Source: Candidatus Doudnabacteria bacterium
GTDB lineage: Bacteria > Patescibacteriota > Doudnabacteria > UBA920
Length of the DNA stretch: 64,000 nucleotides
Reading direction: 5' to 3'
Assembly: GCA_963788395.1 (NCBI GenBank)
Contig: CAWBGV010000031.1
Span: 73,094-137,093 of the forward strand
Part shown: in pieces, positions 1-64,000 of the stretch
How positions within the stretch are numbered: the stretch's first letter is position 1
Layout of the letters: every line of letters starts with the position of its first letter
Translations under genes and position numbers: made by a program
The notes under the pieces: generated by a model
What the model was told of the DNA's origin: nothing
The model's input: the letters and a program-made list of their open reading frames with translations, nothing else
The model's database searches: none

Positions 1-362
1 CCAAAAATGATCCGGCCGCGGGAGCGGCTAAAATTTCGATTGTCGAAAAACCCTGGGGGTTCGAAATCTGGCTGGCTTATACCGACCATTACGCCATGAA
101 ATTTTTAATAGTCAACCAGGGTAAGCGTTTTTCATTACAAAAACACCAGCAGAAGGAAGAAAGCTGGTTAATTCAGGCCGGCCACCCCGAAATCTTTTTG
201 AACAATCAAACAATTCAAGCCAGCCCCGGAGATGCATTTCATACGCCGGCCGGAACCGTGCATCGGGTAACCGCGGCTAAAGACGACGTGGTTATTTTAG
301 AAGTTTCAACTGCCGAACTTAACGATGTAGTCCGGTTGGAAGATGATTTTGGCCGCAATTAA
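1..362 (+). CDS. Cupin-domain protein (mannose-6-phosphate isomerase type II C-terminal-like), 5' end outside the window
   Basis: Frame 3 is open from position 3 and reads ...EKPWGFEIWLAYTDHYAMKFLIVNQGKRFSLQKHQQKEESW..HRV, the classic cupin WG.E.W / SLQ.H motif set. The ATG at 96 is internal, and the stop is at 360-362. Confidence 0.6.
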   Translation, partial: KNDPAAGAAKISIVEKPWGFEIWLAYTDHYAMKFLIVNQGKRFSLQKHQQKEESWLIQAGHPEIFLNNQTIQASPGDAFHTPAGTVHRVTAAKDDVVILEVSTAELNDVVRLEDDFGRN

Positions 363-1141
363 TCAAGATCAAGTTTTTGAACCTCGGTCAGTAATTTTTT
401 ATGCAACCCGCTGCCGCTGGCCAGCAGGTTTTTTGATTCTAAGGTAAAAGGCTGGCCGTCCCAGGTCGTGGCTTTGCCGCCGGCTTCGGTAACCACCAGG
501 CCGGCCGCGCCTACGTCCCAAATGTTGACGCTGGCCTGGATAAAATAATCGTACGTGCCGTCTGCCACCAAACAGGTTTCCCAGGCCGAGCTTCCCAGCG
601 TGCGGGTTTTTTTCATTTTGGTCACGAATACCGGCAGAATTGTGGCTGCAGATTTAGTATTTCTGCCCCAGCCTACGCCGCCGTAGGATTGCTCCAAAGC
701 AACTACAGAAGATGCCTTGATTTTTTGAGCATTTTTATAGGCGCCGCGGCCCCGAACCGCATGGTAGGTAACAGCGGTGGCCGGATTGTACACTACTCCC
801 ACGAGCGGTCCCTGATTATCCCACAGCGCAATGGAAATACAGCATAGGGGTAAGCCTTGGATAAAATTGGTCGTACCGTCGATCGGGTCAATAATCCAAA
901 ACCAGTCTTGGTCCTTTATGGATTTATCCCATCCGCCTTCTTCACCGATAATTTTGTGCGTGGGAAAGTGTTGCAAGATCCGCCGCCTGATCAATTTTTC
1001 TATCCGAACGTCAACTTCCGTGACTAAATCCCGCGGGTTGCCGCCTTTGGATTTTATGTGTTTGGGTTTTCCAAAATTTTGGCGGAATGTTTTGCCGCCT
1101 TCCCGGGCGGCTTTCAAGGCAACAGTCAGGTATTGGTCCAT
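359..1141 (-). CDS. Inositol monophosphatase family protein (SuhB/IMPase-like)
   Basis: 260 aa with the WIIDPIDGTTNF metal-binding motif and the second WDVGAAGLVV.EAGG motif typical of the IMPase/FIG family. Confidence 0.85.
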   Translation of the reverse strand: MDQYLTVALKAAREGGKTFRQNFGKPKHIKSKGGNPRDLVTEVDVRIEKLIRRRILQHFPTHKIIGEEGGWDKSIKDQDWFWIIDPIDGTTNFIQGLPLCCISIALWDNQGPLVGVVYNPATAVTYHAVRGRGAYKNAQKIKASSVVALEQSYGGVGWGRNTKSAATILPVFVTKMKKTRTLGSSAWETCLVADGTYDYFIQASVNIWDVGAAGLVVTEAGGKATTWDGQPFTLESKNLLASGSGLHKKLLTEVQKLDLD

Positions 1142-1262
1142 GAGGATTGGTGGTATAATTAGTCTAGTTTCGAAAACCGCTATAAATCGAATCTACGAAT
1201 AACTGCGAATCCACGACTAGAAAGCACTGGATTCGTAGATTCGATTTATATCCGCTCCCCCC

Positions 1263-2528
1263 ATGAGAATCATAGCAGACCTGCAAATTCATTCCAAATA
1301 TTCGCGCGCTTGTTCGCAAGATCTGGTCCCTAAAAATATTGCGGCCTGGGCGCACAAAAAAGGCATCGGGGTTATTGGTACCGGTGATTTTACGCATCCC
1401 CGCTGGCTGGCTCAGTTAAAAGAAGAACTGCAAGAAACTAAACCGGGCCTGTATCAATTAGTCGATAAAACTTCGCCGGTTGATTTTATGCTGACCGCGG
1501 AAGTATCGTCTATCTATAAACAGGATGATAAAGTCCGGCGCGTGCATAATATGATTTTCGCGCCCAACTTTGCGGCTGTTGATAGCATTGTCAGGGGATT
1601 GGAAAAGCAAAACGCCAATTTAAAAGCTGACGGCCGTCCTATAATGGGTATTCATTGCGATGAGCTGGTTAAAATCGTCAAAGAGGCGGACGAGCGCAAC
1701 GAAGTTATTCCCGCCCACGCCTGGACCCCGCACTTTGGATTATTTGGTTCACTATCGGGATTTAATACTATTGAGGAAGCGTTTGGCAGTCAGTCCAAGT
1801 ATATTTTTGCCATTGAAACGGGCCTGTCCAGCGACCCAAAAATGAACTGGCAAATTTCTAAGCTCGATAGCTTGTCGTTAGTTTCTAATTCCGACGCCCA
1901 CAGTCTGCGTAAAATCGGGCGCGAAGCCAATGCTTTTGAAATTGATCCCGAGCGACTGTCGTACAACGAAATTTTCAGAATTATTCGTGAAAAAAATCCG
2001 GCGGAATTTTTGTTCACCATCGAGTTTTTTCCGGAAGAAGGCAAGTACCATCTCGATGGCCATCGCGATTGTAAATTTTCTTGTCTGCCGGCGGAAACCA
2101 GGCGCCGGGGAGGGGTTTGCCCAGTATGTGGTAAAAAGTTATTGGTCGGTGTGTTAAGCCGGGTGGATGATTTGGCTGATAGAGAATGGGGGTTTGTGCC
2201 GCCGCGGGCGGTGCCGTTTAAAAACATTATTCCTTTAGAAGAAGTTATTGCCGACACGTTGGAGGTCGGGGCAGGCAGTAAAAAAGTGGCGGCACTCTAT
2301 GACAAAATGACCGTTCAAAAACCGGAGTTTGAAATTTTGCTTGATTTGCCTGAATCTGAACTTGCCACAATTGGTTCTTCTGACGTGGCGCGGGCAATTA
2401 TGCGGGTACGGGAAGGGAATGTCCACGTCGAAGGCGGCTACGACGGAGTCTTCGGCAAAATTCATATTTTTGAGGAAGCTGAACGGGAAAAATTATTCAA
2501 AAGGCCTAAACAAACGAGCCTTTTTTGA
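1263..2528 (+). CDS. Endonuclease Q-like PHP-domain nuclease (TIGR00375 family)
   Basis: 421 aa. ADLQIHSKYS, GTGD, RRVHN, PAHAWTPHFG, SNSDAHS, GKYHL, CPVCGKK zinc ribbon and a C-terminal KQTSLF all parallel Pyrococcus EndoQ as I recall it. Confidence 0.7.
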   Translation: MRIIADLQIHSKYSRACSQDLVPKNIAAWAHKKGIGVIGTGDFTHPRWLAQLKEELQETKPGLYQLVDKTSPVDFMLTAEVSSIYKQDDKVRRVHNMIFAPNFAAVDSIVRGLEKQNANLKADGRPIMGIHCDELVKIVKEADERNEVIPAHAWTPHFGLFGSLSGFNTIEEAFGSQSKYIFAIETGLSSDPKMNWQISKLDSLSLVSNSDAHSLRKIGREANAFEIDPERLSYNEIFRIIREKNPAEFLFTIEFFPEEGKYHLDGHRDCKFSCLPAETRRRGGVCPVCGKKLLVGVLSRVDDLADREWGFVPPRAVPFKNIIPLEEVIADTLEVGAGSKKVAALYDKMTVQKPEFEILLDLPESELATIGSSDVARAIMRVREGNVHVEGGYDGVFGKIHIFEEAEREKLFKRPKQTSLF

Positions 2529-2539
2529 ACCAATTATAA

Positions 2540-2570
2540 AGACGCCAACGTAGCTCGGGCGTCTCTTGTA
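2540..2570 (+). terminator. Hairpin downstream of the EndoQ-like gene
   Basis: AAGACGCC-(11 nt loop)-GGCGTCTT followed by an A/T-rich tail. Confidence 0.4.
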
Positions 2571-2613
2571 ATTATTAACCTATGTGGTACACTATCCGGG
2601 AAAGGAGGCTTTT

Positions 2614-2793
2614 ATGATCGGAACGCTATGTTCTTGTCTTTTATTGGCGGCCATGCTGTTTGTGCTAGGCCATGGTCCTCACGAGTTCGTAGATGTTCGT
2701 CTGGCGAATATGGGTTGCGGATTTTTTTTGATCTTAGCCGCTATTTGCGGAGCTATCTGCGTCATCCTGTGGCCCTGGAAGAGAAAAATATGA
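2614..2793 (+). CDS. Small two-helix membrane protein (hypothetical)
   Basis: A strong SD (AAAGGAGG) sits 8 nt before the internal ATG at 2614. The product is hydrophobic (MIGTLCSCLLLAAMLFVL...ILAAICGAICVILWPW). Confidence 0.4.
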   Translation: MIGTLCSCLLLAAMLFVLGHGPHEFVDVRLANMGCGFFLILAAICGAICVILWPWKRKI

Positions 2794-2880
2794 TGCCGTG
2801 TCGGGCCGTAATCGCATAATTTCGGCTCCAAAGCAAGTTTTGAAACTGCTTCTAGTTCCCTCAGCTTTGCCGCCGGGGGA

Positions 2881-4149
2881 CTATTTTTTATACCAGACGA
2901 TAAAATCGGAAACATTGGCCTCGGTCGGTCCGGTAAAAATTAATTCATGCCCGAGTTTTTCAAAAAAATCATAGCCGTCAAAATTGGCTAAGTATTCCTG
3001 TAAGGGAAGTTCCATGGAGGTGGCTCGGTAGAGCGAAGTAGTATCCAAAATTACGCCGGCGCAGTCGGAATTATCTAATCCATCCGAAGCCATGGCGGCT
3101 ACCACATCGTTTTCGCCAAGGTAACGAAAAGCTTTCATGCCAAAATAACAATTGCGGCCGCCTTTACCGCCGGGTTTATCAACAATTAAATTAATCTCAC
3201 TGCCGCCCAGTATTACCGTTCCCGGTTTGGCGGCGGTAGATATTTTTTTTAGCGTTTCATCGGCTGTTTCAAATAATTCCGCCGACAAAATACTTGACTC
3301 CAGGTCCAGGTCTTTGGCGCACTGGGCCATGGCCTCCAGTGCGATCATGTTGGAAACTATAGGCACATTATGGACACGTTCAAACAATTTTGGATCCTTA
3401 GGTGTTTCGGTCAGAAAAAATTTTCCCAAAGAGTACTTATCTATAATCGCTTGAGCATCGGCAATGGTTGAAGCATCTAAATAAGTCGGGCCGCTGTCTA
3501 CAAAGTGGTAATTATTACCGGCTACATCGGAAAAAATTAAGCTAATGACCGTAGCCGGGTAGAGCATTTTTGCCAAACCGCCGCCCTTAACCTGCGAAAG
3601 GTGTTTGCGAACCGTATTAAGGCCTTTAATATCATCGCCGGTTCTTAAATAATTTTGATACAACCGCACGCCCTGTTCGCGTTCATCGTCCGTCCAGCAC
3701 AACAGGGCGCTGCCGCCGCCGGAAATTAAATTAATCACCAGATCATCTTCGGTGATATCAGCAATCAGAGCAGCCATTTTGTTGGCTATAGCCACATTTT
3801 GCTCGGAGGGCAGCGGGTGTGTTCCAATAAACGTTTGGATAATTTTAGTCGGCGCTGCGGTAATGCCAATAGCTACGCCGGCGGTAATTTTGTCACCCAA
3901 AATATGTTCCAGGACCAGCGCCGCCCGTCCGGAGGCCTTGCCAAAGGCCAGGACAAAAAGGCGTTTAAACCGACTCAGGTCAAACGTTTCGCCTTTGACG
4001 GTCAGGGTCTTGCCATTGAGCTGGACTGAAGATTGCAGCACCATTTTGGTATCTATGGCGTTATACCCCGCTTCGACAATTTTTAAAACCGTTTCCCGTT
4101 CCGGCGTGGTGGCAACAGCTTGAATATTCTGTATCCAGGTTTTTAGCAT
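2881..4149 (-). CDS. Glycerate 2-kinase (MOFRL family, GckA/TtuD-like)
   Basis: 422 aa with the ISGGGSALL and GGKGGRN motifs and the DUF4147+MOFRL architecture. Confidence 0.8.
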   Translation of the reverse strand: MLKTWIQNIQAVATTPERETVLKIVEAGYNAIDTKMVLQSSVQLNGKTLTVKGETFDLSRFKRLFVLAFGKASGRAALVLEHILGDKITAGVAIGITAAPTKIIQTFIGTHPLPSEQNVAIANKMAALIADITEDDLVINLISGGGSALLCWTDDEREQGVRLYQNYLRTGDDIKGLNTVRKHLSQVKGGGLAKMLYPATVISLIFSDVAGNNYHFVDSGPTYLDASTIADAQAIIDKYSLGKFFLTETPKDPKLFERVHNVPIVSNMIALEAMAQCAKDLDLESSILSAELFETADETLKKISTAAKPGTVILGGSEINLIVDKPGGKGGRNCYFGMKAFRYLGENDVVAAMASDGLDNSDCAGVILDTTSLYRATSMELPLQEYLANFDGYDFFEKLGHELIFTGPTEANVSDFIVWYKK

Positions 4150-4154
4150 GAAAT

Positions 4155-5174
4155 TTATTTAACCAGATTTTTTATTTCGCCTTTCATGAATCCCGCAATA
4201 TTATCTACAGAGGTCTGCAATATTTCCCGTTTGGCTTCGGTTGAATAAAAGGCAATATGGGGAGTATAGGCCACCTGAGGTAAATCAATTAAAACATGGT
4301 CTTCCAACAGGGTCTTAATTTGTTCCTGATGAGCGGTTGGGTCGGCTAGCAGATGCCACTCATCCTGTAATTGATGTTCGCCTTCAATAACGTCCATACC
4401 CACCGCGGCTAATATGCCATGCTCAATGCCGTAAAGCACGGCTTCAGTCTCGGCGACTTCTCCGCGGGATGTATTAATCAGAATCGAGCCTTTTTTAAAT
4501 TGGGTTATATTTTGTTGGTTAATTAAATGGTGGGTATCTTTGTTGTAGGGGACGTGGAGCGTAACAATGTCGGATTGAGAAAGTAATTGTTCAAGCGGCA
4601 CATAGGTAAAGCCAAGTTTGGCGGCTGCTTCCTGGTTGGGGAAAGCATCAAAACCCAGCAATTTCATATCAAAGCCTTTAGCGATTTGGGCCACGTTCTG
4701 GCCAATTCGCCCGGTGCCGACAATGCCCAGAGTCTTGCCCTGTAAATTAAACCCTTCAAATTGTGAAATATCAAAATTATGGGTGTCTTTCATCTGGCGG
4801 TAGGCGCTTAATGCTTTGCGCGACAAGCCAAGCATAAGCGCAAAAGTATATTCTGCCACTGTCCGTGAACCGTAGGCGGGCACGGTGGCCACGGGAATGT
4901 GTTTCGACTGGGCATGAGCTAGATCAATGTGATCAAAACCCGTGGAGCGGGTTTCAATAAATTTAAGATTCGGCAGCGTATCTATAATTTCTTTAGTAAG
5001 CGGGGAATTAATAAACACCGAAATTGCTTCGGCGTCTGAAAATTGGGATGCGTTTTCCGCAGTTAATTTTTCGGGCAGGTACTTTGCCTGAGCAGCCGGC
5101 AGGTCGGCTTGGGCCACCAGTTCGGGCAGGACTGCTTGGTCTTCTTCGCTGCATTCAAAAAAATACAATACCAT
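4155..5174 (-). CDS. D-isomer-specific 2-hydroxyacid dehydrogenase (glycerate/hydroxypyruvate reductase or D-lactate DH-like)
   Basis: 339 aa with the NAD-binding GIVGTGRIGQ motif and a catalytic R..E..H arrangement. It is adjacent to and co-directional with glycerate kinase. Confidence 0.85.
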   Translation of the reverse strand: MVLYFFECSEEDQAVLPELVAQADLPAAQAKYLPEKLTAENASQFSDAEAISVFINSPLTKEIIDTLPNLKFIETRSTGFDHIDLAHAQSKHIPVATVPAYGSRTVAEYTFALMLGLSRKALSAYRQMKDTHNFDISQFEGFNLQGKTLGIVGTGRIGQNVAQIAKGFDMKLLGFDAFPNQEAAAKLGFTYVPLEQLLSQSDIVTLHVPYNKDTHHLINQQNITQFKKGSILINTSRGEVAETEAVLYGIEHGILAAVGMDVIEGEHQLQDEWHLLADPTAHQEQIKTLLEDHVLIDLPQVAYTPHIAFYSTEAKREILQTSVDNIAGFMKGEIKNLVK

Positions 5175-5202
5175 AAAATAGGTCCTTTGTGGCCTCTGGG
5201 GC

Positions 5203-6463
<1,261 letters not shown>

Positions 6464-6866
6464 GTTCAAGAGTTTAATATACCTATATTTTAGCATTTTT
6501 TTATCTTTTCTTCAATAAATCTTCAGGTGGTATGTGCTATGGTGCTATTACTAAGTAAAATGTATGGAAATAAATTTTTTTAATAGACGGACTCAGATTT
6601 TTTTTGAGTCTTTAGAATTGTCCGTACGGCCAAGAGTAGTAGGCACTTTCGAACTCCTGGAACACTTTGGGAATGCATTAGGCATGCCGCACAGTAAGGC
6701 CTTAGGGAGGGGATGATTTGAGCTGCGAATTGTAGGCGTGATCAATATTCGTTTTATATATACATTTTTTGGAGGAAAAATTTGGATACTGCACGGATTC
6801 GTTAAAAAAACAAACCGCACCGCGGATCGGGACACTGCATATGCAGGGAACCAACTCAAAATGCTC

Positions 6867-6895
6867 TTGCAATAATATAACGTATGCGGTATACT
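6867..6895 (+). promoter_or_regulatory. Sigma70-like promoter (TTGCAA-17-TATACT) for the XRE regulator
   Basis: -35 TTGCAA at 6867-6872, a 17-nt spacer, -10 TATACT at 6890-6895. The ATG at 6902 is only 6 nt downstream, implying a leaderless or near-leaderless start. Confidence 0.45.
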
Positions 6896-6901
6896 GGTAA
6901 T

Positions 6902-7192
6902 ATGAAGAAATTAGATCGAAAACAATTCCAAACCTTCAGGCAAATCCATCGGAAATGGCAGAAAGGGAAAAAATACAAAAAAGCTTACCAGCAGCTTAAT
7001 TTAGAATTTAGCCTTATTGCCGCGCTTATAGAGTGCAGGCTGCAAAAAGGTCTGACCCAGAAGCAGCTTGCTGAGCGGGCCGGTACCCGACAGTCTTCCA
7101 TTGCCCGTTTCGAATCTGGTTCATACAACCCAACTTTGGCATTTGTCCAAAAACTTGCTACGGCCTTGGATGCCAAAATCAGGCTTGCATAA
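6902..7192 (+). CDS. XRE-family helix-turn-helix transcriptional regulator
   Basis: HTH_3 signature LTQKQLAERAGTRQSSIARFESG. The start is more likely MKKLDRK at 6902 than the ORF-track start at 6884, which overlaps the -10 box. Confidence 0.7.
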   Translation: MKKLDRKQFQTFRQIHRKWQKGKKYKKAYQQLNLEFSLIAALIECRLQKGLTQKQLAERAGTRQSSIARFESGSYNPTLAFVQKLATALDAKIRLA

Positions 7193-7231
7193 TAATAGTC
7201 TAAAAAGAGAAAAGTTGGTATACTATAGTAT

Positions 7232-8626
7232 ATGAAAAAGACAAAAATTATTTGTACGCTCGGTCCGGCTTCTCAGGACGTTAAAACTATAACCGAAATG
7301 GTCAAAAGCGGCATGAACGTGGCCCGGCTGAATTTTTCTCACGGCGACCACGAAAATCACCAGCTGCTCATTAACAATATCCGTAAGGTTTCCGCCAAAC
7401 TTGGCGTGCCGATCGCTATTATTCAAGATTTGCACGGCCCAAAAATTCGGGTCGGCAAAATGAAGCAACCCTTCATTCAGGTTAAAATTGGCCAACAAGT
7501 CGTGATTGGTGAAGATTTTATGCTCGATCTCGATGTTTTAAAATCCATCCGACCAAAACAGAAGATCTTAATCGAAGACGGTCTGATTGAGCTCGAAGTC
7601 GAGAAAGTCAAAGGAAAAAAAGTGTATTGCGTGGCGCTGAGCCCGGGCAAAATTTTGCCGAACAAAGGAATTAATTTACCCCGGACTAAATTGAAAATTC
7701 CAATTTTAGGGGAAAAAGATATCTTTGATTTAAAGTTTGGCTTGCAAAATGATGTAGATTACGTGGCTTTGTCGTTTGTCCGCACAAAACAAGACGTTAT
7801 ACGGTTGCGGGAATTGATTAAGAAGTATAACCCTAAAAACCTGACGCCGCCCAAGATTATTGCCAAAATTGAAAAACCCGAAGGAGTAGACCATTTTGAC
7901 GGCATTTTGCGCGAGACTGATGCGGTAATGGTAGCTCGCGGCGATTTAGGCGTGGAGATGCCGGAGTCGCAGGTGCCGATTATCCAAAAGACTATTATTC
8001 AAAAATGTTTAAACGCCGCCAAACCGGTAATTGTCGCAACTCAAATGCTGGATTCCATGATCCGCAACCCGCGGCCAACGCGCGCGGAAGTCAGCGATGT
8101 GGCGAATGCGGTTATCGACCAAGCCGACTGCGTTATGCTTTCGGGAGAGAGCGCGTTTGGCCGATATCCCATTAAAGCTGTTGCGCAAATGAATAAAATA
8201 ATCGAGACTACTGAAAAGTCATCTTTTTTGCCGCAACATAAACATTTGACCGATAAAGTTGTCAGCAAGACCGAAGCAATTGCCGAAACCGTTTTTGATT
8301 TAGCGTCTCATATTCACGCTAAGGTTATAGTCGGCGCCACCGAATCCGGCTTCACGGCTCAAGAAGTTATTCATAAGCGCCCCTATCAGGCGCGCGTGCT
8401 CATGCTCACCCCGCGTTTAAAAGTCCATCGTCAAATGTGCCTGCTCTGGGGCGTGGAAAGTTTTTTGGTTCCGGAGGTGGATAATTTTGAAGAGTTAATG
8501 CAGGTAATGTTAAGCACCGTTCGCAAAGCAAAATTGGCTAAAAAAGGAGACAAGGTGGTGGTTGTCACCGGCGAACCGCTGGGACAGCGGGAGAATTTGA
8601 ATCTGGTGGAGATAAAAACAATATAA
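7232..8626 (+). CDS. pyk: Pyruvate kinase
   Basis: 464 aa: MKKTKIICTLGPAS..., MVARGDLGVE, and the full barrel, lid and C-terminal domains. Confidence 0.9.
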   Translation: MKKTKIICTLGPASQDVKTITEMVKSGMNVARLNFSHGDHENHQLLINNIRKVSAKLGVPIAIIQDLHGPKIRVGKMKQPFIQVKIGQQVVIGEDFMLDLDVLKSIRPKQKILIEDGLIELEVEKVKGKKVYCVALSPGKILPNKGINLPRTKLKIPILGEKDIFDLKFGLQNDVDYVALSFVRTKQDVIRLRELIKKYNPKNLTPPKIIAKIEKPEGVDHFDGILRETDAVMVARGDLGVEMPESQVPIIQKTIIQKCLNAAKPVIVATQMLDSMIRNPRPTRAEVSDVANAVIDQADCVMLSGESAFGRYPIKAVAQMNKIIETTEKSSFLPQHKHLTDKVVSKTEAIAETVFDLASHIHAKVIVGATESGFTAQEVIHKRPYQARVLMLTPRLKVHRQMCLLWGVESFLVPEVDNFEELMQVMLSTVRKAKLAKKGDKVVVVTGEPLGQRENLNLVEIKTI

Positions 8627-8648
8627 ACTTTACGGATTACGGATTCAA

Positions 8649-8698
8649 ACGAATATACTAATTACGAACAACCAAAGATTAGTAATTAGTATATTCGT
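8649..8698. repeat. 17-bp perfect inverted repeat (ACGAATATACTAATTAC / GTAATTAGTATATTCGT) with a 16-nt spacer, preceded by the TACGGAT-TACGGAT tandem
   Basis: Read directly from the sequence immediately after the pyk stop. Confidence 0.6.
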
Positions 8699-8736
8699 AT
8701 AGATAAGTAATTCGTAAAGTCCCAGAAGCTCTAGAA

Positions 8737-8766
8737 GCTCGAACTTTAATACTTCGGGCTTTTTTA
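8737..8766 (+). terminator. Rho-independent terminator after pyk
   Basis: GCTCGAA-(9 nt)-TTCGGGC stem (with a G-U pair) followed by TTTTTTA. Confidence 0.55.
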
Positions 8767-8789
8767 TGTCGAATTCGAAAAAAAATATA

Positions 8790-8817
8790 TGACAAATTCG
8801 CTAATGAGCGCTATACT
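8790..8817 (+). promoter_or_regulatory. Sigma70-like promoter for ppsA (TGACAA-16-TATACT)
   Basis: -35 at 8790-8795 and -10 at 8812-8817, about 50 nt upstream of the ATG at 8868. Confidence 0.45.
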
Positions 8818-8867
8818 ATAGACATAAAATAACATCAATTAGGAAATCAAAATTAAAAATCAATCAT

Positions 8868-11369
8868 ATGCCTAACGGGGGACAAAAAGAAAACGCATTT
8901 ATATTGTGGTTTGACGAGATATCAAAGGACGACATTCCGTACGTGGGCGGCAAGAACGCCAACTTGGGGGAAATGTACCAAAAGTTGACGAAAACGCCAA
9001 GCTCAATTTTTAAGGGAGAAAAAATTTCCGTCCCCTATGGTTTTGCGGTGACTGCTGCGTCGTACCGCTATTTTATTGCCGCTAATAAATTGGATGTTAA
9101 AATCAGCGATATTTTAAAAGATTTAAACACCAAAGACATTAAACAGCTGGAGGATTGCGGCCAAAAAGTACGGCAACTTATCTTAGCTGCCATCTTCCCC
9201 AAAGATTTAGAAGCCCAAATTCGCAGTGCCTATGTTAATTTGGCAACCAAGCTAAAGTTAGACGTGGCCGGGCTCGATGTGGCCGTCCGATCTTCCGCCA
9301 CTGCCGAAGACCTGCCCAATGCATCGTTTGCGGGCCAGCAGGAGTCGTACTTAAATATAAAAGGCGAGTACGCGCTCTTGGAAGCCATTAAAAAATGCTT
9401 TGCCTCGCTGTTTACTAATCGCGCTATATCGTATCGTGTTGACCAGCATTTTGACCATTTTAAAATTGCCCTCTCTGCCGCCGTTCAAAAAATGGTTCGT
9501 TCCGACCGCGGCGCCAGCGGGGTTATGTTTACGCTCGATACTGACAGCGGCTTCCGCGAAGTCGTCCTGATTAATGCGGCCTACGGTTTGGGTGAATTTG
9601 TCGTTAAGGGAGTGGTAACCCCAGATGAGTATATGGTCTTTAAGCCTACATTAAAACAAGGTTTCGCCTCTATTATTTCAAAACAGCTTGGTTCCAAAGA
9701 GAAAAAATTAATTTATGCCGGTGAGGGCATTAGCCCGACCAAAGAAGTCCCGGTGCCGGAGCATGATCGCCATCAATTCGTGTTGGATGACGCCAAAGTC
9801 CTACAGCTCTCGCGCTGGGGCGTAATTATTGAAGAGCACTATAATCGCCCAATGGATATAGAATGGGCGTATGACGGTACCACCAAGGAATTATTTATTG
9901 TCCAAGCCCGTCCGGAAACTGTCCAGGCCAGAAAAGATGGGACGATTTTGGAAGAATATGTGTTATTAGAAAAAGGTAAAGTAGTCTTAACCCACGGCGC
10001 CGCTGTTGGCGCGAAAATCGGCCAAGGAAAAGCGCATTATATTAAAGATGCTTCGCAGATTTCGGAATTTAACCAAGGCGAAGTTCTGGTTACGGAAATA
10101 ACCGATCCTGACTGGGAGCCGATTATGAAAATGGCTTCGGCTATTGTGACCAATGCCGGCGGCCGTACCAGCCACGCGGCCATAGTTTCGCGCGAACTCG
10201 GGATTCCGGCCGTCGTGGGCTGTGGCGACGCCACCAAAGTTATTTCGACCGGAATGCCCGTAACCGTCAGCTGTGCCGAAGGCGAGACCGGCAAAATCTA
10301 TCAAGGCATGCTTAAGTTTAAAGTCAATCGCCATGATTTAACTAATTTTCAGCAGCCGAAAACGGAAATTAAAATGATTGTGGCCGATCCGGAACTGGTG
10401 TTCGGGTATTCTTTTATTCCCAATCGCGGCGTGGGCTTGGCGCGGGAAGAATTTATCATTTCCAATTATATTAAAGTTCATCCGAACGCCCTGCTGCATT
10501 TTAACCAACTGAAAGATCCGGCAGTCAAAAAACAAATCGAAGACATTACGGTTGGGTACGAAAATAAACTCGATTTTTATGTCCACAAATTGGCTTACGG
10601 TATTGGAATTATAGCGGCTGCCTATTACCCGCACGAAGTAATTTTGCGCTTTTCCGATTTTAAAACCAACGAATATGCCAACCTCATCGGCGGTAAGGAT
10701 TTTGAGCCCAAAGAGGAAAATCCCATGATTGGCTGGCGCGGCGCTTCGCGATATTACGACGATAATTTTAAAGACGCGTTTGCCTTGGAGTGTCAGGCGG
10801 TTAAAAAAGTCCGCGAAGAAATGGGTTTGTGGAATTTAAAAACTATGATTCCGTTCTGTCGCACGCCGGAAGAGGGCGCCGCGGTGTTGCAAGAGATGGA
10901 GAAGAATGGACTCTCGCGGAAAAAAGCTTCAAAAAGTCAATTAGGAAAAATCAAACAAGATCCGAAAGCTAAAGCTCCAACCCTCAAGCCTGAGCTGGAA
11001 GTCTGGGTTATGGCCGAAATACCTTCCAATATATTGCAGGTGGAGGAGTTTGCTGCCTTGTTTGACGGATTTTCTATCGGCTCGAACGATTTAACCCAAC
11101 TGACATTGGGACTGGATCGCGACAGCAAATTAGTTGCGCACATCGGCAATGAACGCAATAAATCGGTGCTTATTCTGATCCATAATCTTATCCAGCGCGC
11201 TCACCAGGCCGGGCTGAAAGTCGGCATCTGCGGCCAGGGACCGTCGGATTTCCCGGACTTGGCGGAATTTTTGGTGCACGAGGGAATAGACTCGATTTCT
11301 CTTAATCCGGACACGGTGCTCAAAGCAACCCTTAATATTAAGGCGGTGGAAGAAAAAATGGGGAAGTAA
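8868..11369 (+). CDS. ppsA: Phosphoenolpyruvate synthase (pyruvate, water dikinase)
   Basis: 833 aa with an N-terminal ATP-grasp region, the mobile domain GGRTSHAAIVSRELGIPAVVGC (catalytic His), and a C-terminal PEP-utilising TIM barrel. Confidence 0.9.
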   Translation: MPNGGQKENAFILWFDEISKDDIPYVGGKNANLGEMYQKLTKTPSSIFKGEKISVPYGFAVTAASYRYFIAANKLDVKISDILKDLNTKDIKQLEDCGQKVRQLILAAIFPKDLEAQIRSAYVNLATKLKLDVAGLDVAVRSSATAEDLPNASFAGQQESYLNIKGEYALLEAIKKCFASLFTNRAISYRVDQHFDHFKIALSAAVQKMVRSDRGASGVMFTLDTDSGFREVVLINAAYGLGEFVVKGVVTPDEYMVFKPTLKQGFASIISKQLGSKEKKLIYAGEGISPTKEVPVPEHDRHQFVLDDAKVLQLSRWGVIIEEHYNRPMDIEWAYDGTTKELFIVQARPETVQARKDGTILEEYVLLEKGKVVLTHGAAVGAKIGQGKAHYIKDASQISEFNQGEVLVTEITDPDWEPIMKMASAIVTNAGGRTSHAAIVSRELGIPAVVGCGDATKVISTGMPVTVSCAEGETGKIYQGMLKFKVNRHDLTNFQQPKTEIKMIVADPELVFGYSFIPNRGVGLAREEFIISNYIKVHPNALLHFNQLKDPAVKKQIEDITVGYENKLDFYVHKLAYGIGIIAAAYYPHEVILRFSDFKTNEYANLIGGKDFEPKEENPMIGWRGASRYYDDNFKDAFALECQAVKKVREEMGLWNLKTMIPFCRTPEEGAAVLQEMEKNGLSRKKASKSQLGKIKQDPKAKAPTLKPELEVWVMAEIPSNILQVEEFAALFDGFSIGSNDLTQLTLGLDRDSKLVAHIGNERNKSVLILIHNLIQRAHQAGLKVGICGQGPSDFPDLAEFLVHEGIDSISLNPDTVLKATLNIKAVEEKMGK

Positions 11370-11375
11370 CTAAAT

Positions 11376-11409
11376 AAGACCTATGGGACCAATTGGTCCT
11401 ATAGGTCTT
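11376..11409. terminator. Bidirectional terminator between convergent ppsA and glnII
   Basis: 15-bp stem AAGACCTATGGGACC / GGTCCTATAGGTCTT (one G-U pair) with a 4-nt loop AATT. Confidence 0.65.
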
Positions 11410-11421
11410 ATTGAAATTAGG

Positions 11422-12573
11422 TTACAAGTTCATCTTTTGCGTATCGGAATTTACCGGAGGCTGCGGCAGCGGGGTGCTTTTGCCGTTTTGGATAATCAGA
11501 TATTTTTCATCATGAAATTCAAAGTTGCTCCAGCCATATTTATCCGGGTCAAAGCCTTCCCCGCAAGTGGTTTCAATTAAGGCAGTACAAATTTGGTAAG
11601 GGTCCAGGTTGGCTGCCGGACGGCGGTCTTCCAAATAGCCGCGGCCCTTGTTGGCCGTATCCATGGGAATGCGAATACTGGCGCCCCGGTCGGAAACTCC
11701 GTAGCGGAAATCATAAATGCTGCAGGTTTCGTGCTTGCCGGTGAGGCGTTTGTCGTTATCCGCGCCATACACCCGCATGTGCTGCTTGTGGAACCGGCCT
11801 AATTTTTCGCAGGTTTTTTTAATGTATTCCAGTCCGCCGGTTTCGCGCATAGGGCGAGTCGAAAAGTTGGTGTGCCCGCCCGCGCCGTTCCAATCACCGC
11901 TCATGGGCTTAGGATCGAGTTTGGCATAGGCGTTATGTTCTTCACCCAAGCGGTATAGTAACCAGCGCGCCAGCCACATTTGGTCCGATATTTCTAATGG
12001 TCCGCCGGCGCCCACTTGAAATTCCCATTGCGCCGGCATTACTTCGGCGTTAATTCCGGAAATCATAATTCCCGCGTCCAAGCAGGCTTTGGCGTGAGCT
12101 TCTACTAATGGCCGGCCATGGACTTCGTCGTAACCGACGCCGCAGTAGTAACGGCCTTGCGGTGAAGGATATCCTTTTTCCGGCCAGCCTAACGGCCAGT
12201 CTTTATCATACAAAGTGTATTCTTGTTCAAAACCAAACCAGGGTTCCTGATCTTTAAATTTTTCCGCTACCTTTGCCAAAACGTGCCGGGTGTTGGAAAT
12301 GTGAGGTGTGCCGTTGGCGTTTAAGACTTCGCACATGACCAAAATATTCGGGTCGCCGTTGATGGGGTCGTTGATATAGTAAACCGGTTTGAGCATGCAG
12401 TCGCTAAAGTGCCCTTCGGCTTGTTCGGTAGACGAACCGTCAAAGCCCCACATGGGGATGTCTTCTATTTTTCTGACCGGGCCATCGATAATTTTTGTTT
12501 TAGAGCGTAACTTGGCCGTGGGCTTTCTGCCGTCCGTCCAAATATATTCCGCCATAATTTTGTTGTTTGGCAT
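11422..12573 (-). CDS. glnII: Glutamine synthetase type II (eukaryote-like GSII)
   Basis: 383 aa. The N-terminus MAEYIWTDGRKPTAKLRSKTKII matches the GlnII AEYIWIDG...AKLRSKT signature, and length fits GSII rather than the 470-aa GSI. Confidence 0.85.
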   Translation of the reverse strand: MPNNKIMAEYIWTDGRKPTAKLRSKTKIIDGPVRKIEDIPMWGFDGSSTEQAEGHFSDCMLKPVYYINDPINGDPNILVMCEVLNANGTPHISNTRHVLAKVAEKFKDQEPWFGFEQEYTLYDKDWPLGWPEKGYPSPQGRYYCGVGYDEVHGRPLVEAHAKACLDAGIMISGINAEVMPAQWEFQVGAGGPLEISDQMWLARWLLYRLGEEHNAYAKLDPKPMSGDWNGAGGHTNFSTRPMRETGGLEYIKKTCEKLGRFHKQHMRVYGADNDKRLTGKHETCSIYDFRYGVSDRGASIRIPMDTANKGRGYLEDRRPAANLDPYQICTALIETTCGEGFDPDKYGWSNFEFHDEKYLIIQNGKSTPLPQPPVNSDTQKMNL

Positions 12574-12637
12574 ACCGTTGTTCCTTTTGGCTACCGTTTA
12601 CCGGGGGTAAATGCAGCGCATAAATTAATGGTAAAAT

Positions 12638-12668
12638 GAAAACCCCGGCCTGAAGCCGGGGGTTTTGC
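12638..12668. terminator. GC hairpin plus T-tract in the divergent glnII/GNAT intergenic region
   Basis: AAAACCCCGGC-CTGAA-GCCGGGGGTTTTG. The position, between two start codons, is odd for a terminator; it may be an attenuator or regulatory hairpin. Confidence 0.35.
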
Positions 12669-12823
12669 TAGAGATTTTGCGGTCGGAATGAGGGTGTAAA
12701 TTCGGTGGGTGTTGGGAGTGCGTTAGGTATCAACATATAGCCAATATAGCAGAGGGTAAAAAAACGCGCAAGTAGTGAAATACAGCAGAAGACAGTTCCG
12801 TAATAGTTTGTTACTATGATGGT

Positions 12824-13252
12824 ATGAAAATGAGAGCTATTAAGCCGAGCGACATCAAAGCCGCGGCTAAAATTATCGAATTAAATTATGCCTCGCAATA
12901 TCGCTGGCTGGACAGGGAAAATATAACGGCGATGTTTAATAATTATATTGGGAAGCCCAAGTATTTAGTGGCCGAAGAAAAAAGTAATATGGTTGGATTT
13001 GCCGGCTATATTGAAACCTGGATGGATTATAGCGTCTACAATATTTTTTGGGTTAATGTAGACCCGGCCCATCAAGGGCAGGGGATTGGGCGGGCCTTGG
13101 TGACAGCAGTGATCAAAATAATCAAAAAGAAAAAAGCCAGCCTGGTCTTACTGACCACTAACCAACCACGTTTTTACAGACAGTTTGGTTTTAAGACGGT
13201 TATGAAGTTTGGGAAAAAAGGATATCTACTCATGGTTCTAAAATTAACTTAA
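12824..13252 (+). CDS. GNAT-family N-acetyltransferase
   Basis: 142 aa with the acetyl-CoA-binding motif QGQGIGRALV in a GNAT fold layout. Confidence 0.8.
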   Translation: MKMRAIKPSDIKAAAKIIELNYASQYRWLDRENITAMFNNYIGKPKYLVAEEKSNMVGFAGYIETWMDYSVYNIFWVNVDPAHQGQGIGRALVTAVIKIIKKKKASLVLLTTNQPRFYRQFGFKTVMKFGKKGYLLMVLKLT

Positions 13253-13277
13253 AGAAATTCTAAACCAAACTGTAACA

Positions 13278-13309
13278 AACAGGGTACCCCTTTAAAGGGG
13301 TACCCTGTT
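13278..13309 (+). terminator. Palindromic terminator hairpin (13-bp stem, TTTAAA loop)
   Basis: AACAGGGTACCCC-TTTAAA-GGGGTACCCTGTT immediately after the GNAT stop. Confidence 0.55.
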
Positions 13310-13333
13310 GTGGGTTGACAATGATTTTTAAGT

Positions 13334-13361
13334 ATGCTACCTTTATATAGCAAGGTAGCAT
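13334..13361 (+). promoter_or_regulatory. Putative PadR operator: 10-bp perfect inverted repeat ATGCTACCTT-N8-AAGGTAGCAT overlapping a TATATA -10-like box
   Basis: Read directly, 14 nt upstream of the PadR start. PadR regulators bind dyad sites and autoregulate. Confidence 0.5.
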
Positions 13362-13374
13362 TTACTACAATCAT

Positions 13375-13698
13375 ATGGAAATAAGAGATAAATTTAGCCC
13401 AATTCGCAAAGGATTGCTGGAACTAGCAGTTTTGCAGGTTATTTCAGTAAAAAAGGTTTATGCGGCGGATATTCTTGATACTCTTAAAGATACTGAGTTT
13501 GCGACCCAGGAAGGCACCCTGTATCCGCTTTTGAGCCGTTTGCGCCAGGAAAAGGCTGTGGATTATGAATGGGTTGAAAGTGAAGCCGGGCCGCCCCGAA
13601 AGTATTACCGATTGACTGATGAAGGCCGGGAACAACTTCGTCAGCTGCAAGAGTATTGGAAAACAATAAATTTAACTATTAAAAATCTGGGAAAGTGA
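13375..13698 (+). CDS. PadR-family transcriptional regulator
   Basis: 107 aa: winged HTH with the TLYPLLSRLRQEKAV recognition helix and wing, and YYRLTDEGREQL. Confidence 0.85.
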   Translation: MEIRDKFSPIRKGLLELAVLQVISVKKVYAADILDTLKDTEFATQEGTLYPLLSRLRQEKAVDYEWVESEAGPPRKYYRLTDEGREQLRQLQEYWKTINLTIKNLGK

Positions 13699-13749
13699 GT
13701 AGTTTATGGTTAGTAATACTACAAACTACCCACTATAAACTAAACACCT

Positions 13750-14814
13750 ATGAACAAAGTTATCACCATCAACTTAAATGGCCGCGCCTATCAAGTTGAA
13801 GAAGAAGGTTACAATAAATTGCGCGACTATCTCCAGTCGGCCGGCGAAAAATTATCCAACGACCCTGGCAAAGAAGAAATTATGAGTGACTTAGAGCAGG
13901 CCATGGCCGAAAAGTGCGATCAATACTTGCAAAAGAATAAAACCGTAGTCACCAACAGCGATGTTGAATCGATTATTTCACAGTTGGGGCCGGTCCAGGG
14001 TCAAACTTCGTCTGCCGAGGCCTCGTCAGACGCCGCTCATGAAAGTCCTAAAAACACTGCGGAACCAAAGCGTCTGTACCGGATTGCCGAAGGCGCTATG
14101 TTCCGCGGCGTCTGTACCGGATTGGCAGCTTATTGGAATGTAGATGTGACCTTTATTAGAATCGGTTTTGTAATTCTCGTCTTAATAACTCACGGATTTG
14201 GGATTTTGCTGTATCTGGTCATGATGATTGTTATTCCACCCGCAACTACCTCGGCCCAAAAAGCCGCGGCCAGTGGCGCGCCATTTACCGCCCAAGAATT
14301 TATTGACCGCGCCCGCCAGGAGTACGAAAAATTTTCCAATCGTGAAGACTGGAAGAATTGGAAGCGCGAATGGAAAGCTAAGGCTCGCCAGGAAAAGTGG
14401 GAATGGCGCCAGCAGCGCCGCGCCAGCTGGAATCCGGTTTCTCCATTTTTGGGCCTGTTAGTAGCTGTTTTGTCTATCTTATGGCTGTGGGGCCTGGTTA
14501 TGATCATAAGTCGAGGTATGATTTTTGGTTGGTTGCTGCCGGCTACTATTCCGATTTGGGTGATAATTCTGATATGGCTCTGCGTCTACAGTTTTGTGAT
14601 GTGGCCGCTGAAAGCCGCCCGCTGGTCGATGGCCTATCATGATCCCGATTACCACCACCATTACCACAACGGTTTTGCCGAAACCGTGGTCTGGTTGGCC
14701 TTTATAGCTATAATTATTTGGGCAGCCTGGCAATACATTCCGTCTTCCCACCATGCCTTGGAACAGGCGCGCGTATGGGGGCAGCACCTCACACAAAAAT
14801 TACGAATCCATTAA
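13750..14814 (+). CDS. PspC-domain membrane protein (LiaF/PspC-like stress sensor)
   Basis: PspC domain LYRIAEGAMFRGVCTGLAAYWNVDVTFIRIGFVILVL, several transmembrane helices, a charged W/K/E-rich linker and a His-rich tail. Confidence 0.75.
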   Translation: MNKVITINLNGRAYQVEEEGYNKLRDYLQSAGEKLSNDPGKEEIMSDLEQAMAEKCDQYLQKNKTVVTNSDVESIISQLGPVQGQTSSAEASSDAAHESPKNTAEPKRLYRIAEGAMFRGVCTGLAAYWNVDVTFIRIGFVILVLITHGFGILLYLVMMIVIPPATTSAQKAAASGAPFTAQEFIDRARQEYEKFSNREDWKNWKREWKAKARQEKWEWRQQRRASWNPVSPFLGLLVAVLSILWLWGLVMIISRGMIFGWLLPATIPIWVIILIWLCVYSFVMWPLKAARWSMAYHDPDYHHHYHNGFAETVVWLAFIAIIIWAAWQYIPSSHHALEQARVWGQHLTQKLRIH

Positions 14815-14816
14815 GT

Positions 14817-15581
14817 ATGACTAACGAAGTTTTGTTAAGCGTAAAAGATTTAAAAAAGAAGTATGACAACGGCTACGAAGCGGTAAAGGGCGTTAGTTTT
14901 GAGGTGCATAAAAGCGAAGTCTTCGGAATTTTAGGCCCCAATGGCGCCGGTAAAACCACAACTTTAGAAATGATAGAAGGTCTAAGATCAATTACCAGCG
15001 GGGCGGTTATTTTAGATGGGCTCGACGTCCAAAAAAGTCCTTACGCAGTTAAAGAACGCATTGGGATTCAATTACAAGCGTCGGCTTTTTTTCCCAACCT
15101 CACGCTGGTTGAACTTCTGCAAATGTTCAGTGATCTGTATGGCCAATCAAATGATCCCGTTGAACTCTTGCGTGAAGTCGGGCTGGAACAAAAAGCCGGC
15201 AGCTACGCTAAAGATTTGTCCGGCGGCCAGCGCCAGCGGTTTTCAATCGCGACGACTCTGGTCAATAAGCCGATCATGGTATTTTTAGATGAGCCGACGA
15301 CCGGACTTGATCCGCAAGCGCGCCGGAATTTATGGGAGCTCGTCCAGCAAATTCAAAAAAAAGGCACTACTGTTATTTTAACCACGCACTATATGGATGA
15401 AGCTCAAATACTCTGCGACCGGGTGGCAATTATGGACGAAGGGAAAATTGTAGCGCTGGATACGCCAAATGTACTCATTGAACAGCTGTTATCGCGCGGT
15501 TTCAAAGCTCACACCGTGGTGCCTCCCGCTACATTGGAAGATGTTTTTATAGATTTGACCGGAAAAGAACTCAGAGATTAA
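14817..15581 (+). CDS. ABC transporter ATP-binding protein
   Basis: Walker A GPNGAGKTT, signature LSGGQRQR, Walker B VFLDEPTTGLD. The ATG at 14817 lies 2 nt after the PspC stop, so the ORF-track N-terminus from 14718 is an upstream read-through. Confidence 0.9.
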   Translation: MTNEVLLSVKDLKKKYDNGYEAVKGVSFEVHKSEVFGILGPNGAGKTTTLEMIEGLRSITSGAVILDGLDVQKSPYAVKERIGIQLQASAFFPNLTLVELLQMFSDLYGQSNDPVELLREVGLEQKAGSYAKDLSGGQRQRFSIATTLVNKPIMVFLDEPTTGLDPQARRNLWELVQQIQKKGTTVILTTHYMDEAQILCDRVAIMDEGKIVALDTPNVLIEQLLSRGFKAHTVVPPATLEDVFIDLTGKELRD

Positions 15582-15659
15582 ATAAAATTCACAAATTTAT
15601 AAATTAAGTAAAATTTAATGTCAACCCAGTAATTTTATTTAACTTGTAAATTTATTTTT

Positions 15660-16759
15660 ATGCAAAAATTCTTTATTTCCCTGAAAGCCCTCACCGTTGC
15701 CTCGTTTAAAATGTATTTCCGAATCGCGGAGCGGTTATTTTTACGTTAATTGTTCCGCTGGCACTGTTGGCAGTATTTGGATTTTTGTCTAAAGGCGGCG
15801 CAACTACGATCAAACTCGATGTTACCGATTATGCCCAAACTCAGCTTTCTCAAAATTTTCTAAAGGCGCTTCAAAATGTTTCGGTCTTTAAGGTCCAGCA
15901 AGTCTCGGAAAATCAGGCAGGTTCTGATCTGGGAAAAGGCAATATTGATCTGGAAGTAGTTATACCTAAAAATTTTGGGCAAGCGGGCGCCGCCGGCCAG
16001 CCTAAACCTGCCAGTATTAAAACGTATTATAACCAGGCTAATCCGGCCAACGGGCAAATTGGAAACTTAATCATTACTCAGATTGTTGACGGTATTAATT
16101 CCCAAATTTCTGACGTCCCGCAAATCGTTTCAGTTCAATCTACCGGCGTCCAAACCAACAATTTGGGGTACTTTGATTTTATCTTGCCCGGCATTTTAGC
16201 CATGATCATCATGCAGTCCGGATTGTTTGCCGTGGCTTTTGCCTTTGTTTCGTTTAAAGCCAGCGGGGCTTTGCGCCGTATCCAGGCCACACCGGTACAT
16301 CCGCGAAATTTTATTATTGCTCAAGCAATTACCCGTTTAGTCATGACTTTGATTACCGTGGCAATACTCATCGGTTTCGGCGTAAAGTTTTTTAGTTTCC
16401 ACATGCTGGGGAGTTATTGGGATTTTACCCTTGTGGCAATTTTGGGAATTTTGATATTTTTGGGTTTTGGTTTCGCGATTGCCGGCTATGCCAAAGATGA
16501 AAATCAGGTTGCGCCGCTGGCCAACGTTATCCAGTTGCCCATGCTTTTACTTTCGGGCATCTTTTTTCCGCGCGACGATTTTCCTCACTGGCTGCAAACG
16601 GTGACTAATTATTTTCCGTTAACGTATTTAAGCGATGCCATGCGCCACATTGCTAACGAAGGATTGCACTTGACGCAGATAATGCCGGATTTATTGGGAC
16701 TGATTATTTGGTGCGTTATAGTCTTTGTGATTGCGATTAATTTGTTCCGGTGGGAGTAG
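15660..16759 (+). CDS. ABC-2 family permease, interrupted by a 1-nt frameshift near 15720
   Basis: ATG 15660 gives MQKFFISLKALTVASFKMYFR, then the frame changes (A-run CGAAT at 15720-15724) into NRGAVIFTLIVPLALLAVFGFL..., the first transmembrane helix of ABC-2 permeases. The ORF-track TTG start at 15767 would truncate that helix. Confidence 0.7.
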
Positions 16760-17009
16760 GGGAGGGATGAAACATGAAGCATGCTGTACGGGATTTGGGA
16801 GCTGAATTTTATGACGGATTTAGAGAGGTTGAAGAAAATTTTATATAAGCGACGAAAAAAGCGAATTCCTGCACGGGTCTTAAACCAGCTTAAAGCATTA
16901 CTGTTTCATCCGCTGTTTTGGCCGCCCTTGCCGGCACCGATTTATAAACGTAAATAGGGATTAAAAAAACTCTCCACTGCCGGAGCGTTTATTGATTGGT
17001 ATATTTTAC

Positions 17010-18478
17010 TTATAGAGCTGCCAAATCTATGGTTTGATCAATCCGGACCTGGGCAACAAAATCCGGAACGTGGGAGACCATAAGCAGGGCGCTTTGGTAA
17101 TCACTGAGGGCTTGGGCAATAATAGGTAAATGTCGGAAGTTAATATGATTAGTGGGTTCGTCCAGAATAAGCAGTCCGGGTTGTAGCAAAACCAGCCGAC
17201 AAAACGACAGGAGTCCTTTTTGGCCTTCCGACAGAGCCGCAATGGGTTGATCCAGGAGTTTGCCATCCAGTAAAAAACCCGCGGCGGTGGAACGCAAAAT
17301 GTGCTCATCGAATTTTTGCATAACTTCCTTGAGGGCATCAAAAGCTTTTTGGTCAAAGTTAAAATTGGAGAAATCTTGTTTGTAGTAGCCTATGAGGATG
17401 TCTTTGGCCACTGTAAAACCTTGTCCGGAACCGGCAGTGATTTTTTCCAGCAGGGTGCTTTTGCCGATGCCGTTTGGGCCGGTAATAATTACGTGGGTAT
17501 TTTTTCGTATCGTCATGTCTAGGTCTTTACTGACTACTCCATGTTCACGGATAGCGGAAAGAGAAGAGAACGTTAAAATTTTTCCATCAAAAAATGGGTC
17601 AAATTCTTGACAGGGGATGGTAAATTCGCGGATGGTCTTGTCTTCCCGCCGAACTTCTACCACGCTTTCTTCCGCTGCTTCCGCCGCTTCCCGCATGCGC
17701 TTGGCTACGGCGCGCAGTTTGCCGCCTTTGTGGGCGAAGACTTCGGCTTGGGAACGCTTCTCTTTAATTTCCATTTGCATGCGGGCGTTTTGCAAATTTT
17801 CCCGTTCAATCCGGTTTTTAATTTCTTCGACTACGTCGTAATAGTTCCCGGAGTATTGTTCAATTTTATGGGTAAAGACATCTAAATATAAGACACCATC
17901 GGAAAAGGCGTTGAGAAAATCGGCATCGTGGGAAATAACCACGACAGTTTTTTCGTACATCATCAAAAAGCCGGTCAAATGTTCTATGCCTTGTTGGTCA
18001 AGATTGTTTGTAGGCTCGTCCAAAAGTAAAATATCAGGATTTTGGATAAGCGCGTGCGCCAATAATAATCGCGCCTGCTGTCCGCCGGAAAAATGTTTAA
18101 CGGTTTTTTCTAAAGGCAGATCTACATTTACGACTTCAAACACGTCGCGGATTAACTTATCCAGATTATATTTTTTTTCAGCAAAAGCCGTGGCAAAATA
18201 ATCCCGGACCGATAATTCGGCAAGGTCTTTTGGCATAACTTGTCTGGCGATAGCAATTGAAGCGTCTTTGGGAGTAATCAATATTTCCCCTTAAGTTAGG
18301 TTTGATCTCGCCGGTAATCATTTTTAAAGAGTGTGGATTTTCCCGCGCCGTTCTGTCCCATAAGCGTGACTCTGCTGCCGCTGCGAACGCTAAAACTCGC
18401 CTCTTCCAAAACAGGTTTGTTGTGCCCGTACTCAAACGTGACGTTTGAGAATCTTAAAATAACGTTATCGTTAGCCAT
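17010..18478 (-). CDS. ABC-F family ATPase (EttA/Uup/YheS-like, tandem ABC domains), two frameshifts near the N-terminus
   Basis: Three ORF pieces (18296..18478, 18178..18435 and 17010..18281) read GQNGAGKSTLFK | MITGEIKPNLR | GEILITPKDASIAIARQVMPKDLAELSVRDYF... The breaks are at a TTTTT run (18321-18325) and a CCCC run (18287-18290). There is a second Walker A ITGPNGIGKST and signature FSGGQQARL. Confidence 0.85.
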
Positions 18479-18854
18479 ATAGTAAAAAAGAAACCCCGCT
18501 GATGGGGTGAAAAACTATATTGATTGTAGCAGCTTAACCGCCTCCGGTCAATCAAAATAAAACCCGCCACAAAGAGGGGTTTTTGGTCACAGTAGGCCAC
18601 AGCTTGACTTAAATATCGTAGCACATTGGTTTTTTATGTCAATATCTGGTGGACAGCATAGCTTCCGAGTTAAATCATATCTGGGACTACGTTTGGCGTT
18701 GGTATCCTTGGGTCAAAGAGTTAGAAACGGCCAATGTTGCTGGGTAATTTGGCGTGTTTAGGTCACACATGCCAGTATTTAAACGCTAAAATTTAGGCTT
18801 TTAATGCTTCTGTGCCGACTTTTTCTATAAGTCTTATAAATTTTTGCGCAGCTT

Positions 18855-20022
18855 CTAGTCCTGTTCAGCATCTTCTTTCTTGAATTGCTCCCATTGGTGA
18901 ACCCCCGCGTTTCTTTTCTTTCTCACAAGCAGTTTCCAATTTTTATGCTCTTCCGCGCCATCAAATGTTACGATCGGTAATTTCTTTTTTTCTCGCAAAA
19001 TATTAATATTTTCCTGCAACCTCAAAATTCTGCTGCCAGTTGTTAAAAATCCTTTCTTTTTGCGAGCAAGCTTTTGAGCTTTGGTAGAGTCTTCATCTAG
19101 CATTTCTTCAATTTCGCTTGCCTTTATACCTTGCAATTCCAAAGCGCCAACTTGATAACAAGTTAGAACGGCCATTTCCACAGCAGTGTCAAAATCAACA
19201 ATGCAAATTCTATAATCTTTATCCATTGCTATTCTTTCTAATCCGGCTAACAAAATCTGATTAAATATTCAATGCTATAAGCGCCTGCACCACCAGCAAC
19301 TAGAGACATAAGCCCATCAGCAGGAATTATCAGCTTTTACATTCATTAAAAGCGGAGAACTGATTCGTCCTTGGACAAGAGGTATGGCATCTTGTTCCAT
19401 ATTCGGAACCATGGGGAAAGGTTGAAATTTTCTTTGTGATATTAACTTTGGTGACAAAAGTTCAATTGTTGATTTGGTTTTATCATCATCACTAAATACA
19501 CTGATATAAACACAAGTATAAAAGGTTAAATCACTGTCTTCCGACAAAAATTTGTTATAGTAATCATGAGATGTGTGTTTGTATGCCAACAAAAATTTGT
19601 TAAAAAAATTTATTGTAGTAGTTCTTAAAAATTAGCTATTGGTTGGGTTAGACCAGGCCGAATCTATGTCATTGATGGAAAAAATAATAGCAATTTCTGA
19701 AAAAAACCATGGGTAAAAAACTTTACCAGCTTCTCCAGCAATGATATGGAATATTGGCTGATCACATCCTCCCCGGATCCGACTAACTCCGCATTTTTTG
19801 AATTTTTTGGAGTAATAGGTTCAAGTGCAATGCGTTGTTGAGCACTGTCAGTTCTCTCGCTTCTTAATAAATTGCTTTTATCAAAAATCTGATTTTTCCT
19901 TCTTTCGATAAGATCTGCACCAAGCCTACTTCCTCGGCACCAACGGCAACAGGATAAAATCCATCGGGAACACCGATGTGAAATGGATAGTCGAAAACTA
20001 TTTTGACAAAGCCTGGTCTCAT
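18855..20022 (-). pseudogene. Degenerate SLOG/LOG-like (Rossmann-fold, PGGxGTxxE-type) gene in several frame-shifted pieces
   Basis: Pieces read MRPGFVKIVFDYPFHIGVPDGFYPVAVGAEEVGLVQILSKEGKIRF... | ...LLRSERTD...HGFFQKLLLFFP | ...DAIPLVQGRISSPLLMNVK | LIIPADGLMSLVAGGAGAYSIEYLIRF | LLAGLERIAMDKDYRICIVDFDTAVEMAVLTCYQVGALE... The ADGLMSLVAGGAGAYSIEYL..LAG...MDKDYRICIVD segment parallels the LOG-family DaFIaLPGGfGTlEEl...qLg.h.kP..llN motif. Breaks are at A4/T4 runs (19251-19254, 19336-19339). Confidence 0.3.
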
Positions 20023-20174
20023 AAAATTTATATATAAAGAATAGCTCTTATTTAAGAGAAAGTAAAAGGCTTGTGGAGTTAATTGTGTTTAAAATACCAA
20101 TATTTCTGTAAATTTGACAGGATTTTTACGTCTGCTATAATATAACAAAATTGTTATATTAGTAAACAAAACTA

Positions 20175-20547
20175 ATGTCAGCGTTGGAAACATCCTTCAA
20201 AGTAGAGTTTTTTACAACTGCTGCCGGCAATAATCCAGTTTGGGGAGTCTACAGAAGATTTACCTCCCGAAGAATTTAAGTATTTTGATCGCGCTATTAC
20301 GCGCTGTCAGACGTTACCTTTGTCTAACCTGTTTAAATGTGGTTACTTGGAAAAAATGTCAGGCTTTGATTTGTATGAACTTCGTATAAGTGTTAAAAAC
20401 AAAATTTACCGAATACTGTGTGTAATAAAAGACGCAGTTATTTGGTTTTTAAATGTGTTTCAAAAGAAAAGTCAAAAAATTAAACAAAAAGAAATAAATA
20501 CGGCCCTCGAGCGTTTTAAGCAATTAAAACTATTGGGACAATACTAA
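20175..20547 (+). CDS. HigB-like (Gp49/DUF891 RelE-ParE superfamily) toxin, 1-nt frameshift at a GGGG run
   Basis: ATG 20175 gives MSALETSFKVEFFTTAAGNNPVW, then a shift at GGGG (20242-20245) into ESTEDLPPEEFKYFDRAITRCQTLPLSNLFKCGYLEKMSGFDLYELRISVKNKIYRILCVIKDAVIWFLNVFQKKSQKIKQKEINTALERFKQL, the Gp49-like ...YRI.y..dg..iilLh.F.KK.QKtP..EI..A..R motif. Confidence 0.6.
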
Positions 20548-20548
20548 T

Positions 20549-20815
20549 ATGAACTACAATGAACTGAAAAATAAAATATTGAGCAAGCCTGCTTTTAAAG
20601 ATTCTTTAAAAGCTGATTTAGATTTTGAAATAAGCCAAATGATTATTGATGCACGTCTAATGAGAGGTCTTACCCAAAAACAATTAGCCGGTATTGTAGG
20701 AACAAAGCAACCTAGTATCGCAAGAATTGAAAGTGGCTCTTTATTGCCATCCCTGAGCTTTTTAGAAAAAATCGCGAAAGCCTTAGAAACTAATTTAATT
20801 CCCCCCAAAGTTTGA
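20549..20815 (+). CDS. HigA-like XRE-family HTH antitoxin
   Basis: 88 aa: LTQKQLAGIVGTKQPSIARIESG. It starts 1 nt after the toxin stop, the toxin-first order typical of higBA. Confidence 0.7.
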   Translation: MNYNELKNKILSKPAFKDSLKADLDFEISQMIIDARLMRGLTQKQLAGIVGTKQPSIARIESGSLLPSLSFLEKIAKALETNLIPPKV

Positions 20816-20985
20816 ATTAACTGAAAATTTAAAAGTAAAAACAACTTCAATTACTCCTCAAGCTATTCAGGCATTCCCAACCCCTGTGCAGATTAATTAT
20901 TACCTTTTGGTGATACCAGAAATTCGTTCTGTAAGGCAAGTTGAGAGAAAAGTGTTGTTTTTTAATCCTAATTAAACTATATTTT

Positions 20986-21363
20986 ATGAAAAAAATTGAT
21001 AACTTTGGAATAAAACATATTTGGACTATTCTTTGCTCAAACAGTAGCATTGATCAAAACACTAACAATGTTTCTTTGTTTAATGTTATTGAGCAAGTAG
21101 AATTACAAGCATTCGATAAGAAAAAAATCAATGAAAAACAAGAGAAAGGAATACCTTTAAATTGTGAACTTATATCCTTATGGAATAGAAAAGATAATGC
21201 CAAAAAAGGTTATGAAGAAAAGGTGGAATTTGTAGATCCAGCCGGGGCAATTTTAAACACTATCGAAACCCCATTAAAAATACCTGATAATATCCAAAGC
21301 TTTAGAATGACCTTTCGAAATTATGGGGTTAAAAGTCACTACTGCTGGAGAATATTGTTTTAA
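20986..21363 (+). CDS. Hypothetical protein (AT-rich orphan)
   Basis: 126 aa from MKKIDNFGIKHIWTILCSNSS.... It has no recognisable motif, and its codon usage matches the AT-rich island. Confidence 0.3.
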   Translation: MKKIDNFGIKHIWTILCSNSSIDQNTNNVSLFNVIEQVELQAFDKKKINEKQEKGIPLNCELISLWNRKDNAKKGYEEKVEFVDPAGAILNTIETPLKIPDNIQSFRMTFRNYGVKSHYCWRILF

Positions 21364-21811
21364 AATTAGCGCTAGAGAGAACAAGAAGGATAGTTTCATT
21401 GAAGTTGCCACCTTGCCTCTTAGGATTGTTATAAAATAATTTAAATTTAAAACACGTCTGTAACATGGCTAGTTTTTGGTATGTGTTTGTATGGTGAAAA
21501 TAGTTAATGAAATCACCATTTCGCTTGAAAATATAAGACTTATTCGAAATTTGCTGAAATCCAAAACCATACAAAAACATACACTTTTTGCGTTACATAT
21601 AAATTTTCTGAGTGTGTTGTGGGTCGGTTCCGGAAGTTCCTATTTTCCTTACAAAAAATGAGGTTTAAAGGAATTTTGGCAAAATCTAAAACGACACAAA
21701 AAAACACACTTTTACCATGGTAGCACACTAAATTCTTGGTTTTTCGCTATGGACTTTTCCTCAAATTTTTGTTAAAGTATTGAGGCACAGAAAAAGGAGG
21801 ACTAGAACCGA

Positions 21812-22666
21812 ATGTCACGTCGTAATAAGGACAAACGCGAAAAAAGTCAGCATCAGAAAAAGCAGGCTGCGGTAATGAACACAGCGGCTAGTGAGCTTGT
21901 TGTGAATATGCTGAGCGGTGCTAGCAATCCTTTGGTTGCTATCACTCTCATTGGACCAAGACCCACCGTGCAAGGCATCCCACTCAGTCGTTCCATGGGC
22001 TGTGTTGTGGAACGGCAAAACAACGGACTTCGTTTGGTAATGACCTGTCGTCATGCTTTCGAGAACTTACGCAATGGCTACAGGCTCTCGTTGCAATGCA
22101 AGGCCCAAGTCGGCTGCCAACACCGTTGGAGGTGATTGGTCAGCCCATTGAAGATACGGAGCCGGAGAGCGATGTAGCTTTTCTGCTAGTCAGGGATCGT
22201 TTGAATTTGCCCACACGGCCATTTGTGGTCGAGCAGGTAGATCCCGAATTTCATGACATGCAGATTCTCTACAATGCCGCTAACCGTTGCGACCCACTGT
22301 CACGCGTGTATGATGTTTTCGTTGCAAGGCAGGGGGTGAAAGAGCGGGCACCGATGTTTTTGCAAGATGTCAATCAGAACCACAGAAATCGTTCCCGCAG
22401 AGGACACGACGAAGCAAGAAGATTTACGGCATCAAGGCTGGATTTCTTGCCGGATGTTTCAGATGCACAGCCGGAGTGGTTTCTCGGGCAGCCCGGTATG
22501 GGACGAACAACTCCGACTCTACGGAATGGATGTGCGGGGAACCTCTCCTGGCGACGGAATGCATGCCACAATGGGTGACGTCCTTATTTGTCTGCCAACG
22601 AGCGAGCTGCATGCTGCGCGTCAGAGAGTGGAGCCTCAACTCCAACAACTGCTTGCTTCATTGTGA
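21812..22666 (+). CDS. Trypsin-like (S1 family) serine peptidase, split into three frames
   Basis: Strong SD AAAAAGGAGG before ATG 21812. His box MTCRHAF (ORF 21812..22135), Asp box ESDVAFLLV (ORF 22096..22578) and Ser box GFSGSPVW (ORF 22367..22666) form a chymotrypsin-fold catalytic triad in the right order. The N-terminus is basic (RRNKDKREKSQHQKKQ). The coding region is visibly more G+C-rich than the flanks. Confidence 0.55.
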
Positions 22667-22689
22667 TCGCCATTTCGGTTTCAACTTTG

Positions 22690-22723
22690 GTCACCGCTGC
22701 TTTACTGGGCGGTGACTTTTTTA
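22690..22723 (+). terminator. Rho-independent terminator after the protease gene
   Basis: GTCACCGC-(11 nt)-GCGGTGAC followed by TTTTTTAT. Confidence 0.7.
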
Positions 22724-23100
22724 TCCCCAAATCGTTCAGTTGATTTAGAATTTTATAACTTATATTCTTGTAATAGGTTTCTTTTCAAACTTTATAGTTT
22801 AGTCTGATTTGTTCTCAATAGGACTACTTTACGCAAACTCTTTGCGTGGGTAGTCCTTTTTATTTTAGGCAATAACGCAATGGGTAATAAAGTCCGTTTT
22901 TTGCTCGGCAGGTTGCCAATACCCATTGCACCTGTCTGGCCAAGAGCGGATTTTTAAATTAAAACACAAATTTATGTTAACAATTGAGCAATGTCGGGAA
23001 ATAATTGGCAATACTGCGATATCCGACAGCGAACTTGAACAATTACGCAATAGCCTGTATAGTATCGCCGATTTGATAATTAAACGCACTGTGGGCGAAG

Positions 23101-24690
23101 ATGCCGAAGAAAGTTCAAACCATAATTGAATATAAGCGTGCGTTAATTTATTGCCGGGTTTCCAGTGAGCGGCAGGTTAACGAAGGCCATGGTCTTGATA
23201 GCCAAGAGCAGCGGTGTATTCGCCGTGCTTCAGATATGGGTTTGGAAGTGGCAAAAGTGTTTCGGGACGAGGGAGTATCCGGTGGTTTGTTTGACCGGCC
23301 GGCAATGCAGCTGCTTATAAAGTATCTGGATGCACGTCTACACGAAAATTTTATTATTATCTTTGACGACTTAAGCCGTTTTGCAAGGGATGTGCAAGTT
23401 CACATACAACTTAAAAGCGAACTCATTTCCAGAGGCGCAAAACTGGAGTGTTTAAATTTAAAATTGGAAGATACGGCAGAGAGTGAGCTGGTAGAAATTA
23501 TTTCCGCAGCTACGGCGCAGTATCAACGCAAGACCAATAAAAGGCAAGTTATTCAAAAAATGAAAGCCCGGCTGGAAATGGGCTATTGGACATTTTGTCC
23601 GCCACCAGGCTTAAAGTTCTGCAAAGACGCGGCCAAGGGGCAAATTTTGCGCCCCCATGCGCCACAATCTGTAATCTTTAAGGCTGCAATAGAGAAATAC
23701 CGCGACTTTGAGTTAAATACGCTTGAGGAGATTCAGCAGTTTATAATTGCGCAATATCGGCTTAACGGGCTTAATAAATCTATTTCTATAAGTGGCGTTA
23801 AAAGGCTGCTTACCAATGTTTTATATGCCGGCTGTGTGGAATACGAGCCGTGGGGTATTCCGCTTGTAAAAAATGTCCATGAAGGCTTTATTTCCTACGA
23901 AACTTTTCTTGCAGTGCAGGATCGGCAAAATAATGCGAGTAAGCCAAGAATCCGTAAAGACCAGAACATGGATTTTCCTTTACGTAATTTATGTTATTTG
24001 CGAAAGTTGTAAGCATCCTTTTACCGCGGCGTGGTTTAAGGGTAGAAAAGAAATTTATGGATATTATTTATGTAAGCAGCAAGGTTGCTCCCTTAAAAAT
24101 AAAACAATTAATGCGGATATTGTTGAAGCTGACTTTGTTAAATTGCTAAAACGAGTGTCACCAAGCCCGGAAGTTCTAAAATTGGCTGAAAAAGTTTTGG
24201 TAGATTTATGGGAAAGCCAAAGGAAAAACGAAGGACAGGTCAAAGCGGCATTTTAGCGCAGCTGAGTAAACTAGAAACTCAAAATAAAACTTTGGTGGAA
24301 AGAATTGCAAAAGCTACCGCTGACGGCTTGGTTGCTGAATACGAAAAGACTATTGCGCAAAACGTGGCAGAAATTAAAAACCTGCAAAAAGAACTCGATA
24401 AAACAAAATACTCCCAGGACGGGTTTCAAACCGCAGCGGGAGCAGTATTCGAATATCTTTCAAAACCGTTAGAACAGTGGCAAACCCGCGACTACGCAGG
24501 CAAACGGCTGTTACTCGGTATGTATTTTGAGCAGAAAGTTGCTTATAACCGTGAATTTGGTTTTCAAACCGCTCAAATTCCTTTTGTCCTTGCGACAATC
24601 CAGCAAGAACACGTGTCTAAAAATCATCTGGTGGACCGGACGGGAATTGCACCGCAAACCATGATGTCAAGCTGTGGTCCGTCACTGTGA
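23101..24690 (+). CDS. Large serine recombinase (resolvase/invertase catalytic domain + recombinase domain + zinc ribbon + coiled coil), two frameshifts
   Basis: ORF 23101..24012 has ALIYCRVSSERQ...GHGLDSQ (catalytic Ser), ORF 23873..24256 has CESCKHPF...YGYYLCKQQGC (zinc ribbon), and ORF 24208..24690 has the coiled-coil tail. Together they make about 530 aa. Breaks are at T runs (about 23975-23990, and TTTT at 24251-24254). Confidence 0.85.
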
Positions 24691-24863
24691 CCCGGCCCAT
24701 GTAGTAATATCGTAATACAACGACACCAAAGAAATTTTTAAAAAAAGATAAATTAGACTTTATCTTTTGTGGATAAGCTCAAAGGAGTCTACCTTAAGTG
24801 AAAAATATTTACGGATCGAGGAAAAAGCGCTATACTAAATTTAGAAATATTAAAAAAATTACT

Positions 24864-25406
24864 ATGGAAACCAAAGATAAAGAGTGCTGCGGGCATGACT
24901 GCTGTCATAATCATAACCATCACAGCCCGGTGTGGCGATTAATTAAGGCTTTTACAGCCGTGATTGTTATTTTATTTGTACTTCTAATTGGTGTGGCAGT
25001 TGGCCGCAAGAGTTCTGAGTGGAGCGGGAATATGAGCGTAAGCATGTATAAAAATGGTGGCATGACCGCGACCAGTATGGGTGTCCCGCCGGCAAACATG
25101 CTCTATCTGCAGGGAAATCTCGGGCGGATGGCGACCAGTACCGCGACCCCGGTTATGGGCTACCAAAAAATAGACCCAAACGCCACTGAAGTGGCCGGAG
25201 TTATTGATTCGGTAAGCGGGACAGAAATAACATTAACGGACAATGGCGGCAGTCAGCAAATGATATATACTTCTGGTTCCACTATTATAACCGCTGCCAG
25301 CGGCGAAATACCGGTCTCGGCCCTCAAAACCAAGGAATTTATTGTAGCTATGGTTACCGCCGCCGACGGCAAGAGCACTGCAGAAACCATTCAAGTTCAG
25401 CCTTAA
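24864..25406 (+). CDS. Membrane-anchored protein with a Cys/His-rich N-terminal metal-binding-like motif (hypothetical)
   Basis: METKDKECCGHDCCHNHNHHSPVW, one transmembrane helix (LIKAFTAVIVILFVLLIGVAV), then a Thr/Ser/Gly-rich extracytoplasmic domain. Confidence 0.4.
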   Translation: METKDKECCGHDCCHNHNHHSPVWRLIKAFTAVIVILFVLLIGVAVGRKSSEWSGNMSVSMYKNGGMTATSMGVPPANMLYLQGNLGRMATSTATPVMGYQKIDPNATEVAGVIDSVSGTEITLTDNGGSQQMIYTSGSTIITAASGEIPVSALKTKEFIVAMVTAADGKSTAETIQVQP

Positions 25407-25617
25407 ATTTTTTAACAAACAATAAAAGACTTCTTCCGGGAAGTCTTTTATTGTACCCAGAAGGATATCAATGGCCACAACAGTCAGTAATTTTTTTAGC
25501 ATCTATGAATGTTGAGGGTTTTGGATGCGGTGGAAAGTAGGGACAAAGCTAATGTAAAGTTAACTTGACACATGCGGATTCGTCGTATATACTAAAGTTA
25601 CTAAAGAAAGGAGCTTT

Positions 25618-26016
25618 ATGAGCGATACAAAAATGTCAGTGAACGAAGAAGAATTAAAGAAAAAGCTAACACCGGAGCAATATCATATTTTACGCGAAAA
25701 GGGCACAGAGGCGCCGTTTACCAGTCCGTTGGTGGATATGCATGAAAAAGGGATGTTTACTTGCGCGGTTTGCGGTAATCAATTATTTGCTTCCGACGCT
25801 AAATTTGATTCCGGTACCGGCTGGCCAAGCTTTGACCAGGCTATCCCCGGCGCCGTAGAATTGCACGACGATAGCTCTATGGGGATGCACCGGACCGAGG
25901 TCACTTGCGCCCGCTGCGGCAGCCACTTGGGACATGTCTTTGACGATGGCCCTTCGGAAACTACGGGACAGCGGTACTGTATTAATGGGGCGTGTTTAAT
26001 TGTAAAGAAGGAGTAA
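25618..26016 (+). CDS. msrB: Peptide-methionine (R)-S-oxide reductase
   Basis: 132 aa with two CxxC pairs (CAVCGNQL..., CARCGSHLGHVF) and the catalytic RYCINGA motif. Confidence 0.9.
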   Translation: MSDTKMSVNEEELKKKLTPEQYHILREKGTEAPFTSPLVDMHEKGMFTCAVCGNQLFASDAKFDSGTGWPSFDQAIPGAVELHDDSSMGMHRTEVTCARCGSHLGHVFDDGPSETTGQRYCINGACLIVKKE

Positions 26017-26145
26017 AGGTAAAGATACGAAATTCGAAATACGGAACAAATTTCAAATTTCAAATTTCAAAAGTGGTTTTAGATTTATTATTTAATATTT
26101 AAACATTGTTTAGGATTTCGTATTTCGATATTAATTATTCATTCT

Positions 26146-27849
26146 ATGCTCCAAATTCTCTTTGCCTTTCTTGCGGGTATCCTGACTATTGCCGCCCCTT
26201 GCATTTTACCAATGCTTCCCATAATCCTCGGCGCTTCTGTCGGTCAGCAGAACCGCCAGCGACCATTGTTAATAGTAGCCGGTTTTATTGTTAGTTTTGC
26301 GGCCGCGAGTTTATTATTATCGGCTTTAGTCACTCACCTTAATCTTTCGCCCAATGTTTTACGGGATGTAGCCGTAATTTTGCTGCTGATATTCGGTCTG
26401 TTGATGGTTTGGCCGGGTCCGTTTGAACGCTTAACCGCACTGTTTAACGGTTCGATTAATAAAGCTAACGCGCTTGGCGGCGGCCAAGGTAATTGGGGTG
26501 CTTTGGTTTTAGGGCTGGTTTTAGGAATTGTTTAAAGGCCCTGCGCCGGTCCAATATTAGGAGCAATTTTAACCCTTATAGCTACTCAAGGCTCTACAGC
26601 CCATGCTTCGGTTTTGCTCATTGCCTATGCTATTGGCGCCGGGGTACCTATGCTGATTATTGCTTACGGCAGCCAGTGGATTACCACCAAAGTTCGGGGC
26701 ATAGCCCGATATTCGGTTCGGTTACAGCAAATTTTTGGAGTCTTGGTTATTTTATTGGCCGTGGCTATGTTTTTTCAATACGACACCAGAATTGAATTGG
26801 CTCTAACCGCCGCGTTTCCTCAATCAAGCTTAGAAGACCAGCTGGTGCAGAAAAAGCTAATCCTTTTGCAACTAATACTCCGCCGCCGTTGCCGGCAACT
26901 CCGGCGTCTACAATGCGGCGACCGGCCAACTGTCGGCGCCGCAGCACTGTTGAGCAAATTCCACTCCAGAATTATGGGAAAGCGCCGGAATTCACGGGGA
27001 TTGACCACTGGCTCAACTCTCCGCCGCTGACTATGAGCCAGCTGAAAGGTAAAGTCGTGCTGGTGGATTTTTGGACGTACTCTTGCATTAATTGTATTCG
27101 AACTTTGCCGTATGAACCACGTGGTACAACAATTATAAAGATGATGGCCTGGTAGTGGTCGGCGTGCATACGCCGGAATTTGCTTTTGAAAAAGATACCG
27201 GCAATGTCGAAAATGCCATCAAACAATTTAATATTTTGTATCCGGTGGCTCAAGATAACGAGTACGGGACTTGGAACGCCTTTAATAACGAATATTGGCC
27301 GGCGGAGTACCTGATAGACCAAAACGGCAATATTGTCTACGAACACTTTGGCGAAGGGGAATATGATCATACTGAAAACGCCATTCGCGAATTGCTGAAT
27401 ATGACCCCGAACGTCGCGCCCAATAACGGCCAAAACCTTTCCGGAGTGGAATCGCCGGAAATGTACTTTGGAACTGACCGGGTCCAGTATCTCACTCCGG
27501 CTCAAACCCCCTCCGCTGCGGCCCAAACGTATACGTTACCGGGCAGTTTGGCTTTGAATAATTTTGCCCTGGGTGGTTCCTGGGAATTTAACTCCAGTAT
27601 GCCCAGTTAGCCGGCGATCAGGGCACGGTGGAGCTGCATTTTCATTCTGGCCAGGTCAATATGGTAGCCGCCAGCAGCGGGGCGCCGGTTACTTTAAATA
27701 TAGTGGTTGACGGCAAAACTCAGCCCTCTGTTACCGTCCAAGCCTCGCAACTCTACACTCTTTTTAATTCTCAAGATTATTCTGATCATACTATAGAAAT
27801 TTCCATCCACGGCCAGGGCTTCCAAGCCTTTACCTTTACGTTTGGCTAA
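26146..27849 (+). CDS. DipZ-like fusion: CcdA/DsbD transmembrane domain + TlpA-like thioredoxin domain + C-terminal beta domain, with 5 reading-frame lesions
   Basis: CcdA motifs APCILPMLP and (after an in-frame TAA at 26533-26535) RPCAGPILGAIL. A Pro/Thr-rich linker is reached by a shift at an A5 run (26851-26855). The thioredoxin core is LKGKVVLVDFWTYSCINCIRTLPY (CxxC), followed by WYNNYKDDGLVVVGVHTPEFAFEKD after a shift near 27112-27125. The tail ...QYAQLAGDQGTVELHFHSG... is reached by a shift at a CC run (about 27593-27596). Confidence 0.7.
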
Positions 27850-27885
27850 TTTGGGGATTAATGATAGCATGGTAATGGACGACGT

Positions 27886-28086
27886 ATGGCCAATTTACAG
27901 AATCAAATTAAAAAAATGCGCAACGAAAAAAATATCACCCAGCAGGATTTGGCTGACGCTGTGGGGGTTTCGCGGCAGACGATTGTGGCCATCGAAAAAG
28001 GCAACTACATTCCTTCCTTGGTGCTGGCTATGCAATTAGCTGGTTTTTTTAAGGTCAGCGTCGAAAAATTATTTTATATCTTATGA
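27886..28086 (+). CDS. XRE/Cro-type HTH transcriptional regulator (YozG-like)
   Basis: 66 aa: [23 protein letters not shown]. Confidence 0.75.
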
Positions 28087-28442
28087 AAATTATCGTCTAC
28101 TATATTCTCTTGCTTGTTTTTGTGGCCCTTCTGACGGGCTATATTTTGCAGCCGCACAGTTCGCCTATGAGCATGAAGCAGATGGTTTCTATTTCACTGC
28201 TGCTTGGAGTATATGTGGTAGGCATGTCGCTGGCGGGAGAAGGGAAGACGGCCGATGAGCGCGAAGTTCAACACCGGTATATCGCCAACCGGATGGCGTT
28301 GCTGGCCGGGACAATTGTTATTTCGGCCGGGGTCTTGGTAGAGTTGTTCACTCACCATCTGGATCCCTGGCTGCTGGCCGGACTGATTGCCATCAATTTA
28401 GTGAAAATTGTGAGTTTAATCTATTCTAATTATAAAAATTAA
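28083..28442 (+). CDS. Small membrane protein (DUF2178-like partner of the YozG-type regulator)
   Basis: 119 aa with 3-4 transmembrane helices, translationally coupled (ATGA overlap) to the HTH gene. Confidence 0.5.
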
Positions 28443-28447
28443 ATTGT

Positions 28448-29071
28448 ATGGACCAGCAATCAATACATATATTAGTTTTGAATGCTTCATTGAAACACGG
28501 CCCGACCCTTTCTAACACCGAAGAGGTGGCGCAAATGGTGGTAGATAATATGAAGCGGGAGGGGGTAATTACTTCGGAATTTATCCGGCTTTCCGATAAA
28601 AATATCCCCGTTGGTTTGGGTTTTAAAGAGAGCGACGATGACGAGTGGCCGGACATAGTCAAAAAAATTATCGCTGCGGATATTGTTTTATTTGCTACTC
28701 CAATTTGGTGGGGCGGCCGCAGCAGTTTGATGCAGCGGGTGATTGAGCGCATGGATGCTTTTGATGAAGAGGTAATTCACGGCGGCCGCAGTGTTCTGCT
28801 TAATAAAGTCGCCGGCGTAGTCATTACGGGCAGTGAAGATGGCGCCCAGGCAGTATTGGCTTCGATTATGGAAGTCCTGACGTTCTTAAATTTTACCTTG
28901 CCGCCGCAATGCTGCACTTACTGGGTCGGTGAGGTCGGTATGAACCCGGCTACCGACCGGCAGCGGCGCCTTAACAATCCGGCGGTTGAACATATGGCTA
29001 AAAACACTGCGCATAATCTTATGTACTATGCTCAATTGCTTAAACAACATCCGCTTTCGCCGGCAGGATAA
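28448..29071 (+). CDS. NAD(P)H-dependent FMN reductase / flavodoxin-like fold protein
   Basis: 207 aa: ILVLNASLKHG...ADIVLFATPIWWGGRSSLMQRVIERMD, typical of the NADPH-dependent FMN reductase family. Confidence 0.75.
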   Translation: MDQQSIHILVLNASLKHGPTLSNTEEVAQMVVDNMKREGVITSEFIRLSDKNIPVGLGFKESDDDEWPDIVKKIIAADIVLFATPIWWGGRSSLMQRVIERMDAFDEEVIHGGRSVLLNKVAGVVITGSEDGAQAVLASIMEVLTFLNFTLPPQCCTYWVGEVGMNPATDRQRRLNNPAVEHMAKNTAHNLMYYAQLLKQHPLSPAG

Positions 29072-29161
29072 GATTTTTTAGGCTAAATTTTCACTAAAAT
29101 ATGATATAATATGGGCATGTAACTAAAAAGAAGCTCCGGAAGCTCAAGGACGAAACAAATT

Positions 29162-29392
29162 TATGCCATATAAAATAAAATCTGATACTATAGTAACAAA
29201 AAACTCCCCATTTTTAACGGTATTTTTAATACATAGCGCTGATTGCCCAGTTGGCAGTCGGCTTTTTTGTAGTACCGGCCAAAATTGCCAAAGCCTCAGG
29301 TGCCATCTATTACGTTGATTCCGTAGGCGGTAGTGATAGCAACAATGGCACCTCTAGCACAACTCCGGGAGTGACTGACACCAATGTTTAGA
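29162..29392 (+). pseudogene. Remnant of the N-terminus of a secreted beta-helix / surface protein (signal peptide + YYVDSVGGSDSNNGTS motif), truncated and frameshifted
   Basis: MPYKIKSDTIVTKNSPFLTVFLIHS... then, in another frame, LAVGFFVVPAKIAKASGAIYYVDSVGGSDSNNGTSSTTPGVTDTNV and a stop. There is no downstream body. Confidence 0.3.
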
Positions 29393-29454
29393 TATGCTAT
29401 AATAGTTCTATTGAGTTTAAACAGTAACTTTTTGGTTCGTATTAACAGAAATAT

Positions 29455-30066
29455 ATGATGCCTGAACAAAAAAACCATTGGTTTGTGTGGTGCATGTGCG
29501 CGATTGTAACTACTCTTATTTGCGGCTTAGTCTATGCCGCCGTCCAGCAGAATTACCGGCAATCGGCCAACAACCCGCAAATTCAAACGGCGGAAGATGT
29601 TGCCACCAGTTTAAAAGGCCAGCAAGTCCCTCCGTTTACCGGCCAGCAAATCGATATGAGTCAGAGCCTCTCCACATTTATTTTAGTTTATGACGCCACA
29701 GGTACACCGATTACCGGCACGGGCCAGCTCAATAACACCACTCCAACCTTGCCAGCAGGTGTGTTCCAAGCTACTAAAACGAAAGGCGAGGACCGTATTA
29801 CCTGGATGCCTAGTCCCGGTTTACGCTTTGCCATGGTCGTAGTACCAATTCCCGGTAATACCGGTTACATTGCAGTCGGCCGTTCCCTCCGCGAAATAGA
29901 AAAGCGGGAAACCTCGCTCGAAATAATGTCTGCCCTGGCTTGGCTGATAACTCTCCTGCTCACTGCGCTTTTAACGTGGTGGTTCGACTCCCAATCCCGA
30001 CGTCCTGTTGAACATACTCCCGAGACTCCCCATGAGCACACCGGCGATCATCACCAGGCTCAGTAA
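29455..30066 (+). CDS. Hypothetical membrane protein (two transmembrane helices flanking a periplasmic-type domain; sensor-like)
   Basis: 203 aa: an N-terminal helix, about 110 aa extracytoplasmic, a second helix (ALAWLITLLLTALLTWWF), and a His-rich tail. Confidence 0.4.
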   Translation: MMPEQKNHWFVWCMCAIVTTLICGLVYAAVQQNYRQSANNPQIQTAEDVATSLKGQQVPPFTGQQIDMSQSLSTFILVYDATGTPITGTGQLNNTTPTLPAGVFQATKTKGEDRITWMPSPGLRFAMVVVPIPGNTGYIAVGRSLREIEKRETSLEIMSALAWLITLLLTALLTWWFDSQSRRPVEHTPETPHEHTGDHHQAQ

Positions 30067-30077
30067 AGGTAAATGCA

Positions 30078-30112
30078 CAAAACCCTCCGCCCCGCGGGGG
30101 GTTTTTAAATTT
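30078..30112. terminator. Bidirectional GC hairpin plus T/A tracts between convergent genes
   Basis: AAAACCCTCCGCCCCGCGGGGGGTTTTTAAATTTT. Confidence 0.5.
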
Positions 30113-30174
30113 TGTCGGAGGCGTTAAAAATTGTTAAATCGAACCCATTACAGATAACTTTACCAAAGATTTAG

Positions 30175-31610
30175 TTATATAGGAAATTCAATCGTAAAAA
30201 CCGTACCTTGGCCACGCGAACTTTTGACTGTTATAGTTCCTTGCAATTCTTTTTCCACGATGGACTTAGTTGTTGCTAAGCCCAGGCCAGTGCCCCGCTC
30301 AATGGTTTTTGTAGAAAAAAAAGTTTCGAATATTTGGCTGAGATGCTCTGGTAAAATTCCTATTCCCTCGTCTGTCACTTCCAAAATCGCTATACCGTCT
30401 TTAGACTTCAGTTTAATCAGAATACTTTTATGATCCCGAGTAACTTCGTCGTACGCATCAATCGCATTCGAAAGTAAATTTGTAATAACCTGATAAAATT
30501 TAAGAGGGTTGCCAAAGTAATCAACCTGTTGCGTCTCCAAAAAGACGACCTCAATTTGTTGGGTGAGGGTTTTATAATGAAACAGCTGTATTACCTGATA
30601 AATTTCCTGATTAAGCGAAAATAAAAATTTGACGTTTTGATGATTAAGCTGTTTGCGCACCGCCTCAATAAATTCCTGCATTCGTTTACTGATGATTACC
30701 GCGCGTTCAAGTTCAGCTTGGGTGGTTGCAATATCGGGATGATCGGTTTTTAACTTTTTTATATTGAGAGACAGGGCGGTGGGGTATTCATCAAGTCGTG
30801 GAACGCTCCGCTGGCTAGTCGGCCGAACTCCGCGAACCGATCTAATTCCGTAACCTTTTCTAATTGAGCCTGTTTTAGGGCTTGCGTGCGTTCTGCAATT
30901 TTAATTTCCAGCAAGTCCCGTTCGTTTTTCAGTTCTTGTTCCGATGTTTGGGCGCGGCGAAGCGATTTAACTATTTCACGATTGGCGAGCCAAGACACCA
31001 CGGTTAAGAGTATAAAAATAGCAGCAAATTCCAGCGTATCCAACACTTCGAGCGGTTTGTTTTTCCAGTGCAAAATGGGTAATGAAGGTGCAGCGCTTTC
31101 TTTTAGGCCGGCAGGGATTAAAACCGTGATTATAACTAAGGTGATAATAAAGCTAAAGCCAGTCCCGATTAAAATACTCGACATAGTGATAACTAAGGCG
31201 TCGGCCAGTAAGGCTGTGGGTTCGTCGGCTCCCCAGATACATTCTGTGTAAATAGTAGCAGCCAAAAACAGAACAATAAAAATGTAAGCCGAAAATTTAT
31301 AATACCCTTTGCGTGATAGGTAATAAAGGGCAACAAATAAGAACACTAAAGCGCAAAAGATTAACGGCGGAACTCCTCGATAATCAGTTTGCAGATGGTC
31401 GTGATTATAAAAAATAACTGCCGTGAGCAGGCCTACTATCAGCAAATTTCCGCAAAGTAAAACATTTAAAATGAGTTCTCTGCGGCGTTCGTCTTCTAGG
31501 TGGGCGCGGGGACGCAAAAAATGTTGATATAAAAAATATACCCCTTTCTTGCTCAAGCCGTGCAATCGGTGGAGACTGGAAAAAGAATTTTCCAAAGAAC
31601 CGGTGCCCAT
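30175..31610 (-). CDS. Sensor histidine kinase (membrane domain + HisKA + HATPase_c), 1-nt frameshift at the H-box
   Basis: The N-terminal ORF (30759..31610) has 5-6 transmembrane helices, a coiled coil and ...SGAFHDLMNTP. A frame change at a GGGG run (30781-30784) continues TALSLNIKKL... into ORF 30175..30681, which has the N box LLSNAIDAY and the G boxes GTGLGLATTKSIV. Confidence 0.8.
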
Positions 31611-31651
31611 ATGCGAGTTTTAATGTTTTACAATCAGTCGATTAATAATTC

Positions 31652-32671
31652 TTAGTGTTCGCGGGAAACGATAAATTGCAAAGATGTAAAAATTGCTTTT
31701 TTTGCCGTGGTGTCCAGTAAATTTGTGGTGGTTTTTAGAAAATTTTGCTGGGCGGTGCCGGCCAGCTTTTTGGCGGTTTCTTGCACGTAGGTAACACTGC
31801 CGTATTTTTTCATTAATGAGACAATGAGCTTTTTTTCCTGCCAGCTTTTTTGCTCTCGCGGTTCCGAATAAATTTTATTTATTAACCGCCGTTCAGCCGG
31901 GGTACATTGTTTTAGAAGGTGAATAAGCAAGAGGGTGCGCTTGCCTTCGGAAATATCGCGGTATAATTCTTTGGAAGAATTTTTGGCTGTCAAAATATCT
32001 AAAACGTCATCCCATAGCTGGAAAGCTAAGCCGGCCGGTTTGCTCCAGGTTTCTATCTTAGCCAATTCTTGGTCCGGCTGTCCGGCAATAATTGCGCCTA
32101 ATTGTAGCGGCGCAGTAATGCTGTAGTAGGCGCTTTTTCGGCCGATCATGTCAAAATAATCTTTTTCAGAAATAAGCAGCTGCTGCTTATCTGTCCAGGA
32201 GAGGTCTATAAATTGGCCTTCTATTGTAGTAGAAAGCACGTCTATCATTTTATCGTAGACCTTCCACCCGCGTTCTGGACCTAATAGACGAACATTGTCG
32301 CCTAAGATTTTCCACATTATAATGTGCAAACCGTCGCCGGCATTCAATGCCAGTTCGGGACTATAGAGAATGCTGAGCGCGGGTTTGGAGCGGCGCAGGA
32401 GTGAATGATCTTCCACGTCGTCGTGAATCAACAGCCAGTCTTCGGCAGTTTGTAACGCGGCAGCGGTTAGCAGTGAATCGGCGTCTTTGCCGCCATACAT
32501 TTGTGCCGCAAGTATAACCAGCGCAGGTCGCAAATACTTGCCTTGACGCCGGGGATAATCCGCAATCATTTGGTAATGCCTGTGGGGATCTTTTGCCGGC
32601 AGGTACTTTTGGATAACTTCCCAAACTTGAGGCTTGAGCCGCTGTAGTTCTTTTAAAAAAGTTGTCGGCAT
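31652..32671 (-). CDS. Polyprenyl diphosphate synthase (GGPP/FPP synthase family)
   Basis: 339 aa with the first Asp-rich motif LIHDDVEDHSLLRR and the second QLWDDVLD. Confidence 0.85.
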   Translation of the reverse strand: MPTTFLKELQRLKPQVWEVIQKYLPAKDPHRHYQMIADYPRRQGKYLRPALVILAAQMYGGKDADSLLTAAALQTAEDWLLIHDDVEDHSLLRRSKPALSILYSPELALNAGDGLHIIMWKILGDNVRLLGPERGWKVYDKMIDVLSTTIEGQFIDLSWTDKQQLLISEKDYFDMIGRKSAYYSITAPLQLGAIIAGQPDQELAKIETWSKPAGLAFQLWDDVLDILTAKNSSKELYRDISEGKRTLLLIHLLKQCTPAERRLINKIYSEPREQKSWQEKKLIVSLMKKYGSVTYVQETAKKLAGTAQQNFLKTTTNLLDTTAKKAIFTSLQFIVSREH

Positions 32672-32740
32672 ACTTTGGTTCGTTAAAAAATTTTGGAATG
32701 AATTTTTTGTATAGCTTGAACTTTAAGCTTCCCAAATACA

Positions 32741-33412
32741 TTAACCCTCATCGATCTTATAACCGCGTCCGGACACGGTATGAATCAGCTTCACGCTGTG
32801 GCCGCGGTCTATTTTACGCCGCAAATTCAGAATGTGGGTTTCTATGGTATTCGAAAAGGGGTCGGCATTCATATCCCAGACATGTTCCATAATCAGCCCG
32901 CGAGAGACTACATTACCTTGGCGTCTCATTAAAAATTCCAATAATGCCAGTTCTTTTCTGGTTAAGTGAATTTCTTTATCGCCGCGCTTCACTAAATGTT
33001 TTTTGCTGTCGAGGGTCAGATCAGAAACTAACAAGACTTCCTTTTCCATTCCCGATGGCCGTCTCAGGATGGCATTGATCCGGGCCAATAGTTCGTCAAA
33101 CTGAAATGGTTTGGTTATGTAGTCGTCGGCTCCTTCGTTCAGGACGGTTATTTTTTGACGCACTTCAGCCTGCACAGAAAGCATAATAATAGGCATCGTT
33201 TTGCCGGCTTGCCGCAGCTCCCGGCAAACTTCTGTGCCGGTTTTTTTGGGAAGTATATTATCCAAAATCACCAGATCGTAAGTGTGAATTTTTCCCAAGA
33301 TTAATCCATACTCCCCATCGGTGGCCAGATCTACGGTGAAGACCTCGGATTCTAAAGCATTTTTAAGATGCAGGCCTAAATCAATATCGTCTTCAATGAG
33401 TAATAAGCGCAT
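32741..33412 (-). CDS. Response regulator, OmpR/PhoB winged-helix family
   Basis: The receiver domain has the acidic DD pocket (LLIEDDIDL), phospho-acceptor Asp (LVILDNILP) and conserved T and K. The C-terminal trans_reg_C has ...VWDMNADPFSNTIETHILNLRRKI. Confidence 0.9.
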   Translation of the reverse strand: MRLLLIEDDIDLGLHLKNALESEVFTVDLATDGEYGLILGKIHTYDLVILDNILPKKTGTEVCRELRQAGKTMPIIMLSVQAEVRQKITVLNEGADDYITKPFQFDELLARINAILRRPSGMEKEVLLVSDLTLDSKKHLVKRGDKEIHLTRKELALLEFLMRRQGNVVSRGLIMEHVWDMNADPFSNTIETHILNLRRKIDRGHSVKLIHTVSGRGYKIDEG

Positions 33413-33632
33413 AGGATTTGTCTTATTTCGTAATCAGTATAAGTAAGTTTTGGATGAGGCGCAAACGATAATCTTTATAAATATTTTATCTTTTTTTGAG
33501 AATTCGTTTTGAAGAGTTTTAGCCAAAAGTAGGAAACTCCAATAGAATCGGGAGCTTTAAGAGTATTTTTAGCATTTAAAATTAAAATAGTTTATCCACA
33601 GACAAAAAAATAATCTCGGCCAGAGGCCAAGA

Positions 33633-34148
33633 TTATGGGTTTAAGGTCTTAATAATTGATGGTAAACAAGTTTTGAGCCAGAACGTGTATAGTTCCGGAT
33701 GGGCCGATAATTCTTTTTCCAGGCTCGCAATATCTATCCAGCGTAATTCACTGACTTCTTGGGGATTAGGATGTCCTTCAGTTTCAGTAGCTCCAAAGAG
33801 GACGTGATCAAATTCATATTCAGTCAGGCCGTTGCTGAAAGATGCTTGGTAGACAAAAGTGAACTTTTCTGCCAGTGGACAATCAAAACCAACCTCTTCT
33901 TGCAGCCTGCGGTGAGCGGCGGCCAAGGTGGTTTCGCCGGGGCGTTGGTGACTGCAGCAGGTGTTGGTCCAAAGGCCGCCAGAGTGGTATTTGTGAAGCG
34001 CGCGGCGCTGGAGCAGAAGTTGACCTTTATTATTAAATACAAAAACAGAAAAAGCCCGGTGCAGCTTGCCTTCACGGTGAGCCTGCATTTTTTCCATAGT
34101 GCCGATTTGGTTGTCGTATTCGTCAACGAGGATTAGTAATTCCGGCAT
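33633..34148 (-). CDS. idi: Isopentenyl-diphosphate delta-isomerase, type 1 (Nudix)
   Basis: 171 aa: HREGKLHRAFSVFVFN, WTNTCCSHQRPGE (catalytic Cys) and EYEFDHV motifs. Confidence 0.85.
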   Translation of the reverse strand: MPELLILVDEYDNQIGTMEKMQAHREGKLHRAFSVFVFNNKGQLLLQRRALHKYHSGGLWTNTCCSHQRPGETTLAAAHRRLQEEVGFDCPLAEKFTFVYQASFSNGLTEYEFDHVLFGATETEGHPNPQEVSELRWIDIASLEKELSAHPELYTFWLKTCLPSIIKTLNP

Positions 34149-34666
34149 TAGATAGATTTTTTATAATAATTGAACACTGCTTGGGTTCCCCAGGATTTTA
34201 GATCGGCGGGGGAGAAGCCGAGTTTTGCCGCATATTGTTGGAGCGTCTGTTCGTCCGGGGCTTCAATTTCCAGAAAGGTCGGCAAGTCGGGATAGGTGTC
34301 GAATTCAAAATGCACGCCGTCGAGAAGGTAAGAAGTGCGGTGTTTTGTTGACGCCTGGTATTTGGGACGCAGCCCAAGGCCAAGTAATATTTTTTTCATC
34401 GTATCAAAATTACTGACGGTAACTTCAAGCTCTTCCGATACTTTGGCTTTTTCAGTGCTTAATAATTTTTTGTAGGTAAGTTCTACCTGATCACCTTTAA
34501 TGCGTAACCTAATGAGTGTTTCATTTTTGGACAGACTTTGATCCGCAAAATCAAAACCTGTGGCCGCAATTTGGCCATCAAAAGACATTTTTGCGCCTAA
34601 AGCCAGGAGCTTTTTTATGATTAACGAGCTGTTGATCTCTAAAATTTTTGCTTCTATTTCGCGCAT
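34148..34666 (-). CDS. CYTH-domain protein (class IV adenylate cyclase / triphosphatase-like)
   Basis: 172 aa with the N-terminal EIEAKILEI (ExExK) signature and beta-barrel spacing of basic residues. Confidence 0.7.
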   Translation of the reverse strand: MREIEAKILEINSSLIIKKLLALGAKMSFDGQIAATGFDFADQSLSKNETLIRLRIKGDQVELTYKKLLSTEKAKVSEELEVTVSNFDTMKKILLGLGLRPKYQASTKHRTSYLLDGVHFEFDTYPDLPTFLEIEAPDEQTLQQYAAKLGFSPADLKSWGTQAVFNYYKKSI

Positions 34667-34769
34667 ATTTCTTAGTATATCAGACGTTTAACCGCAGGGT
34701 CAACGCTCGCAGTTTTTTAACTTAAAAAGCCACCTTAGAGGTGGCTTTTTAAGTTCTACTGTTGAGGTA

Positions 34770-36173
34770 TTAGGTAGGCGTTGGGATAGGGGTCGGGGTG
34801 GGAGTGGGTGTGGTGTTTGCCGGAGTAGTTGGTTTTTGGTAAGTCTGCGACATATCTTGGACCCGGGTAGCGGTAATGTTGGTGGATCCGGTTACCATGG
34901 TACCCCAGACCTTAACTTGATCATTCGTTTGAAGAATGGAAATTGTGCCCTTGCGGCCGTTTTTGTAGTAGAAGTTGGCTTTGCTGGCATCGATGGTATA
35001 AGTGGTGCTGCTGGCCGTAACAACAGTTAAGCTCGTGCCGCTGACAGACTGCAGCGTACCGGTGATAACACTGCTGCTGACTTTAATCGTAATGCGATTA
35101 GCCGTGACATTGCTTTCGGTCCGGTCCCAGACGCCGCTAACTGTGGCGGTTTGGCCTTGGGCTAGGCTGGTAAAGCTGCCGGTTTGTGAGCCTACCCGAA
35201 ATACGGTCGTGCTGGCAATATTAATGGTTTGGGTACCCCGGGCTTTGCTTTGGAGTGTAAAACTGGAATCGCTTACTGCGGTGATTGTCCCCACAAAAGT
35301 TCCATTATATGCCTGCAAAGATTCATCACGGATAGTTTTAGCAGTAATGTTGGTGCCATTTATGGTACCGGTAACTGCCAGATTATCGCCGCTTTGTGCA
35401 TCACCCATGCCCATGGCCGCGCCGTAGCGGCGAATCCATTTGGCGCTGGAAGCATCAACCGTATAAGCGGAGCTCTTGCCGGTTAAAGTAAAGCTGGGGC
35501 CATTGGCCGAACCAAAGGTACCGCTCGTGGTACCATTTTTGACAATTATAGTGACTTTGCTGGCCGCGATAGTATTATTTGTGCTATCCCAAACACCGCT
35601 TACCGTGACATTTTCTCCAGCAGTAACGTTGGTGATGCTGACACTGGTTTGGCCGCTCTCTTTGAAAGTTGTTGAGCTGGTAGTGTTAACTGTCTGGGTG
35701 CCGTGGGCGGAAGTAGTAATGGTAAAGCTGGGAGCATTTATCGATTGTACGCTGCCGCTCATGGTAGCATCTCGTTGCTGCTGCGATTCGTCGCGAATAG
35801 TCTTAGCGGTAAGATTACTGCCGCTGACGGTGCCTACAATTTGCAGACTATCGCCATTTTGGATGTCGCTGGCCTGCATAGTCGCTCCGTATTTTCTGAC
35901 TATCTTAGCGCTGGAGGCGTCGACCGTATAAGTCGTACTGCTGGTTGTAACGGTAAAGCTGGTCGAGCCGGCGCCGCTGACCGTACCCGTAATTAAGGTG
36001 GGTTTGGTGCTTGATGCCGTGCTTTGATTAACACCGTGAGTTATGGACATCCCTGTGCGAATATGGCTTCGCAGAGAGGTCGTACTGGGCGGTGTAGTGG
36101 TTTGGGCTAAAGCTATAGCCGGTAACAGTAAGGAGAGGGTGAGAATCCCTGCTGTTGTGTGTAGGTTCTTCAT
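34770..36173 (-). CDS. Secreted Ser/Thr-rich repeat protein (three DUF5666-like about 95-aa repeats, TPTPTP tail)
   Basis: Signal peptide MKNLHTTAGILTLSLLLPAIALA. The internal repeats are YTVDASSAKIVRKYGATMQASDIQNGDSLQIVGTVSGSNLTAKTIRDES, YTVDASSAKWIRRYGAAMGMGDAQSGDNLAVTGTINGTNITAKTIRDES and YTIDASKANFYYKNG...ITATRVQD. Confidence 0.6.
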   Translation of the reverse strand: MKNLHTTAGILTLSLLLPAIALAQTTTPPSTTSLRSHIRTGMSITHGVNQSTASSTKPTLITGTVSGAGSTSFTVTTSSTTYTVDASSAKIVRKYGATMQASDIQNGDSLQIVGTVSGSNLTAKTIRDESQQQRDATMSGSVQSINAPSFTITTSAHGTQTVNTTSSTTFKESGQTSVSITNVTAGENVTVSGVWDSTNNTIAASKVTIIVKNGTTSGTFGSANGPSFTLTGKSSAYTVDASSAKWIRRYGAAMGMGDAQSGDNLAVTGTINGTNITAKTIRDESLQAYNGTFVGTITAVSDSSFTLQSKARGTQTINIASTTVFRVGSQTGSFTSLAQGQTATVSGVWDRTESNVTANRITIKVSSSVITGTLQSVSGTSLTVVTASSTTYTIDASKANFYYKNGRKGTISILQTNDQVKVWGTMVTGSTNITATRVQDMSQTYQKPTTPANTTPTPTPTPIPTPT

Positions 36174-36315
36174 AGACCTTTTGTTTCTTAATGGTTATTT
36201 ATTTAATTATACCACTCAATATCTTATAATAGCCAATTTTAAAGAAATTTTTTATTTTTCTGTTTAAGTTGAGCGCATTTCCGGCAAATATTTTCTTTTG
36301 CTATACTAAGTGAGT

Positions 36316-37775
36316 ATGAAAACCGCGCTTTTGTCTGTGTATAACAAAGAAGGAATCGTAGAGTTTGGACGGTCTTTAAAGGACTTGGGGTGGAATATTA
36401 TTGCCAGCGGCGGCACGGCAAAAGTGCTGGTCGAGGCTGGTCTGGAAGTGACGGACACCGCCGCCTTAGCCGGCCAAGCTATACTGGGCCATCGGGTGGT
36501 GACGCTTTCGCGGGAAATTCACGCGGCTTTATTGGCGACCGATTCTCCTGAAGATCAAAAAGAACTAGCCGAATTAGATATTCCAAGAATAGATTTAGTT
36601 TGTGTAGATCTCTATCCGCTGGCGGAAGAAATTTCCCGTCCCGGCTCGACCGCCGCTTCGGTGATTGAAAAAACGGATATTGGCGGTCCGACTATGCTGC
36701 GCAGCGCGGCCAAAGGACGGCGGATAGTCATTTGCGATCCGGCCGACCGGACGGCAGTTATCGAGTGGTTAAAGAACGGATCGCCGGAAGCAGAAAAATT
36801 TATTTCCGCTTTGGTGGCTAAAGCAGAATATTATATTGCCGATTATTGTTTGCTATCCGCTCGGTATCATAGTGCTGGTCTGTATGACGGATTGCTGGGC
36901 GAGCAGGTTCAAGTCTGTGGGTATGGAGAAAATGCCTGGCAGCAACCCGCGGGTTTGTTTAAAAATCGAAGCGTTGACGAACTGGCTTTGAATGATTTCC
37001 AAGTAGCAGTTGGGGCAGCCCCCAGTTACAATAATTGGTGTGATGTTGACCGGCTGTTGCAGACTATAACTCATATAGCAGCTGCTTTTGATGTTCATTA
37101 CGGCGCAGTTCCTTGGATTGCGGTGGGGGTAAACACGGCAATGCTTGCGGCGCTGCTGTCTCGAAAACACCTCAGGAAGCCGTAACAAAAATGCTGGAAG
37201 GAGACTTACGGGCAATTTTTGGGGGACTGCTGATTGTTAATTTTGAGCTCACCGACCAATTGGCCGAAATTTTATTGACTAATAAAATGCCTACCGGCCA
37301 GCGCCGGCTGTTGGATGGTATTATAGCGCCGGCAATTACCGAAAGCGCCGTAACTATGCTGAAACGAAAGGGCGACAAATGCCGCATTTTTATAAATCCG
37401 GCTTTGGCGCGCCTTAATCGTTCATCATTAGACTCTGCCATGCGCTTTCGCTACGTGCGTGGCGGATTTTTGCGTCAGCCAAACTACACTTTTATTTTTG
37501 ATTTTTATGACGGGCAAATTCAGAACAATAAAACTGTGGATGAAAATCAAGAACAAGACTTGTTGTTGGCTTGGGCCATAGGGTCGACTTCGAACAGTAA
37601 TACCGTGACCTTGGTTAAAGATGGGATGCTAATTGGTAACGGCGTCGGCCAGCAAGACCGGGTCGGCGGCTGCGAGCTGGCCATTAAGCGCGCTGCTTCC
37701 AGCGGACACAACACGCATAAAGCCGCGGCCTATAGCGACAGCTTTTTTCCGTTCGTCGACGGTCAAAAGTTCTAA
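36316..37775 (+). CDS. purH: Bifunctional AICAR transformylase / IMP cyclohydrolase, 1-nt frameshift at a GGGGG run
   Basis: The MGS-like N-terminus is MKTALLSVYNKEGIVEFGRSLKDLGWNIIASGGTAKVL. After GGGGG at 37125-37129 the frame changes into GKHGNACGAAV...QDRVGGCELAIKRA...AYSDSFFPFVDG, the AICARFT domain. Confidence 0.9.
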
Positions 37776-37920
37776 TTGAACATGGTATCCAGACTATTTT
37801 GGCTACCAGTGGTTCAGTCCGCGATTCAGAAATTAAAGATTACTGCGACCAACAAAACGTTGCGCTCTATTTAATTCCCGACAGAGCCGGGCGAGGTTTC
37901 TTTGGACACTAGTCACAAAC

Positions 37921-37955
37921 ACAGGGGACCCCTTCAAAGGGGTCCCTGTGTTTTT
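37921..37955 (+). terminator. Palindromic terminator after purH (sibling of the 13278 hairpin)
   Basis: ACAGGGGACCCC-TTCAAA-GGGGTCCCTGT followed by GTTTTT. Confidence 0.65.
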
Positions 37956-37975
37956 AGATCTGTTTGAGGATTTCT

Positions 37976-38461
37976 TTATTTTTGGACGTCCAGTTGGGCG
38001 GTACCGCCGCCATCGCAAGTGATGTTGTACTTGCCGAGCGTAGAAGCGGTAGCAATAGCAAAGCTGTAGGGTTTGAGGATATAGGTTTGTGATTGGATCC
38101 TTATGGTATCAGTGGCGTTATCGCGATTATCTAACATAAATTGGTCGCCTTGTCGTATGGCCAGCGTGCCGGGATCGCCATGGCAACTGGAAAACTGAAT
38201 CCGATAGACATATTTTTTGAGGGCCGCGTTGTAAGCAATATTGCTGCTGCTGGAACCATGAAGCGCGGAAGCCGGTGTAGAAGTCGGCGTGGAGGTGGCT
38301 TGACCCGCGCCGGGATTAGCGGAAAGTACGGGGCTGCGTCCTGAACCTAAGCTTCCTGCTGACTCGTTATTCGAGCGGGAAAGTAGGTACCAGGAAGCGC
38401 CCGCAATGACTACTATAGCCACAATTCCAATTATAACCGTTGTTTTGTTACTCATATGCAT
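37976..38461 (-). CDS. Membrane-anchored secreted protein (hypothetical)
   Basis: 161 aa: an N-terminal transmembrane anchor, a Ser/Thr/Gly linker, then a small Cys-containing domain (CHGDPGTL...NITCDGG). Confidence 0.4.
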   Translation of the reverse strand: MHMSNKTTVIIGIVAIVVIAGASWYLLSRSNNESAGSLGSGRSPVLSANPGAGQATSTPTSTPASALHGSSSSNIAYNAALKKYVYRIQFSSCHGDPGTLAIRQGDQFMLDNRDNATDTIRIQSQTYILKPYSFAIATASTLGKYNITCDGGGTAQLDVQK

Positions 38462-38515
38462 AAAGGGTTTAATTATTTTCCCTTCTAATAAGACGAAAAT
38501 AGAGGCTAAAACTGT

Positions 38516-39901
38516 CTAAAGTTCTCCCAGCTTATTGGCTAAGCCAATATAGTTTTCCGGGGTGACTTTTTTTAATTCCGCTTTTACTGCCTCGGAAATT
38601 TCCAATCCGTCTATGAAGGTGCGTATATCTTCGATTGTCAGTTGTTTGCCCCGCGTCAGTTCTTTGAGTTTTTCATATGGCATAGCCAAGCCTTCCCGTC
38701 GTAAAATCGTCTGGATAGCTTCGGCAATAACCTCGGGATGGCGGCGTAAATCTTCGGCTGTTTTTATTTGATTGACAGATATTCTCCCTAGTTGATTATT
38801 GAGATACGCAAAACCAATAAGGCAGTAGCCAAACGCGCTTCCGATATTCCTTAAAACGGTTGAATCCGAAAGGTCTCTTTGGAGCCGAGAAACCGGCAAT
38901 TTTGCCCCGAAGTAATTAAACAGGGCGTTGGCCATCCCTAAATTGCCTTCACTATTTTCCAAAAACCAAGGATTAATTTTATGAGGCATGGTTGAAGAGC
39001 CGACTTCGCCTTCGACCGGCTTTTGGGTAATCCAGTCGTCACTAATATAGCGCCAGACGTCCTGATTGAAATCTATCAAAATGACATTGATTCTCCGCAT
39101 GATATCGAATAGCTCAACATAGCTGTCGTGAGGTTCAATTTGGGTAGTGAGCAAATTTGGCTCCAGGTTGACGTTTCGTTGAGAATTGAGCTGCTTGATA
39201 AAATTTTTAGAAAAATTTATCCAATCTACGCCGGGGTAAGCTGCCGTTAGTGCATTATAATTGCCGGTAGCGCCATTTAATTTTGCTTGCAGCTGATGCT
39301 CGGTCAAAAGCGTGCATTGACGATTAAGCCGGGCATGGAAAATTTTAAATTCTTTTCCAAACGTGGTAGGCGAAGCTGGTTGGCCATGAGTGCGGGCCAG
39401 CATGGGGATGTTTTTACTTTCCAGAGCCAAGGCTCCAATTTTATCTATTAGATTTTGCAGCGCGGGCAGATATACGTCCCGCAGACTCTCGCTGATCATT
39501 AAGGCATAAGCTATGTTGCTGGCGTCTTCCGAGGTCAGCCCAAAATGCACCCATTCTAAACAGTCTTGCAGCGACGTTACAGCCAGCTTATCTTTTATAT
39601 AATACTCAATGGCCTTAAAATCGTGGTTGGTGGCTTTAATGTTTTTGTAGCCTTTGAGTTCAATATCGCTGATAATTTGCGCGTCAGCGTCGGTCAAAAG
39701 ATACATGCTCCTGACAGAACTTTTCTCTTCGTCAGAAAATTGCCGAAGCTTGGTTGCTTGCGACTCGCTTAAAGCGATTAAATATTCGCCTTCCATAATA
39801 ATTTTGTATTTCATGGAAGCCGCTTCGCTAAAATAGGGAACGAGCGGGGCGGTATATTTTTGGTAGCGGCCGTCGATGGGGGAGATTGAAGAGAGAGGCA
39901 T
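38516..39901 (-). CDS. purB: Adenylosuccinate lyase
   Basis: MPLSSISPIDGRYQ... N-terminus, about 461 aa fumarase/ASL family. The ATG at 39899-39901 is the more likely start than the TTG four codons upstream. Confidence 0.9.
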   Translation of the reverse strand: MPLSSISPIDGRYQKYTAPLVPYFSEAASMKYKIIMEGEYLIALSESQATKLRQFSDEEKSSVRSMYLLTDADAQIISDIELKGYKNIKATNHDFKAIEYYIKDKLAVTSLQDCLEWVHFGLTSEDASNIAYALMISESLRDVYLPALQNLIDKIGALALESKNIPMLARTHGQPASPTTFGKEFKIFHARLNRQCTLLTEHQLQAKLNGATGNYNALTAAYPGVDWINFSKNFIKQLNSQRNVNLEPNLLTTQIEPHDSYVELFDIMRRINVILIDFNQDVWRYISDDWITQKPVEGEVGSSTMPHKINPWFLENSEGNLGMANALFNYFGAKLPVSRLQRDLSDSTVLRNIGSAFGYCLIGFAYLNNQLGRISVNQIKTAEDLRRHPEVIAEAIQTILRREGLAMPYEKLKELTRGKQLTIEDIRTFIDGLEISEAVKAELKKVTPENYIGLANKLGEL

Positions 39902-39902
39902 A

Positions 39903-40867
39903 TTACAATCCAAACGGGATTAGGTTATTTTTGATTCTGTCCGCAATCGGCGTTTCTAAATCGGTTTCGAACTTATTGCCGGTAATCTGTTCGTAAATCC
40001 GGATGTAGCGGGAAGAGAGTTCCGCGACCATGTCGGGCGGGGCAGGAGGTAAAACTGGATCGTTATAGGGATCGGAATTTTCTTTAAACCATAACCGGAG
40101 GAATTCTTTATCAAAATTTTCCGGTTCCAGTCCTTGGTCGATGCGCTGTTGGTAGGAATCTGCTTGCCAATAACGGGATGAGTCGGAGTATGGATTTCGT
40201 CTATTAATATTAGTTTGTCGTTTTGATCCAGGCCAAATTCGTATTTAGTGTCTACTAAGATAAGTCCGCGCTGCAGGGCAATTTGTTGGCCGCGCTTGAA
40301 CAGCTCGAGCGTTGTGTCCGCCAGTTCCAGCCATAGTTGTTCCGGGACGATACGTTCTTCTATGATTTCCCGGCTGGTCAGCGGCCGGTCGTGTTCTTCC
40401 GATTTCGTGGTAGGAGTGAGCACGGGATGTTCCAGTTTTTGGTTTTTGCGCATACCGTCTGGCAATTTAAAATCCCCAAAATCCCGCAGTCCTTTTTGGT
40501 AAAGGGTCCACAATGAGGTTCCGGTTACGCCGGTCATGTATCCGCGGACAACCATTTCAAGAGGGATGGTTTTGCATTTTTTGACAACGACCACATTCGG
40601 GTCCGGCGAACTGATAATGTGGTTTTGGATAATGTCTTTCGTTTGCTCAAACCAAAACCGGCTGGTTTGGGTTAAGACCTGTCCTTTAAAAGGGATTAAT
40701 GCCAGGTTACGGTCAAACGCCGAATATCTATCGGTTGCGACCAAAATAATTTTATCGTCCTGAGTATAAATATCCCGCACTTTCCCCTGGCGGCGTTCGC
40801 CAAGGTTTTTTAAATTCGTTTTTTCCAAAACTCGATCCAGATGCTTTTCTACTATAGTTTTATCCAT
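39903..40867 (-). CDS. purC: SAICAR synthetase (long, eukaryote-like form), 1-nt frameshift near 40180-40190
   Basis: GKVRDIY...IILVATDRYSAFD, then after ...DEIHTP the frame changes into DSSRYWQADSYQQRIDQGLEPENFDKEFLRLWFKENSDPYNDPVLPPAPPDMVAELSSRYIRIYEQITG. The stop at 39903-39905 lies 1 nt from the purB start. Confidence 0.85.
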
Positions 40868-40905
40868 AATTTTTAATTTGGCATTTGTTATTTGAAATTT
40901 TAAAC

Positions 40906-42024
40906 TTATTCCCCCGGCGGTCCCAAAATTATATTCTCCGGCCCAAACACAACTTCGCGCTTGCCTTCCGTTATTTCGCCTGCGTCCATCATATCATACC
41001 CCGCCTGCGTACCTAAGGCAATAATTTGTTCAACTTGGTCAGCGGGAGCGTATATATAGTAGCCGGCGCCCCAGTTAAATGTCTTGAGGCAATCTTTTAA
41101 CGGTACGCCGAGTTGTTCTTTAAAATATTCCATAAGTGGCGGGACGCGGAGCCAGGAGTGGATTTTGTAGGTATAGCTGCGCTTATCAAATGCAATTTTC
41201 CCTACGCCGTCGCCGGTGCCGGGGAGCAGGGCATGAATGTTAATGTGATGTCCAAGTAAAGTCTCGATGAGTGCCACATATGAGCGTGTCGGAATAAGGG
41301 CTTCTTGGCCCAGTGTGCGCCCGTTAGGCAGTTTGGTTAAAAAAGCGTCCGGAAGTTCCATGGCCTTTTTAATAACTAGCGATACGCCGTTGGCGTGCAG
41401 CCCAGAAGAGGCGACGGCAATAATATGGTCACCGGCCTGGAGTTTGCGGCCGGTAATCAGCCGTTCTTTGGGGGCGATAATACCTGTGGTGCAGCCGCTG
41501 AGCGTGGCGATAGTTTTGACTGGCGGCGCGGGGTGGACTACATATTTTACCGATGCGGATTCACCCGCGGGCATAGCCATACCCACTTCTTCGCAGATTT
41601 TTAAAAATCCTGCGGCCAGGTCTTGTGCTCGCTTGGGGTCGGAGTACCAACTGCTGTCGGAGGCTTCAATCTGGTCGGTAAAAACCACCGGCAACGCGCC
41701 TTGGGCGATTACGTCGTTTACGGTCATTAAGGCGGTATCAATAGCAATGGTATCGTAATAAGTCTTACCAATGCCTTCGTTTTCATACATCCATTCGGCA
41801 ATCCAGTTTTTATTGCCCAGGTCCTCCTGGGTCTTGCACCAAATATGATTTTGCCGCCCGCGGTATTCAAACACCGCGCCATGGGCATGCGTGGCTTCGG
41901 TGTTAATAAAAACTTCCCGCTTTTCCGGAAAGTGCAAGGTCTGCTTGCCGGCCTCGATCATAGCCATTTTAAAAGGCTCCATTTGGGAATAATCGACACC
42001 GGATTTGGCGTATTCAGAGGGCAT
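40906..42024 (-). CDS. purM: Phosphoribosylformylglycinamidine cyclo-ligase (AIR synthase, PurM-type)
   Basis: 372 aa: the N-terminal GVDY...ALMTVNDVIAQGALPVVFTD and C-terminal ...IAVASSGLHANGVSLV motifs of the PurM superfamily. Confidence 0.7.
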   Translation of the reverse strand: MPSEYAKSGVDYSQMEPFKMAMIEAGKQTLHFPEKREVFINTEATHAHGAVFEYRGRQNHIWCKTQEDLGNKNWIAEWMYENEGIGKTYYDTIAIDTALMTVNDVIAQGALPVVFTDQIEASDSSWYSDPKRAQDLAAGFLKICEEVGMAMPAGESASVKYVVHPAPPVKTIATLSGCTTGIIAPKERLITGRKLQAGDHIIAVASSGLHANGVSLVIKKAMELPDAFLTKLPNGRTLGQEALIPTRSYVALIETLLGHHINIHALLPGTGDGVGKIAFDKRSYTYKIHSWLRVPPLMEYFKEQLGVPLKDCLKTFNWGAGYYIYAPADQVEQIIALGTQAGYDMMDAGEITEGKREVVFGPENIILGPPGE

Positions 42025-42048
42025 AATGGTAATGACAAATTTTAAATT

Positions 42049-42564
42049 TCAAATGTCAAAAGATTCATAACCGTTCTTTTTTAGCTGCGACGCTTTTTGT
42101 TTTACCGAGGTTTCCATGGTTTTTTTGTAGGCAGCAAGCTTTTTGTTTAGTCTTGCGTCAAACGCCGCCAGAATTCCCACTGCCAGTAGCCCCGCGTTTT
42201 TTGCTGCGTTAATGGCCACGGTCGCTACCGGAATTCCGGGCGGCATTTGGGCAATAGAAAGCAGAGAGTCGAGACCTTTTAGAGTTTTGGTTTCAACAGG
42301 GACGCCAATCACCGGTAAAGTCGTAATCGCCGCCGTCATCCCGGGCAAGTGCGCTGCGCCCCCGGCGCCGGCAATAATTACTTTTAGTCCGCGGTTCGCG
42401 GCCGTCGACGCATATTCAAACATCCGTTTGGGCGTCCGGTGAGCGGAAACAATGGTAATTTCATACGGCACTTTAAATTCTTCCAAGATTTCTGCCGCCT
42501 GCTTCATAACCGGCAGGTCGCTGTCGGAGCCCATGATAATACCTACAAAGATTTTTTTTGACAT
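42049..42564 (-). CDS. purE: N5-carboxyaminoimidazole ribonucleotide mutase
   Basis: 171 aa: [13 protein letters not shown]...[15 protein letters not shown]. Confidence 0.9.
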
Positions 42565-42570
42565 AGCTGT

Positions 42571-43794
42571 TTAAATTTCTATCAGCTTTCTAATTTCCTC
42601 TCCTGTCCGCAGCGCGCTTTCAATATCGTCGGCGACGATGGTAATATGTCCCATTTTTCGTTCCACTCTTGTTTCTATTTTACCATAAATATGAACAAAA
42701 ATCTGCTCTACCGATGGTGCGGGAATTGCTGTTGAAAGATGATTTTTGGTTGCGAATTCCGTCCAATCCTCGTCAAAGCCTTCTAAGAGCGCCGGGCCGT
42801 TGCGCTCACCTAAAATATTAACCATGACCGCGGCCGGCACGGTCATGTCGGTGGGTCCCAAATCCATGCCGGTAATCGCCCGAATGTGCTGTTCAAACTG
42901 CGAAGTTTGGTACCCTTCGATGGTAAGATGGCCGGCATTATGGACGCGCGGAGCGATTTCGTTGATCATGACCACGCTACCTGTTTTATCCGGAAGATCA
43001 TTGGGATCTAGGGTCGGATACAATGGCTCGGAATAGAACATTTCTATACAAAAGACGCCCACACCTTTGAGTTGTTCCAGAGCCCGAATCGCTAGGTCAT
43101 GTGCCTGTTTTCTGGCCGCGTCGTCAATTCGCGCCGGGGCGATGACGGTGTGACAAATGTGATTTTGGTGAATAGTTTCAAATACGGGATAGACCGCAAT
43201 GGTTCCATCCACACTGCGCGCGGCCACAACAGATAGTTCTTTTTCAAAAACCACGAATTTTTCCACATATAGTTCGCGCCCCTGTAATTTTTTCATCGCC
43301 AGATCAATTCCTGTTTCATCTTCAATCAGTGCATTGCCTCTGCCATCGTAAGCTTCATACTTAGCTTTCAGGACAATCGGATAATCAAATTCCGCCGCCG
43401 CTTTAATAATCTCGTCTTTCGACGCCGCTTCCATAAAATCCGCGACGGTAATATGCGCTTTGCGCAGGAATTGTTTTTGGCCAAATTTATTTTTGATAAT
43501 ACTAAGCGTTTGCGGCGAGGGATGAATGATTTTCCCTTGCGCTTGCAGCTCTTCTAAGATAGTGCTGTTGGCCGACTCAATCTCGAACGTTAAAAAATCA
43601 CTTGCTCGCGCCAGCTCTTTTATTTTGTCTGGGTCTGTAAAATTACCAAGCAGGTGCCGGTCGGCCACTTGGGCCGCGGGAGAGTTTGGCGTGGGGTCGA
43701 GCACAGTCACGGTATACCCCAGCTTATGGGCCGCCTGGGCCAGCATTCTGCCCAATTGTCCGCCGCCGACGATGCCGATGGTTTTATTTGACAT
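42571..43794 (-). CDS. purK: N5-carboxyaminoimidazole ribonucleotide synthetase (ATP-grasp)
   Basis: 407 aa: GIVGGGQLGRML N-terminus and an ATP-grasp core. Confidence 0.9.
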   Translation of the reverse strand: MSNKTIGIVGGGQLGRMLAQAAHKLGYTVTVLDPTPNSPAAQVADRHLLGNFTDPDKIKELARASDFLTFEIESANSTILEELQAQGKIIHPSPQTLSIIKNKFGQKQFLRKAHITVADFMEAASKDEIIKAAAEFDYPIVLKAKYEAYDGRGNALIEDETGIDLAMKKLQGRELYVEKFVVFEKELSVVAARSVDGTIAVYPVFETIHQNHICHTVIAPARIDDAARKQAHDLAIRALEQLKGVGVFCIEMFYSEPLYPTLDPNDLPDKTGSVVMINEIAPRVHNAGHLTIEGYQTSQFEQHIRAITGMDLGPTDMTVPAAVMVNILGERNGPALLEGFDEDWTEFATKNHLSTAIPAPSVEQIFVHIYGKIETRVERKMGHITIVADDIESALRTGEEIRKLIEI

Positions 43795-43922
43795 ACATGG
43801 TTAGTAGAGGGTTATAAGTTATAGCCGCCAGTATAGGTATAGGGTATAAGTGATAAGGTTTTTTACTTACAACTCATGACTTAAACCCAGACTGGCCGCC
43901 ACAACTAATACCCTATTACTAT

Positions 43923-45194
43923 TCAGCTTAATGATTTCTTCCCAATATCCGTTCGAAATTGCATCCCCTCAAAATGTATCAGTTTAACTGCACCATACGC
44001 TTTATCCAAGGCTTCCTGCAAGCTGTCTCCAATTGCCGTTACTCCCAATACTCGTCCGCCATTGGTCACAAGCTTACCATCTTTTATGACGGTACCGGCG
44101 TGAAAAATTATGATATCGGGCAAACTTTCCGCGGCCGCAATGCCGGTAATCTCTTTCCCTTTTTCGTATTTGCCGGGGTATCCTCCACTGGCTAAAACGA
44201 TGCAGCAGGCGTATTTGGGCTCCCATTCAATTTTGATTTTAAGCAATGTTTGCTGAGCGCAGGCTTCGAACACGTCCAGCAGGTCCGTTTTCAGCAGCCG
44301 CAGGTAACTTTGGCACTCGGGGTCGCCAAAGCGGGCGTTAAACTCGATGACCGAAGGCCCGCCTCCGGTCATCATTAGTCCGGGATAGAGCAGCCCGCTA
44401 AACGGACTGCCAAGTTTTTTTAACCCTTCCAGGGCGCGGTAGACTATATGGTTTTTTACTTCGAGCATATCGTCTTGGGTAATCCACGGCAGGGGAGCAA
44501 TCGTACCCATGCCGCCCGTGTTAGGGCCCCGGTCGCCGTCGAAAGCGCGCTTGTGGTCTTGTGACGGCGGAAACATCTGGAAACTTTTGCCGTCACAAAT
44601 CGCGTGAGTAGAAAATTCTCGGCCGGCTAAATATTCTTCTATTACCACTTCACTGCCGGCTTCACCGTGGATTTTATTGAGCATACTGTCGCGAAGAGCT
44701 TGCTCGGCTTCATCTAAAGTTTGGCAAACACTCACACCCTTACCCAAAGCAAGTCCTGAGGCTTTAATGACCGTGGGCAAGCCGGAGCTTTTAATGTACT
44801 CAAGCGCCTGGTTATAGTCGGTAAAAGTTTTATATTTGGCCGTGGGAATGTCGGCCTGATCCATAAAATGTTTGGCAAACGATTTGGAAGCTTCGATTTT
44901 GGCAGCCGCTTTGGTTGGTCCAAAAATCTTAAGGCCTTTCTCTAAAAAAGCATCAGTGATCCCCAAGGCCAGGGGATCATCAGGCCCGACAACGGTTACA
45001 TCGATATTTTTTTTCAGCGCGAATTGAACCAGGCCGCCAACATCTGTTGCCGGAATCGCGACCGCTTCCGCCAGTGCGGCCGTGCCCATGTTCCCGGGCG
45101 CTATGTATATTTTTTGCACGCGCGGTGACTGCGCCAGCTTCCAAACCAACGCGTGCTCCCGACCGCCGCTGCCAATAACCAGAATTTTTTTCAT
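43923..45194 (-). CDS. purD: Phosphoribosylamine-glycine ligase
   Basis: 423 aa: MKKILVIGSGGREHALVWKL and the ATP-grasp motifs. Confidence 0.9.
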   Translation of the reverse strand: MKKILVIGSGGREHALVWKLAQSPRVQKIYIAPGNMGTAALAEAVAIPATDVGGLVQFALKKNIDVTVVGPDDPLALGITDAFLEKGLKIFGPTKAAAKIEASKSFAKHFMDQADIPTAKYKTFTDYNQALEYIKSSGLPTVIKASGLALGKGVSVCQTLDEAEQALRDSMLNKIHGEAGSEVVIEEYLAGREFSTHAICDGKSFQMFPPSQDHKRAFDGDRGPNTGGMGTIAPLPWITQDDMLEVKNHIVYRALEGLKKLGSPFSGLLYPGLMMTGGGPSVIEFNARFGDPECQSYLRLLKTDLLDVFEACAQQTLLKIKIEWEPKYACCIVLASGGYPGKYEKGKEITGIAAAESLPDIIIFHAGTVIKDGKLVTNGGRVLGVTAIGDSLQEALDKAYGAVKLIHFEGMQFRTDIGKKSLS

Positions 45195-45251
45195 AAAATG
45201 AAGTGTCTAAGATTTTAACGATAGTTAAAATCTTAGACAGATTGATATATG

Positions 45252-45848
45252 TCAGGCCGTTAGTTTTTTAAGCGCTTTGGTATAGAGTTGGTTTTCTTTA
45301 GCTTTTAATCTTGTGTAGAGCGAGTCTACGGTATCGCCAGGCAAGATAGCTTCAAATGTGCGCCCAAGTACCGGGCCGAAATCAAAATCTAAAGTCAAAA
45401 AATGAATCGACGATCCGGCATAGGTGGCGCCCTGGTCCAAAAAATTTTGGACAGCTTTGGCTGCAAGCATGCCTTGATTCCACAGCCCGTCAGTGCCGTC
45501 GGGGTTTTTTACCGTACCATCTTGGGTATCGGGAACAAGGCCCGGGTGGAGGTTTAAAATTTTGTTTGGAAATTTCAGAATTACGTCGTCGGGAATAAAT
45601 TGCTTCCATCCCGCCAGGCAAATAAAGTCAGGGTTTAAGTTTTGCAATAGCGGTAACAACGCTGCTTTTGTGGGGCAAATTTCAATCGGTATGGCATGTC
45701 GCTTTGCCCGCTCCAAACCCGGTGCAGCGGGAGTGTCCGAGACAACGGCCGAAATTCGGGCTTTAATTTTGCCAGCGGCTACAGCGTCTATAATTGCCTG
45801 GAGGTTAGTTCCGATTCCGGTATTAGAAATGAGGACGACAATGTTCAT
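45252..45848 (-). CDS. purN: Phosphoribosylglycinamide formyltransferase
   Basis: 198 aa: MNIVVLISNTGIGTNLQAIIDA..., HPGLVP and the formyl-transferase fold. Confidence 0.85.
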   Translation of the reverse strand: MNIVVLISNTGIGTNLQAIIDAVAAGKIKARISAVVSDTPAAPGLERAKRHAIPIEICPTKAALLPLLQNLNPDFICLAGWKQFIPDDVILKFPNKILNLHPGLVPDTQDGTVKNPDGTDGLWNQGMLAAKAVQNFLDQGATYAGSSIHFLTLDFDFGPVLGRTFEAILPGDTVDSLYTRLKAKENQLYTKALKKLTA

Positions 45849-45850
45849 AA

Positions 45851-47266
45851 TTAAAACAGTGTTCCCGGAGTCTTTACCTCGGAATAAATCGGTTGATGCA
45901 CTTCTTCGGCGCGTTCCAGTAAATCTATGGGATAATTGCCTGTAAAACAGGAAGTGTTAAAAACCTTTTCCGGCAAGCCGGTGGCGTGGATGAGTCCCGG
46001 CAAAGATAAAAAGTACAAACTGGTCGCGCCTAAAAATTGTCGCACCTCTTCCACCGTTTTATTGGCAGAAATCAAGTTTTGCTGCTTGGGAGTATCAATT
46101 CCATAAAAGTCAGGATAGACAACCGGCGGTGAACTAATCAGCAAATGGACCTCTTTGGCGCCGGCTTCAAAAATCATTTTCACCAGTTGTTTGGAAGTGG
46201 TGCCGCGGACTATGGAGTCGTCCATGACCACGATTTTTTTACCGGCCAAGACTTCGGGCAGGGGTGTTAGTTTAAGCCGTACGCCCAAATCGCGGCTGTG
46301 CTGTTCGGGTTGAATGAACGTGCGGTGGATGTAGCGATTTTTGACCAGCGCCATTTCGAACGGTAAATTTAAAGCTTTGGCGTACCCGCTGGCCACGGGA
46401 ATGGCCGTTTCCGGCACGGGAACGACCATGTCGGCCGCCACCGGAAATTCTTCGGCCAGCCGCGTGCCGCAATTGTGGCGGACTTGGTAGACGGATTGCC
46501 CCAGTAAGTTACTATCGGGTCGGGCAAAATAGACAAATTCAAAAATATCCAGTTTAGGATTTGGTTCGGCAATTTGGATGGAGGTAATTCCATGGCTATT
46601 TATAATTACCATTTCTCCCGGCTTAATCTCACGGATAAATTCCGCGCCCACAGTATGGAAGGCGCAGGTTTCGGAAGCAATCACATAGCCTCCGTTAAGT
46701 TTTCCTAAAACCAGCGGTCTGATTCCGTAACTGTCACGGACAGCCACTAAACTATCTTGTGTTAAAAGTGTTAGTGAAAAAGCGCCCGTAAACAGGGGAA
46801 AACTTTTTTCGACGGCTTCGGCAATCGAATGGTCGTGGTCCAGGTAGTAGGCAATGGCTTTGGCCATAAGTTCGGAGTCGCTGCAATCTTCGGTTGGAAT
46901 GTCTTTGCCTTCCAGAAAAGTTTTGAGCGCGGTTATAGAAGGCAAATTTCCGTTATGAGCCAGGGCGACTTGGCCGTTTATTACAATGGGCTGGGCGTGT
47001 TTTAAGTGGGAGCCTTCAGAGGTAGAATAGCGGTTATGGCCAATGGCAATATCGCCTTTTAAACTTTGGATAGTCTCTTCGTTATAGACGTGGCTGACCA
47101 GCCCCATATTTTTGTAGCAGTCAAGGTGGTGGCCGTTGGATACCGCAATCCCGCTGGATTCCTGCCCGCGGTGCTGCAGTGCGAACAATGCAAAAAACGC
47201 CAGACGGGAAACGTCGAGTCCTTTGCCGTAGATGCCGAAAACCGCGCATTTTTCGTTTAGGTGCAT
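45851..47266 (-). CDS. purF: Amidophosphoribosyltransferase
   Basis: 471 aa: CAVFGIYG (N-terminal nucleophile Cys) and the PRTase motif VVMDDSIVRGTT. Confidence 0.9.
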   Translation of the reverse strand: MHLNEKCAVFGIYGKGLDVSRLAFFALFALQHRGQESSGIAVSNGHHLDCYKNMGLVSHVYNEETIQSLKGDIAIGHNRYSTSEGSHLKHAQPIVINGQVALAHNGNLPSITALKTFLEGKDIPTEDCSDSELMAKAIAYYLDHDHSIAEAVEKSFPLFTGAFSLTLLTQDSLVAVRDSYGIRPLVLGKLNGGYVIASETCAFHTVGAEFIREIKPGEMVIINSHGITSIQIAEPNPKLDIFEFVYFARPDSNLLGQSVYQVRHNCGTRLAEEFPVAADMVVPVPETAIPVASGYAKALNLPFEMALVKNRYIHRTFIQPEQHSRDLGVRLKLTPLPEVLAGKKIVVMDDSIVRGTTSKQLVKMIFEAGAKEVHLLISSPPVVYPDFYGIDTPKQQNLISANKTVEEVRQFLGATSLYFLSLPGLIHATGLPEKVFNTSCFTGNYPIDLLERAEEVHQPIYSEVKTPGTLF

Positions 47267-47283
47267 GTAGTATGTATCGGGTA

Positions 47284-47673
47284 TTATGTATTATGTATAC
47301 TGCGGTTGGTAACGGTTTTCATCAATCCGTGAATAAGCTTACTCACTACTATTGTCTGATTTGCTGTCTCTAAAAAAACTTCCTTTGTTACATAACCCAG
47401 ATCTTTCGCAATCAGTAACTGATTTTGTACTTCTGTCAGTGAGCCGAGCGCGATAGCATAAAATTGCATTTTTTCTTTTGCAAAATTTCGGCTGAAACCC
47501 TCGGCAATATTGGAAGAAATTGAGACAACAGCGCGGCAAATCTGTGAGATTAAACGAAATATTTCTTCTTTTGGAAAAGATTTGGTTATTTTATAGACCA
47601 TCAAGACTAATTTATGAGCCTCTTTCCAAGCCTTAAGATCAGTAAAAGATTTGATTTTAGTATCCATACCCAT
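47284..47673 (-). CDS. Four-helix-bundle protein (TIGR02436 / bAvd-like, 'rRNA intervening-sequence protein' family) inserted within the pur operon
   Basis: 129 aa: ...EIFRLISQICRAVVSISSNIAEGFSRNF.... It is flanked by 13-bp inverted repeats GTATTATGTATTA (47281-47293) and TAATACATAATAC (47691-47703). Confidence 0.7.
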   Translation of the reverse strand: MGMDTKIKSFTDLKAWKEAHKLVLMVYKITKSFPKEEIFRLISQICRAVVSISSNIAEGFSRNFAKEKMQFYAIALGSLTEVQNQLLIAKDLGYVTKEVFLETANQTIVVSKLIHGLMKTVTNRSIHNT

Positions 47674-47702
47674 ACATTATACACGATACTTAATACATAA
47701 TA

Positions 47703-48473
47703 CTAGGAGAGAAAGTAGCCGACTGCGTTTTGGAATATTTTGAAACCTGGACCATATTGGGGGAGTTTTTTACCGCTGCGCGACAATTTTTCTTTTAGGT
47801 ATGTCCAGTGCGGCAACTGGGTAAAGAATACGGCCCGTTCGGGATGGGGCATCATGCCCAGAACCCGGCCACTGGAGGCAGTGATAGCGGCAATATCTGC
47901 GATCGCACCATTGGGGTTGGCTTCGAGGTTTTGAAATTTTGAGACTTCCCCTTTTGTGTAGGTCAGCGTTATGGCTTTGTCCTTTTTGAGATTTTTAAGC
48001 CCTGCGTTGTCTATATAATAGTTGCCTTCGCCATGGGCGATGGGTAATGAGAAAGATGATAATCCTTTGAGCCACGGAGAAATCCCAGTGGTGGTGAGAT
48101 CTACCCACCGATCAAGATAGCGAGCTTTTTTATTTGAGGTTAAGGCTCCGGGCAGTAATCCGGCTTGCGTTAATATTTGAAATCCATTACAAATCCCAAT
48201 TACAAGTTTATCTTTGCTGATAAATTGTTGCAGTTGGCTGGACAAATGATTTTTGAGTTTGTTGGCGTAAGCTTTGCCGCTGCCGGTGTCATCTCCAAAA
48301 GAAAATCCGCCAGGCACGGCTAATATTTGGTAGTTGGAAAGTTTTTTCTCTCCGGCTACTAAATCATTAATATGGACAATGTCCGCCCGCGCGCCAGCCA
48401 GCTCAAAAGCGAACTTGGTTTCGTCTTCGCAATTAAGGCCGTAGCCAGAGAGTATAAGAACTTTTGGTGTCAT
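47703..48473 (-). CDS. purQ: Phosphoribosylformylglycinamidine synthase, glutaminase subunit
   Basis: 256 aa: a class-I glutamine amidotransferase (GICNGFQIL, and His in GMMPHPER). Confidence 0.9.
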   Translation of the reverse strand: MTPKVLILSGYGLNCEDETKFAFELAGARADIVHINDLVAGEKKLSNYQILAVPGGFSFGDDTGSGKAYANKLKNHLSSQLQQFISKDKLVIGICNGFQILTQAGLLPGALTSNKKARYLDRWVDLTTTGISPWLKGLSSFSLPIAHGEGNYYIDNAGLKNLKKDKAITLTYTKGEVSKFQNLEANPNGAIADIAAITASSGRVLGMMPHPERAVFFTQLPHWTYLKEKLSRSGKKLPQYGPGFKIFQNAVGYFLS

Positions 48474-48537
48474 TTAATAAAATAAATTAATTAATGTGCA
48501 TTGCCACGTGAGTCCGCAGGTTGGACGCGGAAAGAGG

Positions 48538-51420
48538 TCAATAATTCTGTAAAGGTTTTTTATAAACCTGCTCAAGAGTTTTAACGGGAATGTCCATAAT
48601 TTTTTTACCGTCAGTGCCAGCTACCGTCAAAGATGATCCTTTTATTATCCCGATTTCCGTTACCGCGATGTTTTTCATTAGGGCTTCGAATTGTTTTTTT
48701 AGTTTTGGATTAATGCTGACCAGAATTCGTCCCTGACTTTCAGAGAAGAGGGCGGTTTGGTGGTCGGGAACTTGGCCGGGTAGGTTTTTGACGGTCACCG
48801 ACGCGCCCAAGTTGCCGGCAATGCACATTTTTGACAGCGCCGCAGCCAGGCCGCCGCGGCCGACGCTGATGGCGGAGGCTAACAGTTTTTTTTGTACAGC
48901 TTTGTAAAAGGCCCGGTAGAGTCGGAGATTTTTAGCGGCGTCAACGTGTGGTACCGTCCCGGCGCTTATTAATTCGCTGCCGCCAAATTCGGGAAAAGTT
49001 TCGCCGAGCAAATAAATGCTGTCGCCGGCAGCTTTTGCGTCGAGCGTGACTGTCTTGGTAACATCTGGAATTACTCCTACAGTAGAGATAAGCAGCGTCG
49101 GCGGAATGGAAATTTTGAGCGGCTGGCCGGATTCGTCAAAACCTTTAAAATCGTTAAACATGCTGTCTTTGCCGGAAATAAAAGGCGTGCCAAAGGCGGT
49201 GGCGTAATCGTAGCAGGCTTTCACGGCTTGTTTTAACTGGCCTAAACGTTCCGGTTCGTTGGAACTACACCAGCAAAAATTGTCGAGCAGCGCCAGTTCG
49301 TCGATGTTTGCCCCGGCAGCTACGGCCGCGCGGATGGCGCTGTCGATGCTGCAAGCAGCGGATCGGTAAGGGTCTAATTCTGCGGCTTTGGGGTGCAGCC
49401 CCAATGACAGTATGATCCCTTTATCCGACGTGAGGACTGGCCTCATTACTGCAGCTTCGGCATTAACGCGTCCTTTGCCTTGGAGCGGTTTGGTCACGGA
49501 CGTACCTTGTACTTCGTGGTCATATTGCTGCGAAATAAATTCGTAGCTGCAAATGTTGAGCGCACAAAGTAAATTGAGGGTTGTTTGATTGTAGTCGATG
49601 CCGAGATTATGAGAGACTGGCGAGTTCATCACCGTCACCGGTTTGCTTTCGAGATGTTTAATCGGCACGCCGTCATGCAAAAAATCCATTTGCATGTCCA
49701 TGACTTTTTGTTTTTGGTATTTGACCACGCAGCGGCCGGTGTTGGTGAATTTTCCAATTACCGTGGCCTCGACGTCGCGCTGCTTCATGAGCCGCGAAAA
49801 ATCCTTCCACTTATTTTTTGGCACGGCCAAGGTCATGCGCTCCTGCGATTCGGAAATCCAAATTTCCCAGGGCTGCAGGCCGGGGTATTTTAGGGGCACT
49901 TTATCTAAATAGACTTCGCAGCCACCGGACTCTTTGGCCATTTCCCCCACGGAGGACGAGAGTCCGCCGGCGCCGTCATCGGTAATGCTGGTATACAAAT
50001 TCTTTTGCCGTGCTTCGCGGATAATTGCGTCGCTAAGTTTTTTCTGGGTAATCGGATCGCCAATCTGCACGGCCGTGGCAGGGGAGCCGCTGTTTAAGCT
50101 TTCGGAAGAAAATGTGGCGCCGTGGATGCCGTCTTTACCCACGCGTCCGCCAGCCATAACAATGTAGTCGCCGGGGCGCGCTTTTTTAAGGTGCGAAAGG
50201 CGGCTGCCGATTTTACGGGGAATGAGCCCCACGGTACCGGCAAAGACTAAGGGTTTGCCGCGGTAGCGAGGGTCGAAAAACACAAATCCCAGCGGCGTGG
50301 GAATGCCGCTGCAATTGCCGCCGTTGTTAATTCCCGCCACCACGCCCTGCATAATGCGCTCAGCGGAAAGCATTTTTTGGGTTTTGTCTTGGTCGCGATA
50401 GAGCTCGGTGGTATCGGCAGGGTCGGCTAAGCAAAAACCATAAAAGTTGGCAATGGGTTTGGAGCCTAAGCCAAAACCTAAGGCGTCGCGGTTAACACCC
50501 ACGATTCCCGTGACTGACCCGCCAAAGGGATCGAGCGCGGATGGGGAGTTGTGGGTTTCGACTTTGTGGGTAATGAGATATTCGTCGTCAAAAGCAATGG
50601 CCCCGGAATTGTCGGTAAAGACGGAAACGCAGCAGTCATCTTTTCCTTTTGCTCGACGGATGGTTTCGGTCGCGCCTTTAATGTAGGTTTTATATAATCC
50701 TTTCTCCAGTTCGTCGAGCGGTGAGGCAAAAATGGTGTGCTTGCAATGTTCGGACCAGGTTTGGGCCAGACTTTCCAGTTCAAGATCGGTCGGCTGACGT
50801 TTTTGCAAAATAAAATAATCGCGGATAGCGCGCATGGCGTCTAAATCTAAAGCCAGCGGTCCGCGGCGTTGGCCGGAAGAGTCGGGAATGCCTTGTTTGC
50901 CAATGGCAGCCAGTTCTTCGTCGGTAATATTTAAATTTATTTTTAAAGTTTTGCGGCTGCCGGTAAGTTTAACGCGGGGAATGGTTAAAGGCACGCCGCT
51001 GATTTTGATTTCCGCGGCCGGAATGATTTTTGCGCGCTGAATCAGAGGATTGTAGAGACTGTCGGCAATGGTTTGAAGATCAGCGGCGGTAAGTTTGCCG
51101 GAAATAAAGAAAACAGCCGAGGAATAAGTATTCTGGCCGTCTTTAAATTTGTGTTTGAGCCCGTCGGCAATGGTTTGGCGCGCGGTGGCGCCTACGTTGT
51201 CCGTGACTCCGGGTAAAAAACCTATTTCTATGGCCGCAGTGAAATTTTTTGGTCCGCGGTAAGGCAGGTCGGCTTGCTCAATAACCGGATTAGTCAGGAG
51301 GGCGGCTGCTTTTTGAATATCTTTGGCCGAGAAGTTTCCGTCTAGGATGTAACTGTCTGCTACTTCCACGGATCCCAGGGAACCGCTCAGCCCCAAATTA
51401 TGAAATTGTTTTAAACGCAC
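48538..51420 (-). CDS. purL: Phosphoribosylformylglycinamidine synthase II with a fused N-terminal PurS-like domain (PurSL)
   Basis: 960 aa, uninterrupted. There is an about 200-aa N-terminal extension before the PurL AIRS/AIRS_C duplicated core. GTG start. Confidence 0.85.
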   Translation of the reverse strand: MRLKQFHNLGLSGSLGSVEVADSYILDGNFSAKDIQKAAALLTNPVIEQADLPYRGPKNFTAAIEIGFLPGVTDNVGATARQTIADGLKHKFKDGQNTYSSAVFFISGKLTAADLQTIADSLYNPLIQRAKIIPAAEIKISGVPLTIPRVKLTGSRKTLKINLNITDEELAAIGKQGIPDSSGQRRGPLALDLDAMRAIRDYFILQKRQPTDLELESLAQTWSEHCKHTIFASPLDELEKGLYKTYIKGATETIRRAKGKDDCCVSVFTDNSGAIAFDDEYLITHKVETHNSPSALDPFGGSVTGIVGVNRDALGFGLGSKPIANFYGFCLADPADTTELYRDQDKTQKMLSAERIMQGVVAGINNGGNCSGIPTPLGFVFFDPRYRGKPLVFAGTVGLIPRKIGSRLSHLKKARPGDYIVMAGGRVGKDGIHGATFSSESLNSGSPATAVQIGDPITQKKLSDAIIREARQKNLYTSITDDGAGGLSSSVGEMAKESGGCEVYLDKVPLKYPGLQPWEIWISESQERMTLAVPKNKWKDFSRLMKQRDVEATVIGKFTNTGRCVVKYQKQKVMDMQMDFLHDGVPIKHLESKPVTVMNSPVSHNLGIDYNQTTLNLLCALNICSYEFISQQYDHEVQGTSVTKPLQGKGRVNAEAAVMRPVLTSDKGIILSLGLHPKAAELDPYRSAACSIDSAIRAAVAAGANIDELALLDNFCWCSSNEPERLGQLKQAVKACYDYATAFGTPFISGKDSMFNDFKGFDESGQPLKISIPPTLLISTVGVIPDVTKTVTLDAKAAGDSIYLLGETFPEFGGSELISAGTVPHVDAAKNLRLYRAFYKAVQKKLLASAISVGRGGLAAALSKMCIAGNLGASVTVKNLPGQVPDHQTALFSESQGRILVSINPKLKKQFEALMKNIAVTEIGIIKGSSLTVAGTDGKKIMDIPVKTLEQVYKKPLQNY

Positions 51421-52149
51421 TCCCCCCGCGCGTCTGGAATTTTACTATGAACGTCGATGCGAACGGCCATGGAAAATGGGGTGAATTGATAGGGTAATTA
51501 TAGCCGAAAGTGGCTAAAATCACAAATAAAAAGAACCCATCCTGAGGCCCTTATGTTTTGGAGGCTTTTGCCAACATCAGGAGTTGCGCAAAAGTTGAAC
51601 ACGAGCCGAAGGATGGGTTAAATTGGTGGCGTTTATCGAACACGAAGCGGTGGGCAATGTAGCCCAGACTAGCGCTTTACCGAGACCTGATTTTCACCAT
51701 GATATTGCGAGCATCTTGATGAGGATTGCAGGGGGGTCTCGGAACGGTCTCCGTCGAGGACGAATCCGTAGTTGTGTGGATTAACTCTATAATACCTCCT
51801 GTGATTGGTGTTTACCGTATCCGAAATTCGGGCGGCTAAGTCTGGAAACGGTGAGTTCCCATTGGTGTGGTGGGCGAGTGGAGTAAGTACTCCGGCGAAA
51901 AAATTCTTAGCTCTGTTATGCGCATAGTATTTGCACATCGATGCGTTGAGCTTAGAACTGCGTCGTGAACGCGAATAGCCATTTTCTAAAATCAGCCATG
52001 GCAGTTACAGAATAAAGCTTTATAGTGAGATTGTCAATAAAGAGGGGATCCGCCTTCGTCCATATTAAGATATTTAGTTGGTTGGAATGTTTTGTAATAC
52101 TACCAAGAGATGTGAAAATTTTATAGGCGGCTATGGCGGATTAATTTCT

Positions 52150-52186
52150 ATAATATTAAATTAAAGCAATTAAAAAAGCGCCCGAG
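52150..52186 (-). terminator. GC hairpin plus T6 downstream of the 52244..52723 gene (minus strand)
   Basis: The minus strand reads CCCGGCATCTGGCACCCTCGGGCGCTTTTTT. Confidence 0.45.
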
Positions 52187-52243
52187 GGTGCCAGATGCCG
52201 GGTTAACGGACAAATGGCGCCCCAGGGCGTAGACAGGACGGAA

Positions 52244-52723
52244 CTACACTTCAGCAGACCTGTTCAGCTCGTTGGTGGTCCATGTAATTGGACCGGAGCG
52301 TGCGACCTGATGAACAGCAACCGTTGGAGTGTTGGTGTGTGCCGGCGCCGCGTTGGCGCTTGCATTGTTTTGGTTCTTCGCAGGAATTGGTTTGCCGTGG
52401 TTTGCCGCAGTAGTAATAATATCGCGCGCGGTTACCTCGGGAACCGGAGTCCTGGAATTGACATTGGCGACAATGTTACGCGAGTTAGTAGCTGCGGCAA
52501 TGGCAGACAACGTGGTCTCGCGTAACGACGTGGTTACAGCGTTTGTGGCTTGGGGCGCGTCCGGCGTATTGGTGGGCGCATTAGCCAGGTTAGCGGTTGA
52601 GCCGACGATAGCAACCGAGTTAGTTGCGTTTGCGGCGTTGTTAGTCGCTGCCATACCGATAGTTGCGGTAAGAAAAAGCAGCGCGCAGACAGCCAAGGCA
52701 ATACCGAAGAAGTGTCGCTTCAT
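52244..52723 (-). CDS. Secreted low-complexity Ala/Asn/Thr-rich protein (hypothetical)
   Basis: Signal peptide MKRHFFGIALAVCALLFLTATIGMA followed by AxN/T-rich repeats. The region is locally G+C-rich. Confidence 0.4.
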   Translation of the reverse strand: MKRHFFGIALAVCALLFLTATIGMAATNNAANATNSVAIVGSTANLANAPTNTPDAPQATNAVTTSLRETTLSAIAAATNSRNIVANVNSRTPVPEVTARDIITTAANHGKPIPAKNQNNASANAAPAHTNTPTVAVHQVARSGPITWTTNELNRSAEV

Positions 52724-53032
52724 TCAGTTATCCTCTTTTTTTTGTGTCTAAACAGACGAACCTACCCCAAAGGTAAAATTCAGATTCGCTCGTGCGAAAT
52801 CATATGGCAATTTTAAGGATCCAAGCGGAATTTGTCAAATTTTGGCATTGTTGATAACTAGAGGAGGGCGAAGCATGAAGCATGAAGCACGCAACATGGA
52901 GCGTACTCTTACCATCCTTTACATTTATCCCGAAGGAAATGATCCCGAAGGAAGTATAGACAAAAGGATGCTTCTATGATATAGTAAGATGTCGTAAAGT
53001 TAAAAAACGAACCGACAAAATATCCAGAAGGA

Positions 53033-53281
53033 GTGAAGATGAACAGCGTAGAATTTAACGTAGTAATCAAGATAAAGAAATGGTTGCTCCAAACGATTGA
53101 GGCAGGATTTATCCTCGGTCTCATAGTTGCCGTTAACGTTGAGGTAAACCCTCTGATAACCTACGAGCATGTAAAATTCGCCGTCGCTTTAGGGATGATG
53201 TTTTGGGCAATCATAGGGGTGATTGTCTGGGCCTCCCATCATGACCGCAGGAGCAAAAGAGCTCAAAGAACCTGTTTTTAG
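53033..53281 (+). CDS. Small membrane protein (hypothetical)
   Basis: 82 aa with two predicted transmembrane helices. Confidence 0.3.
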   Translation: MKMNSVEFNVVIKIKKWLLQTIEAGFILGLIVAVNVEVNPLITYEHVKFAVALGMMFWAIIGVIVWASHHDRRSKRAQRTCF

Positions 53282-53475
53282 ACTGAAGCTTACTCGCCAA
53301 AATCGATCTTTGGCACAAGCTGCCTGTTCATCAAAATCGTAAAATTCAGACAGAACTCGAGACTGGCTGAATTCATCAAGGCGCGGAACTGTTTGCCGCG
53401 CCTTTTCTTTTGCCCAAAATTAAAAAAAGGGCTAAACTAGGGGTAAGAGTAGAATGTAAAATATCTCTAATTACC

Positions 53476-53821
53476 ATGAATTCATTGGATAAAATGACTA
53501 AGGATATTATTGCCTTTCGCGACCGGCGGGATTGGAAGCAGTTTCATACGCCCAAAGAGCCTATCACTATCAATAATGCTTGAGGCGGCGGAGGTGGGGG
53601 AGCATTTTCAGTGGAAAAATCCGGAAGAAATTAACGCCTATATAAAAAAGAATAAAGACGCGATTGGTCAAGAATTGGCAGACGTATTGCAGTATTTGTT
53701 TTATTTGGCCTACGAACTACATGAGATTTTAGAAAAAGCTTTTTATCAAAAGTTAAAGAAAAACGAAAAACGCTTTCCGGTAAAAAAGATCAAAGGAAAA
53801 CACACCAACCATTATAAATAA
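53476..53821 (+). CDS. MazG-like nucleotide pyrophosphohydrolase (all-alpha NTP-PPase), 1-nt frameshift at an AAA run
   Basis: MNSLDKMTKDIIAFRDRRDWKQFHTPK | SLSLSIMLEAAEVGEHFQWK...ELADVLQYLFYLAYEL, the EE..E/D motifs of MazG-like proteins. Confidence 0.65.
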
Positions 53822-53826
53822 TTGAT

Positions 53827-54519
53827 ATGGCCAGAATTTCCAGAAAAAAAATTAAATTACTATTTTCGATATCGATGGCACTATTTTCCGCTCCAGCTTA
53901 GTTATAGAGCTGATTAATGGCATGGTTGAGATGGGCGTTTTTCCGCAATTGGCAAAAAAAGAAATGGAAAAAGAATACCTGGCGTGGCTGGATCGCAAGG
54001 GTGATTATGAGCATTACATTAAAAAAGTTATTCAAATCCATTTGCGCTATATCGCCGGCAAAACCAGCGCGCAAGTTGATGCCGTGGCTAAACTGGTCGT
54101 TCAAAATTTAAAAAACCGTGTCTACCGGTATACCCGCGGACTCATCCGCGATTATGAAAAGCAGGGCCATCACCTTATGGCCATTTCCGGTTCACCCACC
54201 TATTATAGTGTCCCGTTTCGCCAAACTTTGGCATTTCGACACCTACTTTGGCAGCGTTTACGAGGTCAAAGACGGGATTTATACCGGGGACGTTTTAAAC
54301 CTAGATACCGTTAATAACAAGCACAAAGTCCTCCATGGCTACCTTACCGCCCATCATTTAAAAATTGATTTTGCCAAAAGCATCGCCGTGGGTGATACCG
54401 ACAGTGATGTCTCTATGTTGGAACTCGTGGGGCATCCTATTGCCTTTAATCCCAACCTGGCTTTAGCAAAACGGCCAAAAAAAACCACTGGCCTCATAGT
54501 CGTAGACGCAAAGACGTAA
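53827..54519 (+). CDS. HAD-superfamily hydrolase, subfamily IB (phosphoserine-phosphatase-like), two frameshifts
   Basis: MARISRKKIKLLF | FDIDGTIF (motif I, after the TTTT run 53864-53867) ...GHHLMAISGSP | IIVSRFAKLWHFDTYFGSVYEV (after CCC 54195-54197) ...GDTDSD (motif IV). Confidence 0.7.
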
Positions 54520-54628
54520 TTTACAAACTGCAAAATTACCAATTCCTCGAACCGTCTTGATTTAAAATTTAGCAGGAATTTATCGACGGTAGTTTATAAT
54601 ATGCTTACTAATTAGTAAGCATATTATT

Positions 54629-55288
54629 ATGTCCATAAAACATATTCATCCCGTGGATCAGCCGCGGGAAAAGTTGGAAAAGTATGGCGGAAAATTAAGC
54701 GATGTCGAACTGCTGGCGATTATCTTGCATACTGGCCCTAAAGGCAGCAACGTCCTGCGCCTGGCCACCGCTTTGTTGCGTGATTTTAAAGGCACCAGCT
54801 TGGCCAATGCCGGACGGGAAGAATTAAAACAAATCCGCGGCTTGGGCGCTAAGGTTGCCGAAATCCTGGCCTGTTTTGAGTTAGGGCGCCGTTTACTGCG
54901 CGACAAAAAAAGTTCCTTACTGCTTTCGCCGCGGCAGGTTTGGGAAGAAATGAAGGATATCCGCGGGCATAAGAAAGAGCACTTTGTTACGTTTTTTCTG
55001 GATACCCAAAACCAGGTTAATCATAGAGAAGTTATCTCAGTTGGCACCCTCAACGCCAGCCTAATCCATCCGCGGGAGATCTTTGAACCGGCTATAAAAT
55101 ATTTAGCCGCCAACGTCATTATTTCCCATAATCATCCTTCGGGCAGCCTTGAGCCTTCGGCGGAAGATTTGCAAGTCACCCGGCGCCTTCAGGATGCCGG
55201 CCGCAGTGTTCTGGGGATAGAGGTTTTGGACCACGTTATAGTTACGGCAGAAAAATTTTTTAGCTGGAAAGAGCAAAATTTACTCTGA
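54629..55288 (+). CDS. radC: RadC-family JAMM/MPN+ domain protein
   Basis: 219 aa, intact: HhH N-terminus, HNHPSG and SLEPSAEDLQVTRRL JAMM motifs. Confidence 0.9.
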   Translation: MSIKHIHPVDQPREKLEKYGGKLSDVELLAIILHTGPKGSNVLRLATALLRDFKGTSLANAGREELKQIRGLGAKVAEILACFELGRRLLRDKKSSLLLSPRQVWEEMKDIRGHKKEHFVTFFLDTQNQVNHREVISVGTLNASLIHPREIFEPAIKYLAANVIISHNHPSGSLEPSAEDLQVTRRLQDAGRSVLGIEVLDHVIVTAEKFFSWKEQNLL

Positions 55289-55693
55289 GCGCGAACTTAA
55301 ATTTTTTCTAAAGTCCTGGTGGATAACCCGGTTGACGGTCGCGGGCATGTACGTTATTATGTACATATAGTTTTTAAGAAACCGTCATGCCGCGATTAAT
55401 AAAATTTCAAATTGAAGTCTATTATGCATGGCATGCCCAATAAAATTAATTTGGGAACCGTGAATATTTACGCCGAAAACGCGGCTCAGGCTTTGGAATT
55501 GGCCAAAGAACAAATGGAGAGCGGCGCGGTTAGTTCAAGGCCGGAACTTTGTAAGACGGTTCCAACAAAGTTGGCCTAAAAATTTAAAAGCCCCCTGGGT
55601 TACAACATTGACGCAAGTGGTAATTTGAGGTACAGTACGAATCAGAGTAAAAACACCTGCTGCTTTAAATGAACTTTGTCCCCAAGGAGCTTT

Positions 55694-56059
55694 ATGAATT
55701 CTAAAACAACGCTGCCAATTTCCGAGGCCCGTAAAAAAATTTTTGAGCTGGCTGAAGAAGTTCAAAAACCGGGCCAGTACTATGTTCTTACGGAGAAGGG
55801 GCGCGCTAAGGCAGTACTGCTTTCGGCAGATGAGTTTGCTTCGTGGCAGGAAACGCTCGAAGTCATGAAAGATTTTCCGGAGTTAAAATTTGACATTCAG
55901 CAGGCCGAGGCGGATTTTCAGACGGGTAAATTTACTACTTTAGCCGGATTATTGGCTCGCCAAGGCTTTGTCCTGGCTGAAAAAGAAAAAAAGACTTATG
56001 CGGCATCGCGTCATCATTCCCAAAAAGGTAGAACTGGAACTCGAAAACGCAAAGCCTGA
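55694..56059 (+). CDS. Phd/YefM-family antitoxin (3' end uncertain)
   Basis: SD AAGGAG before ATG 55694: MNSKTTLPISEARKKIFELAEEVQKPGQYYVLTEKGRAKAVLLSADEFASWQETLEVM. The ORF continues 60 nt into the toxin gene through an A7 run (55986-55992), so the true stop is probably earlier. Confidence 0.6.
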   Translation: MNSKTTLPISEARKKIFELAEEVQKPGQYYVLTEKGRAKAVLLSADEFASWQETLEVMKDFPELKFDIQQAEADFQTGKFTTLAGLLARQGFVLAEKEKKTYAASRHHSQKGRTGTRKRKA

Positions 56060-56237
56060 ACACAAGGCCAGGATTTTAGCTGCTTTGGCTGCACTCTCCG
56101 CCGACCCGCTTGCCGGCCAAAAACTTAGCGGGGCTTATACCGGAACTTATTCCTACCGGGTTTGGCCGTATCGGATTATCTACAAAATTAAGGGCCGGGA
56201 AGTCCTGGTTCTATTAATAAAAATTTCACAAAAATAA
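55998..56237 (+). CDS. RelE/ParE-family toxin
   Basis: MRHRVIIPKKVELELENAKPEHKARILAALAALSADPLAGQKLSGAYTGTYSYRVWPYRIIYKIKGREVLVLLIKISQK, the canonical RelE layout. Confidence 0.7.
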   Translation: MRHRVIIPKKVELELENAKPEHKARILAALAALSADPLAGQKLSGAYTGTYSYRVWPYRIIYKIKGREVLVLLIKISQK

Positions 56238-56260
56238 AATCCCCTGTGGATTTCTTATAA

Positions 56261-56295
56261 AAAAGTTTCCTTTGAATAAGGAAACTTTTTTTGAT
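56261..56295 (+). terminator. Rho-independent terminator after the TA pair
   Basis: AAAAAGTTTCCTTT-GAAT-AAGGAAACTTTTTTTG. Confidence 0.6.
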
Positions 56296-56588
56296 TTGAT
56301 AGAAACTTTATCTTTTCTTTTAAGAATCTTGAGGGTGGGTTTGGTAAGATTGTACAAACACAATTAAAAAATAATCCATGGATAGTTTAAGTGAATATAA
56401 TGCTCTTAAGGAGCGCGCTCGGTATTGTTATAGACAGATTGAAAAAGTTCGCTGCCCTGCTCTTAATTATGAACTTGTCTTTTTTACCTCTGAAGGATTT
56501 AATATTATATTATACATTCAAAATTTGTCAACTTTTTTACTAAGGACCTAGTTCTGTAGAATTAGGAAAGTTAAAAAAATAAAATTCG

Positions 56589-57065
56589 ATGAAATTTACT
56601 AACCAACAATATCAAACTATTATTAACGCTTTATTAATTGCGGGTATGGTCCATTGGGTAGTGGGAGAAGTGAAAACAGGCGAGCCGGAAAATCAGCCCC
56701 AGCAGCTGCACGAAGTAATTGTTTATATGTTACATTTTGCCGCAGAGCATGATTTTGAAAACTGTGTAGACAAGATCGACGGTAAAATCATGGTTAACCG
56801 CAAATATTTTGAGCAAGCCATGAGCGAATTGGATGAATACGAAGAGTTTATCTTTTGGCAAAACCTGGCCCGTAAATTGGCCGAGCGTGATTTTTACCGG
56901 ATTTTTACCCAGGAACAAATTAAAAAGATGGACCAAATAAAATGGATGGAAAGTCGGATGGCTCTGGAGCTAGCCTATTTTAATGAATTCAAAGACCATC
57001 GATTAGAACGGCTGGAGGTGCAAAAAGAATTTTTCTCAGAGAATAAAAAAGTCGGGCAGGAGTAA
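56589..57065 (+). CDS. Hypothetical all-alpha protein
   Basis: 158 aa with no secure motif. HEVIVYMLHFAAEHDFE is vaguely MazG/HD-like. Confidence 0.3.
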   Translation: MKFTNQQYQTIINALLIAGMVHWVVGEVKTGEPENQPQQLHEVIVYMLHFAAEHDFENCVDKIDGKIMVNRKYFEQAMSELDEYEEFIFWQNLARKLAERDFYRIFTQEQIKKMDQIKWMESRMALELAYFNEFKDHRLERLEVQKEFFSENKKVGQE

Positions 57066-57082
57066 TCCTACCCGATTTGACA

Positions 57083-57695
57083 CTAGTGTCCGGGGTGGCG
57101 AGTGGTAATCGTCACGATGTAGCGCTTAATGCCTGTTTTATCATTCAGTTCCGTAACTACGTGGCCGGAGGCTTCATGGCTCCTGGGCTCCTGGAACTGT
57201 AAGTAAGCTCCTTCGTAGACTTGTCTGCCAAATACGGTAATTTGCTCCGAGCCGATTGGCCGGGTCAAAAAACCAGTTTTGGGGGTAGTAATGGGGAGCC
57301 GAACTGGTCATAAACCTAATGGCCGGTTGGGGTTCCGAAACCATTTCACCGTTTGCGTCACTGATGCTGCGCGGTTGTACCCAGGTTTTGGTGTATTTGC
57401 CGGGTACATTCCAGAAAATTCCGGCAAACGAATCTGGCTTGGTGGCGGTAATGTTGATGTCATACAGCAGGCTGATGGTGCAATTGGGACAATCTATGCG
57501 AGGCATCTTTTCATTTTTCATGGCATCAAGGCCATTTTGCAACATAGCAGTCAGGGCGGCGGGGGTGGGAACATAACAATCAACTTGGTTTTGTTCCGGG
57601 GGCCAGATTTGGGCGGGCGGGGTGGTTTGTGGTTGTGCATATGTTCCAATCATGGGCAGGAACACTGCGAAAAACATCGTGACCTTTGGGGTCAT
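57083..57695 (-). CDS. Secreted hypothetical protein, frameshifted near the C-terminus
   Basis: Signal peptide MTPKVTMFFAVFLPMIGTYAQP and Cys-containing motifs DCYVP...DCPNCT. The C-terminus continues in ORF 57083..57268 (...ITTRHPGH). Confidence 0.4.
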
Positions 57696-57819
57696 CTGGT
57701 GTTGCCTCCTTGTGAAAAATATATTATACCATATTGCCGGACGGTTTTCTCTGGCGCGGATTTTTCTGCTATAGTTATGGTAGTCAATCAATTGCTCCAG
57801 AAACCTAGAAACAAAAACC

Positions 57820-58536
57820 ATGGCCAGAGTTTATGGGCGAAAAAGCGCTTACTTAGAACAACGCGATATCCTTTATTATGTTTTATCGGCAGCCTTTCCA
57901 GTGCTGGTCTTGGCGGTGCTCTATGGAATTCTCAAAATTTTTGGGAAAGACAACGATATTGTTCTCTTAATCGCCATAGCGGTTTTAATTATATTAGTTA
58001 TTGTATTTGAACCTGTAGAAAAACTCTGGGGCCGCAGAGCCGGAAAATATTCTAGAGGATTGCACGGAGAAATGGCGGTGGCTAAAATGTTGAAAGATCT
58101 GCCGGACACTTTTGCCGTATTTGAAGATGTAACCATTGGGAAGAATCGCGGCAATATAGATTTTATAGTTGTCGGGCCGCCCGGTATTTTTTTATTGGAA
58201 GTGAAAAGCCACGGCGGGATCATTGGTTACAACGGCTTTGGGCTGACTCTGAACGGGAAAGCTATTCGCGATAAAGATTTTTTCCGACAAATTCACGGAG
58301 AAGTTTGGGCCTTAAAAAATTACTTACTCATGCAGCTTGGCCACAGTCCTTACATTCACCCGGTCTTGGTTTTTGCCAATGACTACGCCATAACTCACTT
58401 TGGTTACCGTCCGCTTCGGAATGTGTTTATTATCCAGAAGGAAGAATTACCAGCATTGTTTGTGCACTTTCCGGCAATGCAGTACATTACGCCTCAGCAG
58501 AAAATTGAACAGGTTTTGGCTAAGGTTGTGAAGTAA
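57820..58536 (+). CDS. NERD-domain (nuclease-related) membrane-anchored protein
   Basis: 238 aa, intact: two transmembrane helices, then GEMAVAKMLKDLPDTFAVFEDVTI...GNIDFIVVGPPGIFLLEVKSHGG. Confidence 0.8.
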   Translation: MARVYGRKSAYLEQRDILYYVLSAAFPVLVLAVLYGILKIFGKDNDIVLLIAIAVLIILVIVFEPVEKLWGRRAGKYSRGLHGEMAVAKMLKDLPDTFAVFEDVTIGKNRGNIDFIVVGPPGIFLLEVKSHGGIIGYNGFGLTLNGKAIRDKDFFRQIHGEVWALKNYLLMQLGHSPYIHPVLVFANDYAITHFGYRPLRNVFIIQKEELPALFVHFPAMQYITPQQKIEQVLAKVVK

Positions 58537-58628
58537 GAAGTGCTTACTGATAAGCAATTTTTAGTTACTCAAAGCGTCAAAGCATATATATGCGCCAAAA
58601 AAATTTATAAAACTCATAAACAAAACAT

Positions 58629-59375
58629 ATGAATAAAAATATCACCATCAACAAGAATAACCATGATTTTCCGGCTTATTTGAGCTATCCCGAAAATCCG
58701 GGCAAGACGCCTGCCATAATTTTAATCCACGAAATTTGGGGACTAACTGACCATATTAAAGACGTAGCTAACCGATTGACCAAAGAAGGCTATGCAGTTT
58801 TGGCTCCGGATTTACTTTCTGGTACGGGTGTAACTGACAAAATCGACCAAGGTATCATGAAAGAAATAGCTGATCCGGCCACTCGCGACGAAGCCCAAAA
58901 AAAGATGCGCGAAGCTTTAACGCCTATCCATTCCCCGGAATTTGCCAAAGAAACTTTGGATAAATTGCAAGTATGCTTTGATTATTTATTGGAAGATGAT
59001 AGGGCGAGTGAACAAATTGGAGTAATCGGGTTTTGTTTGGGGGGTACCTATGCGTTTGACTTGGCAGTAAATCAGCCATCATTGGCTCTAGCCATAGCTT
59101 TTTATGGCCATGCTCCGTTGGAAGAACAAAAGTTGGCGAAAATTAATTGTCCGGTCTTGGCTTTTTACGGTGAAAAAGACGAGCGGCTTATGGCTCAAGT
59201 GCCGGAATTGGAAAAAACCATGAATAGATTGGAAAAAGATTATGATTTTGTGGTCTATCCGAATACTGGCCATGCTTTTTTTAACGATACTAATCCGGTG
59301 ACCTATAATCAAGAAGCGGCAGAAGATGCCTGGGCTATGGTCTTGGCGTTTTTAAAAGAGCATTTTGAGGTTTGA
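58629..59375 (+). CDS. Dienelactone hydrolase family protein
   Basis: 248 aa: PAIILIHEIWG, nucleophile GFCLGG, and C-terminal Asp and His. Confidence 0.85.
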   Translation: MNKNITINKNNHDFPAYLSYPENPGKTPAIILIHEIWGLTDHIKDVANRLTKEGYAVLAPDLLSGTGVTDKIDQGIMKEIADPATRDEAQKKMREALTPIHSPEFAKETLDKLQVCFDYLLEDDRASEQIGVIGFCLGGTYAFDLAVNQPSLALAIAFYGHAPLEEQKLAKINCPVLAFYGEKDERLMAQVPELEKTMNRLEKDYDFVVYPNTGHAFFNDTNPVTYNQEAAEDAWAMVLAFLKEHFEV

Positions 59376-59437
59376 TTTTTAGCCCACAATCCGGTGGCTT
59401 GATTTGTGTTTTGGGTATATACTGGAAGGGTAAATGT

Positions 59438-59614
59438 ATGTTACCCCACGACGATAATTCGGAGGGCGAAGAGCTTAGCGATGAGCAGCGTCTCCAGCAG
59501 GACGAACAAGGCCTAAAAGCTGAGTTGGCGGAAGAATTGTTGAATGGTAATACCGATGATGCTATCCACCGCATGGAAGATCTGGGACTGACCACGGACG
59601 ACCTGGACTTGTAA
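59438..59614 (+). CDS. Small acidic protein (hypothetical)
   Basis: 58 aa, very Asp/Glu-rich. Confidence 0.25.
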   Translation: MLPHDDNSEGEELSDEQRLQQDEQGLKAELAEELLNGNTDDAIHRMEDLGLTTDDLDL

Positions 59615-59688
59615 GCTCAAGCTGTAACTTGCCGATACAGTAACCGGCTTGTTTTCGTACTTTGTCTTTATAAATCCAAAACTCTAAT

Positions 59689-59714
59689 CCGGCTTTTAAA
59701 TAAGCCGGTTTTTT
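59689..59714 (+). terminator. Rho-independent terminator
   Basis: CCGGCTT-TTAAAT-AAGCCGG followed by TTTTTT. Confidence 0.7.
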
Positions 59715-59933
59715 GTTATGGTATAAATGTACGTGCTAGTGTACATAAAAAATATTTTTTATTGATTTGTGGATAAAAATATTAAATTTGATTAAGAAGT
59801 TGGACATTTTTATAAAACTTATCCACTTTTTTAGAATATTATTATTAAATATTTAAATATTTTTAGGCTGCAGTATTGTATGCTTAAAAAACCAACCTAG
59901 TCTAAAAATTAAGAGAGTCATAAAAAGCATTAT

Positions 59934-60293
59934 ATGAATCAAAAACAAAAAATCTGGTTAGTCATTTTTGCAAGTTTGTTTTTAGTTCCGGAAATTCTTT
60001 GGAGCCCGGTAGGCAATTTTGTTTACTCTTTGGCGATGCCATTAAAAAATGGGGGCGCTCAGACTTTGCGACCCAATTTTTTACTTGATGGTGCCAATGC
60101 CAATGTATATAGTACTATTTTGGGTCTTCAATTAGCAGGAATACTGCTGGTTATTATATTTTTAATATACAATCGTAAAGTTTTCAAAAACAAAATAGTA
60201 TTATGGTTTGGATGCCTTATATTAGTTTGTTTTGCAGCAGCAGTTTTTTATCTGTTTGGTTTTTCTATTACCTTACGACACATAGGATTCTAA
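59934..60293 (+). CDS. Membrane protein (hypothetical, 3-4 transmembrane helices)
   Basis: 119 aa, hydrophobic. Confidence 0.35.
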   Translation: MNQKQKIWLVIFASLFLVPEILWSPVGNFVYSLAMPLKNGGAQTLRPNFLLDGANANVYSTILGLQLAGILLVIIFLIYNRKVFKNKIVLWFGCLILVCFAAAVFYLFGFSITLRHIGF

Positions 60294-60481
60294 TTTTTAG
60301 AGTAATAAATTTTAGTTACCTCCTTTATTTTTGAGCATTAGTGCCCAGTCGAGGCATTGTCATTGCGAGGAGGCAGGAAGCTAAGGCTGATACTTGAGCA
60401 GTATGGCCAAAGAGCGTTTTTGTTGTGGCCAAAATCGGCCAAGCCCAGTTATTTGTAAGCATAAAAATTAATTTTAAAAGT

Positions 60482-63192
60482 ATGAAAAAGATCTTCTTAT
60501 GTTTTAGTGCGATTATGCTTGCGGTTATACCGCTTGCGACGCAAGCGGCGGCTATCGCCCCCTATCATTATTTAAAAATCATAACAAATACTTTGGGTGG
60601 TGACGGGACTTTTATGTTTACTGTCGCGAATTATGAATTATCAGAAAGTTTTTCTAATTCTATCGATATCAGCACGCAGAGTGGCACCGGCCAGTATACA
60701 TATAGTCCGCCAAATGTTGGTTCGGGGAACCACTACTTTTTTACCGAAAGTTTACAGCCAGGATGGAGTAGGCAGGGTATTGTATGCACCAATGATCAAA
60801 ACGGTCCGGTGGGTTTGCCCTTAAACGGCGGCATGGTGCTTCCGTACTATTCCTATACCACCACTACCTGTATAGTTACAAACCAAAAAACTGCAACTCT
60901 GAACCCGATATTGATTGTGCCGGGGATCATGGGCACGGAAATAGACAAAGGGACTGAATTATTATGGCCGGATCTGGCCAGAATGGCGAACCCGTTTCAT
61001 TCCGATGATTTTATGGACCCTTTGTCTTATCAGTCTAACGGGCTCCCTGTGGATACAAGCTTAAGTATTGGCAGTGTCTTAACAAATCCTGATCAGGTTT
61101 TTGATTACTCCGAAAAGTTACAAAGCGATCTTATTGCGGCAGGGTATGTCCAGGGTCTAAATCTTTTTACCTTTCCCTACGATTGGCGGCGGGATATTCA
61201 GCAAGTTGCTGAGCAGGATGATCCTCAAATGCTCAACCCCAGTTTGCGGCAAACCATAGACAATATTTTAGCCTCTACTGGAGCGCAAAAAATTAGTATT
61301 ATAGCCCATAGCCAGGGTGGGTTGGTTGTTAAGCGGTTGTTAATGGACGTTCCGCAATACCAAAGTAAAATAGATAAATTGGTGTTTGTAGGCGTCCCAA
61401 ATTTAGGCGCGCCCAAGGCCGCCAAAGTTTTGCTTTATGGCGACGATATGGACGTAAATTTTGCAGGTTTGGGATTAGATCCGCTGGAAGTCCAAAAAAT
61501 CGCGCAAAATATGCCGGCAGTCTATCAGTTGTTACCCGGTTCAGAATATTTTAATCACGCCGCCGGGTACATCGCCAAAGGCCAGCCGGTGAGTCCGGAC
61601 ATTCCTGTGCTACACATTACCAATTTGAGTGCCACAGCTACCGTTGAATATTTGAAAGATCAAAATTTAAACAGCGCCTTGATTGATGACGCTAATAACT
61701 TCCATTCCGAAAGTTTTGATAATTTCGACTTGAGCACTACCGGTATCACCGCATATAACATTGTAGGCTGCCAGGCCGGGACTTTAGGAAAAATAATTAG
61801 CAAGCCCGATGGAGATTATAATCTACAGATTGTGGCGGGGGACGGAACCGTTCCGCTGATTTCTGGCGTTCATATTCCCGGGGCGGCAACCTATTATGCT
61901 CTGCAATCCAGCCACGGGCTAATGCTAACTCAGGATGGCATTCGTAAACTAATAGTTAATGTCATGACCGGTGGCGTGGCTGCCAATAACAGCAATATTA
62001 GCCAGAACATTTCCGATTGCAAATTTAACGGTACTGCGGTTTCCGCCCATAGCCCGGTACGTTTAGATGTCTACGACAGCCAGGGACGGCACCTTGGCCC
62101 CGTCTCCGGCGGGTTTGATTCCCAAATTCCCAATGCCGATTACGAAACCATAGGCCACGACAGTTTCGCCTATTTGCCGGACGGGGGAATATATACGGTT
62201 CAGCTCACCGCCACTGGAGCCGGAAATTTCAGTTTTGACGCTTCCATATTCAGGATGGTCAAGTCATCAGTACGGCCTACTATGACCACGTACCAATTAC
62301 GGCCAGTTCAACTGCCCAAATTAATTTAAATTCGGAGAATAACCAGACGATTCAGTTAGATATCAACGGAGACGGAGTAGTTGATAAATCGATTGCACCT
62401 TCGGCCGAACTGGATGCTAATCAGTCGCAGGATACCGCGCCTCCGGTTACCGCCGCGGTCCTGAGCGGCACGCAGGGGCAGACAGGGTTTTTCCGGAGCG
62501 CGGTAAACCTACTGTTTACGGCGCACGATCCGGTGGTTGCGGGATTAGAAGGCCAGACCTCCGGGGTCCTGGCCACAAGATATAATTTAGATGGCGGCGG
62601 TGACCAAACATACAGTTCTTCTCCACCGGTGATAGTAACCGCCGAAGGTAATCACACCGTTACTTTTTTTTCGACCGACCGGGCCGGCAATAACGAGCCG
62701 ATACAATCAATTCAATTTGTTATTGATAAGACCCCGCCGGAAGCCGAAGTAACATTTGACCCTCTCAAAAAAGATATTGTCTTTAGCGGCCTTGATAATC
62801 TCTCCACCTCGTCAGGTATGACTATACAGGATGCCGATGATCTCGTAGTTTTAACCGATCAAGCCGGAAACACCACCACCCTGACCCTGAAAGACAAAGA
62901 CCGAAAACGCTCGCTGAAAGCAGAAATAAAATCGCTAGCATATAATGGCCAAGCCGTTGATTTGAGTAAGAATCTTCTGCATTTTGATTGGTTGTTCAAC
63001 GCCAAAGGTATCTTACAAAGGTTAAATCAGCAAGTCGAGTCTAAAAAAGGTTTAAACGCGCTGGCACTGTATACGCTGGGAAAAACATTAATTACCGGGA
63101 AAGATGCCGCAGGCCAGGTTAATCAAATTTTAGACGGTTTAGTTTTGCTTAAAATTGTAACCAATAAAGGTGATTTGTGGTGGAAATATTAG
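60482..63192 (+). CDS. Large secreted lipase/esterase (LCAT/PGAP1-like alpha/beta hydrolase) with C-terminal Ig-like repeat domains, 1-nt frameshift near 62250
   Basis: Signal peptide MKKIFLCFSAIMLAVIPLATQAAA, an N-terminal beta-rich domain, the lipase core with the nucleophile elbow ISIIAHSQGG, then ...GNFSFDASIF | QDGQVISTAYYDHVPI... and repeated ...DRAGNNEP...TPPEAEV Ig-like modules through to 63192. Confidence 0.7.
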
Positions 63193-63290
63193 CAGAAGCT
63201 ACAAAGACGTCCGTGACCAAAAGTTCGGAACTTAACTTAACTTGTTCGCTTAAAGGTCGAAAATTTATTATTAATACAATTTTACTTTGT

Positions 63291-63521
63291 ATGCCAGAAC
63301 CACATACCCCTCCAGTTTTTTCCAGAAACCTAAAAGCCGGCGCTAAAACATTTTATTTTGACGTCCGGACTTCTAAGAACGGAAAAAATTATGTTGCCAT
63401 TACCGAGCTGCGCACCGCGGCCGATGGCCAAAAAGTTCGCAACAGCCTATCGATTTTCCAGGAGCAATTGGCTGAGTTCACTCAAGCTCTGGAAGAAACC
63501 GTTGAAAAAGCCAAACAGTAA
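63291..63521 (+). CDS. Pur-alpha-like nucleic-acid-binding protein (DUF3276 family)
   Basis: MPEPHTPPVFSRNLKAGAKTFYFDVRTSKNGKNYVAITELRTAADGQKVRNSLSIFQEQLAEFTQALEE matches a single PUR repeat. Confidence 0.55.
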   Translation: MPEPHTPPVFSRNLKAGAKTFYFDVRTSKNGKNYVAITELRTAADGQKVRNSLSIFQEQLAEFTQALEETVEKAKQ

Positions 63522-63526
63522 AGTTT

Positions 63527-63565
63527 TTGCAAGGTCTCCTTTGGATACCCTGAGGAGACCTTGCT
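63527..63565 (+). terminator. Hairpin after the Pur-alpha-like gene
   Basis: GCAAGGTCTCC-(loop)-GGAGACCTTGC 11-bp stem with a weak T-tail. Confidence 0.4.
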
Positions 63566-63620
63566 AAAATCGGCCGCCCGTTACCGTGCCTGATTTTTTT
63601 GTTTGTTATATAATAAAGAC

Positions 63621-64000
63621 ATGAGCCGTTTGAACCAGTTACAATTAGAGTTAAAAAGTTTAGCAGACCGGAAAAAAGGCTGCCGGTTTGGCTTGGTTTT
63701 TTAAAACTGGCAAAGGACAGTACGGCGAAGGCGACAAGTTTTTAGGCATTACTGTGCCGGCCCAGCGGCTGGTGGCGAGACGTTACTTGCTACTTAGTTT
63801 AAAAGAAATTGAAGCGTTGTTAAAAAATAAATATCACGAATTTCGTTTGACGGGTTTAATAATATTGACCGAGCAATTTAAACGCGGAGATGAAAAAGCC
63901 CGGTACCCGAATTTTTAAGTTTTATGTAGCCCAGGCACCGCACGATGTTTCGATCGAGCAGCGAATTCATTTTGGCGATAATGCGGGCGGGACGGCCGCG
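63621..64000 (+). CDS. DNA alkylation repair protein (AlkC/AlkD-like HEAT-repeat glycosylase), frameshifted, 3' end beyond the window
   Basis: MSRLNQLQLELKSLADRKK | AAGLAWFFKTGKGQYGEGDKFLGITVPAQRLVARRY... The break is at an A6 run (63672-63677), and a further frame change is likely near 63910. Confidence 0.5.

Follow-up and report, generated by a model that had tools for sequence, protein, structure and literature searches.

The protease cassette and its upstream repeats

Within the window (the whole 64-kb stretch of DNA that was analysed), the open reading frame (ORF) list, three-frame translation, comparison with homologues and an AlphaFold model together identified a stand-alone coding sequence for an S1 serine protease of about 285 amino acids on the plus strand at 21812–22666. 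In the assembly this gene is divided into three plus-strand ORF pieces (21812–22135, 22096–22578 and 22367–22666), which lie in frames A, B and A. A first-pass annotation of the same DNA had described the catalytic triad as spread over three frames; three pieces are indeed present, but they occupy only two frames. The gene and the Shine-Dalgarno sequence that it had reported were both confirmed, the ribosome-binding site being a GGAGG at 21796–21800 (+), 11 nt 5′ of the protease ATG. A DNA alignment revealed that this GGAGG and the 5′ leader ACCGAATGTCACG are also kept upstream of the homologues at two other loci, L001 and L002. Further upstream, a promoter-like site of the form TGGACT-17 nt-TAAAGT (21750–21778, +) was read from the sequence and from the alignment with L002, in which similarity to the homologue starts at this site. 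The site matches the consensus at 8 of 12 positions, which places it under the cut-off of the promoter scanner and leaves it absent from the scanner's list, and the promoter role that we infer for it is accordingly a weak call. At the other end, the cassette closes with an intrinsic terminator at 22690–22722 (+), made up of an 8-bp stem (GTCACCGC/GCGGTGAC), an 11-nt loop and a run of six T; analogous terminators lie 3′ of the L001 and L002 homologues.

All three of the triad motifs that had been proposed were found in the gene. The codon for the catalytic His81 (in TCRHAF) lies at 22052–22054 (+) and that for Asp121 (in DVAFLLV) at 22171–22173 (+), and each residue occurs in 90% or more of the 53 family members aligned. 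Of the two Ser in GFSGSP, it is the first that acts as nucleophile, Ser226 by the numbering of the repaired protein (codon at 22484–22486, +); it is conserved in 53/53 members, and the adjacent Gly227 is likewise invariant (53/53). In alignments with Jep and SplE, the three catalytic residues fall on the His motif, the DLA/DIA motif and the GQSGSP and GNSGS motifs, respectively. The Lys/Arg-rich N-terminus was also borne out, with eight Lys or Arg among the first 20 residues.

The gene is richer in G+C (52.0%) than the DNA on either side (34.5% across 18500–21811 and 41.8% across 22667–24700), so that the earlier description of it as G+C-richer than its surroundings holds for the flanks, as does the observation that its composition is unlike that of the remaining island cargo. 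Mean G+C across the whole window is 45%, many 500-nt windows reach 50–55%, and the third-codon-position G+C of the protease gene is host-like. The value of 52% is inside the normal range of host genes, and it is the AT-rich flank that is the anomaly.

Immediately upstream of the cassette, a self-comparison revealed an imperfect direct repeat, with one copy at 21519–21598 (+) and a second, 125 nt onward, at 21644–21724 (+). The two are identical at 50 of 70 positions, as against at most 41 of 70 in all 300 dinucleotide shuffles. The direct repeats noted previously (as 35–40 bp within 21567–21728) are therefore real and longer than had been thought. An inverted copy of the repeat core (21479–21495, −) pairs with 21566–21582 at 16 of 17 positions, a match seen in none of 100 shuffles. 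The dyad ATGGTGA-N15-TCACCAT, which had been singled out as notable, is at chance level, at least one such dyad occurring in 73 of 100 shuffles. Tandem Repeats Finder reported only a 22-nt A-rich run.

Fold and distribution of the protease family

An AlphaFold model of the repaired protein built with 53 relatives reached a pLDDT of 96.6 and a pTM of 0.92, and supersedes an earlier model from a 7-sequence alignment (pLDDT 62). The model contains the two barrels of the chymotrypsin fold, with the catalytic motifs in the order His, Asp, Ser, together with extra helices formed by N-terminal residues 3–34 and by a C-terminal helix pair. When the model was used as a Foldseek query, 625 PDB matches were obtained at E ≤ 1e-3; the best 50 of the 625 were all trypsin-fold serine proteases, with target-normalised TM-scores of up to 0.69, and viral S1 and 3C-like proteases were also present among the fold matches. 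A sequence profile searched against the PDB matched Jep, Spl, V8 and HtrA with E-values down to 1e-6, and here too all three catalytic motifs aligned. The Pfam Trypsin_2 model (PF13365) scored 26.8 bits with a first repair of the reading frame and 27.6 bits with a better one, at a gathering score of 27.6, and 44 of the 53 relatives match it at E ≤ 0.01. The repaired protease had no match among the NCBIfam and PHROGs models. The trypsin-like identity suggested by the first-pass annotation, which had proposed structure prediction on the repaired ORF, is upheld by the S1 double barrel of the repaired protein and by the alignment of its triad with the catalytic residues of Spl, Jep and HtrA. On the basis of this model, the gene is predicted to encode a chymotrypsin-fold (S1, clan PA) serine endopeptidase, with its activity putative.

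Among the relatives examined, a minority (fewer than half) possess the Lys/Arg-rich N-terminal helix, a variable appendage. There is no signal-like segment in this charged N-terminus, and the peak hydropathy of the protein (1.63) sits in a barrel strand; because a signal peptide is absent, the protease probably acts in the cytoplasm.

The family is small: 5.8 billion proteins yielded six matches, and a set of 1.84 billion yielded 66 clusters. Intact homologues are 283 aa long and 64–69% identical to the repaired protein, and the family has conserved motifs of its own (NPLV, RSMGF, LYNA-N and LYGM-xRG). Those members that could be identified belong to the Patescibacteria (CPR), with Andersen-, Sung- and Staskawiczbacteria as named relatives; the best named relatives of the PurD encoded in the window itself are also Patescibacteria. 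For this reason, and because the HIP1 motif is not enriched, a cyanobacterial origin that had been entertained for the window was rejected. Phage, plasmid and IMG/VR collections yielded no match to the family, and a literature search on it found nothing. The examination of homologues and their neighbourhoods that had been called for revealed no conserved context: no neighbour gene is shared across six distinct homologue loci, and most relatives are located outside recombinase islands, several of them among housekeeping genes (PBP2, MraW, permease) or beside a transposase. In one lineage, L003, an IetA-like AAA ATPase is encoded 1.2 kb downstream of the protease relative. The protease gene itself is fairly ordinary, a member of an unstudied small family of Patescibacteria. 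It represents one more uncharacterised, lineage-restricted clade of the very large trypsin-fold family, an unsurprising addition that aids annotation.

A mobile element with exchangeable cargo

The protease gene lies within an element of about 6.0 kb (18644–24636) bounded by an 11-nt direct repeat, ATCTGGTGGAC, the left copy of which is at 18644–18654 and the right copy at 24626–24636, within the 3′ end of a recombinase ORF. Similarity to two sister elements, L019 and L020, begins at the left core, and similarity to L019 ends at the right core; these elements share with the window only 18647–18786 and 22717–24648. A contig of the same population as the window, L017, carries a related element at the same site, which departs from the window at 18656–18735 and has different cargo beyond. 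This was the sole same-site contig, and no empty-site contig was recovered. The element adjoins an ABC-F ATPase gene, and neither the window nor the reconstructed target site contains a tRNA or tmRNA.

The left end carries a 33-codon plus-strand reading frame with its stop (18646–18747), encoding LVDSIASELNHIWDYVWRWYPWVKELETANVAG. Its conservation is of the coding type: over 37 aligned residues the peptide has 84% identity to that of L019, and over 41 residues 73% to that of L017, and most of the changes in the DNA occur at every third position. A conserved RNA was considered for this block and rejected once it proved to be coding; at gathering scores Rfam has nothing in the window, with only chance-level matches near the left end. 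In a circularised element, the left-end frame would extend the recombinase ORF.

Between the ends, an AT-rich stretch of cargo (18855–21363) contains a weak DUF4145-like ORF (18855–19253, −), two further minus-strand ORFs of no known family, a frame-shifted HigB/Gp49-like toxin (20175–20547, +) with its helix-turn-helix (HTH) partner (20549–20815, +), and a 140-aa ORF of no known family (20941–21363, +). The protease cassette comes last, and is followed by a conserved recombinase module (22717–24636, +) that from 22717 on is 91.6% identical at the DNA level to L019 and L020. This module contains a small ORF (22926–23129, +) and a large serine recombinase (23101–24690, +) whose frame is interrupted at 23988 and 24245 by single-base indels. 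The recombinase matches the Resolvase (E = 4.8e-23) and Recombinase (E = 2.4e-5) domains; intact relatives are 531 aa long, and one of these shares 97% identity with its first 303 residues. The equivalent cargo slot in sister elements holds candidate defence genes, namely PDC-S19 (E = 1e-126) and Vsr in L017, and PDC-M36A (E = 2e-22) and DUF4238 in L019. With its ends mapped, and with sister elements that have the same ends and other cargo, the proposal that the protease is cargo of a mobile island is supported. In our view this compact, cargo-swapping 6-kb element of ultra-small bacteria, with mapped ends, candidate defence cargo in its sisters and a recombinase ORF that appears to run across its attachment site, is more interesting than the protease; since mobile elements and defence are poorly known in these organisms, the element is the part worth following up.

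Frame breaks, rival readings and related systems

Alignment with the intact L001 and L002 homologues located two frame breaks in the protease gene. At the first, in 22085–22090 (+; CAGGCT-CTCG, near 22086/22087), 1 nt is missing, and a premature stop follows at 22133–22135; at the second, in 22343–22349 (+; GAGCG--GGCAC, near 22346/22347), 2 nt are missing and the reading returns to the first frame. The repaired protease matches 63 of the 65 columns that are invariant in its six closest homologues, and is free of stop codons when read in the correct frames. Programmed frameshifting was rejected, there being no slippery sequence at either break and the homologues being colinear ORFs. Two independent contigs bear on the accuracy of the assembly. 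In the 5.4 kb before the 18656 junction, 5 substitutions and 3 single-base indels separate L017 from the window. Each of these indels disrupts a window gene, whereas the Logan contig encodes a complete 488-aa ABC-F ATPase and a complete 366-aa permease. Over 3.5 kb of L018 there are 2 substitutions and three single-base indels relative to the window, with one of the indels and both substitutions clustered at the contig end. Because the independent contigs lack several other gene-breaking indels of the window, the two breaks in the protease are most likely consensus errors of the assembly and not decay, and the gene would therefore be intact in the organism. A 107-aa fragment of the split ORF has been deposited as a protein; since the contig carries verifiable indel errors, the split ORF should not yet be taken as biology.

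Taking these data together, we consider it likely that the locus holds an S1 protease cassette, intact in the organism, as the last cargo of a serine-recombinase element, with breaks that are probably assembly errors. Under this reading, 21750–22722 would form a complete one-gene cassette, running from the promoter-like site through the GGAGG and the coding sequence to the hairpin terminator. Its product would be a chymotrypsin-fold endopeptidase that has no PDZ or other added domain, and in which, as the fold suggests, His81 and Asp121 would activate Ser226 of GFSGSP for peptide-bond cleavage. A large serine recombinase would mobilise the cassette as the last cargo unit of an element whose relatives retain both ends and exchange their cargo.

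The breaks could nevertheless be real, as none of the independent sequences recovered covers the protease gene itself, and the gene might then be a true, recently inactivated pseudogene in decaying cargo, alongside a frame-shifted recombinase and toxin. It has two breaks and a premature stop, the neighbouring recombinase (two breaks) and toxin (one break) are broken as well, and neither of its breaks lies in a long homopolymer while one is of 2 nt, in which respects some of the verified differences elsewhere are unlike them. Lesions are concentrated at 15.7–37.2 kb, within and around the island, and the purine operon at 38–51 kb is clean, a clustering that is odd for random error and could indicate a decaying region; a DsbD-like gene has an in-frame TAA, a substitution-type lesion that is not explicable by indel error. 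Against this, lesions of the same kind affect housekeeping genes (purH and those for the ABC-F ATPase, an ABC-2 permease and a histidine kinase), and wherever an independent contig is available the lesion is missing from it. Furthermore, when the window is compared with those contigs, indels and substitutions are about equally common (about 1:1), a balance atypical of natural variation, and the protease itself retains nearly all of its invariant residues with no in-frame stop. We therefore regard a pseudogene as rather unlikely, and the earlier suggestion of a remnant gene as doubtful, given breaks that resemble the indel errors exposed by independent contigs and coding that is otherwise fully conserved. 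It is very improbable that the protease is instead a native chromosomal gene, with the AT-rich DNA and the recombinase inserted separately on either side. Host-like G+C, overall and at third codon positions, and a family typical of Patescibacteria would fit such an origin; however, the 11-nt repeats, like the blocks in common with L019 and L020, enclose all of 18644–24636 with the protease inside, the left-end frame that continues the recombinase ORF joins both ends into one element, and L017, from the same population, is entirely different after 18735.

The protease might act alone as an effector of the anti-phage or abortive-infection type (the latter having been put forward previously), or as a toxic conflict protein, cleaving host or phage proteins when triggered and spreading as cargo. 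Its place in the variable slot that in sister elements holds candidate defence genes, the adjoining toxin-antitoxin pair, the patchy family with its variable gene contexts and the IetA-like ATPase near one relative are all consistent with such a role. This amounts to guilt by association: PADLOC models gave no significant match to the protease (the best being LmuA, E = 0.046 over 77 residues), the PHROG and NCBIfam models likewise gave none, no partner or sensor gene is conserved, and most relatives lie outside islands, in settings that include PBP2, MraW and permease genes or a transposase. An effector role thus seems unlikely. Still less probable is that the upstream repeats serve as a regulator-binding array, or as the iterons that had been envisaged, controlling the protease or the element. 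Their direct and inverted copies exceed chance, copy 2 ends 26 nt before the −35 box of the promoter-like site, and a gene for an HTH protein lies 0.7 kb upstream. Yet the copies number only three (two direct, one inverted) at irregular spacings (87 and 125 nt), no replication gene was found in the element, no further copies occur in the 64-kb window, in related loci or upstream of the L001 and L002 homologues, and the predicted RNA structure of the region does not differ significantly from that of shuffles (z = −1.5). The layout fits a local duplication, or a MITE-like scar at the junction of two cargo cassettes, equally well; the repeats are real but local, and are not an iteron array. A bolder extension of the cargo reading would make the Patescibacteria-restricted protease a new conflict effector that moves as a promoter-to-terminator cassette in miniature serine-recombinase islands, whose recombinase gene spans its own attachment site and has its tail swapped on integration; we hold this to be a long shot.

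Among known proteases, the best structural matches to the repaired protein are HtrA/DegP/DegS/DegQ and Rv3671c (MarP) of M. tuberculosis, all of MEROPS S1C (Foldseek E down to 1.6e-08; target-normalised TM-scores of 0.6–0.7), with which it has in common the double beta-barrel and the His, Asp, Ser order. Unlike HtrA/DegP, however, it has no PDZ domain, signal peptide or membrane anchor, and identity is 10–16%; when membership of the HtrA/DegP subfamily was assessed, the 285-aa protein matched only Trypsin_2, with PDZ and export signal absent. The best profile matches among solved structures are the staphylococcal Jep, Spl, V8 and glutamyl endopeptidases of MEROPS S1B (E = 1e-6 to 1e-3), which align with the family at the motifs G-x-S-G-S-P-[IV]-[WFY]-D/N, T-x-x-H and D-[IL]-A, although only the Ser-motif stretch reaches significance by itself, and the staphylococcal enzymes are secreted and have signal peptides and propeptides. 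The protease is a borderline member of Pfam Trypsin_2, scoring exactly the gathering value, and forms a distinct, very small clade with its own motifs.

The element as a whole resembles large-serine-recombinase integrative elements in its domains, in the direct repeats at its ends, in having its recombinase at one end and in its variable cargo. It differs from them in where its crossover core falls, namely within the 3′ end of the recombinase ORF, and integration accordingly appears to replace the last ~30 residues of the recombinase. A search of the literature on attachment sites inside serine-recombinase genes found nothing decisive. A layout of this kind is known from the SSV1-type archaeal tyrosine integrases and from integration-dependent immunity in mycobacteriophages.

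Identity of the protease

The gene at 21812-22666 on the forward strand is spanned by three overlapping ORFs (ORF list and translation), preceded by a ribosome-binding site, GGAGG (21796-21800, +), 11 nt ahead of the ATG. The first-pass annotation had spread the catalytic triad of a trypsin-like protease over three frames; since the first and third pieces (21812-22135 and 22367-22666, both +) are in-frame with each other and the second (22096-22578, +) lies in another, only two frames are involved. As it had also described, the motifs TCRHAF (His81), DVAFLLV (Asp121) and GFSGSP (nucleophile Ser226; repaired-protein numbering) are all present, and the N-terminus is Lys/Arg-rich (8 Lys/Arg among residues 1-20).

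The repaired protein scores 26.8-27.6 bits with Pfam Trypsin_2, the value varying with the way the frame breaks are mended (cut-off 27.6). In a profile search of PDB sequences it matched Jep, Spl and V8 from staphylococci and HtrA from mycobacteria (E = 1e-6 to 1e-4), and the His, Asp and Ser motifs were all aligned. An AlphaFold model built on a 53-sequence family alignment (pLDDT 96.6, pTM 0.92) gave 625 Foldseek matches in the PDB at E <= 1e-3, the best of which were all Deg, HtrA and Rv3671c protease domains (target-normalised TM-scores at most 0.69). Because the predicted fold is S1 and the catalytic motifs align, neither of the outcomes that the first-pass annotation had named as refuting (a fold other than S1, a misaligned triad) was observed, and the S1 assignment stands. 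Pfam detected no PDZ domain in the protease, which also has no signal-like N-terminus; we infer a cytoplasmic location.

A search of 5.8 billion proteins yielded six relatives; three of them, 283-325 aa long, show 61-69% identity and the other three 45-47%. A profile search with the family returned only 66 matches among 1.84 billion cluster representatives. All 53 aligned members share Ser226 and Gly227, and His81, Asp121, Phe124, Ser228 and Pro229 occur in at least 90%; the basic extension ahead of the first conserved motif varies from 2 to 47 residues and is Lys/Arg-rich in 22 of the 53. Andersenbacteria, Sungbacteria and Staskawiczbacteria are the groups represented among the named relatives, and the phage, plasmid and IMG/VR collections held no match to the family. 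The window itself encodes a purine operon, ppsA and pyk, and the best named relatives of its PurD are in Patescibacteria (60-64% identity). The protease is a stand-alone trypsin-fold serine protease of a known kind, belonging to a very small Patescibacteria family and carried by an island.

Origin of the frame breaks

DNA alignment with the two closest intact homologues placed a 1-nt gap at ~22086/22087 and a 2-nt gap at ~22346/22347 and also showed an in-frame 6-nt insertion; unrepaired translation from the ATG would end at the stop at 22133-22135. Once repaired, the protein retains 63 of the 65 columns invariant in its six closest homologues and 22 of the 23 conserved at >=80% across the broader family, and its correct frames are free of stop codons.

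From 15.7 to 37.2 kb, many further genes carry comparable lesions: those for an ABC-2 permease (indel at 15721), an ABC-F ATPase (indels at 18293 and 18321), a HigB-like toxin (frame break at ~20240), the serine recombinase (indels at 23988 and 24245), a DsbD/thioredoxin-like fusion (in-frame TAA at 26533-26535, where the usual CcdA/DsbD motif presumably has Trp, and frame breaks at ~26850 and ~27115), a histidine kinase (indel at 30781) and purH (frame break at ~37125). In purH (AICARFT/IMPCHase) one base is missing beside a GGGGG run, although the purine operon is otherwise intact (38-51 kb).

An independent comparison was provided by two contigs from the same population (Logan assembly, run ERR11630400). 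The first, L017, corresponds to window 13281-18735 and, upstream of a junction at 18656, differs by five substitutions and three single-base indels, all three of which break window genes; in L017 itself the ABC-F ATPase (488 aa) and the permease (366 aa) are intact. The second, L018 (window 30753-34315), has three single-base indels and two substitutions relative to the window, with one indel and both substitutions clustered at the contig's very end. The six indels (15721, 18293-18294, 18321, 30781-30787, 33491 and 33525) include genic ones that disrupt the permease, ATPase and histidine kinase in the window only. Since indels and substitutions occur at a ratio of ~1:1 and the independent version restores the ORFs, this comparison suggests that the consensus of the deposited assembly contains local errors, and we therefore consider the protease frame breaks to be probably assembly artefacts. 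A real, recent pseudogene is the less likely reading, though one with several points in its favour: the collections searched held no independent copy of the gene (the sole deposit being a 107-aa fragment of it, P0034), one of the two breaks removes 2 nt, the lesions are clustered, and the TAA of the DsbD-like gene is a lesion of a type other than an indel. Of the earlier suggestion of a remnant cargo gene, "cargo" stands, while "remnant" is doubtful given the retained invariant columns and the similar window-only indels elsewhere.

The protease gene of a Staskawiczbacteria MAG (L012, 4395-5257) is likewise split in two frames and intact in a metagenome contig (L013, 4482-5348), the ORFs of the compared stretch being almost all 100% identical; L012 is thus a second deposited MAG in which the protease gene is broken.

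An element with exchangeable cargo

In two contigs with sister elements, L019 and L020, the recombinase is intact (531 aa) and matches the window's fragment at 90% identity or more. These contigs have only two blocks in common with the window: 18647-18786 (88.6%) and 22717-24648 (91.6%), the latter starting at the protease terminator's T-run. Each block ends at a copy of an 11-nt direct repeat, ATCTGGTGGAC (18644-18654 and 24626-24636). In L017, the window's left flank leads into a diverged left block and then different genes. Given these shared ends, repeats and divergence, 18644-24636 is a ~6.0-kb element whose ends are conserved and whose cargo can be exchanged, the protease cassette being the last cargo unit, in line with the mobile island proposed earlier.

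The window's cargo comprises a weak DUF4145-like ORF, two ORFs of unknown function, a HigB-like/HTH pair, a 140-aa ORF, repeats and the protease; that of L017 (5455-8159) is PDC-S19 (DUF3644, E = 1e-126) with Vsr, and that of L019 (5085-9537) is PDC-M36A (E = 2e-22) with a weak DUF4238 match. The L017 element shares its chromosomal site with that of the window and belongs to a strain from the window's own population. Beside PDC-M36A-like and DUF4238 proteins, L019 and L020 also encode a SAM-methyltransferase-like 278-aa protein. Within 20175-20815, the HigB/Gp49-like toxin gene (phrog_2523, E = 3e-14 after repair of one frame break) precedes an intact HTH_3 antitoxin-like gene of 88 aa, and the toxin's stop codon and the start of the antitoxin-like gene overlap by 1 nt. 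A second hairpin with a T-run (22820-22862) is also conserved in L019, as is a 67-aa ORF immediately ahead of the recombinase (22926-23129; 95% amino-acid identity) that could be an accessory or directionality factor of the element.

The left block is itself coding: a 33-codon frame, LVDSIASELNHIWDYVWRWYPWVKELETANVAG and stop (18646-18747), retains 84% identity over 37 aligned residues in L019 and 73% over 41 in L017, with DNA differences mostly at every third position. When the right end (recombinase ORF at 24208-24690) is joined to the left, as in an excised circle, the recombinase ORF continues in frame through this peptide, with a conserved, Trp-rich tail of 30 aa (SIASELNHIWDYVWRWYPWVKELETANVAG and stop); the integrated tail is host-encoded (RTGIAPQTMMSSCGPSL and stop). 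Because end-joining extends the ORF in frame, the attachment site seems to lie within the recombinase gene, and integration would swap the last ~30 residues for a host-encoded tail. No circular junction or empty site of the element was seen, and no tRNA or tmRNA was found in the reconstructed target site. The host flanks hold an inverted repeat, GGTCACAGTAGGCCACAGCTTGAC (18585-18608) versus GTCAAGCTGTGGTCCGTCACTGTGACC (24666-24692), whose arms lie roughly symmetrically, ~50 nt from the core, and would form a long hairpin in the empty site.

The protease cassette and its possible role

The protease gene (52.0% G+C) is richer than both flanks (34.5% at 18500-21811 and 41.8% at 22667-24700), as previously noted, but not than host genes, many of which reach 50-55% with similar third-position G+C (window mean 45%); the compositional outlier is the AT-rich flank. 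Since its leader, ribosome-binding site and terminator recur in both closest homologues, and a TGGACT-17-TA..-type promoter-like site in one, the unit (~21750-22722) is a single-gene cassette.

The upstream direct repeats (21519-21598 and 21644-21724) are real and local: 50 of 70 bases are identical (at most 41 in 300 shuffles), and an inverted copy of their core at 21479-21495 matches at 16 of 17 bases, a value reached in none of 100 shuffles. No further copies were found in the window or related loci, including upstream of the homologues, and the region folds no better than shuffled sequence; a proposed 7-nt dyad is at chance level. "Iterons" is a misnomer, since just two direct copies are present and a replication gene is lacking. 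The repeats sit at the seam between AT-rich cargo and the cassette, similarity to L002, one of the closest homologues, beginning only at ~21750, downstream of them, and a duplication or MITE-like (miniature inverted-repeat element) scar is no less likely than a regulatory array.

For a conflict role, the one line of evidence is the cargo of the sister elements, which lends the proposed abortive-infection effector associative support; against it, the protease matched no PADLOC, PHROG or NCBIfam model and has no common partner, being the sole gene shared by six distinct loci, with neighbours that range from PBP2, MraW and a permease to a transposase. The protease gene itself is only modestly interesting; the element that surrounds it, with its swapped cargo, merits separate study. 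Among the loci examined, only that of the Andersenbacteria homologue (L003) has an IetA-like AAA ATPase gene (12052-13410; PADLOC E = 2.5e-15), 1.2 kb downstream of the protease, an arrangement that at this one locus recalls ATPase-plus-protease defence pairs.
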